From the NCBI GenBank assembly GCA_963819215.1, contig CAWFVK010000018.1, positions 3,158-67,157 of the forward strand: a stretch of 64,000 bases of DNA, given 5' to 3'. Below, one piece after another: positions 1 through 64,000 of this stretch; positions within the stretch are counted from its first letter, which is position 1; the number at the start of each line of letters is the position of its first letter. This DNA comes from an uncultured Actinomycetota bacterium (GTDB lineage: Bacteria; Actinomycetota; Actinomycetes; Prado026). The notes under the pieces are model-generated. The model searched no databases, had not been told where the DNA came from, and saw only the letters and a list, made by a program, of their open reading frames with translations. The translations under genes and the position numbers were made by a program.

Positions 1-111
1 GGTTGGTGGTACCTGATCGGGTTCGTCCCCCTCGGCGGATTCGTGCTGCTCTACTTCTTCATCCAGAGCGGCACAGCAGGGCCGAACCGCTACGGACCCG
101 TACCGCAGTAG
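1..111 (+). CDS. 3' end of a DUF805-family inner-membrane protein gene (5' end outside window)
   Basis: Frame 1 reads GWWYLIGFVPLGGFVLLYFFIQSGTAGPNRYGPVPQ followed by TAG at 109-111. The WW..I..P.GG...G..G.NRYGP tail is typical of DUF805 C-termini. Confidence 0.5.
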   Translation, partial: GWWYLIGFVPLGGFVLLYFFIQSGTAGPNRYGPVPQ

Positions 112-123
112 CTGGAGGCAGAC

Positions 124-978
124 CTAGGAGCTGGCCGAGCCCTCGGCCAGGCGCAGCCGCTCGCGCATGTGCTGGGGCTTCCAACCCGGTCCGGGAACGC
201 TGGCGCGCAGCATCTGGGTGTAGGGGTGCTGGGGGTGGTCGAGCACCTCGGCCGTGACACCGTGCTCCACGACGACGCCGCGCTGCATGACGATGGCGTC
301 CTCGGTGAGCTGGCGGACGACGGCGAGGTCGTGGCTGATCAGGACGTAGCTGATCCCGCGCTCGTCGCGGATGTCGGCGAGGACGTTGAGGACCTGGGCC
401 TGGATCGAGACGTCGAGGGCGGCGACCGACTCGTCGAGGATGAGCACGCGCGGATCGGTGGCGAGCGCCCGGGCGATCGCGACGCGCTGGCGCTGGCCGC
501 CGGAGAGCGCCTCGGGCAGCGCGTTGATCTGCCGCTGGTCGAGGCCGACCAGGTCGGCGAGCTCGGCGACGATCCGCTGGCGCTGGCCGCGTCGTGGTCG
601 TGGTGGACGCGCAGCACCTCGTCGATCAGGGCCGCGCCGCGACTGGCGAGGGTCGAGGCTGGAGTAGGGGTCCTGGAAGACGATCTGGACCTCGCGGCCG
701 CGCAGCTTGCGCTCCGGCCCCGCCGCGGGCGGGCTGCGAGCGGTCGCGGCCGCAGGCGATGATCGTGCCGGCGGTCGGGCGTTCCAGGCCGACGATCATC
801 CGGGCCACGTGGTCTTGCCGCTGCCGGACTCGCCGACGATCGCCAGCGAACGGCCGGGGAGCAGGTCGAAGGTCACGTCGTCGACCGCGACGTGCGTGCC
901 GAACTCCTTGCGCAGGCCGCGAACGAGAGCACCGGGCCGTCGCGTGCCGGCTCCGGGCGCGGTGCTCGGCTCAGGCAT
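124..978 (-). pseudogene. Oligopeptide/dipeptide ABC transporter ATP-binding protein (OppF/DppF-like), multiple frame breaks
   Basis: Start ATG at 978 (MPEPST...), stop at 124. Motifs present: Walker A LAIVGESGSGKTT, QIVFQDPYSSLDPR, LIDEVLRVHH, signature LSGGQRQRVAIARALATDPRVLILDESVAALD, and SHDLAVVRQL. They lie in at least four frame segments (ORFs 796-1116, 626-808, 339-617 and 124-447). Confidence 0.8.
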
Positions 979-1972
979 CGGGCACCGTCCAGCAGGTTGC
1001 CGCGCAGCTCGGTCGGCGCGTTCGCACCGCACCCGCCCCCGTCGAGCTCGATGAGCACCTGGGCGTGCGCGCGGCAGGAGTCCTGGGCGTGCGGGCAGCG
1101 GGGGGCGAACCGGCACCCGTCCGGGGCCTCGAAGGCCGACACCGGACGGCCGGGGATCGCCACCAGCCGGCGGAGCCGTCGACGTGATGTCAGGGCGGGC
1201 CTGGACGAGGGCCGCGCTGTAGGGGTGCAGCGGGTCGGCGTGCAGGCGCGACGGCGGCGCTCGTCTCGACGACCTGGCCGGCGTACATCACGCAGGTGCG
1301 GTCGCAGACCGCACCGGCGAGCTCGAGGTCGTGGGTGATGAACAGCATCGACAGGCCGCGGTCGCGGCGCAGCTCGTCGAGGATGGCCATCACCTCGGCC
1401 TGCGTGGTGACGTCGAGGGCGGTGGTGCACTCGTCGGCCAGCAGCAGCCGCGGCTCGCTGAGCAGCGCGGTGGCGATCATGACGCGCTGCAGCATCCCGC
1501 CGGAGAGCTCGTGCGGGAACTGCTCGCAGCCGCTTGCGCCGGGTCGTCGATCCCCACCTCCTCCAGCGCGGCCGCAGCGCCTGCTCGTCGCTGCCGCCTT
1601 GGGCACGTCGTCGAGGATGCGCAGCGACTCGGTCATGAAGTCCTCGATGCGGCGTACCGGGTTGATGTGCGCCCGCGGGTCCTGGAACACGACGGCCACC
1701 TGGGCGCGATGCTTGCAGCAACGCGCTGCCGGTCGAGGGCCAGGACGTCGGTGCCGTCGAAGGTGACCTCGCCGCGTGACCTCCGCGCCGGCGGGCAGCA
1801 GCCGGGCGATCGCCTTGCGCGGTCATCGACTTGCCCGAGCCGGACTCGCCGACCAGCCCCATCGCCTCGCCGGCACCGATCTCCAAGCGACGTGCCGGTG
1901 ATCACCTCGCGGCGGGCCGGCGTCCATCTGCAGCGCGACGGTCAGGTCGCGGACCTCGAGCAGGGCGCTCAT
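970..1972 (-). pseudogene. Oligopeptide/dipeptide ABC transporter ATP-binding protein (OppD/DppD-like), multiple frame breaks
   Basis: Start ATG at 1972 (MSALLEVRDLTV). Motifs present: GLVGESGSGKSM, GEVTFDGTDVLALD, VAVVFQDPRAHINP, ALEEVGIDDP, LSGGMLQRVMIATALLSEPRLLLADECTTALD, ITHDLELAG, and the C-terminal CRFAPRCPHAQDSC. The pieces alternate among all three frames. The 3' end is approximate. Confidence 0.8.
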
Positions 1973-2864
1973 CGGCGCGTCCTCCGAGGACCCGCGTCCG
2001 AGGCGTTCACCCAGGAAGCTGACCGCCGACGACGACGAGCGACGATGCACACGACCGCGGACAGCGACTCGATCGGGTAGCCCTGCAGCAGACCGGTCTT
2101 GCCCTCGGAGACCATCACCCCCCAGTCCGCCTGCGGCGACTGGACTCCCGAGGCCGAGGAACGAGATCGCCGCGAGGTCGACCATCGCGAAGCCGAACAG
2201 GATCGTGCCCTGCGCCACGATCAGGCCGGAGATGTTGGGCAGCAGGTGTCGCACGCAGAGCCGCCAGGCGCCGAAGCCCTGGACCTCCAGCGCGGCGATG
2301 TAGGCCATGGCTCGCTCCTTCAGCGCGGCCCCGCGCAGCACCCGGGCGACGTACGGCGAGTAGGCGATCGGCGAGCGCGAGCCCGGCCGAGAACAGGCCC
2401 GCGCCGAACACGGCGGCGGCGAGGACGGCGAGCAGGATGCCGGGGAAGGCGAACAGCACGTCGAGGCCGGCCGAGACGGCCGGTCGAAGCGGCCGCCGAA
2501 CCAGGCCGGTCGCGACGGCCAGGCTCGAGCCGATCGAAGACCGCGACCATCGCGACGAAGGCCGCCCCGAGCAGCGTGGTCCGCGCACCGACCATCAGCC
2601 GGCTGACAGGATCGCGCCCTGCGCCGTCGAAGCCCAGCAGGTGCCCGCCGATCGGGCCGACGTTGGCGTAGGACAGAGTCGGTGGCGTTGGGGTCGAAGG
2701 GGCGCACGATCGGGCCGAAGATCGCCAGGCAGCGAGCGCAGACGCCACGATCGCCGCGACGCTCAGCCAGCCGATGAGCCCGGTCGACGCGCAGTCGTGC
2801 GCCGGCTGGCGCGTCGGCGCGCTCTCGGGCGACCAACGAGACGGGTCCAGGACTCGATGCTCAT
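1969..2864 (-). pseudogene. ABC peptide transporter permease (DppC/OppC-like), multiple frame breaks
   Basis: ATG at 2864 (MSIESWTRLV). Fragments seen: LSYANVGPIGGHLLGFDGAGRDPVSRLMVGARTTLLGAAFVAMVAV, LDVLFAFPGILLAVLAAAVFGAG, YIAALEVQGFGAWRLCVRHLLPNISGLIVAQGTILFGFAMVDLAAISFLGLG. They are spread over ORFs 2320-3183, 2115-2588 and 1823-2836. The 3' end is approximate. Confidence 0.75.
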
Positions 2865-3815
2865 TGGGCACGGCTCCCGAGCGCGACACGCGGGTCGAGG
2901 ATCGCGTAGGCGATGTCGACGACCACGTTGGTGACGACGAAGGCGGACGACCAGCACCAGGCTGATGCCCTGGACCACGGCGAAGTCCTTGTTCTCCGCC
3001 GCCTGCACCAGGTAGGCCCCGAGGCCGTTGAGACCGAACGCCGTCTCGACGATCGCCGACAGGGCGATCAGGCTGGCGATCGTGATGCCGACGACCGTGG
3101 TGATCGGGATCGCCGCGTTGCGCAGCACGTGCCGCGCGACGATGACCCGACCACGGCAGTCCGCGGCTGATCGCGGTCTGCACGTGCTCGCGTCCCAGCT
3201 CCTCGCGGACGGCCGTCGCGGGTCACCCGCGTCACCAGCGCCACCGACGACGCCGCCAGCGCCAGCGCCGGCAGGATCAGGTGTCGCAAGCCGCCGAGGA
3301 AGCCGTCGCCGCGTCCCGAGCGCCGGGAACCAGCCCAGCTTCACCGCGAAGACGAACTGCAGCACCACCGCAGCGGCGAACGGCAGGCAGGGCGGCCGAC
3401 ATCGTCGAGGCGAGACAGCACGCCGTTGTCCATGGTGCCCGCGACAGCGCACCGAGGATGCCGAGCCCCACGCCCGACCACGATGATGATCGACGAGTCA
3501 GCAGGACCAAGCTCGGCCGTCACCCCGATGCGCTGCCTGATCAGTGTCGAGACGTTCTCGTGCAACGGGATCGACTGACCGAGGTCGCCGTGCATCGCCG
3601 CATGAGCCAGTGCCAGTAGCGCACGAGGAACGGGTCGTTGAGGTGGTACGCGCGTTGCAGCTGCGCGATGACCTCGGGAGGACGGTGCCGGCCCCCGGTC
3701 AGCGCCGCGATCGGACTGCCCGGCGCCAGGTAGAGCGACGCCGTAGATCGCGAAGCTCGCCACGAGCAGGGTGGCGACCAGCATCACCACGCGTCGTGAC
3801 GATGAACCGGACCAC
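2850..3815 (-). pseudogene. ABC peptide transporter permease (DppB/OppB-like), multiple frame breaks
   Basis: GTG at 3815 is preceded by GGGAGG (VVRFIVTTRVVMLVATLLVASFAIYG). Fragments seen: GDLGQSIPLHENVSTLIRQRIGVTAEL, KLGWFPALG, RNAAIPITTVVGITIASLIALSAIVETAFGLNGLGAYLVQAAENKDFAVVQGISLVLV, DIAYAILDPRV. They lie in different frames. The 3' end is approximate. Confidence 0.75.
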
Positions 3816-3892
3816 GTCCCTACCTCCCGAGTGATGGCGTCGTCGTCACCGCAGGCGTCAGACCTGGTACGGACAGGCCTGGCGCCGGCGGA

Positions 3893-5555
3893 TCAGGAAC
3901 CGCCGAGGTAGGCCGCCCACGGACCGAACATGTAGAGAACGTGGCCGGCGCGCCGGTCGACCTTCTTGTTCATGATCACCACGTTGTTCGGCGCCACCAG
4001 CGGGATCCAGACCTGCTGGTCGGTGATGATTTCTGGGCGGTGATCGACGTCCTGGGCCCGCTTGGTCGGGTCGGACTCGCCCCGGGCGGCGTCAGGGCCT
4101 TGATGACGTCCGGGTTGTCCAGCCGTTGAAGTTCTGCGAGCCGCCCGGCATGGCGAGCTGTTGTACAGCGCGGCCGGGTCGGCGTAGTCGCCGTAGTTCG
4201 TCGTCGGCGAAGGCGTCGACCGAGCCCCAGGCCTTCGGGTCGATGAAGAAGTTGATGTAGTTCGACGGGCTCACGTTCTTCAGCGTGACCTTCAGGCCGA
4301 TGGCCTCGGCTGCCGCCTTGAAGGCGAGCGTCTCGGTGTTGAGGGCCGGGATGCCGGACGACGTCCCGATGGTGATCGTTCTGGCCGGCGACACCTGCGC
4401 TGCTTGGCGAGCTGCTTGGCCTTGGCGAGGTCCTGGTTCATCGGCGGCAGAGCGTCGTACGCCGCGGAGAAGGTGCTGACTGGCGTAGCCCCACGGTACC
4501 GGACGGCTGCAGCGGCGTGCGGAATGCTGCCTGCGCCCTTGGTAGACCGTGTTGATCAGGCCCTTGCGGTCGAGCGCCAACGAGAGCGCCTGCCGGACCG
4601 ACGGATTGGCGAGCGGGCCCTTGGTCGCGCTGATCACCAGTGCCTCGGTGGCGTACGGCGCACCTTGGTAGACTTCGAGACGTTCGGGTCGGTCTCCAGC
4701 TGGCCGAGGGTCGACAGCGCGATCGCGTAGGTGCCGTCGATGGCGCCGGTCTTGAGGCCGGCGGTCAGCGTGGCGTCGTCAGGCACGCCGATCAGGGTCA
4801 GGCTGTTGAGCTGCGGCTTCGGCAGACGAGGTGTCCCAGTAGTTCGGGTTCGGGACCATCTTGACGCCCTTGCCGGTCTTCCAGGAGTCGAGCTTGAACG
4901 GCCCCGAGCACATGACGCCGGCGGACACGGTGCCGAAGTCCTTGCCCTTGGACTCGGCGAACTTCTGCTCCACGATCTCGCCGGGGGTCGAGGACAGCTC
5001 GCCGAGCAGCCAGTAGTCGGGCTGCGTCAGCAGGATCTTGAAGGTCTTGGCGCCCGTGACCTCGAAGCTCTTGACCCGGTCGAAGGTGCCCGCGTAGTAG
5101 CCGCCGCCCTGCGGGTCCGCCGCCGCTTGAGGCTGAAGACGGCGTCCTGCGGCCGTGACGGGGCTGCCGTCCCAGAAGTTCGCGTTCGCGTTGATCGTGA
5201 AGTCGAACTCCGTCGGGTTCGGGTTGGTGTAGCGTAGCGAGCCCGGGGCCGTGTACGACATGTCCGGCTGCTGGCGGAGCAGCGAGTCGCACAGGAGCGG
5301 GTCGACGGTGTGCTCCGGGTAGTCGAAGCCTTGGATCGGGTCGAGGGTCTGGGTCTCGCGGTAGGTCGCCCAGGCCACGTCGCCGGCGTGACTTGGTCGG
5401 CCTTCGGGGTCAGCACCGTGTAGTCCGAGTCTTGGCGGCGCGTGCTGGAGTTGGTGCGGGGCGGGTGCGCCGGCACAGGCGGTGACCAGCGCGAGCACGG
5501 CGCTCGCGCCCACCGCCGTGCACGATCGAACGGCGTCGAGCGACTTGTCCTGCAT
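3893..5555 (-). pseudogene. ABC transporter substrate-binding lipoprotein, family 5 (peptide/nickel type), multiple frame breaks
   Basis: ATG at 5555 with signal peptide and lipobox (AVLALVTACAG). Fragments seen: WATYRETQTLDPIQGFDYPEHTVDPLLCDSLLRQQPDMSY, FKLDSWKTGKGVKMVPNPNYWD, LSLALDRKGLINTVYQG, and the C-terminal IPLVAPNNVVIMNKKVDRRAGHVLYMFGPWAAYLGGS with stop at 3893. The segments are in several frames. Confidence 0.75.
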
Positions 5556-5636
5556 CCTGAGAAGTCCTGTCCAGGGGTCCATCGGCGATTCGTTCCGGTG
5601 GGTCGGGGCGGGTAGAGCCTGATCGAGAGGCGTCGG

Positions 5637-7076
5637 TCAGAAGGCGGGGCGCCAGGCGGGTCGTCCCAGAGGCCGAGCTCGCGCTCGGCGGCGGCCCCGA
5701 CGTGGAAGGCCGTGACGTCGTCGTACGGACGGGCCACGACCTGGATCCCGGTGGGGACGCCGTTGGAGGCTCGACCCGACGGCACGGTGAGCACGGGGTG
5801 GCGGCTGGCGATGTTGAAGACCGGGGTGAGCGCCGCGAAGATGTACAGCTCGACGTGCTGCACCGGCGACCGTGATGCCGTGTCGGTGTAGTCGTCGCCG
5901 GCGACGAAGCCCGTGGTGCCCGAGCGTCGGGCAGATGAGGGCGTCGTGGTCGGCGAAGACGTCGGCGAGCGCGAGGTGCACCTTCGATCTCCCGCGTCAT
6001 GCCCGGTGTAGACGCTGGCCGTCTGCAACGCGGCCGATGGACTTCGCGAGGAACAGCCGGGTGTAGTCCATGAAGCGCGGGTCGTCAGGCTCGGCGACCT
6101 CGCTCATCGAGGGCCCCATGATCGAGCCGTAGTGCACGAGCGCCGCCTCGACGTCACCGCGTGCCGGGAGAGCTCGACCGTGACCTCCTCGACCATGCGC
6201 CCCGGCCTGCCGCAGCGCGTCGGCGAAGGCCCGGGTGTTGGCCTCGACCTCGGGCGTCGATCGGGAAGTCGCCGAGCGTGACGCGCGAGCGCGATCCGCA
6301 GCCCGCGCACGTCGCCGAGGTCCTCGGGGATCGGCAGCGCGGGCAGGGAGACGTGATCGACCGGGTGCTGGCCCTGGATCACGTTGTGGAGCAGCGCGAC
6401 GTCGGCCACGGTGCGGCCCAGCGGCGCCGTCGTGGCAGTAGGTGTCGAGGTTGAACGGTGGCAGCGCCGGCACCCGACCGTACGGCGGCTTGAAGCCGAC
6501 GACGCCGTTGAGCGAGGCAGGGATCCGGATCGAGCCGCCGATGTCCGAGCCGCTCGGCGAGGTACGCCGTTCCTGAGGCGAGCGCAGCACCCGAACCGCC
6601 GGAGGACCCACCGGGGCTGTAGTCCGGGTTCCACGGGTTGCGGGTGATGCCCCACAGGTCGGAGTGGGTGAAGCGCGGCGCAGCAGAACTCGGGCGTCGT
6701 CGTGCGAGCGTGGACGATCGCGCCGGCAGCCAGCACCCGCTCCGGCACCGGGTGGGTCTCCTCGGCGACCCAGCCCTCGGTCAGCAGCGACCCGAAGCGC
6801 ATCGAGCGCCCAGCGATCGGCTGCTCCTCCTTGAGCACCACCGGGCAGTCCCTCGAGCGCTCGGGCCGCGACCCCTGTGCCGGCATAGCGTTCCGCCGCC
6901 GCCACGGCCGCCGCGCGGTAGTCCTCGTGGTCGCGCTCCAGCAAGGCGTTGACGGTCGGCTCGACCACGTCGGCGCGCGAGATGACGGCCTCGAGTGCCT
7001 CGAGCGGGGAGAGCTCCCGGCGGCGGAAGGCGCGCAGGAGCTCGGTGGCGCTCAGGTAGTGAAGGTCGGTCAACAT
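5637..7076 (-). pseudogene. Amidase (amidase-signature family), multiple frame breaks
   Basis: ATG at 7076 (MLTDLHYLSATELLRAFRRRELSPLEALEAVISR). AS-family core fragments SDIGGSIRIPASLNGVVGFKPPYGRVP and TIPSGRASNGVPTGIQVVARPYDDVTAFHVGAAAERELGLWDDP sit in different frames (ORFs 5997-7076, 6104-6886, 5027-6028). Confidence 0.75.
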
Positions 7077-7206
7077 CGTCTCCCCGGCTCGTCGGTGGGC
7101 CGAAGGTATGCGCAGCCAACACCGTCGTCAATAGTCTTGACATGATCGTTGCCTAAGTCGTCGAGTCGTCGTTACATTGCGGGAACGCCCACGCCTTGGA
7201 GGACGC

Positions 7207-8803
7207 ATGGCCCCCGCTCTCGCCGTCGTCGACGCACGCATCCGCACGCTTGATCCCGACCGCCCGTTCGCTTCCGCGCTCGCGGTGGAGGACGGCGTCA
7301 TCGTCGCGATCGGCGACACCGCCGAGGTCCGCGCCGCCTGCGACGGGACCACGAAGGTCCTGTCCGGCGACGGGTGGCAGGTCACTCCTGGCCTCACCGA
7401 CGGGCACCAGCACCTGATCATGGGCGCGCAGGTCGCGCAGGGCATCAACTTCGACCGGGTGTCCTCGTTGGGGCAGGCGCGCGCTCTGCTGCGGGCCGAG
7501 CGCGAGCGGGTCGGGCCGGATGCGTGGGTCACCGGGTTCGCGTTCGAGTACGCCGCGCTCGAGGGAGCCGAGTACCACCACGACCTTCTCGACGAGGCCG
7601 CCGGGCCGGGCCCGATGCTGATCCACACGCTCGACATGCACACCGGCCTCGCCAACGCCGCCGCACTGCGCATCGCCGGCGTCACCGGATCACGCACGTT
7701 CGAGGACGGCTCGATCATCGTGGTCGACCGCAACGGCGAACCGACCGGCGAGCTGCGCGAGATGTCCGCCGTCCGCGCCGTGCTGGACGCCGTCCCCAAC
7801 CCGTCCGACGAGCAGAGGCTGAGCTGGGTGGCGGACGCGATCCGGGCGCAGAACGCCGTCGGCATCACCGGGATCCATCAGATGGATGGGGGCCTGGAGA
7901 CTGCCCAGGCGTTCCAGGCTCTTGAAGAGGCAGGCCTGCTCAACCTGCGGGTCCGCTTCCACCAGTGGGTGGACCCCAGTCATGACGCCGCAGCACTGAC
8001 GGAGATCATCCGACGTCGGGACCTGAGCGGTGAGATGTGGACGGCGAACCAGGTGAAGCTCATGGTCGACGGCGTCATCGACACCGGAACCGCCTGGCTC
8101 GAGGAGCCCGATGCGCACGGCGACGGCAACGACCCGATGTGGCCGGACCCCGAGCACTTCCGTCGCACGATCCGCCAGTTCCACGACGCCGGGTTCCACA
8201 TCGCCACGCACGCCATCGGTGACCGCGCCGTCCGCGAGGTCCTGGACGCCTACGCGGCAGCCGGGGGCAGTGCCGGCACGGCATCGCATCGAGCACATCG
8301 AGACTGCTCCGCCGGAGCTCGTCGCGCGGTTCCGTCGCGAGAAGGTCAGCGCCTCCATGCAGCCGATCCACCTGCGCTGGCTCAACGCAGCGATGAGCGA
8401 CCCGTGGTCCGAGCGCATCGGCGTGCACCGTTGCTCGCACGCGATGCCCTCGGGAGACATCGACGCGACCGGAGCGAACGTGGTGCTCGGCTCCGACTGG
8501 CCGGTCGCGCCGTTCGACCCACGACTGGGCTTCTTCGCGGCGCAGCGGCGATACGCACCCGACGTCGAGGACCGTCGACCGATCGGCAGCAGCCGCACGC
8601 TCACCGGCCTGGAGACGCTCGCCGGCTACACGGTCAACGCAGCGCGCGTGGACGGCGGGCAGGGCGGCGTGCTGCGGGTTGGTGCTCCCGCCGACTTCGT
8701 CGCGTGGGGTGCGGACATCGTCGAGTGCGCGCCCGAGGACGTGACCGACCTCCCCGTCCACCTCACCGTCGTCGGTGGCCGGGTCGCGCACCAGCGCGAC
8801 TGA
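7207..8803 (+). pseudogene. Amidohydrolase (metal-dependent hydrolase, YtcJ/amidohydrolase_3-like), single frame break
   Basis: GGAGG precedes ATG at 7207 (MAPALAVVDARIRTLD). TDGHQHL and HAIGDRAV motifs are present. The frame changes at the G5 run 8263-8267: ...DAYAAAG then AVPARHRIEHIETAPPELV continues in ORF 8111-8803. The gene is a paralog of the next gene. Confidence 0.8.
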
Positions 8804-8883
8804 GAGCGTCGCGCGGAGGCGTCAGTCAACGTCGTGGTCAACACCATTGACGCATCGTGCCGGAAGGCCTTAGCGTCCAGCCC

Positions 8884-10548
8884 ATGACGGTCAACGGTGC
8901 ACGTATCGAGCACGCCGACACGGTGTTCGTCGGTGGTCGGATCTTCACCCAGGGGCTGACGACGTCCAGGCCTGGGACGGTCGCCGTGAAGGCAGGACGG
9001 ATCTCCGCCGTCGGCAGCGAAGCCGACGTCCGCGAGCTCGCCGGCCCCGGCACCGAGGTGGTTGATCTGTCGGGTGGCCTGCTCGTTCCCGGCTTCCAGG
9101 ACGCGCACGCGCACCCAGTGATGGCCGGCGTCGACCTGCTGCGCTGCGACATCCACCACTGCGAGTCCGCGGATGAGGCGCTCGCCGTCATCGCCGCGTA
9201 CGCCAAGGCCCATCCCGACCTGCCGTGGATCGTCGGCGGGGGCTGGTCGATGGAGCACTACCCCGGCGGAACGCCCACGCGTCAGCAGCTGGACAGGGTG
9301 GTGCCCGACCGGCCGGCGTACTTCCCGAACCGCGACGGGCACGGCGTCTGGGTCAACACCCGCGCCCTGGAGATGGCGGGCATCACGGCGAGCACCGCTG
9401 ACCCCGCGGACGGACGGATCGAACGAGCCGCGGACGGGTCACCGTCAGGCACCCTGCACGAAGGTGCGGGTCAGCTGGTCGGGCACCTGCTGCCGGCCGT
9501 CGAGCGCGACGAGCAGCTCCGTGGGCTCCGCGTGGCGGAGGACTTCCTCTTCTCGCTGGGCATCACCAGCTGGCAGGACGCCGCGGTGGGCCAGATGTTC
9601 GGTCAGCGCGACCTGCTCCCGGTCTACCTCGACGCCGCGGCCTCGGGAGCGCTGCGTGCCCGCGTGGTCGGCTCGTTGTGGTGGGACCGCGCCCGCAGCT
9701 CCGAGCAGGTGGCCGACCTCGTCGAGCGGCGGGGCGCAGGCGGCGTCGGCCGGTTCCGCCCGACCACGGTGAAGATCATGCTCGACGGCGTCGCCGAGAA
9801 CTTCACCGCCGCGATGCTCGAACCGTACGAGGACGGGTGCGGCTGCCAGACGGAGAACGACGGCCTCGACTTCGTCGACCCCGTCGGCCTGAAGGAGTAC
9901 GTCACCAGGCTCGACGCCGCCGGTTTCCAGGTGCACTTCCACGCGCTCGGTGACCGAGCCGTGCGGCACGCGCTCGACGCGGTCGAAGCAGCCCGCACGG
10001 CGAACGGCCCGACCGATGGACGCCACCACCTGGCGCACCTGCAGGTCGTGCACCCCGACGACATCGCGCGCTTCGCCCGCCTCGGCGCGACCGCGAACAT
10101 CCAGGCGCTGTGGGCTGCCCATGAGCCACAGATGGACGAGCTCACCATTCCCTTCCTCGGGGAGCGGCGCAGCGGTTGGCAGTACCCCTTCGGTGCGCTC
10201 GAGCGAGCGGGCGCGCAGCTTGCCGCCGGAAGCGACTGGTCGGTGTCCAGCGCGGATCCGCTGGACGGCATCCACGTCGCCGTCAACCGCCAGTCACCCG
10301 GTGCCGTCGACATGCCACCGCTCGACGCGAGCCAGGCTCTGTCGCTCGCCACTGCCCTGGCGGCGTACACCGCTGGCTCGGCCCGGGTGAACCATCAGGA
10401 CGACACCACCGGCCACCTCGTGCCCGGCAGGTACGCGGACCTCGCGGTCCTGGACCGTGATCCGTTCGACGGCCCGGCGACGGCCATCAGCGAGGCCACC
10501 GTGAGCCACACGTACGTGCAAGGCGAGTGCGTGTTCCGCCGTGACTGA
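8884..10548 (+). CDS. Amidohydrolase (amidohydrolase_3/YtcJ-like)
   Basis: Intact ORF 8857-10548. Motifs present: PGFQDAHAHP, HFHALGDRAVRHALDA, HHLAHLQVV, AAGSDWSVSS. ATG at 8884 (MTVNGARIEH) is preferred over GTG at 8857 by analogy with the upstream paralog. Confidence 0.85.
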   Translation: MTVNGARIEHADTVFVGGRIFTQGLTTSRPGTVAVKAGRISAVGSEADVRELAGPGTEVVDLSGGLLVPGFQDAHAHPVMAGVDLLRCDIHHCESADEALAVIAAYAKAHPDLPWIVGGGWSMEHYPGGTPTRQQLDRVVPDRPAYFPNRDGHGVWVNTRALEMAGITASTADPADGRIERAADGSPSGTLHEGAGQLVGHLLPAVERDEQLRGLRVAEDFLFSLGITSWQDAAVGQMFGQRDLLPVYLDAAASGALRARVVGSLWWDRARSSEQVADLVERRGAGGVGRFRPTTVKIMLDGVAENFTAAMLEPYEDGCGCQTENDGLDFVDPVGLKEYVTRLDAAGFQVHFHALGDRAVRHALDAVEAARTANGPTDGRHHLAHLQVVHPDDIARFARLGATANIQALWAAHEPQMDELTIPFLGERRSGWQYPFGALERAGAQLAAGSDWSVSSADPLDGIHVAVNRQSPGAVDMPPLDASQALSLATALAAYTAGSARVNHQDDTTGHLVPGRYADLAVLDRDPFDGPATAISEATVSHTYVQGECVFRRD

Positions 10549-10577
10549 CCACGCTCACAGCATCGCCTGCAGCGCAC

Positions 10578-10594
10578 TGTCACCGGCTTTGACA
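10578..10594. promoter_or_regulatory. Inverted repeat TGTCA-N7-TGACA upstream of the TetR gene (candidate operator)
   Basis: TGTCACCGGCTTTGACA lies 9-45 nt upstream of the possible TetR starts. This is a short palindrome only. Confidence 0.2.
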
Positions 10595-10602
10595 ACGATC
10601 GC

Positions 10603-11328
10603 GTGGCGAGGCACGCTGCGCTGCGTGGAAGCCACCGCATGAGTCCGAGCAAGAAACCGGCGCGCACGGTCCTGTCCCGTGAGCTGATCCTCAAGGCAGC
10701 CCTCGACATCGTCGACTCCGACCAGGTGCGCGAGCTCACGATGAGCCGGCTCGGCAAGGCGCTTGGGGCCGACCCGAGCGCGGTCTACCGGCACTTCCGG
10801 AACAAGGACGAGCTCCTGCTCGCGATGGCCGACGCCATGCTCGAGGAGGTCGCCACCACCTTCGTCCCGGTCCCGGATGCGATCGACAACCTGCGCGCGA
10901 TGTCATGGGCGTTCCGCGACACCTACCTGCGCCGCCCCGGGCTCGCGCAGGAGGTCGCCTCCCGGTTCACCGGCGGCGCCGCCGAAGCCAAGCTCGTGCG
11001 TCAGATGATCGAGAGCATCCAGGGGCTCGGCTTCACCATCGAAGAGGCGATCGCGCGCAACCGCGCACTGGCCGAGATGATCCTCGGGCACATCATCATG
11101 ACCGCCGACGTGCTCTCGCTCAGCACGCAGCAGCAGGCGTTCGACCTGCAGATGGCGACGATCTACTACTCCGCGCCGTACAACCCCGTCAACGTCCTGC
11201 CGCGGGACGAGCAGCTCGCTGCCACCCGCGCCGACAGCGACGCCGTGTTCCACACCATGCTCGAGACGATGCTCGCGGGCCTGGTCGCCGAGCGCCCGCC
11301 GACGCGTCGACGGTCCCGCAAGGCCTGA
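10603..11328 (+). CDS. TetR/AcrR family transcriptional regulator
   Basis: N-terminal HTH region SRELILKAALDIVDSDQVRELTMSRLGKALGADPSAVYRHFRNKDELL. The start is GTG at 10603 or ATG at 10639. Confidence 0.85.
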   Translation: MARHAALRGSHRMSPSKKPARTVLSRELILKAALDIVDSDQVRELTMSRLGKALGADPSAVYRHFRNKDELLLAMADAMLEEVATTFVPVPDAIDNLRAMSWAFRDTYLRRPGLAQEVASRFTGGAAEAKLVRQMIESIQGLGFTIEEAIARNRALAEMILGHIIMTADVLSLSTQQQAFDLQMATIYYSAPYNPVNVLPRDEQLAATRADSDAVFHTMLETMLAGLVAERPPTRRRSRKA

Positions 11329-11344
11329 CGGAGAAGGAGTCCTC

Positions 11345-12559
11345 ATGGTGGTCAGGCTCGCGCCCACCGGCGTGCCCGCAGCATTGGCCGACGTCGGCTA
11401 CGACGGCCTGACGTGGGAGCAGCCGTGGAACCTCGTGCGCGGGCAGATCACCTCGCTCGAGCGCATGCCGTCCGTGGAGCTCAGCCCCGGTGGACCGTCG
11501 GTGGCCATCCCCCAGGGTCCGTCGCTCGACCTGGAGTCGTGCTCGTTCACCGACCCGCTGACCGGGCGAGCGATGCGGTTCGAGGAGTACCTCGGGCGGC
11601 GGCTGGACAACGACGGCCTGCTCGTCGTCCATCGCGGTCAGCTGCTGCACGAGTCCTACCGCGACGGCGTGCAGGCCGATGACCGCCACATCGTGCACTC
11701 CTGCTCGAAGACCCTGACCACGATGATGATCGGCTGGGCGGTGGAAGAGGGTCGCCTCAGCACGACGCAGCCGATGCAGGAGCTTGTTGGCGAGCTCGCC
11801 GCCATCCCCGCCTGGACGGGCGTCACCCTGCAGCACGTGCTCGACATGGCGGCCGGCCTCGACACCGAGGAGCACTACGAGCTCGCGAGCTCCATGTACT
11901 GGCGTTACGCGGACGCCGTCGGCTACTTCACGGTCCCGGCTGAGCGCCAGATCGGCGCGCTCGAGTTCGTCCGGCGCGAGCTGGTCAACAAGCTCGAGGC
12001 ACCAGGCTCGCGCTTCAACTACGCGTCGTACCTCACGAACCTGCTCCCCCTGGTGCTCGAGCGGGAGTACGGCGTGCCGGCGGTCGAGCTGTACGAGACA
12101 TACCTGTACGCACACGTCGGCGCCGAGCACCCGGCACTGATCAATGTCGACTCGACCGGTGCACCCATCACCGAGGGCCAGGTCAACCTGACGCTGCGGG
12201 ACTTCGCCCGCTGGGCCTACCCGATGGTGAACGCGGGCGTCGGTCTCGGTGGGGAGCAGGTCGTACCGGCCTCCTGGGTCGAGGAGACGTTCCGGCACGA
12301 CGCCGGGCGCGCCGCTGCCTTCGCGGCGGGTGAGTCGGGGCAGGCCTTCCCGGGCGGCGAGTACCACAACCAGGCATGGGTGCTGGAGCCCGAGCACGTC
12401 GTCGCCATGCTGGGGATCCATGGCCAGTTCGCCTACCTGGACCGCTCGCGTGACCTCATGATCGTGGGGCTGTCGTCGTTCCCCGACCAGGCCAACGCCC
12501 TGCTGAGCGCCACGATGAAACAGCTCTGGGCGACGATCACCGAGCTGACGACGAGATAG
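11345..12559 (+). CDS. Serine hydrolase (beta-lactamase/transpeptidase-like family)
   Basis: Intact 404-aa ORF with an SxxK motif in IVHSCSKTLTTMMIG. GGAG lies upstream of ATG at 11345. Confidence 0.75.
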   Translation: MVVRLAPTGVPAALADVGYDGLTWEQPWNLVRGQITSLERMPSVELSPGGPSVAIPQGPSLDLESCSFTDPLTGRAMRFEEYLGRRLDNDGLLVVHRGQLLHESYRDGVQADDRHIVHSCSKTLTTMMIGWAVEEGRLSTTQPMQELVGELAAIPAWTGVTLQHVLDMAAGLDTEEHYELASSMYWRYADAVGYFTVPAERQIGALEFVRRELVNKLEAPGSRFNYASYLTNLLPLVLEREYGVPAVELYETYLYAHVGAEHPALINVDSTGAPITEGQVNLTLRDFARWAYPMVNAGVGLGGEQVVPASWVEETFRHDAGRAAAFAAGESGQAFPGGEYHNQAWVLEPEHVVAMLGIHGQFAYLDRSRDLMIVGLSSFPDQANALLSATMKQLWATITELTTR

Positions 12560-12637
12560 ACCAGCCTCGACGGAGCTGGCCTTGGGCCCGCTCAGCGAGT
12601 CACGGCGCGGCCCCGCGACGTCGAGCTGGCAGCCGGC

Positions 12638-13018
12638 TCAGATCGGCTGGTCGACGCACATGATGTTGCCCTCGCTGTCCTTGAACCACGCCGCGCGCCC
12701 CATCGTCGGGATGCTCGCGATGTCGCCCGACCACTCCACACCGGGCAGGTCGTACTTCTCGAAGCTCACCCCGCGCGACCGCAGGTCGGCGACCTCGGAC
12801 TCGATGTCGTCGACGTGCCACTGGGCGATGGTGTGTCCGGCCTGGCCGGCGAACTCGGTCTCGTAGATGTTGAAGCGGGTGCCGCCGGCGGTCTGGTAGG
12901 CGAGCTGCATGCCCTCCATGCCCCCGCTGGGTTCAAGGCCCAGCTTGGCGTAGAACGCCTGGGCCCGACCGAGGTCCGCGGCGGGGATGTTGGCTTCGAC
13001 TCTGCTCTCGTTCAGCAT
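12638..13018 (-). CDS. VOC/glyoxalase family protein
   Basis: 126-aa ORF: NIPAADLGRAQAFYAKLGLEP...AWFKDSEGNIMCV, typical of the glyoxalase/bleomycin-resistance fold. Confidence 0.75.
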   Translation of the reverse strand: MLNESRVEANIPAADLGRAQAFYAKLGLEPSGGMEGMQLAYQTAGGTRFNIYETEFAGQAGHTIAQWHVDDIESEVADLRSRGVSFEKYDLPGVEWSGDIASIPTMGRAAWFKDSEGNIMCVDQPI

Positions 13019-13176
13019 GCTTCCTCCTCGAGTTGCCAGCGCGAGCGCGCCAGTGCGAGGGCGCCGCTGACGGCGTCAGCCAGGAACGTTACGCCGGCCC
13101 GCGTCGTGAGGGAACGTCACAGACGCGGGCCGCCGCTGACCGGGGCGGCCGCGAGCCGTGCCATCACGCCTGGGCG

Positions 13177-13782
13177 TCATCCCGTCGCGCTCGGCTGGCC
13201 CACGAGCTTGGTGACCACCCACCGGTGCTTGCCGATCGTGCGGTCGCGAGCGAACCCCAGCTGCTCGTACGTCGACAGCGCGCCGTTGTAGAGGAACCCC
13301 GCAGACACGGCGTTGCTGTCCTCCGGGTAGCCCTCGACCAGTCCCCCTCCGGCCACCGCGATCAGGTGCAGCGCGCCCTCGAGCGCAGCAGCGAAGACGC
13401 CCTGGCGGCGGTGCCCCTTGCCGACGTAGCAGCAGCCGATCCGCCAGTCCGGCGCCCGCACGCTGCCCTTCTCGTACGCGGCCCTGCTCTTGATCCGCGG
13501 CAGCTCGTCGGGCACTCCGAACTGGCACCAACCGACGCAGTCAGCACCCTCGAAGACCAGCGCCGCGTGTGCCGTCCCCGTCTGGACCCGGCTCAGCTTG
13601 CGCTCGCGGTTCAGCGCCCTGGTGGTGCCCTTCCCGACGCCCTCGGAGTGGAAGCCCATGCACCAGCAGCCACCGAAGATCCCGTTGTTCTGCTCGACCA
13701 GGTCCGCGAACGCAGGCCACGTCGAAACGTCGAGCGGCCGGACTGAGTAGGCGTGGACCTCCACAGCGCCGCAGTCTTCCAC
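13177..13782 (-). CDS. GNAT-family N-acetyltransferase-like protein
   Basis: 201-aa ORF with CYVGKGHRRQGVFAAALEGAL (acetyl-CoA-binding R/Q-x-x-G-x-A type motif). It is divergent from an XRE regulator. Confidence 0.6.
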   Translation of the reverse strand: MEDCGAVEVHAYSVRPLDVSTWPAFADLVEQNNGIFGGCWCMGFHSEGVGKGTTRALNRERKLSRVQTGTAHAALVFEGADCVGWCQFGVPDELPRIKSRAAYEKGSVRAPDWRIGCCYVGKGHRRQGVFAAALEGALHLIAVAGGGLVEGYPEDSNAVSAGFLYNGALSTYEQLGFARDRTIGKHRWVVTKLVGQPSATG

Positions 13783-13816
13783 TCAGCGCAGGTGCGCGCA
13801 CGTGTTGACAACGAGG

Positions 13817-13833
13817 CTTGCCGGAATGGCAAG
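13817..13833. promoter_or_regulatory. Perfect inverted repeat CTTGCC-N5-GGCAAG just downstream of a TTGACA hexamer (13805-13810), in front of the XRE gene
   Basis: The sequence reads TTGACAACGAGGCTTGCCGGAATGGCAAGGTGATGCCATG. This is a candidate autoregulatory operator and -35 element. No experimental basis. Confidence 0.25.
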
Positions 13834-13841
13834 GTGATGCC

Positions 13842-14414
13842 ATGAGCGAGGTCGACGAGACGCTGCAGGCGGTCGGGCCGCGGTTGCGGGCGCTGCGGCA
13901 GGAGCGGTCGTTCACCCTCGCGGACGTGTCCGCGGCCACGGGGATCTCGGTCAGCACGCTGTCCCGGCTGGAGTCAGGGCTCCGACGCCCGACCCTCGAG
14001 CTGCTGCTGCCGTTGGCTCGGGTGCACCAGGTGCCGCTCGACGAGCTCGTCGATGCTCCCGCGACCGGCGACCCCCGGATCCACCTGAAGCCGTTCCAGC
14101 GCCACGGCTCCACGTTCGTGCCGTTGACCCGACGCCCCGGCGGCCTTCAGGCGTACAAGCAGATCATCCCTTCGAACTGGCCGACGGCACCGCCCGAGCT
14201 GAGCTCGCACGAGGGCTACGAATGGCTGTACGTCCTGTCCGGCCGGGTCCGGCTCATCCTTGGCGAGGTCGACGTCACGCTGAAGGCCGGCGAAGTGGCG
14301 GAGTTCGACACCCACGTGCCGCACTTCGTCGGCAACCCGGGGCCCCGTCCGGCCGAGGTCCTCAACCTCTTCGGACCTCAGGGCGAGCAGCTCCACGTCC
14401 GGGCGAGCTCGTGA
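13842..14414 (+). CDS. XRE-family transcriptional regulator with C-terminal cupin domain
   Basis: HTH region LRALRQERSFTLADVSAATGISVSTLSRLESGLRRPTLELL and cupin region HEGYEWLYVLSGRVRLILGEVDVTLKAGEVAEFDTHVPH. ATG at 13842. Confidence 0.85.
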   Translation: MSEVDETLQAVGPRLRALRQERSFTLADVSAATGISVSTLSRLESGLRRPTLELLLPLARVHQVPLDELVDAPATGDPRIHLKPFQRHGSTFVPLTRRPGGLQAYKQIIPSNWPTAPPELSSHEGYEWLYVLSGRVRLILGEVDVTLKAGEVAEFDTHVPHFVGNPGPRPAEVLNLFGPQGEQLHVRASS

Positions 14415-15238
14415 GCAGCCACCGAGACGCAGAAGAATCGACCCGCCCCAAGCCTCCACGCGAGAACCGGTGGGTCACGATCGCGGGCGACCAGCGGCTC
14501 TACCTTGCTGCGGCCATCGGGCTTGCGCCGTGGATCGTGGTCCTCGCGCTCTCGCAGCCGCCCACGGCCCAGGTGCACCACCTCCCCGGCCTGATGGTGG
14601 TGACCTGCCTGGCCATCGCCGGTGGAGTGGTCGCCACCGTGATCCTCGGGCTGCGGAGCTCACCGATCAGCTGCGTCCTGGCGGCCGCGACCGCGACACT
14701 CAGCGTCACGGTCTGCTGGTTCCATGTCGTCACGCACGTCTCGCACCACCAGGGGCACGCCGACCGCGAGGGCATGATCCGCGCCATCGTCATCCTCGGG
14801 TCGATCGCCCTGCTTGCCGGCTGGGCCGCCTGGTACACCCGGTGGCGACCGTCGACGTCTGGTCGGCAGCTGCCCTGGCCGGTCGCTGTGCTGCTCGTCG
14901 CGATCGTGGTCGTCCTGGTGTCACGAGTGGCGGACATCCTGCCGCAGACTCCGGTGACCGAGCAGGTGGGCCGCCTCAAGATCACCTGGGTCGGCCTCGA
15001 CGTCTGCGAGCTGCTGGGCTTCCTCTCGGTGTTCTGGACCCTGCGCCGGCAGCTTCCGGCGGTGATCCTCGCCGCGTCGGTCACCGGGACGCTGCTGGTG
15101 GCCGACGCCGTGATCAACACGTTGAGCCTCAAGGGGCTGGACCTGCTGAGCGCGCTCGGCTTCGCCTGCCTCGAGCTACCACTTGCGGCGCTCTGCTACA
15201 CGCTGGCCGTACGCACGGCCGGCGCCGCTGCCGAGTGA
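14411..15238 (+). CDS. Integral membrane protein, unknown function
   Basis: GTG at 14411 overlaps the XRE stop (GTGA). At least six hydrophobic segments are present, for example LAAAIGLAPWIVVLAL, MVVTCLAIAGGVVATVILGL and AVLLVAIVVVLVS. The upstream part of ORF 14222-15238 overlaps the XRE gene out of frame. Confidence 0.6.
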   Translation: MSSHRDAEESTRPKPPRENRWVTIAGDQRLYLAAAIGLAPWIVVLALSQPPTAQVHHLPGLMVVTCLAIAGGVVATVILGLRSSPISCVLAAATATLSVTVCWFHVVTHVSHHQGHADREGMIRAIVILGSIALLAGWAAWYTRWRPSTSGRQLPWPVAVLLVAIVVVLVSRVADILPQTPVTEQVGRLKITWVGLDVCELLGFLSVFWTLRRQLPAVILAASVTGTLLVADAVINTLSLKGLDLLSALGFACLELPLAALCYTLAVRTAGAAAE

Positions 15239-15261
15239 CCGCAGCGCCTGAACAGGGACAC

Positions 15262-15804
15262 CTACCGAGCGGCCTGGCGGGCCAGCATGCCGGGCGTGTT
15301 GTGGACCGAGATGTCCATCGTGCCCGCCTCGGGCTCGAGCCCGAGCGAGATCAGCACCTTGGCGAACGAGCGGAACAGCCCGAGGGCGTAGGCGAGCTCG
15401 ACCTCGCCGTCCTGGCCGATCTCCGCACGGACAGCCTCACGGACGGCAGGGTCGACGTGCGCGGGGTCGCCCAGGTAGCTGTCCGCCCAGCGGAGCACCG
15501 CCTTCGTGCGCTGCGGCAGGTCGCTCTCCTCGTAGCCGTCGGCGACGTTCACCAGCGTGTCCTCGTCGAGGCCCTCAGCCATCGCCCCGTTGAACCTGAC
15601 CTGGCGGCAGTAGCCGCAGTCGGTCGTCCGGGCGTTGCGGATGCGCGCGATCTCCTTGGTCGAGTGATCGAGGACGCCGTCGTTCCACATCGCTCCGTAC
15701 AGCGAGTAGAAGGTGTCGAAGATGTGCTGCTGGTGGGCCATGATCATGCGCAGCCCGAGCTCGGCGTCCGGGTCGGTCAGGCTCACCCGAGGGGTCGTGC
15801 TCAT
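15262..15804 (-). CDS. Carboxymuconolactone decarboxylase (AhpD-like) family protein
   Basis: 180-aa ORF with a CxxC motif (TTDCGYCRQV) in the typical AhpD/CMD context. Confidence 0.7.
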   Translation of the reverse strand: MSTTPRVSLTDPDAELGLRMIMAHQQHIFDTFYSLYGAMWNDGVLDHSTKEIARIRNARTTDCGYCRQVRFNGAMAEGLDEDTLVNVADGYEESDLPQRTKAVLRWADSYLGDPAHVDPAVREAVRAEIGQDGEVELAYALGLFRSFAKVLISLGLEPEAGTMDISVHNTPGMLARQAAR

Positions 15805-16172
15805 CGCAACATCAGCTCCATCCTGGTGTGGGCCTCACTGACTCCGAGCGAGACGACGAGAGCGACGAACTGTGCATCGCCCAGCGCGGCAGCCGCCGCG
15901 TGCGCCTGCTCGTCGGTGATCGCGTGCACGTCCATGAAGTACAGCTCGACGAAGTCCGCCACCGCGTCCTCCGGGGCCGGCAAGGGGCAGCTCGCGGTAA
16001 GCCCGAGCATCTGGCTCACCCGGGCCTTGGACCACGCGATCAGGTCAGGGTCGAGGCCCGAGTCACTGATCGCGGCCTCCATCGTGGCCCAGCCACCGGC
16101 GAGATCCGGACGGCTCTTCAGGAGCTGCTCTGCGGTCATGTCCCCAGCATGGTTGATCACCAGCCTCGCCAC
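15801..16172 (-). CDS. AhpD/CMD-like small protein
   Basis: 123-aa ORF translationally coupled to the downstream CMD gene by a 4-bp overlap. It is helical, and weak AhpD-like similarity is the only support. Confidence 0.45.
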   Translation of the reverse strand: MARLVINHAGDMTAEQLLKSRPDLAGGWATMEAAISDSGLDPDLIAWSKARVSQMLGLTASCPLPAPEDAVADFVELYFMDVHAITDEQAHAAAAALGDAQFVALVVSLGVSEAHTRMELMLR

Positions 16173-16291
16173 AAGATGCTTTCTTGAGGAAGGGTCGAGA
16201 AAGCGTCGCAGCCGGCAGCGGCGGCGGACTCGACCGGTCGGCGAAAGGCTCAGCGCGAAGCGCCCGTCCTCGAGCGGCGTAGCGTCAGCCC

Positions 16292-16522
16292 ATGACCAAG
16301 GACCTCACCCCCAAGCAGCAGTGGGCTCGCCTCAGCGGGACCCAGAAGACCGGCATCGTCGCCCTGGCAGCCGTCGAGCTCGTGCTCACCACGGTCGCCC
16401 TCAGGGACATCGCGAGACGGCCAGCCACCCAGGTGCGCGGACCGAAGCTCCTCTGGGTGCTGGGCTTCGCCGTGCAGCCCGTCGGTCCGGTCGCCTACCT
16501 CGCCCTGGGACGTCGGGACTAG
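16292..16522 (+). CDS. PLD nuclease N-terminal (PLDc_N) domain small membrane protein
   Basis: 76-aa ORF: KTGIVALAAVELVLTTVALRDIARRP...PKLLWVLGFAVQPVGPVAYLALGRR, typical of the PLDc_N family. Confidence 0.7.
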   Translation: MTKDLTPKQQWARLSGTQKTGIVALAAVELVLTTVALRDIARRPATQVRGPKLLWVLGFAVQPVGPVAYLALGRRD

Positions 16523-17721
16523 TCCTTCGCTGCAAGAACCGACTCCAACCAGCCGAACGTCCGGGCGTGGTAGAGCAGTCGCGCACCGACCTCGCAGTGG
16601 TTGTCGGCACCTTCGGCGGCGGTGAACTTGATGAGCTGCTTGTTTCCGCGCAACGCAGCGTGAAGGTCGGGCGCTGACGCGCTGATGTCGTCACCTTCCG
16701 CGTGGCAGACCAGGGTCGGAGTCGTGATGGTGTCAGTGCGTCCGGCGAGGGTGTAGTCGCGCAGCAGCTCGAGGTACTCAGCTGGGTGGTCGACGCCGTG
16801 AACGAACATCCCGCGCCGCAACCCCCACCCCGACGTCGAACGGCCCGACACCATCGAGAGCACAGCCTCCAGTGCCCGGCCGCGCAGCCCGCCGTCGTCG
16901 AGCCCCGCGACCAGCGGCCCAGGGACCCTCGCCAGCGCGCTCTGGTAGAGATCGAACGACCCGCAGTCGGCGATGCACGCGGCGAACCGATGTTCACCGG
17001 TCACCGCCCGCGGTGCGAGGTAGCCACCGAGGCTCAAGCCGATGAGCACGACCCGATCCGGGTCGACGTCAGGCTTCGCAAGCACGAAATCCAGGACCGG
17101 GGTGAGCACTGCCTCCCAGTCCGGCCGCATGACCAACCCGCGCTCCAGTAGCGCGGCTCCTTGCCCTGGACCATCAAAGGCCAGCACGTTGTACCCACGA
17201 GACAGCGCCGCCGCGGCGTTCATGAAATACAGCTCCTCGGCGGTGCCGTCGTACCCGTTGACGAGAACGGCGGTCCTGCGGGGCCGCGGATCGTCGTCGA
17301 CCCGAAAGAAGTAGCCGGGCAGGCTCACCCCCTCGTAGGGAATCTCCACGACTTCCGGTGGCTGAGTCATGAGCGCGGCCGCGGCACGGAACGCTGCGGT
17401 CTGCCGCCGCACGCTCGCGACCAGACGCGGGTCGACGGGACTGGCCATCAGCATCACGCCGGCGGTGCGGTCGTAGGTGGATGAGCGCAGATATGCCAAC
17501 CGTGCGCTTTCGGTGCGGCCGGCCGACAGCTCCGACTCCGCGAGCGCGAGCGTGCGTGCCGCCAGCGCTGCCCAGGACTCGTACCAGCTGTCGAGGTCTG
17601 TGCCTTCCACCTCACGAGCTGCCTTCAGGCACTCACCGATGTCGGCGCCACCGTAGGGTGCAGCACCGAGCGCGCGTAGGGCCTGGGCATCCAAGAGGTC
17701 GTCCTTCAAGCCGAGACGCAT
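16519..17721 (-). CDS. Alpha/beta hydrolase (prolyl oligopeptidase/dienelactone hydrolase-like)
   Basis: 400-aa ORF with nucleophile elbow GLSLGG and downstream HAEGDD / NHCE. Confidence 0.7.
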   Translation of the reverse strand: MRLGLKDDLLDAQALRALGAAPYGGADIGECLKAAREVEGTDLDSWYESWAALAARTLALAESELSAGRTESARLAYLRSSTYDRTAGVMLMASPVDPRLVASVRRQTAAFRAAAALMTQPPEVVEIPYEGVSLPGYFFRVDDDPRPRRTAVLVNGYDGTAEELYFMNAAAALSRGYNVLAFDGPGQGAALLERGLVMRPDWEAVLTPVLDFVLAKPDVDPDRVVLIGLSLGGYLAPRAVTGEHRFAACIADCGSFDLYQSALARVPGPLVAGLDDGGLRGRALEAVLSMVSGRSTSGWGLRRGMFVHGVDHPAEYLELLRDYTLAGRTDTITTPTLVCHAEGDDISASAPDLHAALRGNKQLIKFTAAEGADNHCEVGARLLYHARTFGWLESVLAAKD

Positions 17722-17764
17722 GGCCGCTCCTTCCTGCGCGCTGGTCTGACACGACCTCCGGATG

Positions 17765-19798
17765 CTAGCGAGCGGCGATCCCGGCAGGCGCCCGCACCAG
17801 CTCCGGGTCCTCGTCGACGAACTCCTGGGCCATCGTGTGGAGCGCCTTCGAGAGGAGCTCGTCGTCGGCAGCGCCCCAGTCGCTGAGCTCGCTGCTCAGC
17901 CAGGCCCTGGTCGCGGTCACCAGCTTCTGGATCTCCTCGTCCCCGGCCGGGGTGAGCCGCAGGTCCCCGTCGTCGCCGGTGAGGTAACCGTCGGCCCTGG
18001 CGGTCTCGAAAGCCGGCTGCAGCACCTGGGCCGGCACCCGGACGCGCCGGGCGATCGCGGCGAGACTGCTCTCCGCGCCGACCCTGCGCCGGACGTGAAC
18101 CTGCGCCACGCACCATCCGTCGGAGACATCCAGCTCGGTGCCCGAGGTGTCGCGGATGACGATGAACGCCTCCTTTCCCTTGCGCCGGAAGAGCCGGGCG
18201 ATGGCGGTCTGCAGCTGCTGCGTCCGGTCGGCTCCCTCGGGCATCCCGAAACCATCGCCGACGCTGCCCGCGCCAGCCCGCGAGGTGCCGCGCAACGGGA
18301 CCTCCTTGAGGAACAACGAGAGCACGAACGCTGCGGCAGCGACGGGCACTGCCGCGAGGAACACGACGTGGATGGCATGCGCGTACGCGTCGACGATCGG
18401 GGCGATCTGCGCGGGCGGGTGGGCGTGCAGCAGCTTCGGGGTGGCGATGGTCCGAGGGTCGACACCCGCCTGCGCCACAGCGGCAGGGAGGGTGTGGCTC
18501 AGCACGTTGGAGTAGACCGTGCCGAAGATCGCCGCACCGAACGAGCTGCCGAGGGTGCGGAAGAAGGTCACGCCCGAGGTGGAGACGCCGAGATCCCGGT
18601 AGTCCACGGTGTTCTGCACGATGATCGTGAGCACCTGCATGCTCAACCCGATCCCGGTGCCGAGCACCAGCATGTCGATCGCCATCGTCCAGTAAGCCGT
18701 GTGCGCGTCCATCCGCGAGAGCAGGTACAGGCCGACGGCCATCACGAACGAGCCGGCGACCGGGAAGATCTTGTAGCGGCCGGTCCGGCCCACGATGGTG
18801 CCTGACAGCACCGAGGTCACCAGGAGCCCGACGACGAGCGGCAGCGTCTGCACGCCCGAGCTCGTCGCGGACACTCCCTTCACGTACTGCAGGTACGTCG
18901 GCAGGAAGGTCATCGCCCCGAGCATCGCGAAGCCAACAATGAAAGCCAGCACGACGCAGACGCTGAACACGGAGGACGTGAACAGTCGCAGCGGCAGGAT
19001 CGGGTCCACAGCCCTGGCCTCGACCAGCACGAAGATCCCGAGCGAGACGACCGACCCGACGAACAGGCCGATGATCATCGTCGAGGTCCAGGCGTACTGC
19101 GTGCCACCCCAGGAGAGCGCAAGGGTCAGGCCGGCCGCCCCGAGCGAGACGAACACGATGCCGAGGTAGTCGATGACCGGTCGGAGCGCTGCGCGCACGG
19201 AGGGCATCGTGAAGCTCGCCAGCACGATCACCCCGATGCCGATCGGCAGGTTCACGTAGAAGGCCCACCGCCACGAGAGGTGGTCGGTGAACAGTCCGCC
19301 GATCAGTGGGCCGAGCACCGTGGTGACGCCGAAGACGGCACCCAGCGCCCCTTGGTACTTCCCGCGCTCACGCAGCGGGATGACGTCCGCGATGAGGGCG
19401 GTGGCGGTCACCGCAAGGCCACCGGCGCCGAGGCCCTGAACCGCGCGCCAGGCGATCAGCCAGGTCATGTTCTGGGCGAGCCCGCACATCGCGGAGGCCA
19501 GCACGAAGGTCCCGGCCGAGAGCTGGAAGATCAGCTTGCGCCCGAAGAGGTCGCCGAACTTGCCGGCCAGCACCGTCGCGATCGTGTCCGCGAGCAGGTA
19601 GGAGGAGACGACCCAGGTGATGTGGCCGGCGCCGCCGAGGTCACCGACGATGGTGGGCAGCGCGGTCGAGACGATGGTCTGGTCGAGCGCCGCCAGCAGC
19701 ATCCCGAGCAGCACGGTGATGAACACCAGGTTCATCCGCCGCCGGTCCAGGCCCAGGTCCGCGGGCGGAGCCGCGCTCGCCTCGGGTGCGACCTCCAT
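17765..19798 (-). CDS. MFS transporter, DHA2 (EmrB/QacA, 14-TMS) family, with ~170-aa C-terminal wHTH-like cytoplasmic extension
   Basis: ATG at 19798 (MEVAPEAS...). Motifs [19 protein letters not shown] and [11 protein letters not shown] are present, with 14 hydrophobic segments. The tail from about 18286 to 17768 contains [47 protein letters not shown] residues upstream of 19798 run antisense over the next gene's leader and are not credible. Confidence 0.85.
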
Positions 19799-20087
19799 CG
19801 TCACGTCGACCACCGCCGGTCCCTCGACCTGCCCGGCGCACGGTTCCGCGGCCGGCTCGCAGGCAGTATGTCGCACGCCGGGAGGGCGCACCCGGGAGGG
19901 GCAAAAGCCATGTATCTGACGCCGGGCTGGCAGCTTGCTCCGTTCGCGGTCAGTCGTTCGGGTGGAGTTTCCAGCCGGTGGGGTGCACTCCGGTCCCGGC
20001 CAAGGTGAACGGCCGGTGAATGACCTACGGTTCGCGTTGACCCGCGGCGACCAGCGCCCCGGTGGCGTCGTGAACCTGGGAGATCCC

Positions 20088-23000
20088 GTGCGTGCAGGTC
20101 GTCGGTCGGCACTCGCGCCGCTGCTCGTTGCCTCCACCGTGCTGGCAACCCTCGCCGCGGCGATAGCGCCAGGCACGGCGATGGCCGCGACGCCGTCAGC
20201 CCAGCCTGCACAGGCGTCGATCGTGTCCACGGTCCCTGCCTCGACCTCGCCCAACATCAACGACGGCGCCACCAACAGCCTCACGCAGGTCGGGTCGAGG
20301 ATCATCGCCGGCGGGTCCTTCACCAGCGTCAGCCCCGCGGGAGTCACCGACGGCTCACAAGCCGCCGCACGGACCGACGTGCTGGCCTTCGACGCGACCA
20401 GCGGCGTCCTGGATGCCGGCTTCCACCCCGTCCTCGACGGCACCGTCTACGCCGTGACCCCGGGCCCGACGCCCGACACGGTCTACCTCGGTGGCGCCTT
20501 CAGCACCGTCAACGGGGTCGCGGCCAAGAGCATCGCCCTCGTCAGCACGGTGACCGGCGCGATCGTCCCTGGCTTCACCGCGCCGAAGATGAACGGCATC
20601 GTCTACACCGCCCGCCTCTCCCTTGGTCGCCTGTACCTCGGCGGCTCGTTCACCGTGGTGGGCGGCGTCTCGCACGAGGGACTGGTCACCCTGACACCGG
20701 CGACCGGCGCGGTGGACCCCTTCATGGCTGTCCAGCTGACGGGGCACCACAACTACACCGGCAAGCCCGGTCAGGCGAACGGCGCGGTCGGGCCGCGCAA
20801 GCTCGCCATCAGCCCCGACGGCACCCTCGCGATCGTCATCGGCAACTTCAAGGAAGCCAACGGGGTCGTCTATGACCAGATCGTCCGCCTCAGGCTGGAC
20901 GGCGCGACCGCGACCGTGGACAGCACCTGGAAGACCTCCGCCTACACCGCGGCGTGCTTCGCCGCCGCCTTCGACACCTACATGGAGGACGTCGACTTCG
21001 CCCCGGACGGGTCCTACTTCGCGGTGGGCGCGACCGGGGGCTCGGGAACGAACACCGACGGCAGCAACTCGCTGTGCGACAGCGTGGCCCGGTGGCAGAC
21101 CGCTGCGACCGGTAGCAACGTGCGCCCCGTCTGGGTCGACTACACCGGCAACGACACACCCTCGTCCGTCGCCGTCACCGGCCCGGCGGTCTACGTCGGC
21201 GGGCACCAGCGCTGGATGAACAACCCGCTCGGCGCCGACAACGCGAACCTCGGTGCCGTCCCGCGTCCGGGCATCGCGGCGCTCGACCCGGTGTCGGGCG
21301 TCCCGCTCAGCTGGAACCCGGGACGCAACCCGCGTGGCGCCGGTGCCGGCGCGCTGCTCGTCACCAGCACGGGCTTGTGGGTCGGCAGCGACACGACCTG
21401 GATCGGCAACAGGCTCTCCTACCGCGGCCGCGTCGCGTTCTTCCCGCTCGCCGGCGGCGCCCCCGCGCCTGACTACTCGATGGACCAGGTGCCGGCCAAC
21501 GCCTACCTGGCGGGGCAGCTCACGACGACGAGCACCACCAACGTGCTCTACCGGGTGAACGCGGGCGGCCCCACGCTGCAGGCCATCGACGGCGGCCCCG
21601 TCGTGGCAGGGCGACACCACGAACCCGGGCCCGTACCGGACCTCGGCGCCGACGACCGGAACTGTGGGCTACCCCCCGGTCACCGCTCTGGCTGCCAGCG
21701 TGCCCGCTAGCACCCCCGCCGGGATCTTCAGCTCCGAGCGCTGGGACCCGGGCACCAAGGGCGACGGCAGCGAGATGCAGTGGTCGTTCCCGGCCACGGC
21801 CGGCCAGCACGTCGAGGTCCGTCTCTACTTCGCCAACCGGTGCTCATGCACGGATGCCGTCGGTGACCGGGTCTTCGACGTCGCTGTGGACGGCGCGACC
21901 GTCCTGAACCACTACGACATCGTCGCTGACGCAGGCGACCAGACGGGGACGATGAAGGCCTTCGACGTGACCGTGCCCGGTACCGGCGCGATCACCGTGG
22001 GCTTCACGCACGAGACCCAGAACCCGCTGGTCGACGGCATCGAGATCATCAACCAGGACGCCCCGACCCCCACCCCGCCGGCCGGCGGGTCGCTGCTCCA
22101 GCGCCCGTTCTACGGCACCAGCTCAGGGACGACGACCACGGTGTCGAGCTCCTACCCCTGGTCGTCCGTGCGCGGCGCCTTCATGGTCGGCGGCTGGCTC
22201 TACTACGGCTCGACCGACGGCAACCTCTACCGCAGCACGTTCGACGGCACGACGGTGGGCGCCGCGAACCTCGTCGATCCCTACAACGACCCGGCGTGGG
22301 CGAACGTCCTGACCGGTTCCGGGCAGACCTATCGCGGCGTCAAGCCGAGCCTCTACGGCGGGGAGATGCAGAACGTCACGTCGATGTTCTACTCGGCCGG
22401 AAAGCTGTACTACACGCTCTACGGTCAGCCGAACCTGTACTCCCGCTCGTTCAGCCCCGAGTCGGGCATCGTCGGCGAGGACGAGGCCAGCGTGGCAGGG
22501 GTCAACTTCAGCAACACCGCCGGCGCGTTCCTGTCCGGCAGCACGCTCTACTACGACAACAGCACGGACGGCGTCCTGCACAAGGTCGCCTTCGCGGCCG
22601 GCGTCACCAACCCAGCCACCGACGTCCCGATCGCCGACGGGCAGGACTGGCGTGCCCGAGGCCTGTTCCTCTTCGGCTCGCTCACCTCGACGACCGCCGT
22701 GTTCACCAGCAGCTGCGTGGCCATGACCTGCACGTTCGACGGCAGCACGTCCACCCCGCTCGGTCGGCTCAGCTACTCCTGGGACTTCGGCGACGGCAGC
22801 ACCAGCACGCTGGCCACCCCGACCCACCTGTTCTCCGTGGCCGGCGCGCACACCGTCACCTTGACCGTCACCGACAGCAGCTCGAACACCTCGAGCGTCA
22901 GCCACGGGGTGAGCGTCCAGCCGCCGAACGCACGCTTCACCGCGGTGACTCCGTGCCGGGTCTTCGACACCCGGGGGACGCCGGGCACCTGCACGGCCGC

Positions 23001-24105
23001 CCCCGCGGCGCACAAGGCCCAGCTCGGGACAGGCACCACCAAGAACGTGAAGATCGCCGGTGTCGGCGGCGTCCCGGCGAACGCGACCGCGGTCGTCCTC
23101 AACGTCACTGCGGTCAACGCGACCGCCACCACGTACATCACCGTCTCCCCCGGCGGCAAGGCGCGGCCCATCGTCTCGAACCTCAACGTCAACAGCTCGG
23201 CGCCGGTGCCGAACCTGGTGACCGTGAGCCTCGGCGCCGACGGCTCGCTGAACTTCTACAACTACGCCGGCAGGGTCGACCTGCTGGCCGATCTCGCCGG
23301 TTACTACAGCCCCACGGCGGGCAACGGGTACACACCGGTCGCTCCCTGCCGCGTGTTCGACACCCGCGGGAACGCCGGCTCGTGCACGTCAGCACCGGCC
23401 GCGACCTCGACGCCGATCGGTGCCGGCGGGATCAAGAACGTCATGATCGCCGGGGTGGGCGGCGTCCCCGCCAACGCCACCGCGGTCGTCCTCAACGTCA
23501 CTGCCGTCAACGCGACCAAGGCCACCTACGTCACTGTCTGGCCGGGCGGCCATGCCAAGCCGGAGGCATCCAACCTCAACGTCCACTCGGCGCTGCCCGT
23601 GCCGAACCTGGTCGTCGTGCCGCTGGGCCCCGACGGGTCGATCGACGTCGGCAACTACATCGGGACGGTCGACGTCCTCGCCGACCTCGCCGGCTTCTTC
23701 TCCCCGGCCTCCGCCTCGGGCTTCCACGCCGTGACCCCGTGCCGGATCATCGACACCCGCGGGACGACGGGCTCGTGCCCCGCCGCCCCGGCGGGTACCA
23801 AGCGGGCACTCACCAGTGGTGGAACCGTCTCGCTGCGCGTGGTCGGCGTCGGTGGGATCCCCACCTCGGCAACAGCGCTGGTGCTCAACGTGACCGCGGT
23901 GGGCGCCACCAACCGGACCTACCTCACCGTGTTCCCGGGGTCGACGGTCCGGCCGGTGGCGTCGAACCTGAACATCGCGTCCGCGGCGCCGATCCCCAAC
24001 CAGGTCGTGGTCCCCGTGGGCATCGACGGCAGCATCAGCGTGTTCAACGCGTTGGGCAGCGTCAACGTCCTCGCCGATCTGGCGGGCTACTACTCGACGA
24101 GCTAG
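20088..24105 (+). pseudogene. Large secreted multidomain carbohydrate-binding protein, paralog 1 (propeller-like, malectin, propeller-like, PKD, 3x unnamed repeat), one frame break near 21600
   Basis: GTG at 20088 ([34 protein letters not shown] signal peptide). It is co-linear with the intact paralog at 26968-30972. The frame changes right after ...LQAIDGGP (ORF 19935-21710) and resumes as WQGD...GYPPVTALAASVPASTPAGIFSSERWDPG (ORF 21664-24105). Confidence 0.8.
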
Positions 24106-24135
24106 CCAGGCAGGCGGGTCAGCCGGAGGGCGCCG

Positions 24136-24154
24136 GTAGGGTAGCCTTACCTAA
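24136..24154. promoter_or_regulatory. IdeR/DtxR-type iron box candidate upstream of bfd-bfr
   Basis: GTAGGGTAGCCTTACCTAA matches the mycobacterial IdeR consensus TTAGGTTAGGCTAACCTAA at 15 of 19 positions by my count. It lies 47 nt upstream of the bfd GTG. Confidence 0.5.
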
Positions 24155-24200
24155 CTGCCGCCCGAGCTGGGCGCCCCGTCGCCCGGAGTCGAACGCTTCC

Positions 24201-24407
24201 GTGATCATCTGCCACTGCGCCGTCGTTACAGATCGCGATGTCGCCGCTACGGTTGCCACGGGTTCGACGACGCTCGCTGCCGTGTGTCGGAGCACCTCCG
24301 CCGGCCGCGCCTGTGGCCGGTGCCTTCCGACGCTCAAGGCCATGCTCTGCGAGCAGTGCCCTCGCGCGGATCTGTCCCAGCCGGAGGTCGCGCATGCAGC
24401 CCGTTAG
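24201..24407 (+). CDS. bfd: Bacterioferritin-associated ferredoxin (BFD-like [2Fe-2S]-binding domain)
   Basis: VIICHCAVVTDRDVAATVATGSTTLAAVCRSTSAGRACGRCLPTLKAMLCEQC carries the CxC...CxxC pattern. GTG at 24201. The gene overlaps the bfr start. Confidence 0.7.
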   Translation: MIICHCAVVTDRDVAATVATGSTTLAAVCRSTSAGRACGRCLPTLKAMLCEQCPRADLSQPEVAHAAR

Positions 24408-24876
24408 CCCCCGTGTGGTCGAGCTCCTCAACGACGCCCTCACCTTCGAGCTCACCATCACGAACACCTACTTCGTGCACGCACGGATGCTCGACAGCTG
24501 GGGCATCGGTTCCCTGGGCAAGGCGTTCTACGAGCTCTCCATCGACGAGATGAAGGACTCCGACGCCCTGATCCAGCGCATCCTGCTCTTCGACGGCCAC
24601 CCGAACGTCCAGCGTCTGGGCGCCATCACCATCGGCGAGACGGCCCAGGAGATGCTGACCCTCGCGCTCGAGAGCGAGCGCCGCGCGGTCGCTCAGTTCA
24701 ACGCCGGCGCCAAGGAGTGCCATGAACTGGGTGACCACGGCACCGCCTCGATCTTCGAGGAGATGGTGCGCTCCGAGGAGACCCACGTGGACTGGTTCGA
24801 GGCGCAGCTCGGCGCGATCGAACGGGTAGGTGTCCAGCAGTACCTCGCTGCGCAGCTGGCGACGGGGACGCCCTAG
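24394..24876 (+). CDS. bfr: Bacterioferritin
   Basis: GGAGG precedes ATG at 24394. Sequence VVELLNDALTFELTITNTYFVHARMLDSWG...DEMKDSDALIQRILLFDGHPN...ESERRAVAQFN...EEMVRSEETHVDWFEAQL carries the ferroxidase-centre E/H pattern. Confidence 0.9.
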   Translation: MQPVSPRVVELLNDALTFELTITNTYFVHARMLDSWGIGSLGKAFYELSIDEMKDSDALIQRILLFDGHPNVQRLGAITIGETAQEMLTLALESERRAVAQFNAGAKECHELGDHGTASIFEEMVRSEETHVDWFEAQLGAIERVGVQQYLAAQLATGTP

Positions 24877-25918
24877 CCCGAGCGGCTCGCTTCGGTGCCT
24901 TCGGCGAGCCAGCGGACCACGTCCGAGGCCGGTTCGTCGCTGGCGTGCCGATATCCCGTGCCGGCCCACAGGTTGATGCCGTCAGCGTCCGCGGCCCGGG
25001 TTGCCGCCGCGCGCAACGGCACCGTCAGCAGGTGGATCGCCGGGTAGCCAAGGGGAGCCGTCGCGGTGTGCTCGTCCGTGAACCGGTTCCGGAGCGCTCG
25101 CGCCGGCCGGCCGGTGAACGCCCGCGTCACGACCGTCCCGTCACGGGCAGGGTCGACCAGCGCGTCCTTGTGGATGGGGCGTGCCCCGCTCTCCGGCGTA
25201 CGGAGCAACGCCGTCCCGACCAGCACTGCGTTGGCCCCTGCCTTCATCGCGTCCCTGACGGCGGCCGGCCCGCTGATGCCGCCGGCAGCCAGCAGCGGCA
25301 GCCCGCTGACCGACCTGACGGCTGCTACCAGCGCCGCGGTGTCGGTGTGCCGGTTCGGCGTCTGCGGGGTGGTGGTCCCGCTGTGCCCGCCGGCCGCGGC
25401 GCTCTGCACCGCGAGCGCATCCACCCCGACGGCCTCGGCGGCCCGCGCCTCGTCGACCGTGGTCACCGTCGCGACCACCTGGCTGCCCGCCGCCTGCAGG
25501 CGCGCGACCACCGCGGCTGGCGGGAGGGCGAACGTGAAGCTCACGACCGCGACCGGGTCGTCGACCAGGAGCTCGACCTTCTCCCTCCACCAGTCGTCGT
25601 ACCCCGCACCCAGGCCAGCCAGCGCCGGCAGCTCGACCTCGTAGCGCTCAGCCTCAGCGCTGAGCTCGTCCGCGTAGCGCTGAGCTCCGCCTGGCTCGGC
25701 GTGGTGCCTCCAGGCAGGAACACGTTCACGCCGAAGTCGCGGCAGCGCTCCCTGGTGGCTGCGACCTGCTGCTGCATGCCCTCCGGCGTCAGGTAGCCGG
25801 CGGCGAGGAAGCCGAACCCGCCCGCCGCCGACGCAGCCGCCACCAGCGCCGGGGTCGACGGGCCGCCCGCCATCGGAGCAGCCACCACCGGTACCCGCAC
25901 CGAGCCGAGCGACCACAT
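24873..25918 (-). pseudogene. Nitronate monooxygenase (2-nitropropane dioxygenase, NMO family), one frame break near 25690
   Basis: ATG at 25918 (MWSLGSVRVPVVAAPMAGGPSTPALVAAASAAGGFGFLAAG) is in one frame. The rest (AQRYADELS...AAGGHSGTT...LLAAGGISGPAAVRDAMKAGANAVLVGTALL) is in ORF 24873-25916. Confidence 0.8.
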
Positions 25919-25980
25919 GGCAGACCTCCTCGAGGCTGGCCTCCTGCCGGCGGGATCCTGTCGACGGCTAGGGTCTGAGC

Positions 25981-26919
25981 GTGCGCTACCAACCCCTCGG
26001 AACCTCAGGTCTCACCGTCTCCGTCGTCGGCCTCGGATGCAACAACTTCGGCGGTCGGATCGACCTCGAGGCGACCCGCGCCGTGGTTGACGCCGCGATC
26101 GACGAGGGCATCACGCTGTTCGACACCGCGGACATCTACGGGGAGGACAGCGGCTCGGAGCGCACCCTCGGCGAGGTGCTGAAGGGCCGCCGCGACCAGG
26201 TCGTCCTGGCCACCAAGTGGGGGCACCAGAACTACGACCTCGGGTACGGCCCGGCTGCCGGCGCCAAGGGCGGTCGTTCGTACATCCGCCGGGCCGTGAC
26301 CGAGTCCCTGCGGCGGCTGCAGACCGACTGGATCGACCTGTACCAGCTCCACACACCTGACCCGGTCACGCCCATCGAGGAGACGCTGGCCGCCCTCGAC
26401 GAGCTCGTCCAGGAGGGCAAGGTGCGCTACGTCGGGAGCTCGAACCTCACGGGCTGGCAGCTCGCCGACGCCGCCCACCTCGCCGGGGCCGGCGGCACGA
26501 CGCCCTTCATCTCCGCCCAGAGCGAGTACTCCTGGCTGAACCGCTCGGTGGAGGCGGAGGTCTTGCCCGCCTGCGCGCACTTCGGGCTGGGCTTCCTGCC
26601 GTACTTCCCGCTCGCGATGGGCCTGCTCACCGGAAAGGTCACCAGGGCGAACGGCATCCCCGAGCAGACCCGCTTGGCCGAGCGCCAGCACTACGTCACC
26701 GACGCGCGCCTCGACACGGTCGAGGCGCTCGACGCCTGGGCCGTCGCGCACGACCGCTCCCTGCTCGACGTCGCCATCGGCGGCCTGGCCACCAAGCCGG
26801 GAGTCAGCTCGGTCATCGCTGGTGCCACCAAGCCGGAGCAGGTCCACGCGAACGTGGCCGCCGGCAGGTGGCAGCCGACCGCGGACGAGCTCGCCGAGCT
26901 CGACGCGCTCACGGCTTAG
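25981..26919 (+). CDS. Aldo/keto reductase
   Basis: GTG at 25981. Sequence LGTSGLTVSVVGLGCNNFG...DTADIYG...LATKWG...DLYQLHTPD...IAGATKPEQV is a classic AKR pattern. Confidence 0.9.
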   Translation: MRYQPLGTSGLTVSVVGLGCNNFGGRIDLEATRAVVDAAIDEGITLFDTADIYGEDSGSERTLGEVLKGRRDQVVLATKWGHQNYDLGYGPAAGAKGGRSYIRRAVTESLRRLQTDWIDLYQLHTPDPVTPIEETLAALDELVQEGKVRYVGSSNLTGWQLADAAHLAGAGGTTPFISAQSEYSWLNRSVEAEVLPACAHFGLGFLPYFPLAMGLLTGKVTRANGIPEQTRLAERQHYVTDARLDTVEALDAWAVAHDRSLLDVAIGGLATKPGVSSVIAGATKPEQVHANVAAGRWQPTADELAELDALTA

Positions 26920-26926
26920 CCACGCT

Positions 26927-26960
26927 GGCTCATCCGGTCCGGCGCCCGACCGGCTGAGCC
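26927..26960. terminator. Hairpin between convergent genes (candidate bidirectional terminator)
   Basis: GGCTCATCCGGTC-CGGCGCCC-GACCGGCTGAGCC forms two 6-bp stem segments with one T/C mismatch. It lies between the AKR stop (26919) and the paralog-2 stop (26968). There is no U-tract. Confidence 0.4.
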
Positions 26961-26967
26961 CGCGCGG

Positions 26968-29900
26968 TCAGCTCGCGGAGTAGTAGCCCGCGAGGTCGAC
27001 GACCGCGTCGACGTCGCCGATGTAGTTGCCGATGCTCACCGTTCCGTCAGCGCTCACCGGGACGGTGACGAGGTTGGCCACCGGGGACGCAGACGACACG
27101 TTGAGGTTCGACACGACTGGCTTGACGGTGCCGCCGGGGAAGACCGTCAGGTAGGTCGCCCTCGAGGCGTTGACGGCCGTCACGTTGAGCACCACCGCGG
27201 TGACCGAGGCGGGCACCGATCCGACCCCAGCGACATGGAACGTCCTGACCTGGCCCGAGCCGATGGACTGGTCGACCCCGGCCGGTGCGCCAGGACAGGT
27301 TCCGGTGGTGCCGCGGGTGTCCAGGATCCGGCACGGGCCGGTGGCGGTGTAGCCGCTGGCCGAGGTCGGGGCGAAGTAGCCGGCGAGGTCAGCCAGCAGG
27401 TCGACCGAGCCGGCGTTGTTGTAGAAGCTGACGGTCCCGTTCGCGGCCAGCTGCACGACGACGAGGTTGGGCAGCGGCGCCGCCGAGCCCACGCTCAGGT
27501 TGGAGACCACGGGTCGGGCCGTCCCGCCGGGGAAGACCGTCTCGTAGGTCGAGCGGGTGGCCCCGACCGCGGTGAGGTTGAGGACGACGGCTGTCGCCGT
27601 GGCAGGCACCCCTCCCACCCCGGCGATCTTCACCGTCAACGTCTGTCCCGCGCCGAGGGTCTCCCTGGTGGCGGCCGGCGGCGTCGAGCAGCTGCCGACG
27701 GTGCCGCGCGTGTCGAAGACCCGGCAGGGCGCGACCGCGGAGTACCCCGAGCCCGTCCCCGTCGCGTAGTAGCCCTGCAGGTCGGCGAGCAGGTCGACGT
27801 TCCCGGTCGCGTTGCCGAGGTTGACGACACCGCCGGTGCCCACGGGCACGACGACCAGGTTCGCCACCGGGGCGGGTGAGCTGACGTTCAGGTTCGACGC
27901 CGTGGGCTTGGGCTGCCCGGCCGGCCAGGCGGTGATGTAGGTGGAACGCGAAGTCGCGTTCACCGCGGTCACGTTGAGCACCACGGCGGTGGCACCGGCA
28001 GGCACGCCCCCGACACCCGTCACCTTGACCGCCAGCACTCCAGCCGGACCGACCGGCGCCTTGCTGCTGGCCGAGCCTCCGGGGCAGCCGGCGGTCGCAC
28101 CCCTGGTGTCGTAGACGCGGCACGGCGTCACCGCGGTGTACGTCGCGGCGGGCGGCGCCGGGGAGACGGAGTGGCTCGCGGTAGCGGTCTGGGCGCCCGT
28201 GCCGGTCACCGTCAAGGTCACCGTGTGCGCACCGGCAGCGGTGTACCTGTGGGTCGGGGCGACACCGGTGCCGGTGGTGCCGTCACCGAAGGCCCAGCTG
28301 TAGGCGGTCGCGCCGGTCGAGGTCGAGGCGTTGAACGAGCAGGACATCGCGGTGCACGTGCTGGTGAACGCTGCGGTCGGAGGCACGACCGCCGCCTTGC
28401 CGAGGAACAGACCCCGCGTGCGCCAGTCGTTGCCGTCGAGCGCCGGTCCGCTGACGACGGTGTCCGTCGCCGGGTCCGTGCTGCCGTCGGCGAACGCGAC
28501 ACGGTGCAGGTTCCCGTCCGCGCGGCTCGCGTAGTAGAGCGAGCTGCCCGAGAGGAACGCGCCGGCGATGTTGCTGAGGTCCACGCCGTCGGTGCTCGAC
28601 TCGTCCTCGGTGACGATCCCCGAGTCAGGGTTGAAGGACCGCGCGAAGAGCTCGGAGTCGCCGAGCATCGTGTAGTAGATCTTGCCGCCGGAGTAGAACA
28701 TCGAGGTCGCGTCCTGGATCTCGCCGCCGTAGAAGCCCGGCGCCGCACCCTGATACGTCTGGCCGGAGCCCGTCTGCACGTTCACCCAGGCTGGGTCGTC
28801 GTAGGGGTCGACCTTGGTGGCCGGCCCGAAGGTGGTGCCGTCGAAGCTTCGGCGGTAGAGGTTGCCGTCGGTCATGCCGTAGAACAGCGTGCCGCCGACG
28901 GTGAACGCGCCACGCACCGAGGACCAGGCCGTGCCGGTTCCGCCGACCGTGGAGGTCGGGCCGGCAGCGGTGCCGTTGAACGCTCGCTCGAGCAGCGAAC
29001 CGGCGGGCGGCGGTGGCGGGACGGGGGCGTCCTGGTTGATGAGCTCGATGCCGTTGACCAGCGGGTTCTCGGTCTCATGGGTCCAGTCGATGCTGACCTG
29101 GCCGGTTGCCGGCACGGTGACGTTGAAGGCCTTCATCGTGCCCGTCTGATCACCGACGTCCGCCACGATGTCGTAGTGGTTCAGGACCGTCGTGCCGTCC
29201 ACGGCGACGTCGAACACGCGCTGGCCCACCCCGCTCGTGCCGTCGTAGCGGTTCGCGAAGTAGAGCCGGACCTGCACGTGCTCGCCGACCGTCGCGGGGA
29301 ACGTCCACTGCATCTCGTCGCCGTCACCGTTGGATCCCGGGTCCCAGCGCTCGGAGGAGAAGATCCCGGACGGCGTGGTCGCCGGCACGGTGCTGGCGAT
29401 GGTGGCGACGGGGCCGTACCCGGCCGTCTGGCTGTCACCGTTGTGGTACGGGCTGCCGTCGGTGGGGTCGCCCTGCCAGTCCGGCCCGCCGTCGATCGCC
29501 TGGATCGTGGACCCACCCGCGTTGACCCGGTAGAGCACGTTGGTGCTCGCGGTCGAGGTGAGCTGGCCCGCGAGGTAGACGTTCGCCGGCAAGGCCGTCG
29601 TCGCGACGCTCGGCGTCGGCGTTCCCCCCGCGAGAGGGAAGAACGCGATGCGGCCGCGGTAGTACTTGCGGTTGCCGATGTACTGCGTGTCGCTCCCGAC
29701 CCACAGGCCCGTGCTGGTCGCGAGCAGGGCGGCGGCGCCCGAGCCGCGCGGGTTACGCCCGGGGTTCCAGGACATGGGGACGCCGGAGACAGGGTCGAGC
29801 GCACCGAGGCCGGGCCGCGGGACCGCGCCCGGGCCGGCGTAGTCGTAGCCGTCCGGGTTGTTGAGCCAGCGCTGGTGGCCGCCGACGTAGACCGCGCTGC

Positions 29901-30972
29901 CGGTGACCGCGACCGAGGCGATGGTGTCCTGACCGGAGTAGTCGGCCCAGGTCGGCTGGACGTTGTCCCCCGTGGCCGAGGTCTCCCATCGCGAAGCGCT
30001 GTCGCACAGCGAGTTGCTGCCGTCGTTGTTCGTCCCGCTGCCACCGGTGGCCGCCACCACGAAGTACGAGCCGTCCGGGGCGAAGTCGACGTCCTGCATG
30101 TACGTGTCGAAGGCGTCGCTGAAGCACAGGGCCGTGTACTCCTGCGTGTTCCAGTTCGGGTCGATCGTGGCCGCGGGCTTGCTGCCGATGAGGATGTTGA
30201 CGATCTGGTCGTGCAGGGTCCCGTTGGCGTCCTTGAAGTTGCCGATGACGATGAGCCGGCTCCCGTCGGGTGAGACCGCCATCTTGCGAGCGCCGACGCC
30301 GCCGATCGCACCGGACCCGCTGTCGTTGTGGTGCCCGGTCAGCTGGACGTCGAGGTACGGGTCGAGGGCGCCCGTCGTCGGGTTCAAAGTCACGATGCCC
30401 GAGTGCGCCACGCCCGCGACCTTGCTGAAGTCGCCGCCGACGAACAGGTGGCCACCTGAGAGCTTCACCGTGTACGCGATGCCGTCCATGGTCGGTGCGG
30501 TGAAGCCAGGCACCCGGGCGCCGGTGATCGTGCTCACCAGCGCGAGGCTCTTGGACTTGACCCCGTCGACGGTGGTGAACGCACCTGCCAGGTAGACGGT
30601 GTCGGCCACCGGGCCCGGAGTCACCTGCCACACGGCACCGTCCAGCGACGGCACGAAGCCGGTGTCGAGCTTGCCGGTCGTCGCGTCGAAGGCGAGCGCC
30701 TCGGTCCGCGGCACCGCCTGCGAACCGTCGGTGACCCCGGCCGGACTGACGTTGGTGAAGGTCCCGCCCAGCACGATCCGGGTGCCGACCTGGGCGATGC
30801 CGAGGGTCTGGCCGTCATTGATGTTGGGGGTGCCCGCCATCGGCACCGCGGCGACGATCGAGGCCTGCGCGGTAGCCGCCATCGCGGTTCCGGATCCCAC
30901 CGCTGTGACGGTGAGCGCGCCGACCGCGATGATGGCCACGGGCAGGGACGTCAGTCTGGTTCGTGCACGCAT
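26968..30972 (-). CDS. Large secreted multidomain carbohydrate-binding protein, paralog 2 (signal peptide, propeller-like, malectin, propeller-like, PKD, 3x unnamed ~130-aa repeat), intact
   Basis: AAGGGGAG precedes ATG at 30972 (MRARTRLTSLPVAIIAVGALTVTAVGSGTAMAA). The malectin region is NVLYRVNAGG...IDGGPDWQGD...SSERWDPG...RLYFANRY..GQRVFDVAVDG..VLNHYDIVAD...NGIELINQ. The PKD region is CSFNASTSTGATAYSWAFGDGTTGTGVAPTHRYTAAGAHTVTLTVT. Three C-terminal repeats start Y(T/S)AV(T/A)PCR(V/I).DTRG. The 409 ORF residues upstream of 30972 are read-through and are rejected. Confidence 0.85.
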   Translation of the reverse strand: MRARTRLTSLPVAIIAVGALTVTAVGSGTAMAATAQASIVAAVPMAGTPNINDGQTLGIAQVGTRIVLGGTFTNVSPAGVTDGSQAVPRTEALAFDATTGKLDTGFVPSLDGAVWQVTPGPVADTVYLAGAFTTVDGVKSKSLALVSTITGARVPGFTAPTMDGIAYTVKLSGGHLFVGGDFSKVAGVAHSGIVTLNPTTGALDPYLDVQLTGHHNDSGSGAIGGVGARKMAVSPDGSRLIVIGNFKDANGTLHDQIVNILIGSKPAATIDPNWNTQEYTALCFSDAFDTYMQDVDFAPDGSYFVVAATGGSGTNNDGSNSLCDSASRWETSATGDNVQPTWADYSGQDTIASVAVTGSAVYVGGHQRWLNNPDGYDYAGPGAVPRPGLGALDPVSGVPMSWNPGRNPRGSGAAALLATSTGLWVGSDTQYIGNRKYYRGRIAFFPLAGGTPTPSVATTALPANVYLAGQLTSTASTNVLYRVNAGGSTIQAIDGGPDWQGDPTDGSPYHNGDSQTAGYGPVATIASTVPATTPSGIFSSERWDPGSNGDGDEMQWTFPATVGEHVQVRLYFANRYDGTSGVGQRVFDVAVDGTTVLNHYDIVADVGDQTGTMKAFNVTVPATGQVSIDWTHETENPLVNGIELINQDAPVPPPPPAGSLLERAFNGTAAGPTSTVGGTGTAWSSVRGAFTVGGTLFYGMTDGNLYRRSFDGTTFGPATKVDPYDDPAWVNVQTGSGQTYQGAAPGFYGGEIQDATSMFYSGGKIYYTMLGDSELFARSFNPDSGIVTEDESSTDGVDLSNIAGAFLSGSSLYYASRADGNLHRVAFADGSTDPATDTVVSGPALDGNDWRTRGLFLGKAAVVPPTAAFTSTCTAMSCSFNASTSTGATAYSWAFGDGTTGTGVAPTHRYTAAGAHTVTLTVTGTGAQTATASHSVSPAPPAATYTAVTPCRVYDTRGATAGCPGGSASSKAPVGPAGVLAVKVTGVGGVPAGATAVVLNVTAVNATSRSTYITAWPAGQPKPTASNLNVSSPAPVANLVVVPVGTGGVVNLGNATGNVDLLADLQGYYATGTGSGYSAVAPCRVFDTRGTVGSCSTPPAATRETLGAGQTLTVKIAGVGGVPATATAVVLNLTAVGATRSTYETVFPGGTARPVVSNLSVGSAAPLPNLVVVQLAANGTVSFYNNAGSVDLLADLAGYFAPTSASGYTATGPCRILDTRGTTGTCPGAPAGVDQSIGSGQVRTFHVAGVGSVPASVTAVVLNVTAVNASRATYLTVFPGGTVKPVVSNLNVSSASPVANLVTVPVSADGTVSIGNYIGDVDAVVDLAGYYSAS

Positions 30973-30987
30973 CGCAGCTCTCCCCTT

Positions 30988-31028
30988 GCGGGCCGCCCAT
31001 GGGTGAGGGTTACATCTGGGCGGCCCGC
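30988..31028 (-). promoter_or_regulatory. Perfect 12-bp GC-rich inverted repeat in the paralog-2 leader, abutting its Shine-Dalgarno
   Basis: In mRNA sense the sequence is GCGGGCCGCCCA-N17-TGGGCGGCCCGC, followed immediately by AAGGGGAGAGCTGCG-ATG. It could be an RNA hairpin or a palindromic operator in the divergent promoter region. Confidence 0.4.
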
Positions 31029-31215
31029 GGCGAAACGCTAAGTGGCCAGCAGGTGCGAGCGTGAGCCGACCCGAGAATTCGGATGAACGGCGGCCCGGTC
31101 CGACCGAAAGGTTGAGCCCGGACGGACGAACGCCGCTACCCATCGTGCCTACCAGTGGTGCACTCGACCGCACGGGCACCATGCTGAGCCTGGACGACAG
31201 GGAGGGGGCAGCCGC

Positions 31216-32952
31216 ATGGACCTGGACGGACGCACCGACCTCGACGCTGACGTCAGTGGTGCTGCCACCCAGTACCCCTCCCCCGAGCACGAGTCGTCCG
31301 AGCAGCTGCGGGTCGCCTTCGACCACGCCCCCACCCCGATGGTCATGGTCAGCCTCGAACCAACCCAGCTGGGTCGCCTGGTCCGCGCGAACGCTGCCTT
31401 CACCGAGCTGCTCGGCTACCAGCCCGGGGATCTCGTCGGTCGCGACCCGGCGACCTGGACCGCCGGCCCTGACCTCGCCGCGACCTGGGAACGGCTGCGC
31501 GGCCTCGCCGACGAGAGCGCCGACAGCGGGTCCTACGAGAAGCGCTACCTGCGCAAGGACGGCAGCGTGGTGCACACCTGGGTGACCACGGCGGTCGTCC
31601 GCAGCGCGCAGGGGGCGCCGCAGTTCGCGATCGCGCACGTGGTGGACGAGACCGAGCGCCGCCGGCACGAGCACGAGCTCGAACGGGTCGCGCTCACCGA
31701 CCACCTCACCGGCCTGGCGAACCGCAGCACCATCGAGGGCCACCTCGCGGACGCGCTGGCCCGGCTCGAGCGTGCCGGGAGCGGCGTCCTCGGTGTCCTC
31801 ATGCTCGACCTGGACGGCTTCAAGCTCGTCAACGAGAGCCGTGGCCACACCGTGGGTGACCAGCTGCTCGTCGAGGTCGCGCGGCGGCTGACCGAGGTCA
31901 CGCGCAGCGACACGACGGTGGCGCGGCTCGGCGGGGACGAGTTCCTGCTCATCGAGCGCGCCGTCGGGCCGGCGGAGGTGCGCTCGCTCGCCGAGCGCGT
32001 CCTGGAAGCGCTGCGGGCGCCGTACCCGATCACCAGCGGCGAGTCGCTCCAGACGACGGCCAGCCTCGGGATCGCGCTGGCCTGGCGGCACACCCGCTCC
32101 CCCGACGACCTGCTCAGCGAGGCGGATCTCGCGCTGTACGAGGCGAAGGATCGCGGCAGGGACCGGTTCGCCGTCTACGACGACGGCCTGCGCACGCACA
32201 TCCTCGACCGGGTGGAGACCGAGGCACGGCTACGCCGGGCGCTGCGCGACGACGGGCTGCAGGTCGTGCTCCAGCCGGTGGTGGACCTTCGGCACGGCAC
32301 CACGGTCGGGGCCGAGGCGCTCATCCGGCTGCACGACCCTGATCACGGTGAGCTCGGGCCCGACACCTTCATCCACGTCGCCGAGGCCAGCGCGCTCATC
32401 GTCGACCTCGACACGTGGGTGGTGGACGAGGTCGTCCGGCTGCTCGGTGCGGATGCACGGAAGGAGTTCCCGCTGCTGCCCGAGCGCATCGCTGTCAACG
32501 TCAGCGGCCGGACCGTCGAGCATCCGACCTTCGTGGCCCGGGTCCGCGACGCGCTGCACCGCGAGGGGGTCGCTGGTGGCCGGCTGCTCATCGAGCTCAC
32601 CGAGAGCAGCCTGCTGGCCGACAAGCCGTCCGTCCGTGACTGCCTGTCGGCGCTCGACGCGCTGGAGGTACGGGTGGGGATCGACGACTTCGGCACCGGC
32701 TACTCGGCGCTGGCCTACCTCGAGCGCTTCCCGCTCAGCTTCCTCAAGATCGACATCTCGTTCATCCGGCAGCTCGGGACCAACCTGCGCGCCAACGCCG
32801 TGGTGGCCGCGATCATCGCGCTGGCCCACGCGCACGGCCTGGTCGTGACGGCGGAGGGCGTGGAGAACGAGAGCCAGGCCGCGGCGCTGCGGGCGATGGC
32901 CTGCGACAACGGTCAGGGCTGGCTCTTCGGCCGCCCTGCCTCGCCCGGCTGA
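31216..32952 (+). CDS. PAS-GGDEF-EAL protein (c-di-GMP synthase/phosphodiesterase, both signature motifs intact)
   Basis: PAS region AFDHAPTPMVMVSLEP...YEKRYLRKDGSVVHTWV. GGDEF domain DHLTGLANR...ARLGGDEFLLI...ALYEAKDRGRDR. EAL domain QPVVDL...GAEALIRL...ELTES...DDFGTGYSALAYL...LKIDISFIR...VTAEGVE...QGWLFGRP. Confidence 0.9.
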   Translation: MDLDGRTDLDADVSGAATQYPSPEHESSEQLRVAFDHAPTPMVMVSLEPTQLGRLVRANAAFTELLGYQPGDLVGRDPATWTAGPDLAATWERLRGLADESADSGSYEKRYLRKDGSVVHTWVTTAVVRSAQGAPQFAIAHVVDETERRRHEHELERVALTDHLTGLANRSTIEGHLADALARLERAGSGVLGVLMLDLDGFKLVNESRGHTVGDQLLVEVARRLTEVTRSDTTVARLGGDEFLLIERAVGPAEVRSLAERVLEALRAPYPITSGESLQTTASLGIALAWRHTRSPDDLLSEADLALYEAKDRGRDRFAVYDDGLRTHILDRVETEARLRRALRDDGLQVVLQPVVDLRHGTTVGAEALIRLHDPDHGELGPDTFIHVAEASALIVDLDTWVVDEVVRLLGADARKEFPLLPERIAVNVSGRTVEHPTFVARVRDALHREGVAGGRLLIELTESSLLADKPSVRDCLSALDALEVRVGIDDFGTGYSALAYLERFPLSFLKIDISFIRQLGTNLRANAVVAAIIALAHAHGLVVTAEGVENESQAAALRAMACDNGQGWLFGRPASPG

Positions 32953-33581
32953 CGGCGCCGCGCCCAGAGCGCGCAGCCGGCAACCACCGCCAGCGGCCAG
33001 AGCGCCTGCGCCCCGGCGGCCACCCGCTCGGCCAGTCCCACTCGCTCACCCCGCGCGAGCTCGACCACGAACCAGCCGACCACCCCGGTGAGGACAGCGC
33101 CCGCGGCCACCGACGCTGGCGCACGCAGGACGGGCGCGGCGGCCGGGTCACGCCGCACCGCGAGGAACGGCCAGGCCGCGAGCGCGCCGAACGCCAGGCT
33201 GGCCGCTGCGGTGTGAGCCACCGACGAGCCGGTGGCCGGCAGGGGGAAGGCAGCAACGCCCAGCGTGCACACACCGCCGGCCCCGAGCAACCACCGTCCT
33301 GGCCGCGCCGCCAGCCCGCCCAGGGAGAACGCCGTCAGGAGGTACGCGGCCCCGACGCCGACCAGCGCTCCCGTCATGATCCAGCGGTCCTCGGCGCCGT
33401 GACCGGCCAGGGCGCTGATCGTGTCGGTGACGGAGCTGTACCCCGGTGGTTGGCGGGCTGCCGCGACCGTCCAGCCGCCGATGAGCAGCACCGGCGCCGC
33501 TGCCGACGAGACACGGCCCCACCAGGGGACGGTCGGAGCGGAGCCGGTCGACCGGGGATCGCTCGCAGCCAGCTGGGTCAC
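32913..33581 (-). CDS. DUF998-family membrane protein
   Basis: 222-aa ORF with several TM segments and the DUF998-like PGYSSVTDTISALAGHGAEDRWIM motif. Confidence 0.6.
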   Translation of the reverse strand: MTQLAASDPRSTGSAPTVPWWGRVSSAAAPVLLIGGWTVAAARQPPGYSSVTDTISALAGHGAEDRWIMTGALVGVGAAYLLTAFSLGGLAARPGRWLLGAGGVCTLGVAAFPLPATGSSVAHTAAASLAFGALAAWPFLAVRRDPAAAPVLRAPASVAAGAVLTGVVGWFVVELARGERVGLAERVAAGAQALWPLAVVAGCALWARRRQPGEAGRPKSQP

Positions 33582-33605
33582 GGTCGTCTCGTCACGCGAG
33601 CCAAC

Positions 33606-35665
33606 CTAGTCGGGCTCGCCGGCCTTCGCCCGGTTGAGCCCGGCCAGGTACTCGTTGTAGATCGCGAGCTCGTCGGGTGCCTGCGCGTCGCCGCTCGCCG
33701 CGCGGTCCGCCTGCCGGTCGAAGCGCCGCGCGTCGCGCTCGTCGGAGCGGATCCACTGCACCGTCAGCACCACGACCACCAGGATCAACGGGATCTCGCC
33801 CATCGCCCACCCGATGCTGGCCCCGAGTCGCTGGTCGGCGAGCAGATCCGTGTAGTAGGTGCGCTGCAGGGAGCTGAAGTACGCACCGCCCAGCACGGAG
33901 CTGGAGGACAGGATGGCGATGTTGAAGAAGGCGTGGAACGGCATGGCGACCACGAGCAGCAGCAGCCGTGCGGGGTAGGGGATGCGACGCGGGCCTGGGT
34001 CGATGCCGATCAGAACCCAGAAGAAGAGGTAGCCGGCCAACAGGAAGTGCAGGTTCATCGCGACGTGGCCCCAGTGGTTGGCCATCGCCTGCTGGAAGAT
34101 CGAGGTGAAGTAGAGCGCGTAGAAGCTGCCGATGAACAGGGCCGTGGCGACCAGCGGGTTGGTCAGGATGCGGACGGGCCACGAGCCGAGCACCGCGAGC
34201 AGCCACTCCCGCGGACCACGGTCGACGCGGTGCGCTGGCAGCACGCGCAGCGCCAGCGTCGTCGGCGCGCCCATGACCAGCAGCACCGGCACGACCATGA
34301 CCAGCAGCATGTGCTGGACCATGTGCGCGCTGAACAGGACGTGCGCGTAGGTCCCGATACCGCCGCTGGTCGCCCAGGTGAGGAGCACGAGGCCAAGGAA
34401 CCAGGAGACCGAACGGCCCACGGGCCAGCGGTCGCCACGCGCCGCCAGCCGGCGCAGGCCCGTGAAGTACATCGCCGCGCCCAGCAAGGCGATCGCCAGG
34501 AACACCCCGTCGGGCCGGACCTCGGTGACGATGAGGCGGGTCCACGTCGGGTACGGCGGCAGGTCGAACCCGAGGATCGAGCGCGCGGGGGTCACGTTGG
34601 TGAGGTCCGCGATGACCACCGGCGTCGGTGTCCGGGACAGCGCCACAGCCACGCTGACGGCGGCGGTCATGAGGCCGAGCTCGACGGCCGCGAGGCGCAC
34701 GAAGGCGCGCGTGCGGCGAGGGCCGAGCAGTGCGGGGATCGTGCGCCTGCGGTGCACCCAGCCCGCGTAGCCGAGCGCGCCGAGCAGGATCACCTTGGCG
34801 AGCACCAGCCGGCCGTAGCCCGGTGGTGACGAGGTCGGCGGGCCCGTTGAGCCTGATCCAGGCGTTCGCGATGCCGCTGAGCGCCAGGGCGACGTAGCAC
34901 CAGAGGGCGAGCACGCTGAACCGCGGCACGGTCGTCCGGAGCAGCCGGCCGTCGATCAGGGCGAGCGCGAGCAGACCGGCGAGCCCGCCCACCCAGACCG
35001 CCGCGGCCACCTCGTGGATCATCAGGCTGGACACCGCGATGTCGTGCTCGGACGATGCGCCCGAGTGACCGGAGAGCGCAGGGACCAGCAGCGCCGTCTG
35101 GGCCACGATGAAGGCGATCGCCGCACCGGACGTCGTGAGGATCCAGCGGCACGACACCGCCACGATCGCGGCCCCCAGCACCTGCACGGCCAGCGCCTGG
35201 CCCTGCAGGATCTCGGTGAGGAACGCACGGAGCGCGTCGGCCTGCAGCCCCTGTGGCAAAGGGATGCCGGTGACGTCGGAGAGCGTGAGCGCGGTCTGGA
35301 CCACGGCGAAGAGCACCCACGCTGCCGCGGTCCAACCGGCCCACGAGGTCAGGCGCAGGCCGGCCCCCTTGAGCTGGCCGTCCTTGGCCGGCAGGAACGC
35401 GGCCGACGTCAGCAGCAGCCCGATGGTGAGGATGCCAGCGAAGTCGCTGAGCATCCGGGACACGGGAAGCGCCCAGCCGGTCCCGGCTCCAGCCGACGGC
35501 AGGCCTGGCAGCGGAGGCTGCGGGTTGCCGCCACCCACGAAGAGCGCGACGACGAGGACCGCGAGTCCCGAGCACGGCGGCGCCGCCGAGCAGCTTCCAG
35601 CCGCTCGGGGCGCCAGGCAGGTCGGTGGTCGCGAAACGACGCCGTTGCCTGAGCTCGGTGCTCAC
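33606..35665 (-). pseudogene. copD: Copper resistance CopD / cytochrome c oxidase assembly CtaG-like fusion membrane protein, at least two frame breaks
   Basis: GTG at 35665 (VSTELRQRRRFATTDL...) is in frame 1. The CopD-like core (ILTIGLLLTSAAF...ALSGHSGASSEHD...HEVAAAVWVGGLAGL) is in ORF 33592-35538. The caa3_CtaG-like half (FSAHMVQHMLLVMVVPVLLVMGAPTTLALR...HFLLAGYLFFW) is in ORF 33606-34805. The second break is at the CCC run 34818-34820. Confidence 0.8.
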
Positions 35666-36351
35666 GGTTGCCCTGTCCCTCCTTCGCCGCCCTGCCCTGG
35701 CGACCCGCCCTGCCCTGGCGACCCGCCCTGCGATTGTCCAGCCGCCCGGCGGCGGTTGCCACGGCCGTTCGCCAGCAGCACGGCCAGGGCGACGACCCCG
35801 GCGGCCAGGACCAGGACCAGCACCGCGACCCGTGAGGCCGCGCTCCCCTCATCCTGCGCTGTTCCGGAGCCGGCCAGCGGCGGGGCGGACCCACCTGCGG
35901 CTGCGGTGCCGGTTGCCGCACTCGAGGCGCTCGCTGCCGGGGTGGTCGTGGTGCTCGTCGGACTGGCCGAGGGGCTCGCCGGGTTGGCATAGCTGAACCC
36001 GAGCGTGCGAGTGACCGGGTGACCGTCCGCCGAGACCACCCGGTAGCTCACTGCGTAGTGCCCGGACTCGGTGATCGGCTTGAGGTTCTCGGTGACGGTC
36101 GCATCGAGGATCACCGGCGCACCGGAGTCGACCCTGCTGCCGTCGGGCGCAGTCACGGTCACCCCGTCACCGATGTCCTGGATGTTCTCGTCGAACGTCA
36201 GCACGACCTTGGTCGGCGCGACGGTCACCGTCGAGCCGTCGACCGGGCTCATCGCGATGAGCACGCTGTGCGCCGACGCCGGACCTGCGAGGCCGAAGGT
36301 CACAGCCCCGAGCACCACGGCGACCACGGCCCCGGCCCGCAGCCACCTCAT
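35662..36351 (-). CDS. copC: CopC-domain copper-binding protein with C-terminal TM anchor and Gly/Pro-rich tail
   Basis: ATG at 36351 (MRWLRAGAVVAVVLGAVTFGLAGPASAHS). CopC fold region: VLIAMSPVDGSTV...YAVSYRVVSADGHPV. The TM segment is VAVLVLVLAAGVVALAVLLA. The tail is GGSPGQGGSPGQGGEGG. The upstream part of ORF 35662-37527 is rejected. Confidence 0.85.
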   Translation of the reverse strand: MRWLRAGAVVAVVLGAVTFGLAGPASAHSVLIAMSPVDGSTVTVAPTKVVLTFDENIQDIGDGVTVTAPDGSRVDSGAPVILDATVTENLKPITESGHYAVSYRVVSADGHPVTRTLGFSYANPASPSASPTSTTTTPAASASSAATGTAAAGGSAPPLAGSGTAQDEGSAASRVAVLVLVLAAGVVALAVLLANGRGNRRRAAGQSQGGSPGQGGSPGQGGEGGTGQP

Positions 36352-37083
36352 CGTGCGGTCCTGCGACGGCGCCGGCTGTCGACGAGGCTCACGATCACGA
36401 CGACCAGGGCGAGCAGCCCGGCGGCGAGCCCGGCCGCACCGAGGCTGCGTGCCGTGGCATCCGTGTCGCCGGCGACCGCCACCGGGCTGGGCTCGGCGGC
36501 GATGGTCAGCACCGGGGACGGGTGCTCGGGCTCGGCACCGCTCGCCGGCGTCGGCTGGTTCCACTGCACCACCGCGCCGTCGCTGTAGACCTGGGTCGCG
36601 GCGAACGTGACGGTGGCGGCGTCGGGCACCGGGCCCACGAGCAGGTCGAAGTCCTGGAACTGCTCGGTGCCGATCGCTGAGCCGCGTTGGGCAGTCCAGG
36701 TGACCGAGCTGACGGCCTTGTCGAGGGTGAAGTCTCCGACCTTGACCGGCGCGGGAAGCGCGGTCGTGGTCGTCGTCACGGCCCAGCCGGGCACCGACCT
36801 CGGCATGACCTCGGCGAAGGGGGGCGACGACGGGAGGGTGACGGTGACACGGACGGTCGACGCGGTCGCGGACTCGGTCGGCACCCGGAACGTGACCTGG
36901 GCGGCCTCGCCGCCGCGGACGGCATCGGTCGAGGTGACCGCGACGTGCGCGGGACGCGACGGTCGAGAGCAGCGGCACGGCAAGGCCGGCGCCGCCGACG
37001 ACGATCAGTGCTCTACGGGATCGCAGCGCGAGCGCCGACGCGGGCGCACTGCTTCGGGACAGCCAGGGACGCGGCAAGGGCAT
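36348..37083 (-). pseudogene. ycnI: YcnI-family (DUF1775) copper-binding protein, one frame break near 36950-36990
   Basis: ATG at 37083 encodes signal peptide MPLPRPWLSRSSAPASALALRSRRALIVVGGAGLAVPLLS in one frame. The mature part AHVAVTSTDAVRGGEAAQVTFRVPTES...VTWTA...VQWNQP plus the C-terminal TM is in ORF 36348-36983. Confidence 0.75.
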
Positions 37084-37256
37084 GGTGGATGGACCTAACG
37101 ACGGAGGAGCGGACCGGGAGCTGGAGCTAGCGAGCTGCCAGCGCCGGTGGTCCCCGCCGGGAGATCGTCCCGAGGTCTCGCCAGGTGTGCGTCCCGCCCT
37201 GACGGTCGGCGGTGATCGTCGGCACCAGCTCGAGCACCAGCGGAGCGACCGGAAGG

Positions 37257-37760
37257 TCACGGGGCGATCAGGCCGCGCATGCGCTCGAGGCAGCGCCAGT
37301 ACAGGGACTCGAAGTGCCGGAGCACCAGGGCCGCCACCAGGGCAGCCAGCACGTGCGCGCCGAGCATGGCCCAGCCGCTGCCCGACCAGCGCGCGGATGC
37401 CGCAGCCGCCGCACTGGCGGCCGAGTCGGGCCCCGACGTGGCCTCCGCACCGCAGGTCAGCCAGAGCAGCACATGGACGAAGAGCTGGACGGCCAGCAGG
37501 GCGCCGAGGAGGCGTGCGTAGCTCCATTCGCGCCGCGACGCGACCGAGCAGGCCGCCGTGGCCAGTGCGACCGGGAGCAGCAGGGCGGCGTGCCGCGGCA
37601 ACGCGCCACCGCCGACGACGTGCGCAGCCAGCGACAGGCTGGCACCCGCGCCTGCTAGCACCGCGCCGCGCACGAGCCGGGCGACACGTCCCGACTGCTG
37701 TGCCTTGGCCACGACGTCGAGGGTAGTCCCGGACGTGGGGGCCGGTGGCAGCGCGTCCAC
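37257..37760 (-). CDS. Small integral membrane protein, unknown function, first gene of the copper cluster strand
   Basis: 167-aa ORF with four hydrophobic segments (AVLAGAGASLSLAAHVV, ALLLPVALATAACSV, LLGALLAVQLFVHVLLWL, MLGAHVLAALVAALVL). GTG start at 37760. Confidence 0.5.
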   Translation of the reverse strand: MDALPPAPTSGTTLDVVAKAQQSGRVARLVRGAVLAGAGASLSLAAHVVGGGALPRHAALLLPVALATAACSVASRREWSYARLLGALLAVQLFVHVLLWLTCGAEATSGPDSAASAAAAASARWSGSGWAMLGAHVLAALVAALVLRHFESLYWRCLERMRGLIAP

Positions 37761-37790
37761 AGGCCGCTCACAGCACCCCTCGCCACGATT

Positions 37791-37816
37791 CGATCGAGCT
37801 GACCGATCGAGCTGAC
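37791..37816. repeat. 13-bp perfect tandem duplication (CGATCGAGCTGAC x2) in a divergent intergenic region
   Basis: Read directly at 37791-37803 and 37804-37816, followed by the partial copy CGACTGA. Confidence 0.9.
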
Positions 37817-37949
37817 CGACTGAAAGTGCACCCGGCTGGGCTGGTCGACTGAACGAGTTGGCCCGAAGGGCCGTCTACCATGAGCGAGAGCCAGCTGCGC
37901 CCGGTTCCAGGGCCGAGAGGAACGACCCCGACGTGACCTGCGACGTCTC

Positions 37950-39248
37950 GTGACCAGCGACACCATCACGACGCCTCCGGCTGGCGACCCCGCCCCCGAG
38001 GGTGGCGGAGCCACGCCCGCGTCCGAGATCACCCCGCCGAAGAAGGGTTGGCGGCAGCGCCGCAAGGAGCGCAAGGCCCGGCCCGTCACGCGCACCCGGT
38101 TCATCGTGCGCCGGGTCCTGGTCGGCCTCCTGGCGCTGGCAGCGATCGCCGTCGTCTGGTTCGGGTTCTCGTTCGCGCCGTACGTGCGCGGGTCGCAGGG
38201 TGAACCCACCTCGGTCCTGCTGGCCGAGTGGGGGCGCGACAACCACCTCGGCCCGATCGTCGCGAACGCCGAGAACTTCTACTACGACCACTTCGCGACC
38301 GTGCCCGTGGGCGGGAAGCCGACCGGCAGCGCGGTCGTCGCCCAGCCGTCGGTCAGCGCACCGGGGGTCATCAGCCCCACGCCGACACCCGGGGTCTCCA
38401 CCGCTCCGGTGGTCGTCCATGCGCACCTGAACCCGCCGGCCAACATCACCCCACCGGTGACCCCGATCCCTGACGAAGGCGTGTGGCAACCGGTCGGCTC
38501 GAAGGTGGACGGCCTCAACGCGGTGTACGTCACCCGGGTGCGTCCCGACGCCATCCACACCAGCGTGCTGGCCTCGATGATGTGGATCGACACCAAGCTC
38601 ACCCACACGATGCTCGTCCCTGGCTACATCGAGCCAGGGGGACCGAACCCGTCGAACGGCGCGCTGCCCAAGGCGCTCTGGCCGTCGGTGCTCGCGAACT
38701 TCAACGGTGGGTTCCGGCTGCAGGACTCCCGCGGCGGCTACTACTACCAGGGCACGACGGTCGCCCCGCTCGTGAGCGGCCGCGCCACGGCCACGTTCGG
38801 CAAGGACGGCAGCATCAACATCGGCTCGTGGAACCGTGACTTCTCCATGACGCCGAACACCTCGGTGGTCCTGCAGAACCTCGACCTCATCGTCGACGGC
38901 GGCAAGTCCAGGGTGCAGCCCGGTGACGGCTTCGTCTGGGGCGCCACCACGCACGGCGAGAACCTCGCCTGGCGTTCAGCCGTCGGCATCCGGCCCGACG
39001 GCAGCCTCGTCTACATCGGCTCCCCGGGCCTGTCCGCCGAGACGATGGCCGACACGCTGGTCAAGGCCGGCGTGGTGCGGGCCATGGTGCTGGACATGAA
39101 CAACTGGTGGGTCGCGGGCTTCTACTTCGACCACGACGCGAACGGCGCCCCGGTGTGCGCCAAGCTCGACCCCAACATCGCCGAGGGCTGCGACCGCTTC
39201 CTCAACAAGTACAAGCGCGACTCGTTCCAGATCCTGGCCGCCCCCTGA
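37950..39248 (+). CDS. Phosphodiester glycosidase family protein (DUF2233/NAGPA-like), N-terminal TM anchor
   Basis: 432-aa ORF with a basic N-terminus plus TM (VLVGLLALAAIAVVWFGF). AEWGRDNHLGPIVANAENFYYDH and the C-terminal GGFRLQDSRGGYY...NWWVAGFYF pattern are typical of actinobacterial members. Confidence 0.7.
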   Translation: MTSDTITTPPAGDPAPEGGGATPASEITPPKKGWRQRRKERKARPVTRTRFIVRRVLVGLLALAAIAVVWFGFSFAPYVRGSQGEPTSVLLAEWGRDNHLGPIVANAENFYYDHFATVPVGGKPTGSAVVAQPSVSAPGVISPTPTPGVSTAPVVVHAHLNPPANITPPVTPIPDEGVWQPVGSKVDGLNAVYVTRVRPDAIHTSVLASMMWIDTKLTHTMLVPGYIEPGGPNPSNGALPKALWPSVLANFNGGFRLQDSRGGYYYQGTTVAPLVSGRATATFGKDGSINIGSWNRDFSMTPNTSVVLQNLDLIVDGGKSRVQPGDGFVWGATTHGENLAWRSAVGIRPDGSLVYIGSPGLSAETMADTLVKAGVVRAMVLDMNNWWVAGFYFDHDANGAPVCAKLDPNIAEGCDRFLNKYKRDSFQILAAP

Positions 39249-39266
39249 CACGGCGGGGCGCGGGCC

Positions 39267-40025
39267 TCAGATCTTGAGCCGTCGGAACACCGGGCGTGGC
39301 AGGTGGCGCAGGCCCGACATCACGAACCGCAGCTGACCGGGGACCCACACGATCTCGCGCCCGGTCCGCAGCGCCTTCACCACGGCGTCCGCCACCGCAG
39401 CGGGCGTGGTCGCGAGCGGAGCGTCCGGCAGCCCTGCCGTCATCTTGCTGCGCACGAAGCCTGGCCGCACGATGACCACGCGCACGCCACTGCCCTGCAG
39501 CGAGTCGCCGAGCCCCTGCGCGAAGGCGTCGAGCCCGGCCTTGCTGGAGCCGTACACGAAGTTCGACCGACGCGCGCGCTCACCGGCGACCGACGACAGC
39601 ACCACCAGGGCGCCGTGCCCCTGGGCCTTGAGGGCGTTGGCCGCGCGCAAGCCGAGGGACAGCGCTCCGACGTAGTTGACCGACGCGACCTCGACCGCGC
39701 GGTCGGGGTCCGCCTCGTCCTGCTCCTGGTCTCCCAGCAGCCCGAACGCGAGCAGCACGACGTCGACGTCACCGCCGGCGAACAGCGCCTTGACCGTCGC
39801 GTCGTGGGTCTGCGTCGCGGCGGCATCCAGGCCGATCGTGGTGACGTCCGTCGCCCCGGCGGCGAGCACCTCGGAACGCGCAACCGCCAGGGCGTCGGTG
39901 TCACGACCGGCCAGCACCACCCGCCGGGTCCGGCCACGGGCGAGCTGGGTGGCGATGGCGAGCGCGATCTCCGAGCTGCCGCCGAGCACGGCCAGGGACT
40001 GCGGTTCCCCGAGGGCGTCGATCAC
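39267..40025 (-). CDS. dprE2: Decaprenylphospho-beta-D-erythro-pentofuranosid-2-ulose 2-reductase (SDR)
   Basis: 252-aa SDR: LGGSSEIALAIA (TGxxxGxG-like), YGSSKAGLD (YxxxK). GTG at 40025 overlaps the dprE1 stop (GTGA). The gene sits in the ubiA-dprE1-dprE2 order. Confidence 0.8.
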   Translation of the reverse strand: MIDALGEPQSLAVLGGSSEIALAIATQLARGRTRRVVLAGRDTDALAVARSEVLAAGATDVTTIGLDAAATQTHDATVKALFAGGDVDVVLLAFGLLGDQEQDEADPDRAVEVASVNYVGALSLGLRAANALKAQGHGALVVLSSVAGERARRSNFVYGSSKAGLDAFAQGLGDSLQGSGVRVVIVRPGFVRSKMTAGLPDAPLATTPAAVADAVVKALRTGREIVWVPGQLRFVMSGLRHLPRPVFRRLKI

Positions 40026-41351
40026 AGCGAGAGCCTCCTGGACTGGTCGGACACGAACCGGTGGTCAGGATCGACCCGCTCGCGCAGGCGGCGCCATGCG
40101 TCGAGCCCAGGGTAGAACGCAGGCAGCAGCTCCGGTCGCAGCCGGGAGTCCTTCGCGAGGTAGACCGAGCCGCCGGCGGCCGCGACCAGCTCGTCGATGT
40201 CGTCGAGCACGGCCCCGAGCCCCGCGGTCGCAGCGGGGACGTCGAGGGCGAGCGTCCATCCGGGTCGAGGGAACGACAGCGGACCGGGCGAGGCCGCACC
40301 GAACCGCTTCAGCACCGCGAGGAAGGACGGCACCCGCCCCGCCGACAGCCGCCCCAGGACGGTCCGCAGCGCGACCTCGTCCGGCACCACGCACTGGTAC
40401 TGCAGGAAGCCCCTCGGCCCGTAGAGCCGGTTCCAGCCGCCGACCGAGTCGAGCGGGTGGAAGAAGGGCGCGATGGCGTGCAGCGCGCCCACCTGTCGCC
40501 GCGGGGCCTTCCGGTACCAGGCCTCGTTGAACGCCGCGATGCTCGCCCGGTTCAGCAACCCGCCCGGCACGTAGGGCGGTGCCGAGGCTCGCTGTGCTGG
40601 CCGGTACGCCGGATGCCTGTCGCCGAGCTCCTCGGCACTCGCGTGCTCGCCCGAGGTGATGACTCCGCGGCCGGCACGTGAGCCGGTCGCCAGGCAGTCG
40701 ATCCAGGCGACGCTGTACCGGTGGCGGTCCTCGGCCGCGACCAGCCGCTCGAGCAGGGCATCGAGATTGCCTGCGCGCTCGGTGTCCACCGACATCATCG
40801 GGGTGGGCGCGGGCAGCAACCGCAACGTCACCTCGGTGACGACGCCGGTCAGGCCCATCCCGCCGAAGGTCCCCCAGAACAGCTCCGGGTCGGACGTCCG
40901 GGCTGACGGTCTGCACCGAGCCGTCCGCGAGCACGAGCACGAGGCTGGACACGTGGCTGGCGAACGAGCCGTCGCGGTGGTGGTTCTTGCCGTGGACGTC
41001 AGCAGCCACCGCCCCGCCGAGCGTCACGAAGCGCGTGCCCGGGGTGACAGGGACGAACCAACCGCACGGCACGATCACCCGCAGGAGCGCGTCGAGACTG
41101 ACGCCGGCCTGCGCGCGGACGATGCCGAGCTCGAGGTCGAGCTGCAGGATCCGGTCGAGCCCGGTCAGGTCGAGGACGGTCCCGCCCGCGTTCTGCGCGG
41201 GATCGCCGTAGGACCGGCCCAGACCACGCGCGACCGCTCCGCGCGGTGCGGTGCTCGCGAGCAGCTCAGCCACCTGGGCAGGCTCGGTCGGACGCAGGAC
41301 CTCCGCCGCGGTGGGTGCGGTCCGGCCCCAGCCGGCGAGGAGCTCAGACAA
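40022..41351 (-). pseudogene. dprE1: Decaprenylphosphoryl-beta-D-ribose oxidase (FAD-binding), one frame break near 40895
   Basis: The N-terminal half ([12 protein letters not shown]...[10 protein letters not shown]...[24 protein letters not shown]) is in ORF 40065-41351. The break falls between VSPDV and [23 protein letters not shown]. The C-terminal half is in ORF 40022-40858 (...YLAKDSRL...). The break looks like one extra C in GTCCGAC. Confidence 0.8.
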
Positions 41352-42225
41352 CGTTGGCTGCCAGGACGAAGGTGACCAGCCAGGCCAGCCCGATCAGCTG
41401 CAGACCCCGATCACGGAGCACGACATCCTCCGGCGAGCCCGCCTTCCCGCTGTCGACGTCGACCGCGTACCGCAGGATCCCGAGCACGAAAGGCGCCACC
41501 GAGATCTGCGCCCACGAGACCGCCCCGCGGGTCGCGCCGACGTCGAACGACCACAACGCGTAGGCGAAGATCGTCGCCGTCGCGGAGACGCTCCACACGA
41601 AGCGGAGGTAGCTCGCGGAGTACAGCGTCACCGAGCGCCTGGCAGCCGCGCCGTGCTCGGCGACCGCCATCAGCTCCGCGTAGCGCTTGCCTGCCACCAT
41701 GAACAGCGACCCGAACGACGCGACGAGCAGGAACCACTGGGAGAGCGAGATCCCGGTCGCCGCCCCACCGGCGATCGCCCGCAGCAGGAAGCCTGCCGCG
41801 ACGACGGCGAGGTCGAAGACGGGCTGGTGCTTGATGCCGAGCGAGTACGCCACCGTGATGACGAGGTAGATCGCGAGCACGAGGGCCAGGTGCGAGTTGG
41901 CCAGCGTCCAGCCCAGGACCAGGGCGAGGACGGCGAGCACCACCGCGCTGATCAGCGCGGCTGCCGGTGCGAGCGCCCCGCTGGCGATAGGGCGGTCGCG
42001 CTTGGTCGGGTGCGCCCGGTCGGCATCGGCGTCCACGAGGTCGTTGACCAGGTAGCCGGCGCTCGAGGCCATGCAGAACGTCACGAACGCGACGACCACG
42101 TGCCGCAGGACCGTGCCGTGGAGCAGCGTGCCGTCGGCCAGCGGTGCCGCGACCACGAGCACGTTCTTGACCCACTGCCGGGGCCGGGCGGCACGCAGCA
42201 GGGCCGTCGGCCCTCGGTCCGCCAC
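41344..42225 (-). CDS. Decaprenyl-phosphate phosphoribosyltransferase (UbiA prenyltransferase superfamily)
   Basis: AAGGAG-N8-GTG at 42225 ([21 protein letters not shown]). Motifs [26 protein letters not shown] and multiple TMs are present. It is followed by dprE1 and dprE2. Confidence 0.8.
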
Positions 42226-42635
42226 CCGCCACACTCCTTGATCGTCTGCTGCCTGTCGGTCCGTCGTCGACCTGCTGGCCGCCTTCTGCTCCCGGCCTCG
42301 CGTGCGTCGTGCGCTCGACCTTATCGAGGACCACGCTCGGCACCGGCGCGCTTGACGGCCACCGGACGACATTCCTCGCGCTGGCCGGTGACAGCGTTGC
42401 TAGGCAACGTCAACAGGTATTTCTGCGCATTCGCTGTGAACGCCGGGGCAACAAGATTCGGCCACCTCGGATCGCCGTCCCGACCGCACCGCGTTCGGAG
42501 GCGTGCCCCGGACCTACGCGGTGGACTCCTCGCCGACCGTCTTGGCCGCGGCGCGCGCCATGGCCCAGGACCCCTACCTCAACCCCAGGAGTGACCTGAA
42601 CCCCTGACAGGCGAGGCGTCGTCGTCGGCTGCGCG

Positions 42636-43160
42636 CTAGCCGACGATGACGTCCGTTCCCGAGAGCTTCACAGCGAACGGGTGCAGCGGAGCGGGTGCCG
42701 GACCGTTGATCACGGCGCCCGTGGTGGCGACGTACTTCGAGCCGTGGCACGGGCAGTCCAGCTGCTTGCCTGCTACCGCGACGGTGCAGCCCATGTGGGT
42801 GCAGATCGCGCTGAAGCCCACCACCGTCCCTGCGGTGGGCTGAGCGATGATGATCGGCGCACCGTTCGACGTCGCCGACACCGCGCCGCCGACGGGGATG
42901 TCAGCGAGCTTGGCCAGCGCCCCAGTGGCTGGCGCAGTGCTCGCCGACGCCGAGGCGGCCGGGGTCGTCGGCGACGCACTGCCGGCGGCTTGCGACGGGC
43001 TCGAGGCCGCAGCTCCAGGGGTGCTCGCCGCACCACCTGAGCTCGCGGACGAACACCCTGCGAGCGCGATGGCGCCAGCGGTGGTCGCGCCCAGCGCCAG
43101 CAGCGAGCGCCTGCTCACCGCGAGATCGGGGGTTGGTGCGTCGGTCGGGGAGTCGGTCAT
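42636..43160 (-). CDS. Tat-exported Rieske [2Fe-2S] domain lipoprotein
   Basis: Twin-arginine signal SRRSLLALGATTAGAIALAGCSS with lipobox, a Ser/Ala/Pro linker, and the Rieske motifs CTHMGCTV and CPCHGSKY. Confidence 0.85.
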   Translation of the reverse strand: MTDSPTDAPTPDLAVSRRSLLALGATTAGAIALAGCSSASSGGAASTPGAAASSPSQAAGSASPTTPAASASASTAPATGALAKLADIPVGGAVSATSNGAPIIIAQPTAGTVVGFSAICTHMGCTVAVAGKQLDCPCHGSKYVATTGAVINGPAPAPLHPFAVKLSGTDVIVG

Positions 43161-43224
43161 GAAGGCCTCGTCTCGATCGGTGGGTGGTCAGGTTCCGACG
43201 ACGTCAGAAGCTGTCTCCCTCACC

Positions 43225-43250
43225 AACGGGGCCAGGCACTGCCTAGTTCA
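43225..43250 (-). promoter_or_regulatory. ECF-type promoter candidate TGAAC-N17-CGTT upstream of the Rieske gene
   Basis: The minus-strand sequence is TGAACTAGGCAGTGCCTGGCCCCGTT. The -10 CGTT lies about 65 nt upstream of the Rieske ATG (43160). The generic ECF architecture is a GAAC -35 core and a CGT -10 core with a 16-17-nt spacer. The -35 lies inside the promoter-proximal copy of the 18-bp repeat. Confidence 0.4.
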
Positions 43251-43288
43251 GCGGCACTGCCTAGTTCAGCGGGACTGCCTAGTTCAGC
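43235..43288. repeat. 18-bp tandem repeat x3 (GGCACTGCCTAGTTCAGC, GGCACTGCCTAGTTCAGC, GGGACTGCCTAGTTCAGC) overlapping the anti-sigma stop codon
   Basis: Read directly. The third copy (43271-43288) contains the last codons and the stop (CTA at 43279-43281) of the anti-sigma gene. Copies 1 and 2 lie in the intergenic region. Confidence 0.95.
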
Positions 43289-43935
43289 GGGACCGGCACC
43301 AGCACCTTGCCGTTCTCGTCGGCCACCTCCAGCTGCGCCAACGTGGACGGCGCACCCGACACGTTGCCGTTGACCGAGGCGGTGCCGTAGTAGCTGGCCT
43401 TCCAGGTCGCCGCGGTCTCGCGGTGCCCGTCCACGCCCACGACGGTCAAGGTGCAGGTCGTCCCGGGTTCGACCCCGCTGATCGAGACGACGAGCTTGCT
43501 GCCCCAAGCGCCCGGCCGCACCCACACGTGCGCGGACACCCCGGTGGCAGCGTCGGTGGCCTGCCGATTGATCACCACCGGGCCGGCAGCAGACGTCGGC
43601 ACCGGCTGGTTGTCGCTGCGCAGGTCCGCGATCCCCCAGGCACCGAAGCCCGCCACCAGCACCACCGAGGCCGCGATGGCGACCACCGCACGGCGCCAGC
43701 GATCCCGCCGCTCGCGGGCTGCGGCGACGAGCAGCCGGTCGAGCAGCTCGGGCGGTGCGGGCGTGACCGTCTCGGTCGGGTCCACGCTGTCCAGCAACGT
43801 GGGCACCGACTCGAGCCAGACCTGCTCGGCCTGGCAGATGGGGCAGCTGGCGACGTGGTCGGCAGTCTCGGGGTCGAGCTCGCTCCTGGTGAGCAACGCG
43901 ACCGCGAGGTTCTCGCCGGCCTCCTGGCAGTTCAC
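43279..43935 (-). CDS. Zinc-binding (ZAS, zf-HC2) transmembrane anti-sigma factor
   Basis: HxxxCxxC motif (HVASCPICQAE), single TM (AVVAIAASVVLVAGFGAWGI) and an extracytoplasmic domain. GTG at 43935 overlaps the sigma stop (GTGA). Confidence 0.85.
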   Translation of the reverse strand: MNCQEAGENLAVALLTRSELDPETADHVASCPICQAEQVWLESVPTLLDSVDPTETVTPAPPELLDRLLVAAARERRDRWRRAVVAIAASVVLVAGFGAWGIADLRSDNQPVPTSAAGPVVINRQATDAATGVSAHVWVRPGAWGSKLVVSISGVEPGTTCTLTVVGVDGHRETAATWKASYYGTASVNGNVSGAPSTLAQLEVADENGKVLVPVPLN

Positions 43936-44513
43936 GGGGCTATCCCTCTTTCCTCACAGGCGTTGCGGAGCGCCCTCAGTGCGTAGTGGGCGCGCGACTT
44001 GACGGTCCCCTCGGGGATGCCGAGCGTCTGCGCCGCCTGGCTGACCGACTGGTCTCGGTAGTACAGCTCGAGGACGACGGCTCGGTGCTCGGCCGACAAG
44101 GCGGCAAGCACGTCCGTCATCTCCCAGTGCAGGAGGACCTGATCAAGGCGCGGGTCGACCTTCGGCGAAGGCTCGCCGATCACGCTGACCTCACGCGGCC
44201 GGGCCTTGCGAGCCCGCTCGCCGTCGACCACCAGGTTCCGTGCAACGGTGAACAACCAGCCGCGCACCGAGCTCCGCTCACGCCCTGGCTCGAACGCCTG
44301 GGGATGCTGCCAAGCCCGGAGCAGGGCCTCCTGCACGACGTCCTCGGCCCGACCCGGGTCGCCGGTGAGTCGGCGCACGTACCCCAGCAGCGGGCCGGCG
44401 TGCTCCTCGTAGAGGGCGCGGACCAGCTGCTCGTCAGCCACGGGCAGCGCTCTCACACCAGAGGAACGGATGACAGCCACGTCCGGTTCAACCGCGATCG
44501 ACCCCTCGACCAT
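43932..44513 (-). CDS. ECF (group 4) RNA polymerase sigma factor
   Basis: Region 2 is LVRALYEEHAGPLLGYVRRLTGDPGRAEDVVQEALLRAW. Region 4 is HRAVVLELYYRDQSVSQAAQTLGIPEGTVKSRAHYALRAL. Confidence 0.9.
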   Translation of the reverse strand: MVEGSIAVEPDVAVIRSSGVRALPVADEQLVRALYEEHAGPLLGYVRRLTGDPGRAEDVVQEALLRAWQHPQAFEPGRERSSVRGWLFTVARNLVVDGERARKARPREVSVIGEPSPKVDPRLDQVLLHWEMTDVLAALSAEHRAVVLELYYRDQSVSQAAQTLGIPEGTVKSRAHYALRALRNACEERGIAP

Positions 44514-44525
44514 GCCGCGGCTCGA

Positions 44526-45050
44526 TTAGCTCCCGGCGTCTTCAGGTTGCTCGGCGGGCGGGACGTCGGCGGGCTGGACGTCAGTGCTCTCCTTGCGGCC
44601 GAACCTGGCCCTGACCTCGCTGCCCAGCCCGATCGACGGGCCACCGATGAGTTCCCACGCTCGGGCGATGCCCACCACGAAGCAGACGATGACGAGCGTC
44701 GCGACGGATCTGAGCGCATCGAGATTCTGCCCATTGCGCTCCAACCGGATCGCTTCGAGTAGCTGGAACACGAAGATGACCATGAGGCCGACCAGGAAGA
44801 CGACGTCGTAGCCGTTGCGCCAGCTCACTCCGTGGACACGCAGCAACGATGACAGCGACGCGGCGATGAACACCAGGCCGACCACCGACATCGTGAGCGT
44901 CGCCGCCGCGAAGCCACCAGCAGGAACCAGGCCGAACAACGACACCACCAGCGCATTGCTGAAGGCCGTCAGGGCAGCTGCGGCTCTCACCCGGTGAAGC
45001 TGGGTGTCGTCGCGCTCGACCAGCCGGTCCATGCGAACCGAGATCGCCAC
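44526..45050 (-). CDS. Integral membrane protein, unknown function (start uncertain)
   Basis: ORF from GTG at 45050 with four TMs. The frame stays open upstream and encodes a further TM-like stretch, NQFEAFFAASAGVAGALVGLLF. The only in-frame candidate start there is CTG at 45119, which overlaps the DinB stop (CTGA). Confidence 0.5.
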   Translation of the reverse strand: MAISVRMDRLVERDDTQLHRVRAAAALTAFSNALVVSLFGLVPAGGFAAATLTMSVVGLVFIAASLSSLLRVHGVSWRNGYDVVFLVGLMVIFVFQLLEAIRLERNGQNLDALRSVATLVIVCFVVGIARAWELIGGPSIGLGSEVRARFGRKESTDVQPADVPPAEQPEDAGS

Positions 45051-45115
45051 GAACAGCAGCCCTACCAGCGCCCCCGCGACACCAGCGCTGGCCGCGAAGA
45101 AGGCCTCGAACTGAT

Positions 45116-45652
45116 TCAGCGCCCGACCCCGGACGTCTCGACGTCGTACACGTGGTGCACCAGATCGTGCAGCATGTAGCGGCCGAGGCTCCCGAGGGTG
45201 AACACCGAGCCGTCCGACCGGCGTCCTGGACGGGCGAGGTCGGCGGCGCTGGCGCCCTCGAACAGGCTGGCCAGCACGTCCGCGTTCGCCGCGATGGCCG
45301 CACCGACGACGGCGGGCGCCTGCTGCCCGTACGGCACCTCGGCGGCGGTGATGTCCGGGTCCCAGTCCGCGAAGAGCGGGTCGTCCTCCTCGAGGATCCG
45401 GCGGGCCCGCAGCGTGAACAGGGACAGCACGTCACGCACGTGCTCGCCGTACTCGACCGGCGACCACACCAGGGGCTCCGGACGGACCGAGACCAGCGGG
45501 TCGTCGGCAAGGCCGTCGAGCAGCGCCTGCCAGGTCCGGCCGACGGATGCGATCAGCGGGCCGAGCTCAGCCTCGTCGAGATCGCGGACGTCGTAGCCGC
45601 ACTCCTGGCACGGCTCGACGAGCACGAAGGTCCAGTCCCTGCCATCACCCAC
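45116..45652 (-). CDS. DinB-family (DinB_2 / mycothiol-dependent-like) protein
   Basis: 178-aa ORF with the His pattern EYGEHVRD ... MLHDLVHHVYD typical of the DinB_2 four-helix bundle. GTG at 45652. Confidence 0.6.
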   Translation of the reverse strand: MGDGRDWTFVLVEPCQECGYDVRDLDEAELGPLIASVGRTWQALLDGLADDPLVSVRPEPLVWSPVEYGEHVRDVLSLFTLRARRILEEDDPLFADWDPDITAAEVPYGQQAPAVVGAAIAANADVLASLFEGASAADLARPGRRSDGSVFTLGSLGRYMLHDLVHHVYDVETSGVGR

Positions 45653-47414
45653 GGGACATCCACACCCCTCCGCCCGCTGGCATCGTCCGGCCTTCCACGG
45701 GGGCGCTCGCGAGCCTGACCTCGCCCCAGTCCTCGGGCAGAAGCAACGGCGCGTCGCCGCAGCTGACGGCGCACACGAGGTCGCCCCGCGCGAAGGCCAG
45801 GATGTCGTCCCGGCCCGGAACCTCCACCCAGGCGAGCTCGACCTCGTGGCCCGGCACCAGCGTCCGGCGCAGCGTCAGGGCTCGTCGGTAGAGGCTGAGC
45901 ATGGACAACGGGTCCGACAGCTCGACGTCGACCGCGTACTCGGCGAACCAGTACGGCTGAGGCAGCCACGGCCGCCCCGGCTCGACGGGCTCCCCGTCAG
46001 CCGCGGCCGACTCCCCGGCACCAGACTCCCCGGCACCAGACTCCGCGGCACCAGACTCCGCGGCACCGGCCGAGAAGCCGAACGAGTCCTCCTCCGCGCT
46101 CCATGGCAGCGGCACCCGCGAGCCGTCACGGCCGGGCTCCTCGCCGTGGGTACGCCGCCAGATCGGGTCCTGCCGCGCGTCGTCGGCGAGGTCCATGACC
46201 TCCGGCAGGCCCAGCTCCTCGCCCTGGTAGAGGTAGGCCGACCCGGGCAGCGCGAGCAGCATCAGGATCGCCGACCTGGCGAACCGGGTGCCCTGCTCGA
46301 GGTCCGTCGGGCCACGGAAGCGCGTCCCGGCCGCGGGGTCCTCGTCGCTGGCGACCCAGGGCCGGTCCTGGTCCTGGCCGTACCGGGTGACGGTTCGGTG
46401 GACGTCGTGGTTCGAGAGCGTCCAAGTGACCGCCGCGCCCGTGGACGCGATCTGCTGAAGCCCCCTGGTGATCGCGGCGCGCAGGAACGGTGCCCGCCAG
46501 GGCTGCGTCAGGAGGTCGAAGTAGAACGCCTGGGGGAGCTCGTCCGGGCGCAGGTACAGCGCGAGGTCGCTGACCCGTGGGACCCAGATCTCACCCACCA
46601 GCGTCAGGTCACGTCCGACGTAGGAGTCCGCGACGGCCCGCCACCTGCGGTAGACGGCGTGCACGCCCTCCTGGTTCCACATCGGGGCGTCGCTGCGGTC
46701 GTTGCCGGGGCCGGGCTCCCAGTCGGGCAGCTCGGAGTCCTTCACCAGACCGTGCGCGACGTCGATGCGGAAGCCGTCGACACCTCGGTCGAACCAGAAG
46801 CGCAGCACCTGCTCGAACAGGTCGCCGACGTCCGGGTTGCTCCAGTCGAAGTCGGGCTGCGCCGTGTCGAACAGGTGCAGGTACCACTGGCCGGGCCCGC
46901 TGCCGTCCGCCTCTTCGACGCGCGTCCAGGCCGAGCCGCCGAACACCGACCGCCAGTTGTTGGGGGGCAGCGAGCCGTCCGGGCCGCGGCCGTCCCTGAA
47001 CAGGAACCGCGCGCGCTCGGCCGAGCCCGGGGCAGACGCCAGCGCCGCCTGGAACCAGGGGTGCGCGCTCGAGCAGTGGTTGGGGACCAGGTCCATGAGG
47101 AGCTTGAGGCCCCGTGCATGGGCGTCGGCCAGCAGCGCGTCGAAGGAGTCGAGGGTGCCGTAGTCGGGCTCGATGTCGGTGTAGTCGGCGACGTCGTACC
47201 CGTGGTCAGCCTGCGGCGACGGGTAGCAGGGGCTCAGCCACAGGCCGTCCACCCCCAGCTCGATCAGGTACGGCAGGCGCGACCTGATGCCGTCCAGGTC
47301 GCCGATGCCGTCGCCGTCCGCGTCGGCGAACGACCGTGGGTAGACCTGGTAGACGACGGCGTCCCGCCACCAGTCACGCTTGGTTGGCGGGGTGCTCGAC
47401 GTACTGCTCGACAT
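45645..47414 (-). CDS. GH13 alpha-glucosidase / oligo-1,6-glucosidase-like
   Basis: WWRDAVVYQVYPRSFADADGDGIGDLDGI, GLKLLMDLVPNHCS, GVDGFRIDVAH, GEIW and SNHDVHR are the GH13 conserved regions I-IV. A low-complexity AESG(A) insertion lies in the C-terminal part. Confidence 0.9.
   Translation of the reverse strand: MSSSTSSTPPTKRDWWRDAVVYQVYPRSFADADGDGIGDLDGIRSRLPYLIELGVDGLWLSPCYPSPQADHGYDVADYTDIEPDYGTLDSFDALLADAHARGLKLLMDLVPNHCSSAHPWFQAALASAPGSAERARFLFRDGRGPDGSLPPNNWRSVFGGSAWTRVEEADGSGPGQWYLHLFDTAQPDFDWSNPDVGDLFEQVLRFWFDRGVDGFRIDVAHGLVKDSELPDWEPGPGNDRSDAPMWNQEGVHAVYRRWRAVADSYVGRDLTLVGEIWVPRVSDLALYLRPDELPQAFYFDLLTQPWRAPFLRAAITRGLQQIASTGAAVTWTLSNHDVHRTVTRYGQDQDRPWVASDEDPAAGTRFRGPTDLEQGTRFARSAILMLLALPGSAYLYQGEELGLPEVMDLADDARQDPIWRRTHGEEPGRDGSRVPLPWSAEEDSFGFSAGAAESGAAESGAGESGAGESAAADGEPVEPGRPWLPQPYWFAEYAVDVELSDPLSMLSLYRRALTLRRTLVPGHEVELAWVEVPGRDDILAFARGDLVCAVSCGDAPLLLPEDWGEVRLASAPVEGRTMPAGGGVWMSRG
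46009..46068. repeat. 15-bp tandem repeat x4 inside the GH13 gene
   Basis: GACTCCCCGGCACCA x2 is followed by GACTCCGCGGCACCA and GACTCCGCGGCACCG. On the coding strand this encodes GAAESGAAESGAGESGAGES. Confidence 0.9.
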
Positions 47415-47560
47415 GCAGCTCTCCGACGGGATCAGGGGAAGACCACCGAGCGGGGCCCGCGGCGGCCGTAAGCGTTTACAGACTCTGCCGGACCTGGCGC
47501 CCAGCGTCCAGCCGCAGACCCGAACTGGGCAACAGCAGCCGCACGTGGCACTGTCCGGTC

Positions 47561-48982
47561 ATGGATCTGCAGCGCTGGCTCGACGCGTCGTTGCGCGCGC
47601 ACCAGGACTGGCTCGCCGGCTTCGGAGCGGTCACTCGCCATCCGTCCACCGTCGTCACCGACGAGCAGCTCGCCGGCCCGTTCGCGGAGCTGGTGCGTCG
47701 GATGGGCGACAACTACCCGTTCGGGCACCCGAGCTACGCCGCGCAGATGGTCAAGCCGCCGCACCCCGTGGCGATGGTGGGCTACTTCGCCGCGATGCAG
47801 GTCAACCCGAACAACCACGCCCTCGACGGCGGGCCGGCCACCGCCGCCATGGAGAAGGAGGTCGTCCTCGACCTCGCGGCGATGTTCGGCTTCTCCGAGC
47901 CGCTGGGCCACCTGACGTCCAGCGGCACCATCGCGAACCTCGAGGCGCTGTACATCGCCCGCGAGCTCCACCCGACCCGTGGCGTGGCCTACAGCGAGGA
48001 CGCCCACTACACGCACGGACGGATGTGCCGCGTCCTCGGCATCACGGGCTACCCGGTGGCGACGGACGCCGCGGGCCGGATGGACCTGGACGCGCTCGAG
48101 CAGCTGCTGGCGGTCGGCGACGTCGGGACGGTGGTGCTGACCACCGGGACCACGGGCCTCGGTGCCGTCGACCGGGTCGATCTCGCGCTGCCCGCCGCCC
48201 GTCGGCACGGGGTCCGGGTGCACGTGGACGCGGCCTACGGCGGGTTCTTCCGGCTGCTCGCCGACGACTCACCGGACGGGGTGGCGGCGGCGCCCTGGCT
48301 CGCCATCGCCGACGCCGACTCGGTGGTGGTCGACCCGCACAAGCACGGGCTCCAGCCGTACGGCTGCGGCGCCGTTCTCTTCCGGGACCCGTCGGTGGGT
48401 CGCTTCTACGACCACGACTCTCCGTACACCTACTTCACCAGCGACGAGCTGCACCTCGGGGAGATCTCGCTCGAGTGCAGCAGGGCGGGTGCGGCCGCGG
48501 CGGCGCTCTGGTTGACGCTGCAGGTGTTCCCGCTCACGGCAGACGGGCTGGGCGCCGTGCTCCGGCCGGGACGGCGCGCCGCGCTCCGGTGGGCCGAGCT
48601 GCTCGCCGGCTCCGAGGTGCTGCAGCCCTACCAGCAGCCCGAGCTGGACATCGTGACGTACCTGCCCCGCCTGCCCGGCCCGCCTCACCTGCCCGGCGCT
48701 CCGCGGTTGTCCACGATCGACGCCGTCAGCGCGCAGGTGATGAGCCAGGGCATGAGCCGCGCGGTCGACCCGGTGTTCCTCGCGACCTACGCAGTCACCG
48801 CCGAGGCGCTCCGGGTGCGCGGCCACGCAGTGGTCGAGGACGTCCCGCGCGGGCGCATCCTGCGCAGCGTGCTCATGAAGCCCGAGCTGGATGACACCCT
48901 GGACCACCTGCACGCCGAGGTCAGCGCTCTCACCAGAACCGCCCTCACCAGCACCGCGCCTGCCGCGGCACCCGCCAGCTGA
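47561..48982 (+). CDS. Pyridoxal-phosphate-dependent (group II) amino-acid decarboxylase family protein
   Basis: ATG at 47561 (MDLQRWLD). Motifs HLTSSGTIANLEALYIAR, HVDAAYGGF and the PLP-lysine motif VVDPHKHGLQPYGCG are present. The upstream part of ORF 47336-48982 is not credible. Confidence 0.8.
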   Translation: MDLQRWLDASLRAHQDWLAGFGAVTRHPSTVVTDEQLAGPFAELVRRMGDNYPFGHPSYAAQMVKPPHPVAMVGYFAAMQVNPNNHALDGGPATAAMEKEVVLDLAAMFGFSEPLGHLTSSGTIANLEALYIARELHPTRGVAYSEDAHYTHGRMCRVLGITGYPVATDAAGRMDLDALEQLLAVGDVGTVVLTTGTTGLGAVDRVDLALPAARRHGVRVHVDAAYGGFFRLLADDSPDGVAAAPWLAIADADSVVVDPHKHGLQPYGCGAVLFRDPSVGRFYDHDSPYTYFTSDELHLGEISLECSRAGAAAAALWLTLQVFPLTADGLGAVLRPGRRAALRWAELLAGSEVLQPYQQPELDIVTYLPRLPGPPHLPGAPRLSTIDAVSAQVMSQGMSRAVDPVFLATYAVTAEALRVRGHAVVEDVPRGRILRSVLMKPELDDTLDHLHAEVSALTRTALTSTAPAAAPAS

Positions 48983-49010
48983 GGCTCATCTCGAGGAGAA
49001 AGGCCAGCCC

Positions 49011-49445
49011 GTGCCGATCGACAAGGCCAAGAGCACCACGGTCATCGACGCGCCGTTCGAGGACGTCCTCGCGGCGGTGCGGGACGTCGCCTCGCAGCCC
49101 GAGTGGATGCCCGACATCACCTCGGCCGAGCTGCTCGAGGAGTACGAGGACGGCACCCCCGCCACAGCGCGCTTCGAGATGAAGACCAAGATCGGCTCCG
49201 ACACCTACACCCTCGCGTACACCAGCACCGACTCCACTCTGGAGTGGACGCTGGTCGAGAGCACGATGATGAAGGCCCAGAACGGCTCCTACGTGCTGCA
49301 GGCCGTGGGTGAGGACAGCACCGAGGTCGCGCTCTCCCTCGAGATCGACCACTCGATCAAGGCGCCCGGGTTCCTCCGCCGCTCGATCTTCAACGGGATC
49401 GTCGAGGGCAGCCTCAAGGGGCTCAAGGGCTACGTCGAGAGCTGA
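49011..49445 (+). CDS. SRPBCC (polyketide cyclase/dehydrase-like) family protein
   Basis: GAGGAGAAAGG precedes GTG at 49011. Sequence: STTVIDAPFEDVLAAVRDVASQPEWMPDI...GIVEGSLKGLKGYVE. Confidence 0.7.
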   Translation: MPIDKAKSTTVIDAPFEDVLAAVRDVASQPEWMPDITSAELLEEYEDGTPATARFEMKTKIGSDTYTLAYTSTDSTLEWTLVESTMMKAQNGSYVLQAVGEDSTEVALSLEIDHSIKAPGFLRRSIFNGIVEGSLKGLKGYVES

Positions 49446-49478
49446 CGAGCGGCCCTGCTGAGCAGCTGACCGGCCTCG

Positions 49479-50255
49479 CTACTTCCAGATCTGGTGGATC
49501 GCCGCGACCAGGGCGATCGTGACGATCAGGGTCCGGAGCACCGAGTCCGGTAGCGAGCGCCCGAACCGGGAACCGAGCAACCCCCCGACCGCGCTCCCGA
49601 TCGCCAGCAGCAGGACCACCAGCCAGTCCACCGGTGCCGCGATCACGAACACGATCGATGCCGAGAAGTTGACCGTCGCAGCGAGCATGTTCTTCAGGCC
49701 GTTCGAGGCCTGCAGCCCGCCGTGCAGCACGATGCCGAACAGCCCCAGGAAGATGATCCCCATCGCGGCGCCGAAGTAGCCGCCGTAGATCGCCGCGAAG
49801 AACACCAGGACCACCACGACGGGGCCCACCTCCACGGGGTCGTCGCCCTCCGGGGCGGCGGGGGCGCCGGAGCGGCGCGCCACGGCCTTCGCCAGCCAGG
49901 GCTGCACCGCGACCAACCCGCCCGCGAGGATCAGCAGCACCGGGACGATCGCGGCGAAGGTCTTGGACGGCAGCACGACGAGCAGCACCGCCCCGAGGAT
50001 GCCGCCGAGCACCCCGGGCACGACGAGCTTGCGCAGCACGTTCCGCAGGACGTGCAGCTCCCGGCGGTAGCCGTAGGCGCCCGCGAGCGAGCCAGGAACC
50101 AGCCCGAGGGTGTTCGAGACGTTGGCGGTCACCGGCGGGACGCCCAGCGCCAGCAGGGCCGGGAAGGACACCAGGGTGCCGGCACCCACCACCGAGTTCA
50201 TGGCTCCGGCGACCAGGCCGGCCACGAGGACGGCCGCGTCCTGCAGGGGAGTCAC
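49479..50255 (-). CDS. TauE/SafE family sulfite/anion exporter
   Basis: GTG at 50255 (VTPLQDAAVLVAGLVAGAMNSVVGAGTLVSFPALLALGVP). The gene encodes 7-8 TMs and a Gly-rich repeat in the second half (IYGGYFGAAMGI). The upstream part of ORF 49479-50693 is rejected. Confidence 0.75.
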   Translation of the reverse strand: MTPLQDAAVLVAGLVAGAMNSVVGAGTLVSFPALLALGVPPVTANVSNTLGLVPGSLAGAYGYRRELHVLRNVLRKLVVPGVLGGILGAVLLVVLPSKTFAAIVPVLLILAGGLVAVQPWLAKAVARRSGAPAAPEGDDPVEVGPVVVVLVFFAAIYGGYFGAAMGIIFLGLFGIVLHGGLQASNGLKNMLAATVNFSASIVFVIAAPVDWLVVLLLAIGSAVGGLLGSRFGRSLPDSVLRTLIVTIALVAAIHQIWK

Positions 50256-50340
50256 CGAGGCAGTCTGCCAGCACGGGTTTGGGGGGTCGGCAGCGGCAGC
50301 GGCCCGGCAGCCGCTAGCGTGCGCGCATGAGGGTGTGCGC

Positions 50341-51464
50341 ATGAGAGTGGTGGTCCCGGTCGAGGTGCGGGCCGGGGAGCGCCGCGTGGCGGCGATGCCG
50401 GACAGCATCGCCCGGCTCGTCAAGGCCGGGCTCGAAGTCGTCGTGGAGTCGGGTGCCGGCGAGCACGTCCGGGTCTCGGACGCCGCGTTCACCGATGCCG
50501 GCGCGCGGGTCGTCGCCGGCGACGTCCTGGCCGAGGCTGACGCCGTCCTCCACGTGACCGCGCTGACCCCTGAGCAGGTCGGGCGCCTGAAGTCCGGCGC
50601 GATCACGATCGGCTTCGGCTCGCCGAGCACCAACGCGGCCGGGATCACGGCGCTGCAGCAGGCCGGGGTGAGCGCTTTCGCCGTCGAGCTCATCCCTCGG
50701 ATCTCGCGCGCGCAGTCGATGGACGCGCTGACCTCGCAGGCCCTGGTCGCCGGCTACCGCGCTGGGCTGGTCGCGGCCGAGCTCCTGCCGACCTTCTTCC
50801 CGTTGCTGATGACCGCAGCCGGCACGATCCCGCCGGCCAAGGTGCTGGTCCTCGGCGCCGGGGTCGCCGGACTGCAGGCGATCGCGACCGCGCAAGCGGT
50901 TGGGCGCCGTGGTCGAGGCCTACGACGTCCGGCCGTCGTCGGCGGACGAGGTCCGCTCGATGGGTGCGAAGTTCGTCGAGCTCGATCTCGAGGCGCTCGA
51001 GGGATCAGGCGGCTACGCGCGCGAGATGAGCGACGACCGCGCCACCCGCCAGCGCGAGCTGCTCACGCCGTTCGTGGTCAAGTCGGACGTGTTGATCACG
51101 ACGGCCGCGGTTCCCGGGCGCAGCGCACCGCTGCTGGTGACCAAGGCGATGGTCGAGCAGATGCGGCCCGGCTCGGTGGTGGTCGATCTCGCGGCCGAGA
51201 CCGGCGGGAACGTCGAAGGCTCGAAGCCCGGCGAGACGATCACGATCGGCGGGGCCACGGTGTGGGGTGCGCGCGACGTCCCGTCCCAGCTGCCGGTGGA
51301 CGCCTCCAAGCTCTACGCCCGCAACGTGAGCGACCTGCTCGCTGCTCATGACCAAGGACGGCGAGATCACCCCCGACTGGGAGGACGAGATCGTGGCGGG
51401 TTGCTGGGTCACGCGTGACGGGAAGGTCCGCGAGGGGCTCGTGGTCTCGGGGAGCGGCGGATGA
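50341..51464 (+). pseudogene. pntAA: NAD(P) transhydrogenase subunit alpha part 1, two frame breaks (about 50890 and 51340)
   Basis: MRVVVPVEVRAGERRVAAMPDSIARLVKAGLEVVVESGAG...VLVLGAGVAGLQAIATA is in frame 1. GAVVEAYDVRPSSADEV...ITTAAVPGRSAP...VVDLAAETGGN is in frame 2. MTKDGEITPDWEDEIVAGCWVTRDGKV...SGSGG, with its stop overlapping the pntAB ATG (ATGA), is in frame 3. Confidence 0.85.
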
Positions 51465-51794
51465 ACGGGATCGGGTTGCTGACGGTCTTCGTCCTGTCGA
51501 TCTTCATCGGCTTCGAGGTCGTCTCGAAGGTCTCGACCACGCTCCACACGCCGTTGATGTCGGGCGCCAACGCCATCCACGGCGTGATCCTGCGTCGGTG
51601 CGATCCTGGTGACCGGCTCCGCCGACGGCTTCGTCGAGACGACGCTCGGGCTCATCGCCGTGGTGCTGTCGACGATCAACATGGTCGGCGGATTCGTCGT
51701 GACCGACCGCATGCTCGAGATGTTCAGCGGCCGCAAGCCCGCGCCGCGCGGTGGCGACGCCGGCGGCTCCACCACGAGCGGACCTTCCGCGTGA
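51461..51794 (+). pseudogene. pntAB: NAD(P) transhydrogenase subunit alpha part 2, one frame break near 51590
   Basis: MNGIGLLTVFVLSIFIGFEVVSKVSTTLHTPLMSGANAIHGVIL is followed by a frame shift to ...TGSADGFVETTLGLIAVVLSTINMVGGFVVTDRMLEMF. The stop overlaps the pntB GTG. Confidence 0.8.
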
Positions 51795-53168
51795 GCAAGC
51801 AGAACTGGATCGACCTCGCCTACCTCGTCGCCGCGGTCTGCTTCATCCTCGCGCTGAAGGGCCTGTCCTCCCCGAAGACCGCACGCCGTGGCAACCTGAT
51901 CGGCGCCTTCGGCGCGCTGGTGGCCGTCGTGACGGTCCTCGTCAGCACGCACCTCGACCACCTGCCGCTGATCCTGCTGGCGATCGTCGTCGGCGGGGCC
52001 ATCGCGGTGCCCGGTCTCCCGCCAGGTCCAGATGACGGCGATGCCTCAGCTCGTCGCGTTGTTCAACGGCGTCGGCGGCGGCGCGGCCGCGATCGTGGCG
52101 CTGCTCGAGATCAAGGACACCGGCGGCGGCTTCCCGCTGGTGGCCTCGCTGTTCACGGTGATGGTGGGCTCGATCTCGTTCAGCGGCTCGGTGGTGACGT
52201 TCCTCAAGCTCCAAGAGGTCATGACCACCCGGCCGGTGGTGCTCCCGGGGCACCCGATCCTGTTCGGTGGCTCGCTCGTGGGCGCGCTGGCGTTCGCGGT
52301 CTACTCGTACACCCAGGACGGTGTCGACACGACGTGGTCGTCCGTGGCGATCACGCTGCTCTCACTCGCTGCCGGTGTGCTGTTCGTCCTGCCGGTCGGC
52401 GGCGCCGACGTCCCCATCGTGATCTCGTTGCTCAACGCGTTCACCGGGCTGGCGGTCGCCGCCTCCGGCTACGTGCTGGGCAACGTGCTGCTGCTCATCG
52501 CCGGCACCCTGGTCGGCGCGTCCGGCACGATCCTCACGCGGTTGATGGCCAAGGCGATGGGCCGACCCATCACGTCGACACTGTTCGGCGCCATCCGTGG
52601 TGGCTCGTCGGCAGGATCGACCGCCATCGGCGGCGACCGACCGGTGCGCTCCGCCACACCGGACGACGTCGCGATCCTGCTGAACTACGCGACCAAGGTC
52701 ATCGTGGTCCCGGGTTACGGCCTCGCCGTCGCGCAGGCGCAGCACACGGTGCGCGAGCTCGCCGACCTGCTGGCCGCGCGTGACGTGGAGGTCCTCTACG
52801 GGATCCACCCGGTCGCCGGCCGCATGCCGGGGCACATGAACGTGCTGCTCGCGGAGGCCAACGTGCCCTACGAGCAGCTCAAGGAGATGGACGAGGTGAA
52901 CCCGCAGTTCGCCACCACCGACGTCGTCATGGTCATCGGCGCGAACGATGTGGTGAACCCCGCCGCCCGCCAGCCCGGCACGCCCATCTCGGGGATGCCG
53001 ATCCTGGACGTCGACCAGTCCCAGAACGTCATCTTCCTCAAGCGCTCCATGCGTCCCGGCTTCGCCGGCATCGACAACGAGCTGCTGTACCAGCCGAACA
53101 CGACGCTGCTGTTCGGCGATGCCAAGGACTCGTTGACCAAGGTCGTGTCCGCGCTCAAGGCGCTCTAG
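51791..53168 (+). pseudogene. pntB: NAD(P) transhydrogenase subunit beta, one frame break near 52005-52030
   Basis: GTG at 51791 (VSKQNWIDLAYLVAAVCFILALKGLSSPKTARRGN...). The sequence then shifts to MTAMPQLVALFNGVGGGAA...VVPGYGLAVAQAQH...YGIHPVAGRMPGHMNVLLAEANVPY...VIGANDVVNPAA...GMPILDV (ORF 52032-53168). Confidence 0.85.
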
Positions 53169-53200
53169 CTGTTCCGCCGCCGGGTCAGCCGGTAAATGGG

Positions 53201-53839
53201 TCAGACCGTGCCGTAGAGCCGGTCACCCGCGTCGCCCAGCCCAGGCACGATGTAGCCCTTCTCGTTGAGGCGCTCGTCGATGGCCGCGGTCACCACGTGG
53301 ATGTCCACGGTGCTGGATCCGAAAGCCTGCTCCAGGCGGGCCAGGCCCTCGGGCGCCACCAGCAGGCAGATCGCCGTCACGTCCCGCGCACCTCGCTCGA
53401 GCAGCAGCTGGATCGCGGCGACCAGCGTCCCGCCCGTCGCGAGCATGGGGTCCAGGACGTAGACCTGCCGGTCCGCAAGGCTCTCCGGCAGGCGGTCCGC
53501 GTACGTCGTGGCCGCCAGCGTGGCCTCGTCCCGCACCATGCCGAGGAACCCGACCTCGGCCGTCGGCAGCAGCCGGGTCATGCCGTCGAGCATGCCCAGC
53601 CCGGCCCGCAGGATCGGGACGACCAGCGGCCGCGGCCGCGAGAGCCGTCGCCCGTCCGCGAGGCCGACCGGGGTGATCACCTGCACCGCCTCGGTCCGGA
53701 CGTCCCTGGTGGCCTCGTAGGCGAGCAGCGTGACCAGCTCCTCCGCCAGCCGCCGGAAGGTCGGTGAGTCGGTGCCCGCGTCGCGCAGCGTGGTCAGCTT
53801 GTGGGCGACGAGCGGGTGATCAGCCAGGTGTACGCGCAT
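53201..53839 (-). CDS. upp: Uracil phosphoribosyltransferase
   Basis: ATG at 53839 ([20 protein letters not shown]). Motifs [23 protein letters not shown] and [16 protein letters not shown] are present. Confidence 0.9.
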
Positions 53840-53894
53840 GAAGCGGAGGCTAACGCCCCTGTCGCACCGCCCCGCACCGTGCGAGCATGCAGGC

Positions 53895-54395
53895 ATGCCG
53901 AACAAGCAGGCTGATGCTGAGGCCACGGACTTCGCGGTAGCTGCCTACCGCGAGGACGGCACCTGGGTCGTCGCGTCGCTCCCGCCGAGCGCTGCCGACG
54001 GGCTTGATCGGCTGCTCGCCGCCCTCCGCCAGCTCCCCAGCGACGGCGGCGCGATCGGGCTCATCTCGGTCGCTGAGGACTTCTTCGTGGCGACCTGGGT
54101 GTTCGGCGGCGAGGAGCGCATCCTGCTGTCCGACGTCACCGCCGCGCAGGACTGGCCGCTGGCGCAGGAGGTCCTCGAGCGGCTCGACCTCCCGTTCCCC
54201 GAGGGCGAGGAGCTCGAGCACGTCCAGCCGGCCGGGGACCTCACCGTGTTCGCCGAGCTCGGCCTCCCACCCATGGACGTCGCGATGATCTGCGAGGACG
54301 CCGACCTGTACCCCGACGAGATGCTGGGCTCGATCGCCTCGCGCCTGGGTTTCGGTCCGGAGTTCGAGCAGGCGCTCGACCTCGTGCTCGGCTGA
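53895..54395 (+). CDS. tRNA adenosine deaminase-associated protein
   Basis: ATG at 53895. An acidic ~166-aa protein ([18 protein letters not shown]...DLYPDEML) lies immediately upstream of tadA, a conserved actinobacterial arrangement. Confidence 0.7.
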
Positions 54396-54405
54396 CCGTC
54401 TCCAG

Positions 54406-54867
54406 ATGAACAGGTTCGACGAGGCGATGAAGCACGCCCTCGCCGAGGGCGCCAGGGCGAGCACCGGGCCTGGTCTCGGTGACGTCCCGATCGGTGCGCT
54501 GGTGCTCGGCCCCGACGGCGCGATCGTGGCCAGCGGGCACAACGAGCGCGAGGCCGTCGGCGATCCGACCGCCCACGCCGAGGTCCTGGCGCTTCGGGCT
54601 GCGGCCCGTGCGCGCGGTGAGTGGCGGCTCACCGGCTGCACGCTGGTCGTGACGCTGGAGCCGTGCACGATGTGTGCCGGCGCAGCCGTGCTGGCCCGGG
54701 TCGACCGCGTGGTCTTCGGTGCCTACGACCCGAAGGCCGGCGCGGTCGGGTCGCTGTGGGACGTCGTGCGGGACCGGCGGCTCAACCATCGTCCCGAGGT
54801 GATCGGCGGGGTGCTCGAGCAGGAGTGCGCCGCCCAGCTCCGGGACTGGTTCGACGCCCGACGCTGA
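54406..54867 (+). CDS. tadA: tRNA-specific adenosine deaminase
   Basis: CDA zinc motifs HAEVLALR and PCTMCAGA in a 153-aa ORF. Confidence 0.9.
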   Translation: MNRFDEAMKHALAEGARASTGPGLGDVPIGALVLGPDGAIVASGHNEREAVGDPTAHAEVLALRAAARARGEWRLTGCTLVVTLEPCTMCAGAAVLARVDRVVFGAYDPKAGAVGSLWDVVRDRRLNHRPEVIGGVLEQECAAQLRDWFDARR

Positions 54868-54925
54868 GCGGGCGAGGCTCTCTCGGTTTGGGCACCTTGC
54901 CGGGTGGTCGGCTAGCCTGTCCGGC

Positions 54926-55015
54926 GGTGGCGTGTCCGAGCGGCCGAAGGAGCACGCCTCGAAAGCGTGTGAGGGGGCAACTCCTCCGTGGGTTCAAATC
55001 CCACCGCCACCGCCA
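54926..55015 (+). tRNA. tRNA-Ser (anticodon CGA), class II with long variable arm, CCA encoded
   Basis: The hand-folded cloverleaf is: acceptor GGTGGCG/CGCCACC; anticodon stem CACGC/GCGTG; loop CTCGAAA; variable arm GAGGGGGCAACTCCTCC; T arm GTGGG-TTCAAAT-CCCAC; discriminator G; then CCA. It is nearly co-linear with E. coli tRNA-Ser(CGA). Confidence 0.9.
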
Positions 55016-55237
55016 AACCGAGACGGTGCTCCAGCATGTCGCTGACGTGCGGGAGCGCCGTCTTCGTCATTGCCACGGTCTTGCCACCCATCGTCTTCTC
55101 CGACCGCGACGCCTCGCCGCTGTCCACAGGCTGTCGTGCGTGCACAGGCGATACCCGATCTCAGGTTTCTCTCATGGTTCGTCCGTAGCGTCGAGGAGGT
55201 CAGTTGCAGCGGGCCACCGGAGAGGAGGACGGCATTC

Positions 55238-56065
55238 GTGGCAGTCCTCGATCGCCCCGCGTACTACCGCGAGAACGCCGTCCACCACGCCGCTCGAGGC
55301 GCCCGCCGACGCCCACCGGTGCGCACGCTGGCCGTCCTCTTCGCGCTGCTGACCGTCGGAGTCGTGACCGCGGCAGGTCCCATGCTGCACGTGGACAAGG
55401 CCCTGGGTTTCGCGCCATGGGCGGCCGCAAGCAGCTCGTTGTCCTCGGTGGCCACCACCGTGGCCCTGATCGGGCAGCGTGGCTACTCGGCGCCTTTCCT
55501 GCTGGTCGTCGCGGTGGTGCTGGCCTGGCGTCGACGGATGCTGCGCCCGGTCACGCTGGCGCTGGCTGGCCTGCTGGCGCTCAACGTCGTCGTCGGCGGC
55601 ATCAAGCTCGTGGTCGCTCGACCCTCCCCGCTCGACGGTGACTGGCTGCCGTTCGCGGGTGGCACGGACTTCCCCTCCGGGCACACCTCGAACACGGTGC
55701 TCACCTGGGGCCTGCTCGCCTGGCTGGTCCTCACCTTCGCCCGGGCGGGCAGCACCCGCTGGCGGCGGCGCGCGGCCGTCGGGTTCGTGGTGCTGGCCTC
55801 GCTCGCGGTGGGCGCCGCCTCGCTCTACCTCCGCACACACTGGATCTCGGACATCGTCGGCGGCTGGATCATCGGATTCCTCTTGCTGCTACTGGTGACC
55901 GGCCTGCACACCTCGCCGCGCTGGTCGGCTCGCCTCAATCGCCTCGAGTGTTGGGTGCTGCGCGCAGATCGGCGCTCCCGGCGCCACACCAGTTCCGCCG
56001 AGGAACTCCTTCGAGAGGGCGCGCCACGCGCGCAACGCTTCGGGCTGGTCCGACGCCTCACCTGA
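55238..56065 (+). CDS. PAP2-family phosphatase (membrane)
   Basis: GGAGAGGAGGA precedes GTG at 55238. The PAP2 motifs KLVVARPSP, PSGHT and LRTHWISDIVGG sit within multiple TMs. Confidence 0.8.
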   Translation: MAVLDRPAYYRENAVHHAARGARRRPPVRTLAVLFALLTVGVVTAAGPMLHVDKALGFAPWAAASSSLSSVATTVALIGQRGYSAPFLLVVAVVLAWRRRMLRPVTLALAGLLALNVVVGGIKLVVARPSPLDGDWLPFAGGTDFPSGHTSNTVLTWGLLAWLVLTFARAGSTRWRRRAAVGFVVLASLAVGAASLYLRTHWISDIVGGWIIGFLLLLLVTGLHTSPRWSARLNRLECWVLRADRRSRRHTSSAEELLREGAPRAQRFGLVRRLT

Positions 56066-56172
56066 CCCCGAGTCCCGACATCCCCCAGCACGTCCGCGCC
56101 CGTCGCAGCCGTGCACTCGTCGCAGCCGTGGTGATCGCAGTCGTGGTGACGCGCAGTAGTGTTGATGCAGAT

Positions 56173-56202
56173 CGAGGGGTCGTCCCGCCAGACGGCCCCT
56201 CG
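56173..56202. terminator. Hairpin between convergent genes (candidate terminator)
   Basis: CGAGGGGTCGTC-CCGCCA-GACGGCCCCTCG forms a 12-bp stem with one mismatch and a 6-nt loop. There is no U-tract. Confidence 0.35.
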
Positions 56203-56230
56203 TTCGCTGTCTGGTGTCGCTCGGAGCTTG

Positions 56231-56686
56231 TTAAGGCACCAGGGTGGGCGAGGCCGCTGCCGGGGGCTCGGCCGCAGGCGCGACCAGGTCGACCGCCGCA
56301 ACCTCATGGTGGGCATGCTCCGCCGGGAGGCCGGTCGACGCCGCGACGAGGTCCTCGATCCGTGAGGCCATCGCGATGTCGACCGCCGTGACTCCGCCGC
56401 GACCTAGGGTGACGGTCACGACGCCCGCCGCCTTGTCGAGGGCGGCGCCATGATCGAGCGTGCTCTCTGTCTCGTGGATGCGGCTGACCAAGGTCGTCAG
56501 CTGCTCTTCGGTCGCCTCGACCTCGCGCCAGATTCCCGCTGCGTCGCCGCGCCAAGCCGGCAAGGCAGTGAGCGAGTCAGCGACGATGCCTGCCGCCAGC
56601 ACCGTCGGGTCCCCAGGGGCAGGGTGCGAAGAAGATGATCCCGCGTCGCGGGAGGTGTCAGCCAGGTCGTCAGGTGTGGTGGTCAT
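56231..56686 (-). CDS. Pterin-4a-carbinolamine dehydratase (PCD/DCoH)-like protein, degenerate
   Basis: ATG at 56686 (MTTTPDDL...). The pattern LPAWRGD..GIWREVEAT...VSRIHETES..DHGAALD....VTVTLGRGGVTAVDIAMASRIEDL resembles PCD family proteins but lacks the HHP motif. The assignment is tentative. Confidence 0.35.
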   Translation of the reverse strand: MTTTPDDLADTSRDAGSSSSHPAPGDPTVLAAGIVADSLTALPAWRGDAAGIWREVEATEEQLTTLVSRIHETESTLDHGAALDKAAGVVTVTLGRGGVTAVDIAMASRIEDLVAASTGLPAEHAHHEVAAVDLVAPAAEPPAAASPTLVP

Positions 56687-56798
56687 GTGCCGGAGATACC
56701 CGCGGCTCCCCCAACAGAAACCCCGTGCACGCTCCGTGCCTGCGCATTGGGCCCGCGCGTGCGTGTTTGGCTCCGGCAGACGGGGGTAACGGGAAGGT

Positions 56799-57480
56799 AT
56801 GACGATGCAGACCACCGGTGAGAGCGTCCTCGACGGCGCTTCGACAGCTGTCCAGAGTGGCGTGAACGATGCGCGGGACACCTTCGCGGGGGCGCGGGAC
56901 AACCTCGCGGGGGTCCGCGAGAGCCTTGCCGACGCCCTCAGCGACGCGAGGGATCGCGTGAGCCCAGCGCTCGAGAGCCGCGGTGCTGCGGGCTCGCTCA
57001 GAGGTCGCTCCGCGACTGGACGGGCTCGCCGACTCCCTCGACCAGATCACGCCAGAGCACATCACCGCGGTGGTCGCCGTTCCTGCGGCTGGGCTCTCCC
57101 GCCGCCTTCGCCGCACGGCTTCCAGCGTCCGGCCGGCTCCGGCCAGCAGGCGATGGGTCTGGGCGGTCGGCCTCGTCGCCGCCGGGGCAGCGGGCGCGTA
57201 CGCCTTCCGTACGGTGCGCCGTCGGCGCGCGGCTGACGCCTGGGGAGCCGACGCCGCGTTCGGCCCTGTTCCCAGCCGAGGGGTCGATGAAGCGAAGAGC
57301 TACGCCGCTCAGGTCAACGACGTACGAGCGCACGAGACCGCAGACGACTCGAAGGCCGGCGTGATCGACATGCGAGCCAAGGCAGCCGAGACCCTTGCCA
57401 AGGCCAGCGCCAAGGTGGCCGACGCCGGCTCGAAGATCGGTGACAAGGCGGAGTCCGCCGTGTCGGAGGCCAAGGACTAG
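56799..57480 (+). pseudogene. Hypothetical membrane-anchored helical protein, one frame break near 56985
   Basis: GGGAAGG precedes ATG at 56799 (MTMQTTGESVLDGASTAVQSGVNDARDTFAGARDNLAGVRESLADALSDARDRVSPALESR). The reading continues in ORF 56983-57480 (SEVAPRLDGLADSL... TM WVWAVGLVAAGAAGAYAF ... KAAETLAKASAKVADAGSKIGDKAESAVSEAKD). Confidence 0.5.
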
Positions 57481-57699
57481 TCAGACGAGGTCCGCTACGC
57501 CTCGGGGATGGTCGGGGCCTCGGGGATGGGCGGGCGCTCACGGCCCGGCATCGGCTCGTCGCCCACCGGCGGCTGGTCCGGCGTGGGCACAAGGGGATCT
57601 GGGTCGGGCGGAGGGTCGGTCGGGCCCGTGGGAATGGTCATGCGGCAGCCCTACCCGGCCAGTTCGCTGCACAAACTCTGGCGTCGCCCATGCTCAACC

Positions 57700-59166
57700 T
57701 CAGACGATCACGTCGAACAGGTGCCAGAAGCCGGCAAGCTGCGTCGTCGCCTCCACGCCGCCCGTCGGGTTGACCGCGTTCGCGAGCAGGCGCCCTCCGT
57801 TGGTCCGGGTGATGATCACGGCGCGACTCCCCCGCACCTGGTTGACGCTGACCACTGACGGCCCGAGGTACGGCCGCAGGACAGGCTTCGGAGCAACCGG
57901 TGGCGCCATAGGCGCCTTGACTCCCGCAGCCTCACGGTCGTCTCGGCCGTCGATGCTCGCGGTCCGCGCGGCTTGCTTGGCGGCCGCGGCCTCGGCGGTA
58001 CTCGGCTTCGGCGCGGCGGGGGTGCGCGGCGCGATGACCCGTGGCAGTCCGGCGATCTGCACCAGAGCGCCCCAGGTGTGGCCGGGGCCGCCAGGGACCA
58101 CGACCCAGGTCCCGTCGCGGCGGTGCCCGAGGAGATCCGGGCGCCCATCAGCGTTCACGTCGCCCGGCGACACGATGGCGTCGAACGAGTCGTAGTGCAG
58201 GCCGATCTCCCGCTGGCCGCGGAGCCCGCCACGGCCGTTACCCGCGAGCAGCCACAGCGAACCGTCGGTGTGCCGGGCCAGCAGGTCGGCGTGCCCGTCG
58301 CCGTCGAGGTCTCCGGACGAGACGAGCAGGTTGATGTCCTGCTGGTGGGTCGCGAGGCGGGTCGGCGCGAAGAACCCGCCATGGCCGTCACTCGGGTAGT
58401 ACCAGAGCTCACCGTTCTTCGTGAGCGCCACCAGACCGGGATGCCCGTTGCTGTCGAAGCCCGCCACCTCGACGAAGGTCCGGACGTCGGCCCAGCCGGT
58501 GGCGATCTCGCGCGCCGGGCCGAAGCCGCCCTTGGCCAGTCCGGGGAAGAGCCAGAGCGAGCCGTCGGAGGTCCGCCGGGCCACGAGGTCAGTGATGCCG
58601 TCGCCGGTCCAGTCGCGGGCGCCGTTGCTCACAGTCAGCTTGTCGTAGCGGTAGGGGATGAACTTCTCCGCGGCCAGCAGCGACGTCGTGTAGTAGCCGG
58701 AGTCGAGATGCGCCGCGCTCCCCGGGTGGGACTCCTCCATGACCACCGCACGCGTCCGGGCGGAGTCAGCCCACCGGACGAAGAGCACAGCATGGCCAAC
58801 GAAGGTCGAGTCGATCATGTCGCCGGGCTGGAGCTTGCTGTAGTCGCCGACGACGCCCAGCGCCTGCGACACCGAGGGCAGGGACGCGGTCGTGAGCGAC
58901 GACGAGAGGTGCCAGGCCATCGACACGAAGCCGGAGCAGTCGGTCCGGTAGAGGTGCCCGTCCGGGTCGGGCGCGTAGGCGGTCTGGCTGTAGGGAACGG
59001 AGGCGCTCACCCAGAGCTGACCCCTCGCCACGACGTCCTGAGCGGTGATCGGGGCGGTCGTCGTGCTCGCGCTGGCGGGCGGGACCTGCGAGGACTGCAC
59101 CGCCACCGAGACACCAACCATGCCCAGCATGGCCAGCGCAGCCGTCCCTATCGCTGCCTTCCGCAT
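57700..59166 (-). CDS. Secreted NlpC/P60-like cysteine peptidase domain protein with FG-GAP/VCBS repeats
   Basis: ATG at 59166 (MRKAAIGTAALAMLGMVGVSVAV signal). YRTDCSGFVSMAW and GHAVLFV fit an NlpC/P60-type Cys/His pair. Four FG-GAP-like repeats are present (DWTGDGITDLVARRTSDGSLWLFPG, FDSNGHPGLVALTKNGELWYYP, GDLDGDGHADLLARHTDGSLWLL, GDVNADGRPDLLGHRRDGTWVVV). They are followed by an unassigned ~130-aa C-terminal region. Confidence 0.7.
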   Translation of the reverse strand: MRKAAIGTAALAMLGMVGVSVAVQSSQVPPASASTTTAPITAQDVVARGQLWVSASVPYSQTAYAPDPDGHLYRTDCSGFVSMAWHLSSSLTTASLPSVSQALGVVGDYSKLQPGDMIDSTFVGHAVLFVRWADSARTRAVVMEESHPGSAAHLDSGYYTTSLLAAEKFIPYRYDKLTVSNGARDWTGDGITDLVARRTSDGSLWLFPGLAKGGFGPAREIATGWADVRTFVEVAGFDSNGHPGLVALTKNGELWYYPSDGHGGFFAPTRLATHQQDINLLVSSGDLDGDGHADLLARHTDGSLWLLAGNGRGGLRGQREIGLHYDSFDAIVSPGDVNADGRPDLLGHRRDGTWVVVPGGPGHTWGALVQIAGLPRVIAPRTPAAPKPSTAEAAAAKQAARTASIDGRDDREAAGVKAPMAPPVAPKPVLRPYLGPSVVSVNQVRGSRAVIITRTNGGRLLANAVNPTGGVEATTQLAGFWHLFDVIV

Positions 59167-59297
59167 GCTCCTCCTTCGGATCTGCTGACTCCGAGGTTTG
59201 GCCGTCCACTCCAGCATCTGTCAGGGTGGTCCCCGCCGCACGTGGCGCCACTCCGTGTTCTCGGTTTGCCCCGGCACCCCAAGGGCAGGATCACGGC

Positions 59298-60308
59298 GTG
59301 CCCCGCCTTCGCCGCAGCAACCCGGGAAGCGACGGCATCAGTCGTCGGAGAGCAGGCCGGGGCTTTCGGTACGTCCGCGCCGACGGGCTGCCGGAGACCG
59401 ACGGCCCCACCTTGGAACGGATCAAGGCTCTGGTGATCCCACCGGCGTGGACCGAGGTGTGGATCAGTCCGCATCCCAACGGACACATCCAGGCCGTCGG
59501 CACCGATGCAGCAGGTCGGCGTCAGTACCTGTATCACGAGCACTGGCGTCTCCAGCGGGACAAGGACAAGCACGAGCGGGTGCTGGGGATGGCGCGGCGA
59601 CTGCCGGCGGCGCGTCGCAGGGCGACACGGCTCCTGGCGCACGACCAACCGACCCGCGAGGTCGTCCTCGCCCTCGCGTTCCGGCTGCTCGACGTCGGCT
59701 CCTTCCGTATCGGCTCCGAGGCGTACGCCAAGGAGAACGACACCTACGGCCTGGCCACGTTGCTGCGCTCCCAGGTGAGCGTCGAGGGCCGGACGCTGAC
59801 CTTCCGCTACTCGGCCAAGGGCTCCGCCGACCGGCAGCAGCGGATCGTCGACGGGCGGCTGGCCAGCCTCGTCGGGCTGCTCCTCGACCGGGACGACCGC
59901 GGTCCCGAGCTGCTCGCCTGGGCGACGGACGCCGGCTGGCACGACGTGAGCAGCCAGGACGTGAACGAGTTCGTGCGCGAGATCATCGGCGATGACTACA
60001 CCGCGAAGGACTTCCGGACCTGGAACGCGACGGTGCTCATGGCCCAGCTCCTGGCACTCGCAGAGCCGGCCGGTACCGAGCGGGCGAGGAAGAGGGTGGT
60101 GGTCGACGCCTACCGGGGCGTGGCGGACTACCTCGGCAACACCCCGGCGGTGGCCAGGGGTTCGTACGTGGACCCCCGCGTGGTCGATCTGTACGCCGAT
60201 GGTGTCGTCCTGCCGCGACGGGTGATCCCAGCGCGCCACACGTCGCTGCCTGTCCATGGTGCCGTCGAGCGCGCGGTCCTGCGCATGCTCGACGATCCGG
60301 CTCGCTGA
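59298..60308 (+). CDS. DNA topoisomerase IB (poxvirus-like bacterial type)
   Basis: AAGGGCAGGA precedes GTG at 59298. Motifs seen: GFRYVRADG, IPPAWTEVWISPHPNGHIQAVGTDAAGRRQYLYH, FRIGSEAYAKENDTYGLATL, TAKDFRTWNATV, and LGNTPAVARGSYVDPRV, which holds the expected catalytic Tyr context. Confidence 0.8.
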   Translation: MPRLRRSNPGSDGISRRRAGRGFRYVRADGLPETDGPTLERIKALVIPPAWTEVWISPHPNGHIQAVGTDAAGRRQYLYHEHWRLQRDKDKHERVLGMARRLPAARRRATRLLAHDQPTREVVLALAFRLLDVGSFRIGSEAYAKENDTYGLATLLRSQVSVEGRTLTFRYSAKGSADRQQRIVDGRLASLVGLLLDRDDRGPELLAWATDAGWHDVSSQDVNEFVREIIGDDYTAKDFRTWNATVLMAQLLALAEPAGTERARKRVVVDAYRGVADYLGNTPAVARGSYVDPRVVDLYADGVVLPRRVIPARHTSLPVHGAVERAVLRMLDDPAR

Positions 60309-60356
60309 AGAAGGCTCAGGCCGGTTCGACCGCCGCAATCCGGGTAGGGAGCTGTC

Positions 60357-61236
60357 ATGTCGAACCTTGCAGCTCTGCTCGAACGGGTCACGCTCGCTCT
60401 CGAGCACGCGACCGTCCTCGACGGCCCCTCGAAGGTGGCCCAGAAGCTGACCTCGAAGGTGACGATCGGTCGGTCCAAGGCACTGCTCTCCGGAACCGAT
60501 GCCGGCCACCCGCTGCACCCGGCGCTGGTCTCCGTCCCGATCGGTGCGTTCGCGTGCACGGTGCTGCTCGACCTCACCGGCGGCGACCCTCGCTCGAGCC
60601 GACGCGTGCTGGGCTTCGGGCTGCTGAGTGCCCTCCCGGCGGTCGCCGCCGGGGCGAGCGACTGGTCGGACACCGAAGGCGCCGAGCGCAGGGTCGGAGC
60701 CGTCCACGCGCTCGCGGCCTCGACCGGCCTCGCGCTGCTCACGCAGTCGTGGTGGTCCCGGCGCACCCAGAGCTCCTCGGGCATCGGCTCGGCGCTGCTG
60801 GGGGTGACGCTCATCGGCGGCGCTGGCTGGTTGGGCGGACATCTCGCCTACGCGCTTGGGGTCGGTGTCGATACGACGGCGTTCCAGCGCATGCCTGCGG
60901 ACTGGGCAGATGCCTGCGGCGAGGCGGATCTCGTCGAGGGCAGGCTGATCCCCGCGACGGTGGACGGAACGCCACTGGTGCTGGTCCGCGAGGGCAGCTC
61001 AGATCTACGCGTTGGCTGACCGTTGCACCCATCGAGGCGCCCCGCTGCACGAAGGTCTGATCGAGAACGGCTGCATCGAGTGTCCCTGGCACCAGAGCCG
61101 ATTCTCGCTGAGAGACGGGGCGGTGGTGCAGGGCCCGGCCACGCGCCCGCAAGCCTGGCTCGAGACCCGCGTACGGGATGGCCGGGTTCAGGTGCGCGCA
61201 GACGAGATGCGTGCGCTGCGGCAGAACCCCGTCTGA
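60357..61236 (+). pseudogene. DUF2231 membrane domain fused to a Rieske [2Fe-2S] domain, one frame break near 60998
   Basis: DUF2231 part: HPLHPALVSVPIGAFACTVLLDL...HALAASTGLALL...GGHLAYALGVGV. After ...PLVLVREGS an extra T breaks the frame. The Rieske part CTHRGAPLHEG...CPWHQSRF continues in ORF 61012-61236. Confidence 0.7.
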
Positions 61237-61247
61237 CCGCACGGCCG

Positions 61248-64000
61248 TCACGACCCGGCCCCAAGGGGCGCGGCGACGGACCAGTTCACGTTGTCAGTGG
61301 CCCACACCAGCGTCGTGCCGGATGGGATGGGCAAGTGGTCGCCACGAAGCTCCCGAACGTTCCGACTCCCCCGGACACCGACTCGACCTGGGTCGCCGCG
61401 CTGCTGAGAATCACACAGCCGCCATTGAGGCGATCGCGCGTTGCTGCGGCACGAACCCGCCGTCTTGTCCCCCAAGGCGTAGAGGAAGACCGACGTGGAG
61501 GGTACAGCGCTCGGTGTGATGACCGCCCACCCTTCACCGGTGACAGACACGGCCCCGTTCGACGCCGCCGACACCGTGATGGAGACGGGCGGGAGGTATT
61601 CGACATCTTGGCTGACGGTCGTGTTCCCCGCGGTCACGACAAGCACGTACTCACCCGTAGTGCAGGTAGCCCGTGACCCCAGCCTGGGCACCGTTGCCGC
61701 GTCCGTCGTTGATGGCGCCGGAGGCATCGGTCTTCGCGGCTGCTCCGGACATCGTCATGCGACACCGGGGTGCACGATGATCCGTCCATCGAACAGAGGC
61801 TCGCCGTCAGTAAGGTCGAGACGGCGAAGTGCGTGCCGTAGACCAGGAAGTTGGCATCGAGGACGGGGATTCCGCTGAGGGTGGTGCCATCGGTCCAGTG
61901 AGTCGGCTGACCCCGCGGCCACATCGCTGATGACGATCGAGAACTGCTTGGTGGCGGAGGTCGTCGTGCCCGACGTGGCCTGAACGGAGAACGTGAAGGT
62001 CCCCGGCGCGCGTGGAGCGCCGCCGATGGTGCCGTTGGCGGCAATGTCAGTCCCGGCGGCAGCTGGGACCCCGAGGCCAGGGCGTAGGTGCACGTTGGGG
62101 AAGCCGGGAGTGGCCGTCAGCGTCGCCCTATACGTCTGATTCACCGTCCCGTTGGGCAAGGAGGTCGTCGTGATGGCCAGCGTCGACGGGTGGAGCGGCG
62201 ACGATCGTGATGGTGAAGGTGGCGGTCGTGGACGTGCCATCGGCGGCAACTGCCTGCACCGAAAACGTCGTGCTGCCCGCGCGTGGTCGGGCTCCCCGAA
62301 AGCACCACCTGTGGTCTGAGCGTCAGCCCCGGCGGCAAGGCGCTGCCGGGCGGCAACGACCAGGATCGCACCCGTCGACGCCGACAACGTGAACGAGTAC
62401 GTGGACCCCACCGTCCCGCCCGGCAACGACGACGTGGTGATCGTGCGAATCGGTGCGATCACGATGGTGTAGGTGGCCGTCACGACGTGGCGTGCCACTG
62501 CCCGCATCAGCCTGGACCGTGAACGTGAAGCTGCCCGATTGGGTCGGCGTACCGGTAAGCGCACCGCCAGGGTTGAGGCTGAGCCCATGGGTAGCTGGCC
62601 CTGCGACACCGTCCAGTTCGCGGGCAACGACGAGCCGAAGCCGAACGAGTAGTACACCCCTACCTTTCCGTTCGGCGGTGCACCCGAGGTGATGGCGTTG
62701 GCTCCCGCAACCTGAATGGTGAAGGTGGACCTGCGTGGTGTGAACGCTGCTGTCCAACGGGTTCGTGTTCTTGGCCTGCACGGAGAACTGGAAAGTCCCC
62801 GCCGTGGTCGGGTGGCCCGAGATCGTGCCGCTCTGGTCGATGGTCAGTCCCGGCGGTAGTCCCGGGGACGAGATGATCGAAACGGCTGGCGCCGGATTGC
62901 CGCCGATCGAGATACCGGTGGAGTAATAGTTGCTCCCGACCTGCGCCGTGGCTGCGGGGGCCCCGGTGATCGTTGGCACTGCGTAAACCGAGATCGTGAT
63001 CTGGTAGGTGACCGTTGCCGTCTGCTTGATGCCATTGACGAAGTTTGTTGCCTGCAGCGTGAAGGTGAAGGTCCCGGCCTGCGTGGGAATACCGGAGAGC
63101 CCGCCGCTTCTGGGTGAGGGTCAGTCCGGGAGGCAGGCTTCCACTCGCGACAAGCAGGGTTGGAGTCGGGGTACCTCCGACCGAAACACCGGACGAGTAC
63201 AACAGTCCCACTTCGCCCTGCGGATTTGGCGATCCGGACAAGCTGGCTGGTACAGGCATCGGACTGATCGTGATAGTCAGGGACCCCGTGGTAGCGGTCG
63301 TAATGGTGCTGCTTATCGTCTGGGTAGCCGTCAACACGAAGGTGAACCTGCCAGGCGTCGTCGGGATCCCGCTGATCGCGCCGCTCGGAGACAGCGAGAG
63401 GCCCGGAGGCAGGATGCTCCTGAGGTGACCTGAAGCGTGGGAGCCGGGTAGCCGGTGACTGTCACGCCAGAGGAGTACAGGGCGCCGACCGTTCCCGTCG
63501 GGCTGGGAGCTCCCGTGATGGTCGGCGCCGACTGCACGGGCGCCGACTGGATGGTTATGGTGGCCCACGCGGACGCATTCGGTAGAATTCCGTTCGCTGC
63601 CGTCACCTGGAAGGTGTAGGTGCCGCTCGTCGTTGGCGTGCCCGACACCTCCCATCCGTTGCCAGGGTGAGACCGGGCGGAAGCTGGCTGCCGCTCGTCC
63701 ACGTAACAGATGGCTGCGGACTTCCGGTGACCGTGAACGCCGACGAGTAAGCAGTACCCACCGTGCCAGTACTCGTGGGTACCCCGGTAATCTGCGGCGA
63801 CACGGGGCTGAGACTGAGCCCATCGGAGGTTGTTCCCCACCACTGATGATGATCGTTGCCATCGCAGGCAGCCGTATTGTCTCCGTACAGGGTGGCCCTT
63901 GCCGTTCCCCACGTGTTCAGGCATCCAGCAGTTCGCACTTTGGTACTGAACGAAGCTGTGCTGCCCTGCACGCCCTGAACGGACCACTGCTGGGCCGCGA
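61248..64000 (-). pseudogene. Giant cell-surface protein built of He_PIG-type putative Ig repeats (5' end beyond window), many frame breaks, lower GC
   Basis: Repeated units match the form ...LPPGL(S/T)L..SG.ISG.PTT.G.(F/Y)TF.V.A.. Examples are LPPGLSLSPSGAISGIPTTPGRFTFVLTAT, LPPGLTIDQSGTISGHPTTAGTFQFSVQAKN, GLSLNPGGALTGTPTQSGSFTFTVQAD and SGTPTTSGTYTFQVTAANG. They are scattered over ORFs 61248-61727, 61755-62657, 62323-62979, 62660-63862, 63331-63987 and 63603-63971 in all three frames. Confidence 0.65.

Follow-up and report, generated by a model that had tools for sequence, protein, structure and literature searches.

Related lectin, propeller and jelly-roll families

Malectin-type domains are found in malectin, a lectin of the ER, in bacterial CBM57 and in the ectodomains of plant CrRLK1L proteins (ANX1/2, FERONIA), and bacterial glycosidases carry CBM57/malectin as an accessory module (PMC4444583). 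A domain that matches these both in sequence (PF11721) and in predicted fold (Foldseek: human malectin 9ikp, TMt 0.72; ANX/FER ectodomains, E~1e-11) occurs in two paralogous proteins encoded in the 64,000-nucleotide stretch of an actinomycetotal contig that we analysed (the window). We call their genes A (+ strand, 20088-24105) and B (- strand, 26968-30972). Unlike in the described proteins, the domain here is internal to a putatively secreted bacterial protein of 1334 residues and is attached to neither a glycosidase nor a kinase. The propellers of the Rax2 C-terminal and DUF5122 ('delta-60 repeat') families, Pfam families likewise without known function, share their blade repeat motif with the first half of the propeller of A and B. 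Relatives of A and B pass the respective cut-offs (DUF5122, 27 bits: P0005 with 36.2 and P0087 with 33.9 bits; Rax2, 28.8 bits: P0030 with 30.4 bits), whereas A and B themselves give weak matches below them (15 and 20.9 bits), and blades 5-7, with the motifs GGHxRWxNN and WNPGRNPRG, are specific to the A/B family.

An 8-stranded jelly-roll or beta-sandwich fold like that predicted for the C-terminal module of A and B is found in Vip3 domains IV/V, the CBM22 tandem of Xyn10C, the CBM35 of Xyn30D and the CBM51 of GH98, and tandem CBM-type jelly-rolls are likewise placed at the end of secreted proteins. The similarity is weak throughout (E 2e-5 to 1e-2, identity at most 15%), and the module differs from the CBM-type jelly-rolls in having its own motifs, in occurring almost always in exactly three copies and in lacking a Pfam or NCBIfam model.

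Also related to A and B is a database family of actinobacterial proteins whose annotation goes no further than 'PKD domain-containing' or 'malectin domain-containing carbohydrate-binding protein' (for example P0032 of Jatrophihabitantaceae, P0050 of Frankiaceae and P0069 of Mycobacteriales). Their N-terminal 860 residues correspond to those of A and B, with the propeller, malectin and all-beta repeats in the same order, usually followed by a PKD domain, at 50-60% identity to this part and with the invariant propeller motifs in common. Most members carry a different C-terminal domain or additional PKD or malectin copies, and within the propeller-malectin family the triple jelly-roll is confined to A, B and the metagenomic protein P0002. 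Homologues of the propeller-malectin core number more than 2400 across Actinomycetota. The lineage-specificity that a sequence-only reading of the window had claimed is not supported; narrow is only the exact A/B sub-clade with the triplet. Local paralogue arrays are frequent: L001 and Agromyces L004 have three genes each, L002 has two, and paralogues adjoin each other in L122 and L124. The conserved head is combined with one malectin, two malectins or a ricin-B domain; in L122 a neighbouring paralogue joins the same propeller to a ricin-B lectin in place of malectin, the pattern of a functional head whose CBMs can be exchanged. On a related metagenome contig, L038, both paralogues lack the malectin domain and share an identical junction, GGDTLR. 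We found nothing on this family in the literature, and no member with an experimentally known function.

Paralogy and domain architecture of the two proteins

The paralogy of A and B is real. The proteins (A being repaired at the frameshift described below) align colinearly over their full length in BLASTP with 63.5% identity over 1346 columns, and the genes are 71.9% identical across 3946 nt in blastn. All the shared strings that had been listed are present in both proteins, including NVLYRVNAGG, SSERWDPG, RLYFANR, SW[DA]FGDG, DLAGYYS[TA]S, GTAMAA and the [ML]NNP string. The description of two genes of about 1330 codons fits B, an intact CDS in the ORF list and its translation (ATG at 30972, stop at 26968-26970, 1334 residues), the protein of which served as query in the search for family homologues. 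It does not fit A, which spans 4018 nt with a broken frame; the observations of the sequence-only reading are partly confirmed.

Sequence searches and AF2 models support a common architecture of signal peptide, seven-bladed propeller of the DUF5122/Rax2 type, malectin, all-beta repeats, PKD and three jelly-rolls. The putative signal peptides were called by eye from the sequence; that of B (residues 1-32, MRARTR...GTAMA|AT; 30877-30972, - strand, as for all B domains) has a basic n-region, a hydrophobic core and an AxA site. The predicted N-terminal propeller of about seven blades (residues ~40-470; 29563-30855) is followed by the CBM57-like malectin domain (residues 479-636; 29065-29538; E=4.5e-14, 53.2 bits against a cut-off of 23), a third, all-beta domain delimited by AF2 secondary structure and pLDDT (residues ~655-860; 28393-29010; ~22066-22683 on the + strand in A), and a PKD domain (residues 870-935; 28168-28365; Pfam PKD_4 E=2.1e-14, with PKD matches in the PDB; 22711-22896 in repaired A). 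Alignment of the modules places the jelly-rolls at residues 945-1076, 1077-1207 and 1208-1334 of B (26971-28140) and at 22936-23328, 23329-23721 and 23722-24102 in A. The malectin and PKD domains, both of which had been anticipated, exceed the Pfam cut-offs in B and in repaired A, and as had also been noted, neither protein has an LPXTG motif or other sortase signal, or a recognisable catalytic domain.

The AF2 model of residues 36-860 is of high confidence (pLDDT 93, pTM 0.88) and shows the propeller as seven groups of 3-4 strands each. The motifs G-G-H-x-R-W-x-N-N and W-N-P-G-R-N-P-R-G, invariant in an alignment of 67 sequences, lie in inter-strand loops, and the most conserved residues of the family, an invariant set of His, Arg, Trp, Asn, Asp and Cys, fall in blades 5-7. 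Searches of Pfam, NCBIfam and PDB sequences detected no relative of known function for the propeller, and the propellers matched by Foldseek were all generic and for the most part not enzymes. In place of a second propeller-like region of ~290 residues, as had been proposed, the model has ~205 residues of all-beta repeats. This third domain comprises three repeats of the form G-x-L-[FY]-Y...D-G-x-L-x-R-x-F, is kept in minimal family members of 855 residues, and has no match in Pfam or among PDB sequences.

The three C-terminal modules, found in both proteins as expected, are 127-132 residues long, with copies 53-59% identical to the first and with the conserved motifs P-x-R-x-x-D-T-R, A-V-x-L-N-x-T and S-x-L-N. 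AF2 predicts eight strands per module (modules 2-3, pLDDT 93.2), and the closest folds of this two-module model are jelly-rolls of the CBM or fibre-tip type, all of them weak matches (best E 2e-5, low TM). Others of this kind were GH101, the Bd2133 fibre tip and phage tail-fibre/CenC-like domains, and the single-domain match 8ok3 gave a TM of at most 0.51. On the basis of these models the module is a novel 8-stranded jelly-roll. It matches 30,132 cluster representatives at E<=1e-3, exactly three copies are present in 130 of the best 150 matches, and the domains that accompany it (matrixin, PKD, He_PIG, SdrD_B, TIG, CarboxypepD_reg) are of secreted or surface type.

Proposed function of the pair

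We favour, with moderate confidence, the view that A and B are anciently duplicated, exported glycan-recognition proteins, with an incidental layout and, in A, a frameshift that is probably an assembly indel. A and B are best read as ordinary members of an uncharacterised family of extracellular glycan-binding, possibly glycan-processing, proteins. Since they have domains of carbohydrate-binding type and the look of exported proteins, with no catalytic domain or sortase signal, 'surface or secreted glycan-binding protein' is a fair description, and to this extent the sequence-only interpretation of a glycan-binding pair is partly supported. The most likely mode of action would be extracellular glycan recognition: the propeller, as the conserved functional head, would bind or process a polysaccharide, which may be an envelope polysaccharide or exopolysaccharide of the cell itself, with malectin contributing carbohydrate affinity and the PKD domain acting as a spacer. 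The jelly-roll triplet may be a generic non-covalent anchor binding carbohydrate or the cell surface, of a kind that recurs in secreted actinobacterial proteins by the tens of thousands.

As sequence searches connect the propeller with no relative of known function, a lectin and an enzyme look alike at this level. It is possible, though doubtful, that the propeller is catalytic and that A and B are enzymes rather than lectins or adhesins, in which case it would define a new family of carbohydrate-active enzymes, with a candidate lyase, hydrolase or modifying activity on envelope polysaccharide or exopolysaccharide and with malectin, PKD and triplet as CBMs and spacers. The concentration of the strongest conservation in the polar and aromatic residues of blades 5-7, the typical CAZyme build of a conserved head with interchangeable CBM-type domains, and the glycosidase-accessory role of CBM57/malectin would suit such an enzyme. 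So would the neighbours at two loci (Wzz beside the family member in L122, WecG and Wzy_C in L124), although gene neighbourhoods of the relatives are heterogeneous and the link to envelope polysaccharide is seen only there. Against it stand the lack of similarity to any catalytic family and the predominantly non-enzymatic fold matches noted above.

Frameshift, duplication age and layout

The sequence-only reading had treated A as intact and overlooked a frameshift. The length of A is no multiple of 3, and the ORF list gives it as two ORFs in different frames (19935-21710 and 21664-24105). By translation, a 5' segment (20088-21599, + strand; GTG start, 504 codons) encodes the signal peptide, propeller and beginning of malectin, and a 3' segment (21601-24105; 834 codons and a stop, in the next frame) the rest of malectin to ~22008 and everything downstream. 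The shift lies in a CCCC run with one extra base (21596-21599): tblastn against B follows frame 3 over 20103-21599 (66.7% identical) and frame 1 from 21598, and the inverted-repeat register slips by 1 between 21598 and 21604. With one base removed A reads IDGGPSWQGD, colinear with IDGGPDWQGD of B; as the frame switches at this C-run, the A protein of ~1330 codons is conceptual.

Since the window holds further frameshifts and dN/dS is equal on both sides of the site, we read the shift as probably an assembly indel, and both A and B as therefore probably functional in the organism. Shifted as well are the NMO gene described below, dprE1, an SBP gene (many times) and an amidase gene (at least 5 times), the segments of which are still good protein sequence. 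The gene dprE1 is normally essential. That A is instead a genuine, very recent pseudogene with a +1 insertion, leaving B alone functional, is unlikely: the extra base is physically present in the sole sequence at hand, homopolymer slippage is a frequent natural mutation and a redundant paralogue would make the loss tolerable, but the 834 downstream codons are stop-free, dN/dS against the orthologue (0.31 upstream and 0.35 downstream, counted as equal) resembles that of intact B (0.34), and the companion frameshifts point to the assembly.

The duplication of A and B is old, preceding the split from the L038 organism, since each groups with its own L038 orthologue in an NJ tree of 603 ungapped columns. 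Bootstrap is 1.00 for the pairing of A with L038_P0002, 0.965 for that of B with L038_g1 and 0.995 for the clade of all four. In L038 the A-like and B-like genes are arranged head-to-head, 460 bp apart, with no insert. In our window the 3' ends face each other across the four genes that had been named: bfd, for a BFD-like [2Fe-2S] ferredoxin (24198-24407, +; Pfam Fer2_BFD E=1.3e-9), bfr, for a bacterioferritin/ferritin-like protein (24391-24876, +; Ferritin E=3.3e-32), a nitronate monooxygenase gene (NMO; 24873-25918, -) and an aldo/keto reductase gene (25981-26919, +; Aldo_ket_red E=9.2e-67), the stop of which is 48 nt from that of B. They are not the proposed iron-storage/redox cassette: they run in mixed orientation (+,+,-,+), and the loss of 1 nt near 25670-25690 breaks NMO in two (profile positions 11-84 in one frame, 81-329 in another). 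Nor does a meaningful bracketing hold up, as the insert is missing in L038 and none of the insert or flanking genes was found adjoining relatives of A or B. To judge by these comparisons the insert genes are unrelated to the pair, and the convergent layout looks incidental, neither a functional unit nor an invertible element; it may have arisen by local duplication followed by later rearrangement.

The expected imperfect inverted repeat of ~4 kb around ~2.9 kb does exist, with arms 72-83% complementary over 20208-24099 and 27760-30870 in a repeat search. Inversion or recent gene conversion, suggested from this geometry and conceivable as a way to diversify a surface protein, is nevertheless unsupported and highly improbable: the shared lack of malectin in L038 hints at an old exchange in that lineage, but A and B, at 72% nucleotide identity, have no exact word longer than 29 nt in common, pS stays at 0.31-0.60 across all 60-codon windows with no tract of low divergence (0.40-0.54 per domain; 0.40-0.50 leaving aside the short signal-peptide segment), the genes duplicated before the species split, the region and its immediate surroundings contain no gene for a recombinase or invertase, and inversion would yield chimeric genes and flipped housekeeping genes. 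Scarcely credible is a programmed shift in A, by +1 ribosomal frameshifting or transcriptional slippage, as despite the homopolymer inside a coding region there is no sign of a stimulatory element, the homologous site is read through without an extra base in orthologue P0002 and in paralogue B, and further, unrelated genes of the window have shifts outside homopolymers.

When the sequences 5' of A, B and L038 were aligned, they showed a conserved element CCGTTCGCGGTCAGTCGTTCGG 148 nt 5' of the start of A (19940-19961, +) and a homologous one, CCGTCCGGGCTCAACCTTTCGG, 153 nt 5' of that of B (31104-31125, -), which agree at 15 of 19 specified positions. A -10-like hexamer TAnnnT lies at ~20026, and the GTG start of A is backed by the RBS GGGAGA and by the orthologous start MRAGGRS in L038. 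The conservation of these promoter-proximal motifs and of the RBS was counted in favour of the frameshift in A being an artefact.

An old pair of paralogues from a widespread family

Gene B (26968-30972, reverse strand) is an intact ORF that runs from an ATG at 30972 to a stop codon at 26968 and encodes a protein of 1334 residues. Its forward-strand paralogue, gene A (20088-24105), yields after conceptual repair of a frameshift a protein that is 63.5% identical to B over 1346 columns (BLASTP) and colinear with it from the signal peptide through the final residue. At the nucleotide level the two genes are 71.9% identical over 3946 nt (blastn), and a repeat search of the window reported their inverted arms as 72–83% complementary. 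These protein and DNA alignments uphold the end-to-end paralogy proposed in a sequence-only reading of this DNA, and every peptide string quoted there is present in both proteins. That reading also described two proteins of ~1330 codons, which is right for B, but it overlooked the frameshift that divides the 4018 nt of A between two frames.

In Actinomycetota genomes and MAGs (Jatrophihabitantaceae, Frankiaceae and Mycobacteriales), searches with the full-length B protein retrieved over 2400 proteins, whose annotations mention only a PKD or malectin domain. Most of these match the N-terminal 62–72% of B, with typical lengths of 855, 1150 and 1650 residues, which points to a core made up of propeller, malectin domain and repeat domain, followed by a variable C-terminus. 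Local arrays of paralogues are common, with three tandem copies at one locus (L001), two at another (L002) and three in Agromyces. In two further neighbouring pairs the partner domains differ: at locus L122 (4301-6679 and 12684-14510) one paralogue carries a ricin-B lectin in place of malectin on the same propeller, and at L124 (1-2783 and 2961-5909) one combines this propeller with PKD only. Given these homologues and arrays, the supposition that the pair is lineage-specific finds no support, and narrowness is confined to the exact A/B sub-clade with the C-terminal triplet. Literature searches on DUF5122 and on the combination of malectin, PKD and propeller in Streptomyces found nothing about the core family.

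The only close relative with the C-terminal module triplet, P0002, is encoded on a 6.5-kb metagenome contig (L038), where a second paralogue, g1 (674 aa), is encoded immediately upstream in the opposite orientation. As called, the P0002 gene is truncated at the N-terminus; the true start reads MRAGGRS.... In a neighbor-joining tree (603 ungapped columns), A paired with P0002 at a bootstrap of 1.00 and B paired with g1 at 0.965, and the four together formed one clade (0.995); these groupings indicate that the A/B duplication is older than the split between the organism of the window and that of L038. On L038 the B-like gene (515-2539, reverse) and the A-like gene (3000-6341, forward) stand head-to-head, 460 bp apart with no insert, rather than tail-to-tail around one. 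Both L038 copies are devoid of malectin and share the same junction (LAGT..GGDTLR.R.F), around which there is no high-identity tract; the common junction is the sole hint of exchange between paralogues. The shared loss of malectin could reflect either parallel loss or an ancient conversion between the paralogues.

Between the 3' ends of A and B lie bfd (24198-24407, forward; Fer2_BFD, E=1.3e-9) and bfr (24391-24876, forward; Ferritin, E=3.3e-32), which overlap by 17 nt and form a Bfd-Bfr iron-storage pair, together with a frameshifted nitronate monooxygenase (NMO) gene (24873-25918, reverse) and an aldo/keto reductase gene (25981-26919, forward). On the flanks are genes for an MFS transporter and for a PAS-GGDEF-EAL protein; each runs divergently to the paralogue beside it. 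Earlier interpreted as an iron-storage/redox cassette, the insert is instead a set of unrelated housekeeping genes in mixed orientation. None of the insert or flank genes recurs in synteny beside the relatives, where the only similar gene is a 32%-identical, non-orthologous aldo/keto reductase (locus L123), and we therefore judge the convergent geometry to be incidental rather than meaningful. It is very probable that A and B are an ordinary, old paralogue pair from a secreted multi-domain family of wide distribution, and that their tail-to-tail placement arose by chance. They add a further pair of members to a protein kind that was already known but has no studied representative.

The suggestion that this geometry might permit recombination-mediated inversion or gene conversion is not supported. 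Unlike an invertible DNA segment, the arms, at 72% identity, are not near-identical, and no recombinase or invertase is encoded in or beside the region (MFS, bfd, bfr, NMO, aldo/keto reductase, PAS-GGDEF-EAL). The longest exact word common to A and B is 29 nt, and pS between them is uniformly high, at 0.31–0.60 in every 60-codon window and 0.40–0.54 in every domain, features that would make the pair a poor substrate for either process. A candidate conversion tract in the malectin region was rejected, as the slightly higher nucleotide identity there reflects lower pN and not lower pS.

An element resembling CCGTTCG-N7-CCGTTCGG occurs at 19940-19961 (forward) and 31104-31125 (reverse), 148 nt ahead of the A start and 153 nt ahead of the B start, and also precedes the L038 orthologue (L038 ~2760-2790). 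Downstream of it, ~60 nt ahead of the start, there is a conserved TAnnnT hexamer. The element may be a shared operator or promoter; at up to three mismatches, its consensus matches only A's copy within the window. A scan for promoter and terminator consensus sequences returned 0 sites, and such a scan is uninformative for an actinomycete of 70% GC.

Domain architecture

An AF2 model of B residues 36-860, built from 66 homologues (pLDDT 93, pTM 0.88), arranges in order a propeller, a malectin sandwich and an all-beta domain of ~205 residues with three G-x-L-[FY]-Y...DG-x-L-x-R-x-F repeats. The propeller (residues ~56-446) consists of seven groups of 3–4 antiparallel strands with pLDDT above 90, corresponding to seven blades. 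The DUF5122 repeats (PF17164) score below the cut-off of 27 bits in both proteins (15 in B, 20.9 in A). The same cut-off is exceeded in homologues that align end to end (36.2 bits in P0005 and 33.9 in P0087), as is that of the Rax2 model (PF12768) in the relative P0030 (30.4 bits versus a cut-off of 28.8). Given that several relatives exceed these cut-offs, the propeller can be placed in the DUF5122/Rax2 repeat class at the level of the family, and tentatively for A and B themselves. Across 67 family members the invariant residues are concentrated in blades 5–7 and include two cysteines, GGHxRWxNN, a D, an R and WNPGRNPRG (among them, in B numbering, H366, R368, W369, N371, N372, D377, R386, W402 and R406); judged from the strand pattern of the model, these motifs would sit in inter-strand loops and would suit a pocket on the top face.

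The malectin and PKD domains named in the sequence-only reading score above the Pfam cut-offs in both proteins. The malectin domain (PF11721; B 479-636) obtained 53.2 bits in B and 42.5 in repaired A against a cut-off of 23, and Foldseek matched its predicted fold to human malectin (9ikp; TMt 0.72, rmsd 3.6). The ectodomains of ANX1/2 and FERONIA were also among the matches of the B model (E~1e-11). For the PKD domain (PKD_4, PF18911/PF00801; B 870-935), scores of 53.8 bits in B and 59 in A against a cut-off of 27 were accompanied by the WxFGDG core and by matches to PKD domains in the PDB. Besides the malectin-type matches, Foldseek comparison of the 825-residue model with the PDB drew in generic tandem propellers (LRP2/6 and WD40 proteins), and no enzyme stands out among these matches. 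A search of NCBIfam added nothing real, and PDB sequence and profile searches returned PKD and malectin matches only. In contrast to LPXTG surface adhesins, A and B are devoid of a C-terminal sorting motif: the pattern L[PA]x[TSA]G has no match in either protein, in agreement with the earlier reading, and the last residues of each (...DLAGYYS[TA]S) belong to a beta-strand.

The C-terminal region comprises three modules of 127–132 residues (26971-28140, reverse, in B; 22936-24102, forward, in A), which are 49–74% identical within and between A, B and P0002. No model in Pfam or NCBIfam covers the module, which is a candidate for a new domain family. An AF2 model of two modules (pLDDT 93.2, pTM 0.77) confidently predicts an eight-stranded sandwich for each. 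Foldseek recovered weak matches (E 2e-5 to 1e-2, at most 15% identity) to jelly-rolls of the CBM and fibre-tip type, namely Vip3 domains IV/V, a CBM22 tandem, CBM35, CBM51, accessory domains of GH101, Cry1Ac domain III and the Bd2133 fibre tip, and weak matches in a viral library were to tail-fibre and CenC-like proteins. An exhaustive profile search yielded 30,132 cluster representatives with the module, of which 19,835 match at E<=1e-10, and exactly three copies were present in 130 of the best 150 representatives. Its partner domains are of kinds typical for secreted or surface proteins, namely matrixin, PKD, BNR-like, He_PIG, SdrD_B, CarboxypepD_reg and TIG, and the matches from named organisms (Streptomyces, Kitasatospora, Acidimicrobiia, Mycobacteriales and Pedococcus) are all labeled 'hypothetical protein'. 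Hence, the module is a very widespread and promiscuous extracellular unit, for which we infer a role in carbohydrate binding or cell-surface anchoring. About 30,000 protein clusters carry it, almost always as a triplet and fused to proteases, Ig-like arrays or propellers; defining the ligand of the triplet would annotate very many actinobacterial surface and secreted proteins at once.

Possible functions of the paralogues

We slightly favor a reading in which A and B are exported glycan-recognition proteins that would be attached to the cell non-covalently or released. The conserved propeller would act as the functional head, malectin would supply the carbohydrate affinity, PKD would serve as a spacer and the jelly-roll triplet would have a general role in binding or anchoring. 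In the main rival reading, the propeller would be catalytic and A and B would represent carbohydrate-active enzymes of a new kind. Pointing that way are the invariant polar residues clustered in the propeller, the swapping of CBM-type partners (malectin, double malectin or ricin-B) and the envelope-polysaccharide genes Wzz, Wzy_C and WecG that lie near family members at two loci (L122/L124). However, searches of the propeller against Pfam, NCBIfam and the PDB (by sequence and by profile) matched it to no catalytic family or solved enzyme, and we consider an enzymatic role rather unlikely. If it did hold, the new enzyme family might remodel the actinobacterial envelope or exopolysaccharide.

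Quite doubtful is the specific proposition that the GGHxRWxNN/WNPGRNPRG propeller is a new CAZyme catalytic module, or that the triplet is a new single-chain, pseudo-trimeric unit for surface or glycan anchoring; a pseudo-trimeric anchor would be a unit common to more than 30,000 actinobacterial protein clusters. The core family numbers over 2400 Actinomycetota proteins, none of them studied. Its core of seven-bladed propeller, malectin and repeat domain is confidently predicted, and it carries an invariant site that is a candidate for catalysis or binding.

The frameshift in A and other indels of the contig

The 4018 nt of the A interval are not a multiple of three, and the ORF list breaks the gene in two, with the ORFs 19935-21710 and 21664-24105 in separate frames. 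tblastn assigned the first 497 residues to frame 3 (as far as 21599) and all later ones to frame 1 (from 21598), and the register of the inverted repeat shifts by one base between 21598 and 21604. The site reads GGCGG-CCCC-GTCGTGG (21591-21606), and deletion of one base in silico restores IDGGPSWQGD, which matches IDGGPDWQGD of B. For A versus its orthologue P0002, dN/dS is 0.31 on the upstream side of the shift and 0.35 on the downstream side, the same level as for B versus its own orthologue (0.34); the 834 codons downstream contain zero stops, and the upstream region retains the elements common to B and the orthologue, along with a good RBS.

Similar lesions occur elsewhere in the window. 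In the NMO gene a single base is missing at 25670-25690 (GAGCTC^AGCGC, where CC has become C), such that positions 11–84 of the Pfam NMO profile fall in one frame and 81–329 in another. A ubiA-like prenyltransferase gene, dprE1 and dprE2 of the decaprenyl-phospho-arabinose pathway lie in a row (39270-42399, reverse), and the frame that encodes the FAD-binding N-terminus of dprE1 differs from that of the remainder (junction at 40883-40901; ...SPD|G|...). Actinomycetes that make decaprenyl-phospho-arabinose cannot normally do without dprE1; a frameshift in it is odd and points to assembly indels. The local indel density is very high at 4095-7127 (reverse): the amidase gene (5640-7127) alternates between at least 5 frame segments, each still encoding good amidase sequence (TTPEF, GGSSGGS, GSDIGGSIRIP), and the adjacent peptide-SBP gene (4095-5636) is broken as well. 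Five other ORF junctions inspected as candidate frameshifts proved to be ordinary neighboring genes, namely TetR/beta-lactamase, DinB/GH13, decarboxylase/cyclase, an unnamed ORF/deaminase and dprE2/dprE1; the internal frameshift of dprE1 is further upstream, at ~40.9 kb.

Together, the dN/dS pattern of A, its retained upstream elements and the other frameshifts of the window, including that of dprE1, make an indel-rich assembly the simplest explanation. On this indirect evidence from one assembly, the frameshift is likely to be an artefact, and A is probably broken only through assembly error. That A is a genuine pseudogene, which would have to be very recent, appears improbable. Given the frequent indels, any 'pseudogene' call from this contig needs read support. 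When metagenome contigs were scanned for the exact sequence around the shift, with either CCC or CCCC accepted, 0 matches resulted, and hence no second assembly covering the site. Likewise, an exact-product look-up of B returned no record, a genome-contig scan with B found only relatives of at most 43% identity plus many PKD-only matches, with neither the organism nor any close relative among them, and a metagenome scan with the C-terminal alignment, dominated by the PKD motif, found nothing close.

A poorly sampled actinomycete lineage is indicated by the GH13 alpha-glucosidase (45648-47558, reverse), whose best database match is a metagenomic protein of 69% identity, with at most 61% to named genera and groups (Streptomyces, Amycolatopsis, Motilibacter and Sporichthyaceae). 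ARAGORN predicted a tRNA-Ser(CGA) at 54926-55015 (forward), and a whole-window Rfam scan at gathering thresholds reported no family, tRNA included. The GC content at 62001-64000 is 0.65, as against ~0.70–0.73 window-wide, and there is no clear coding phase from ~60.8 kb on.
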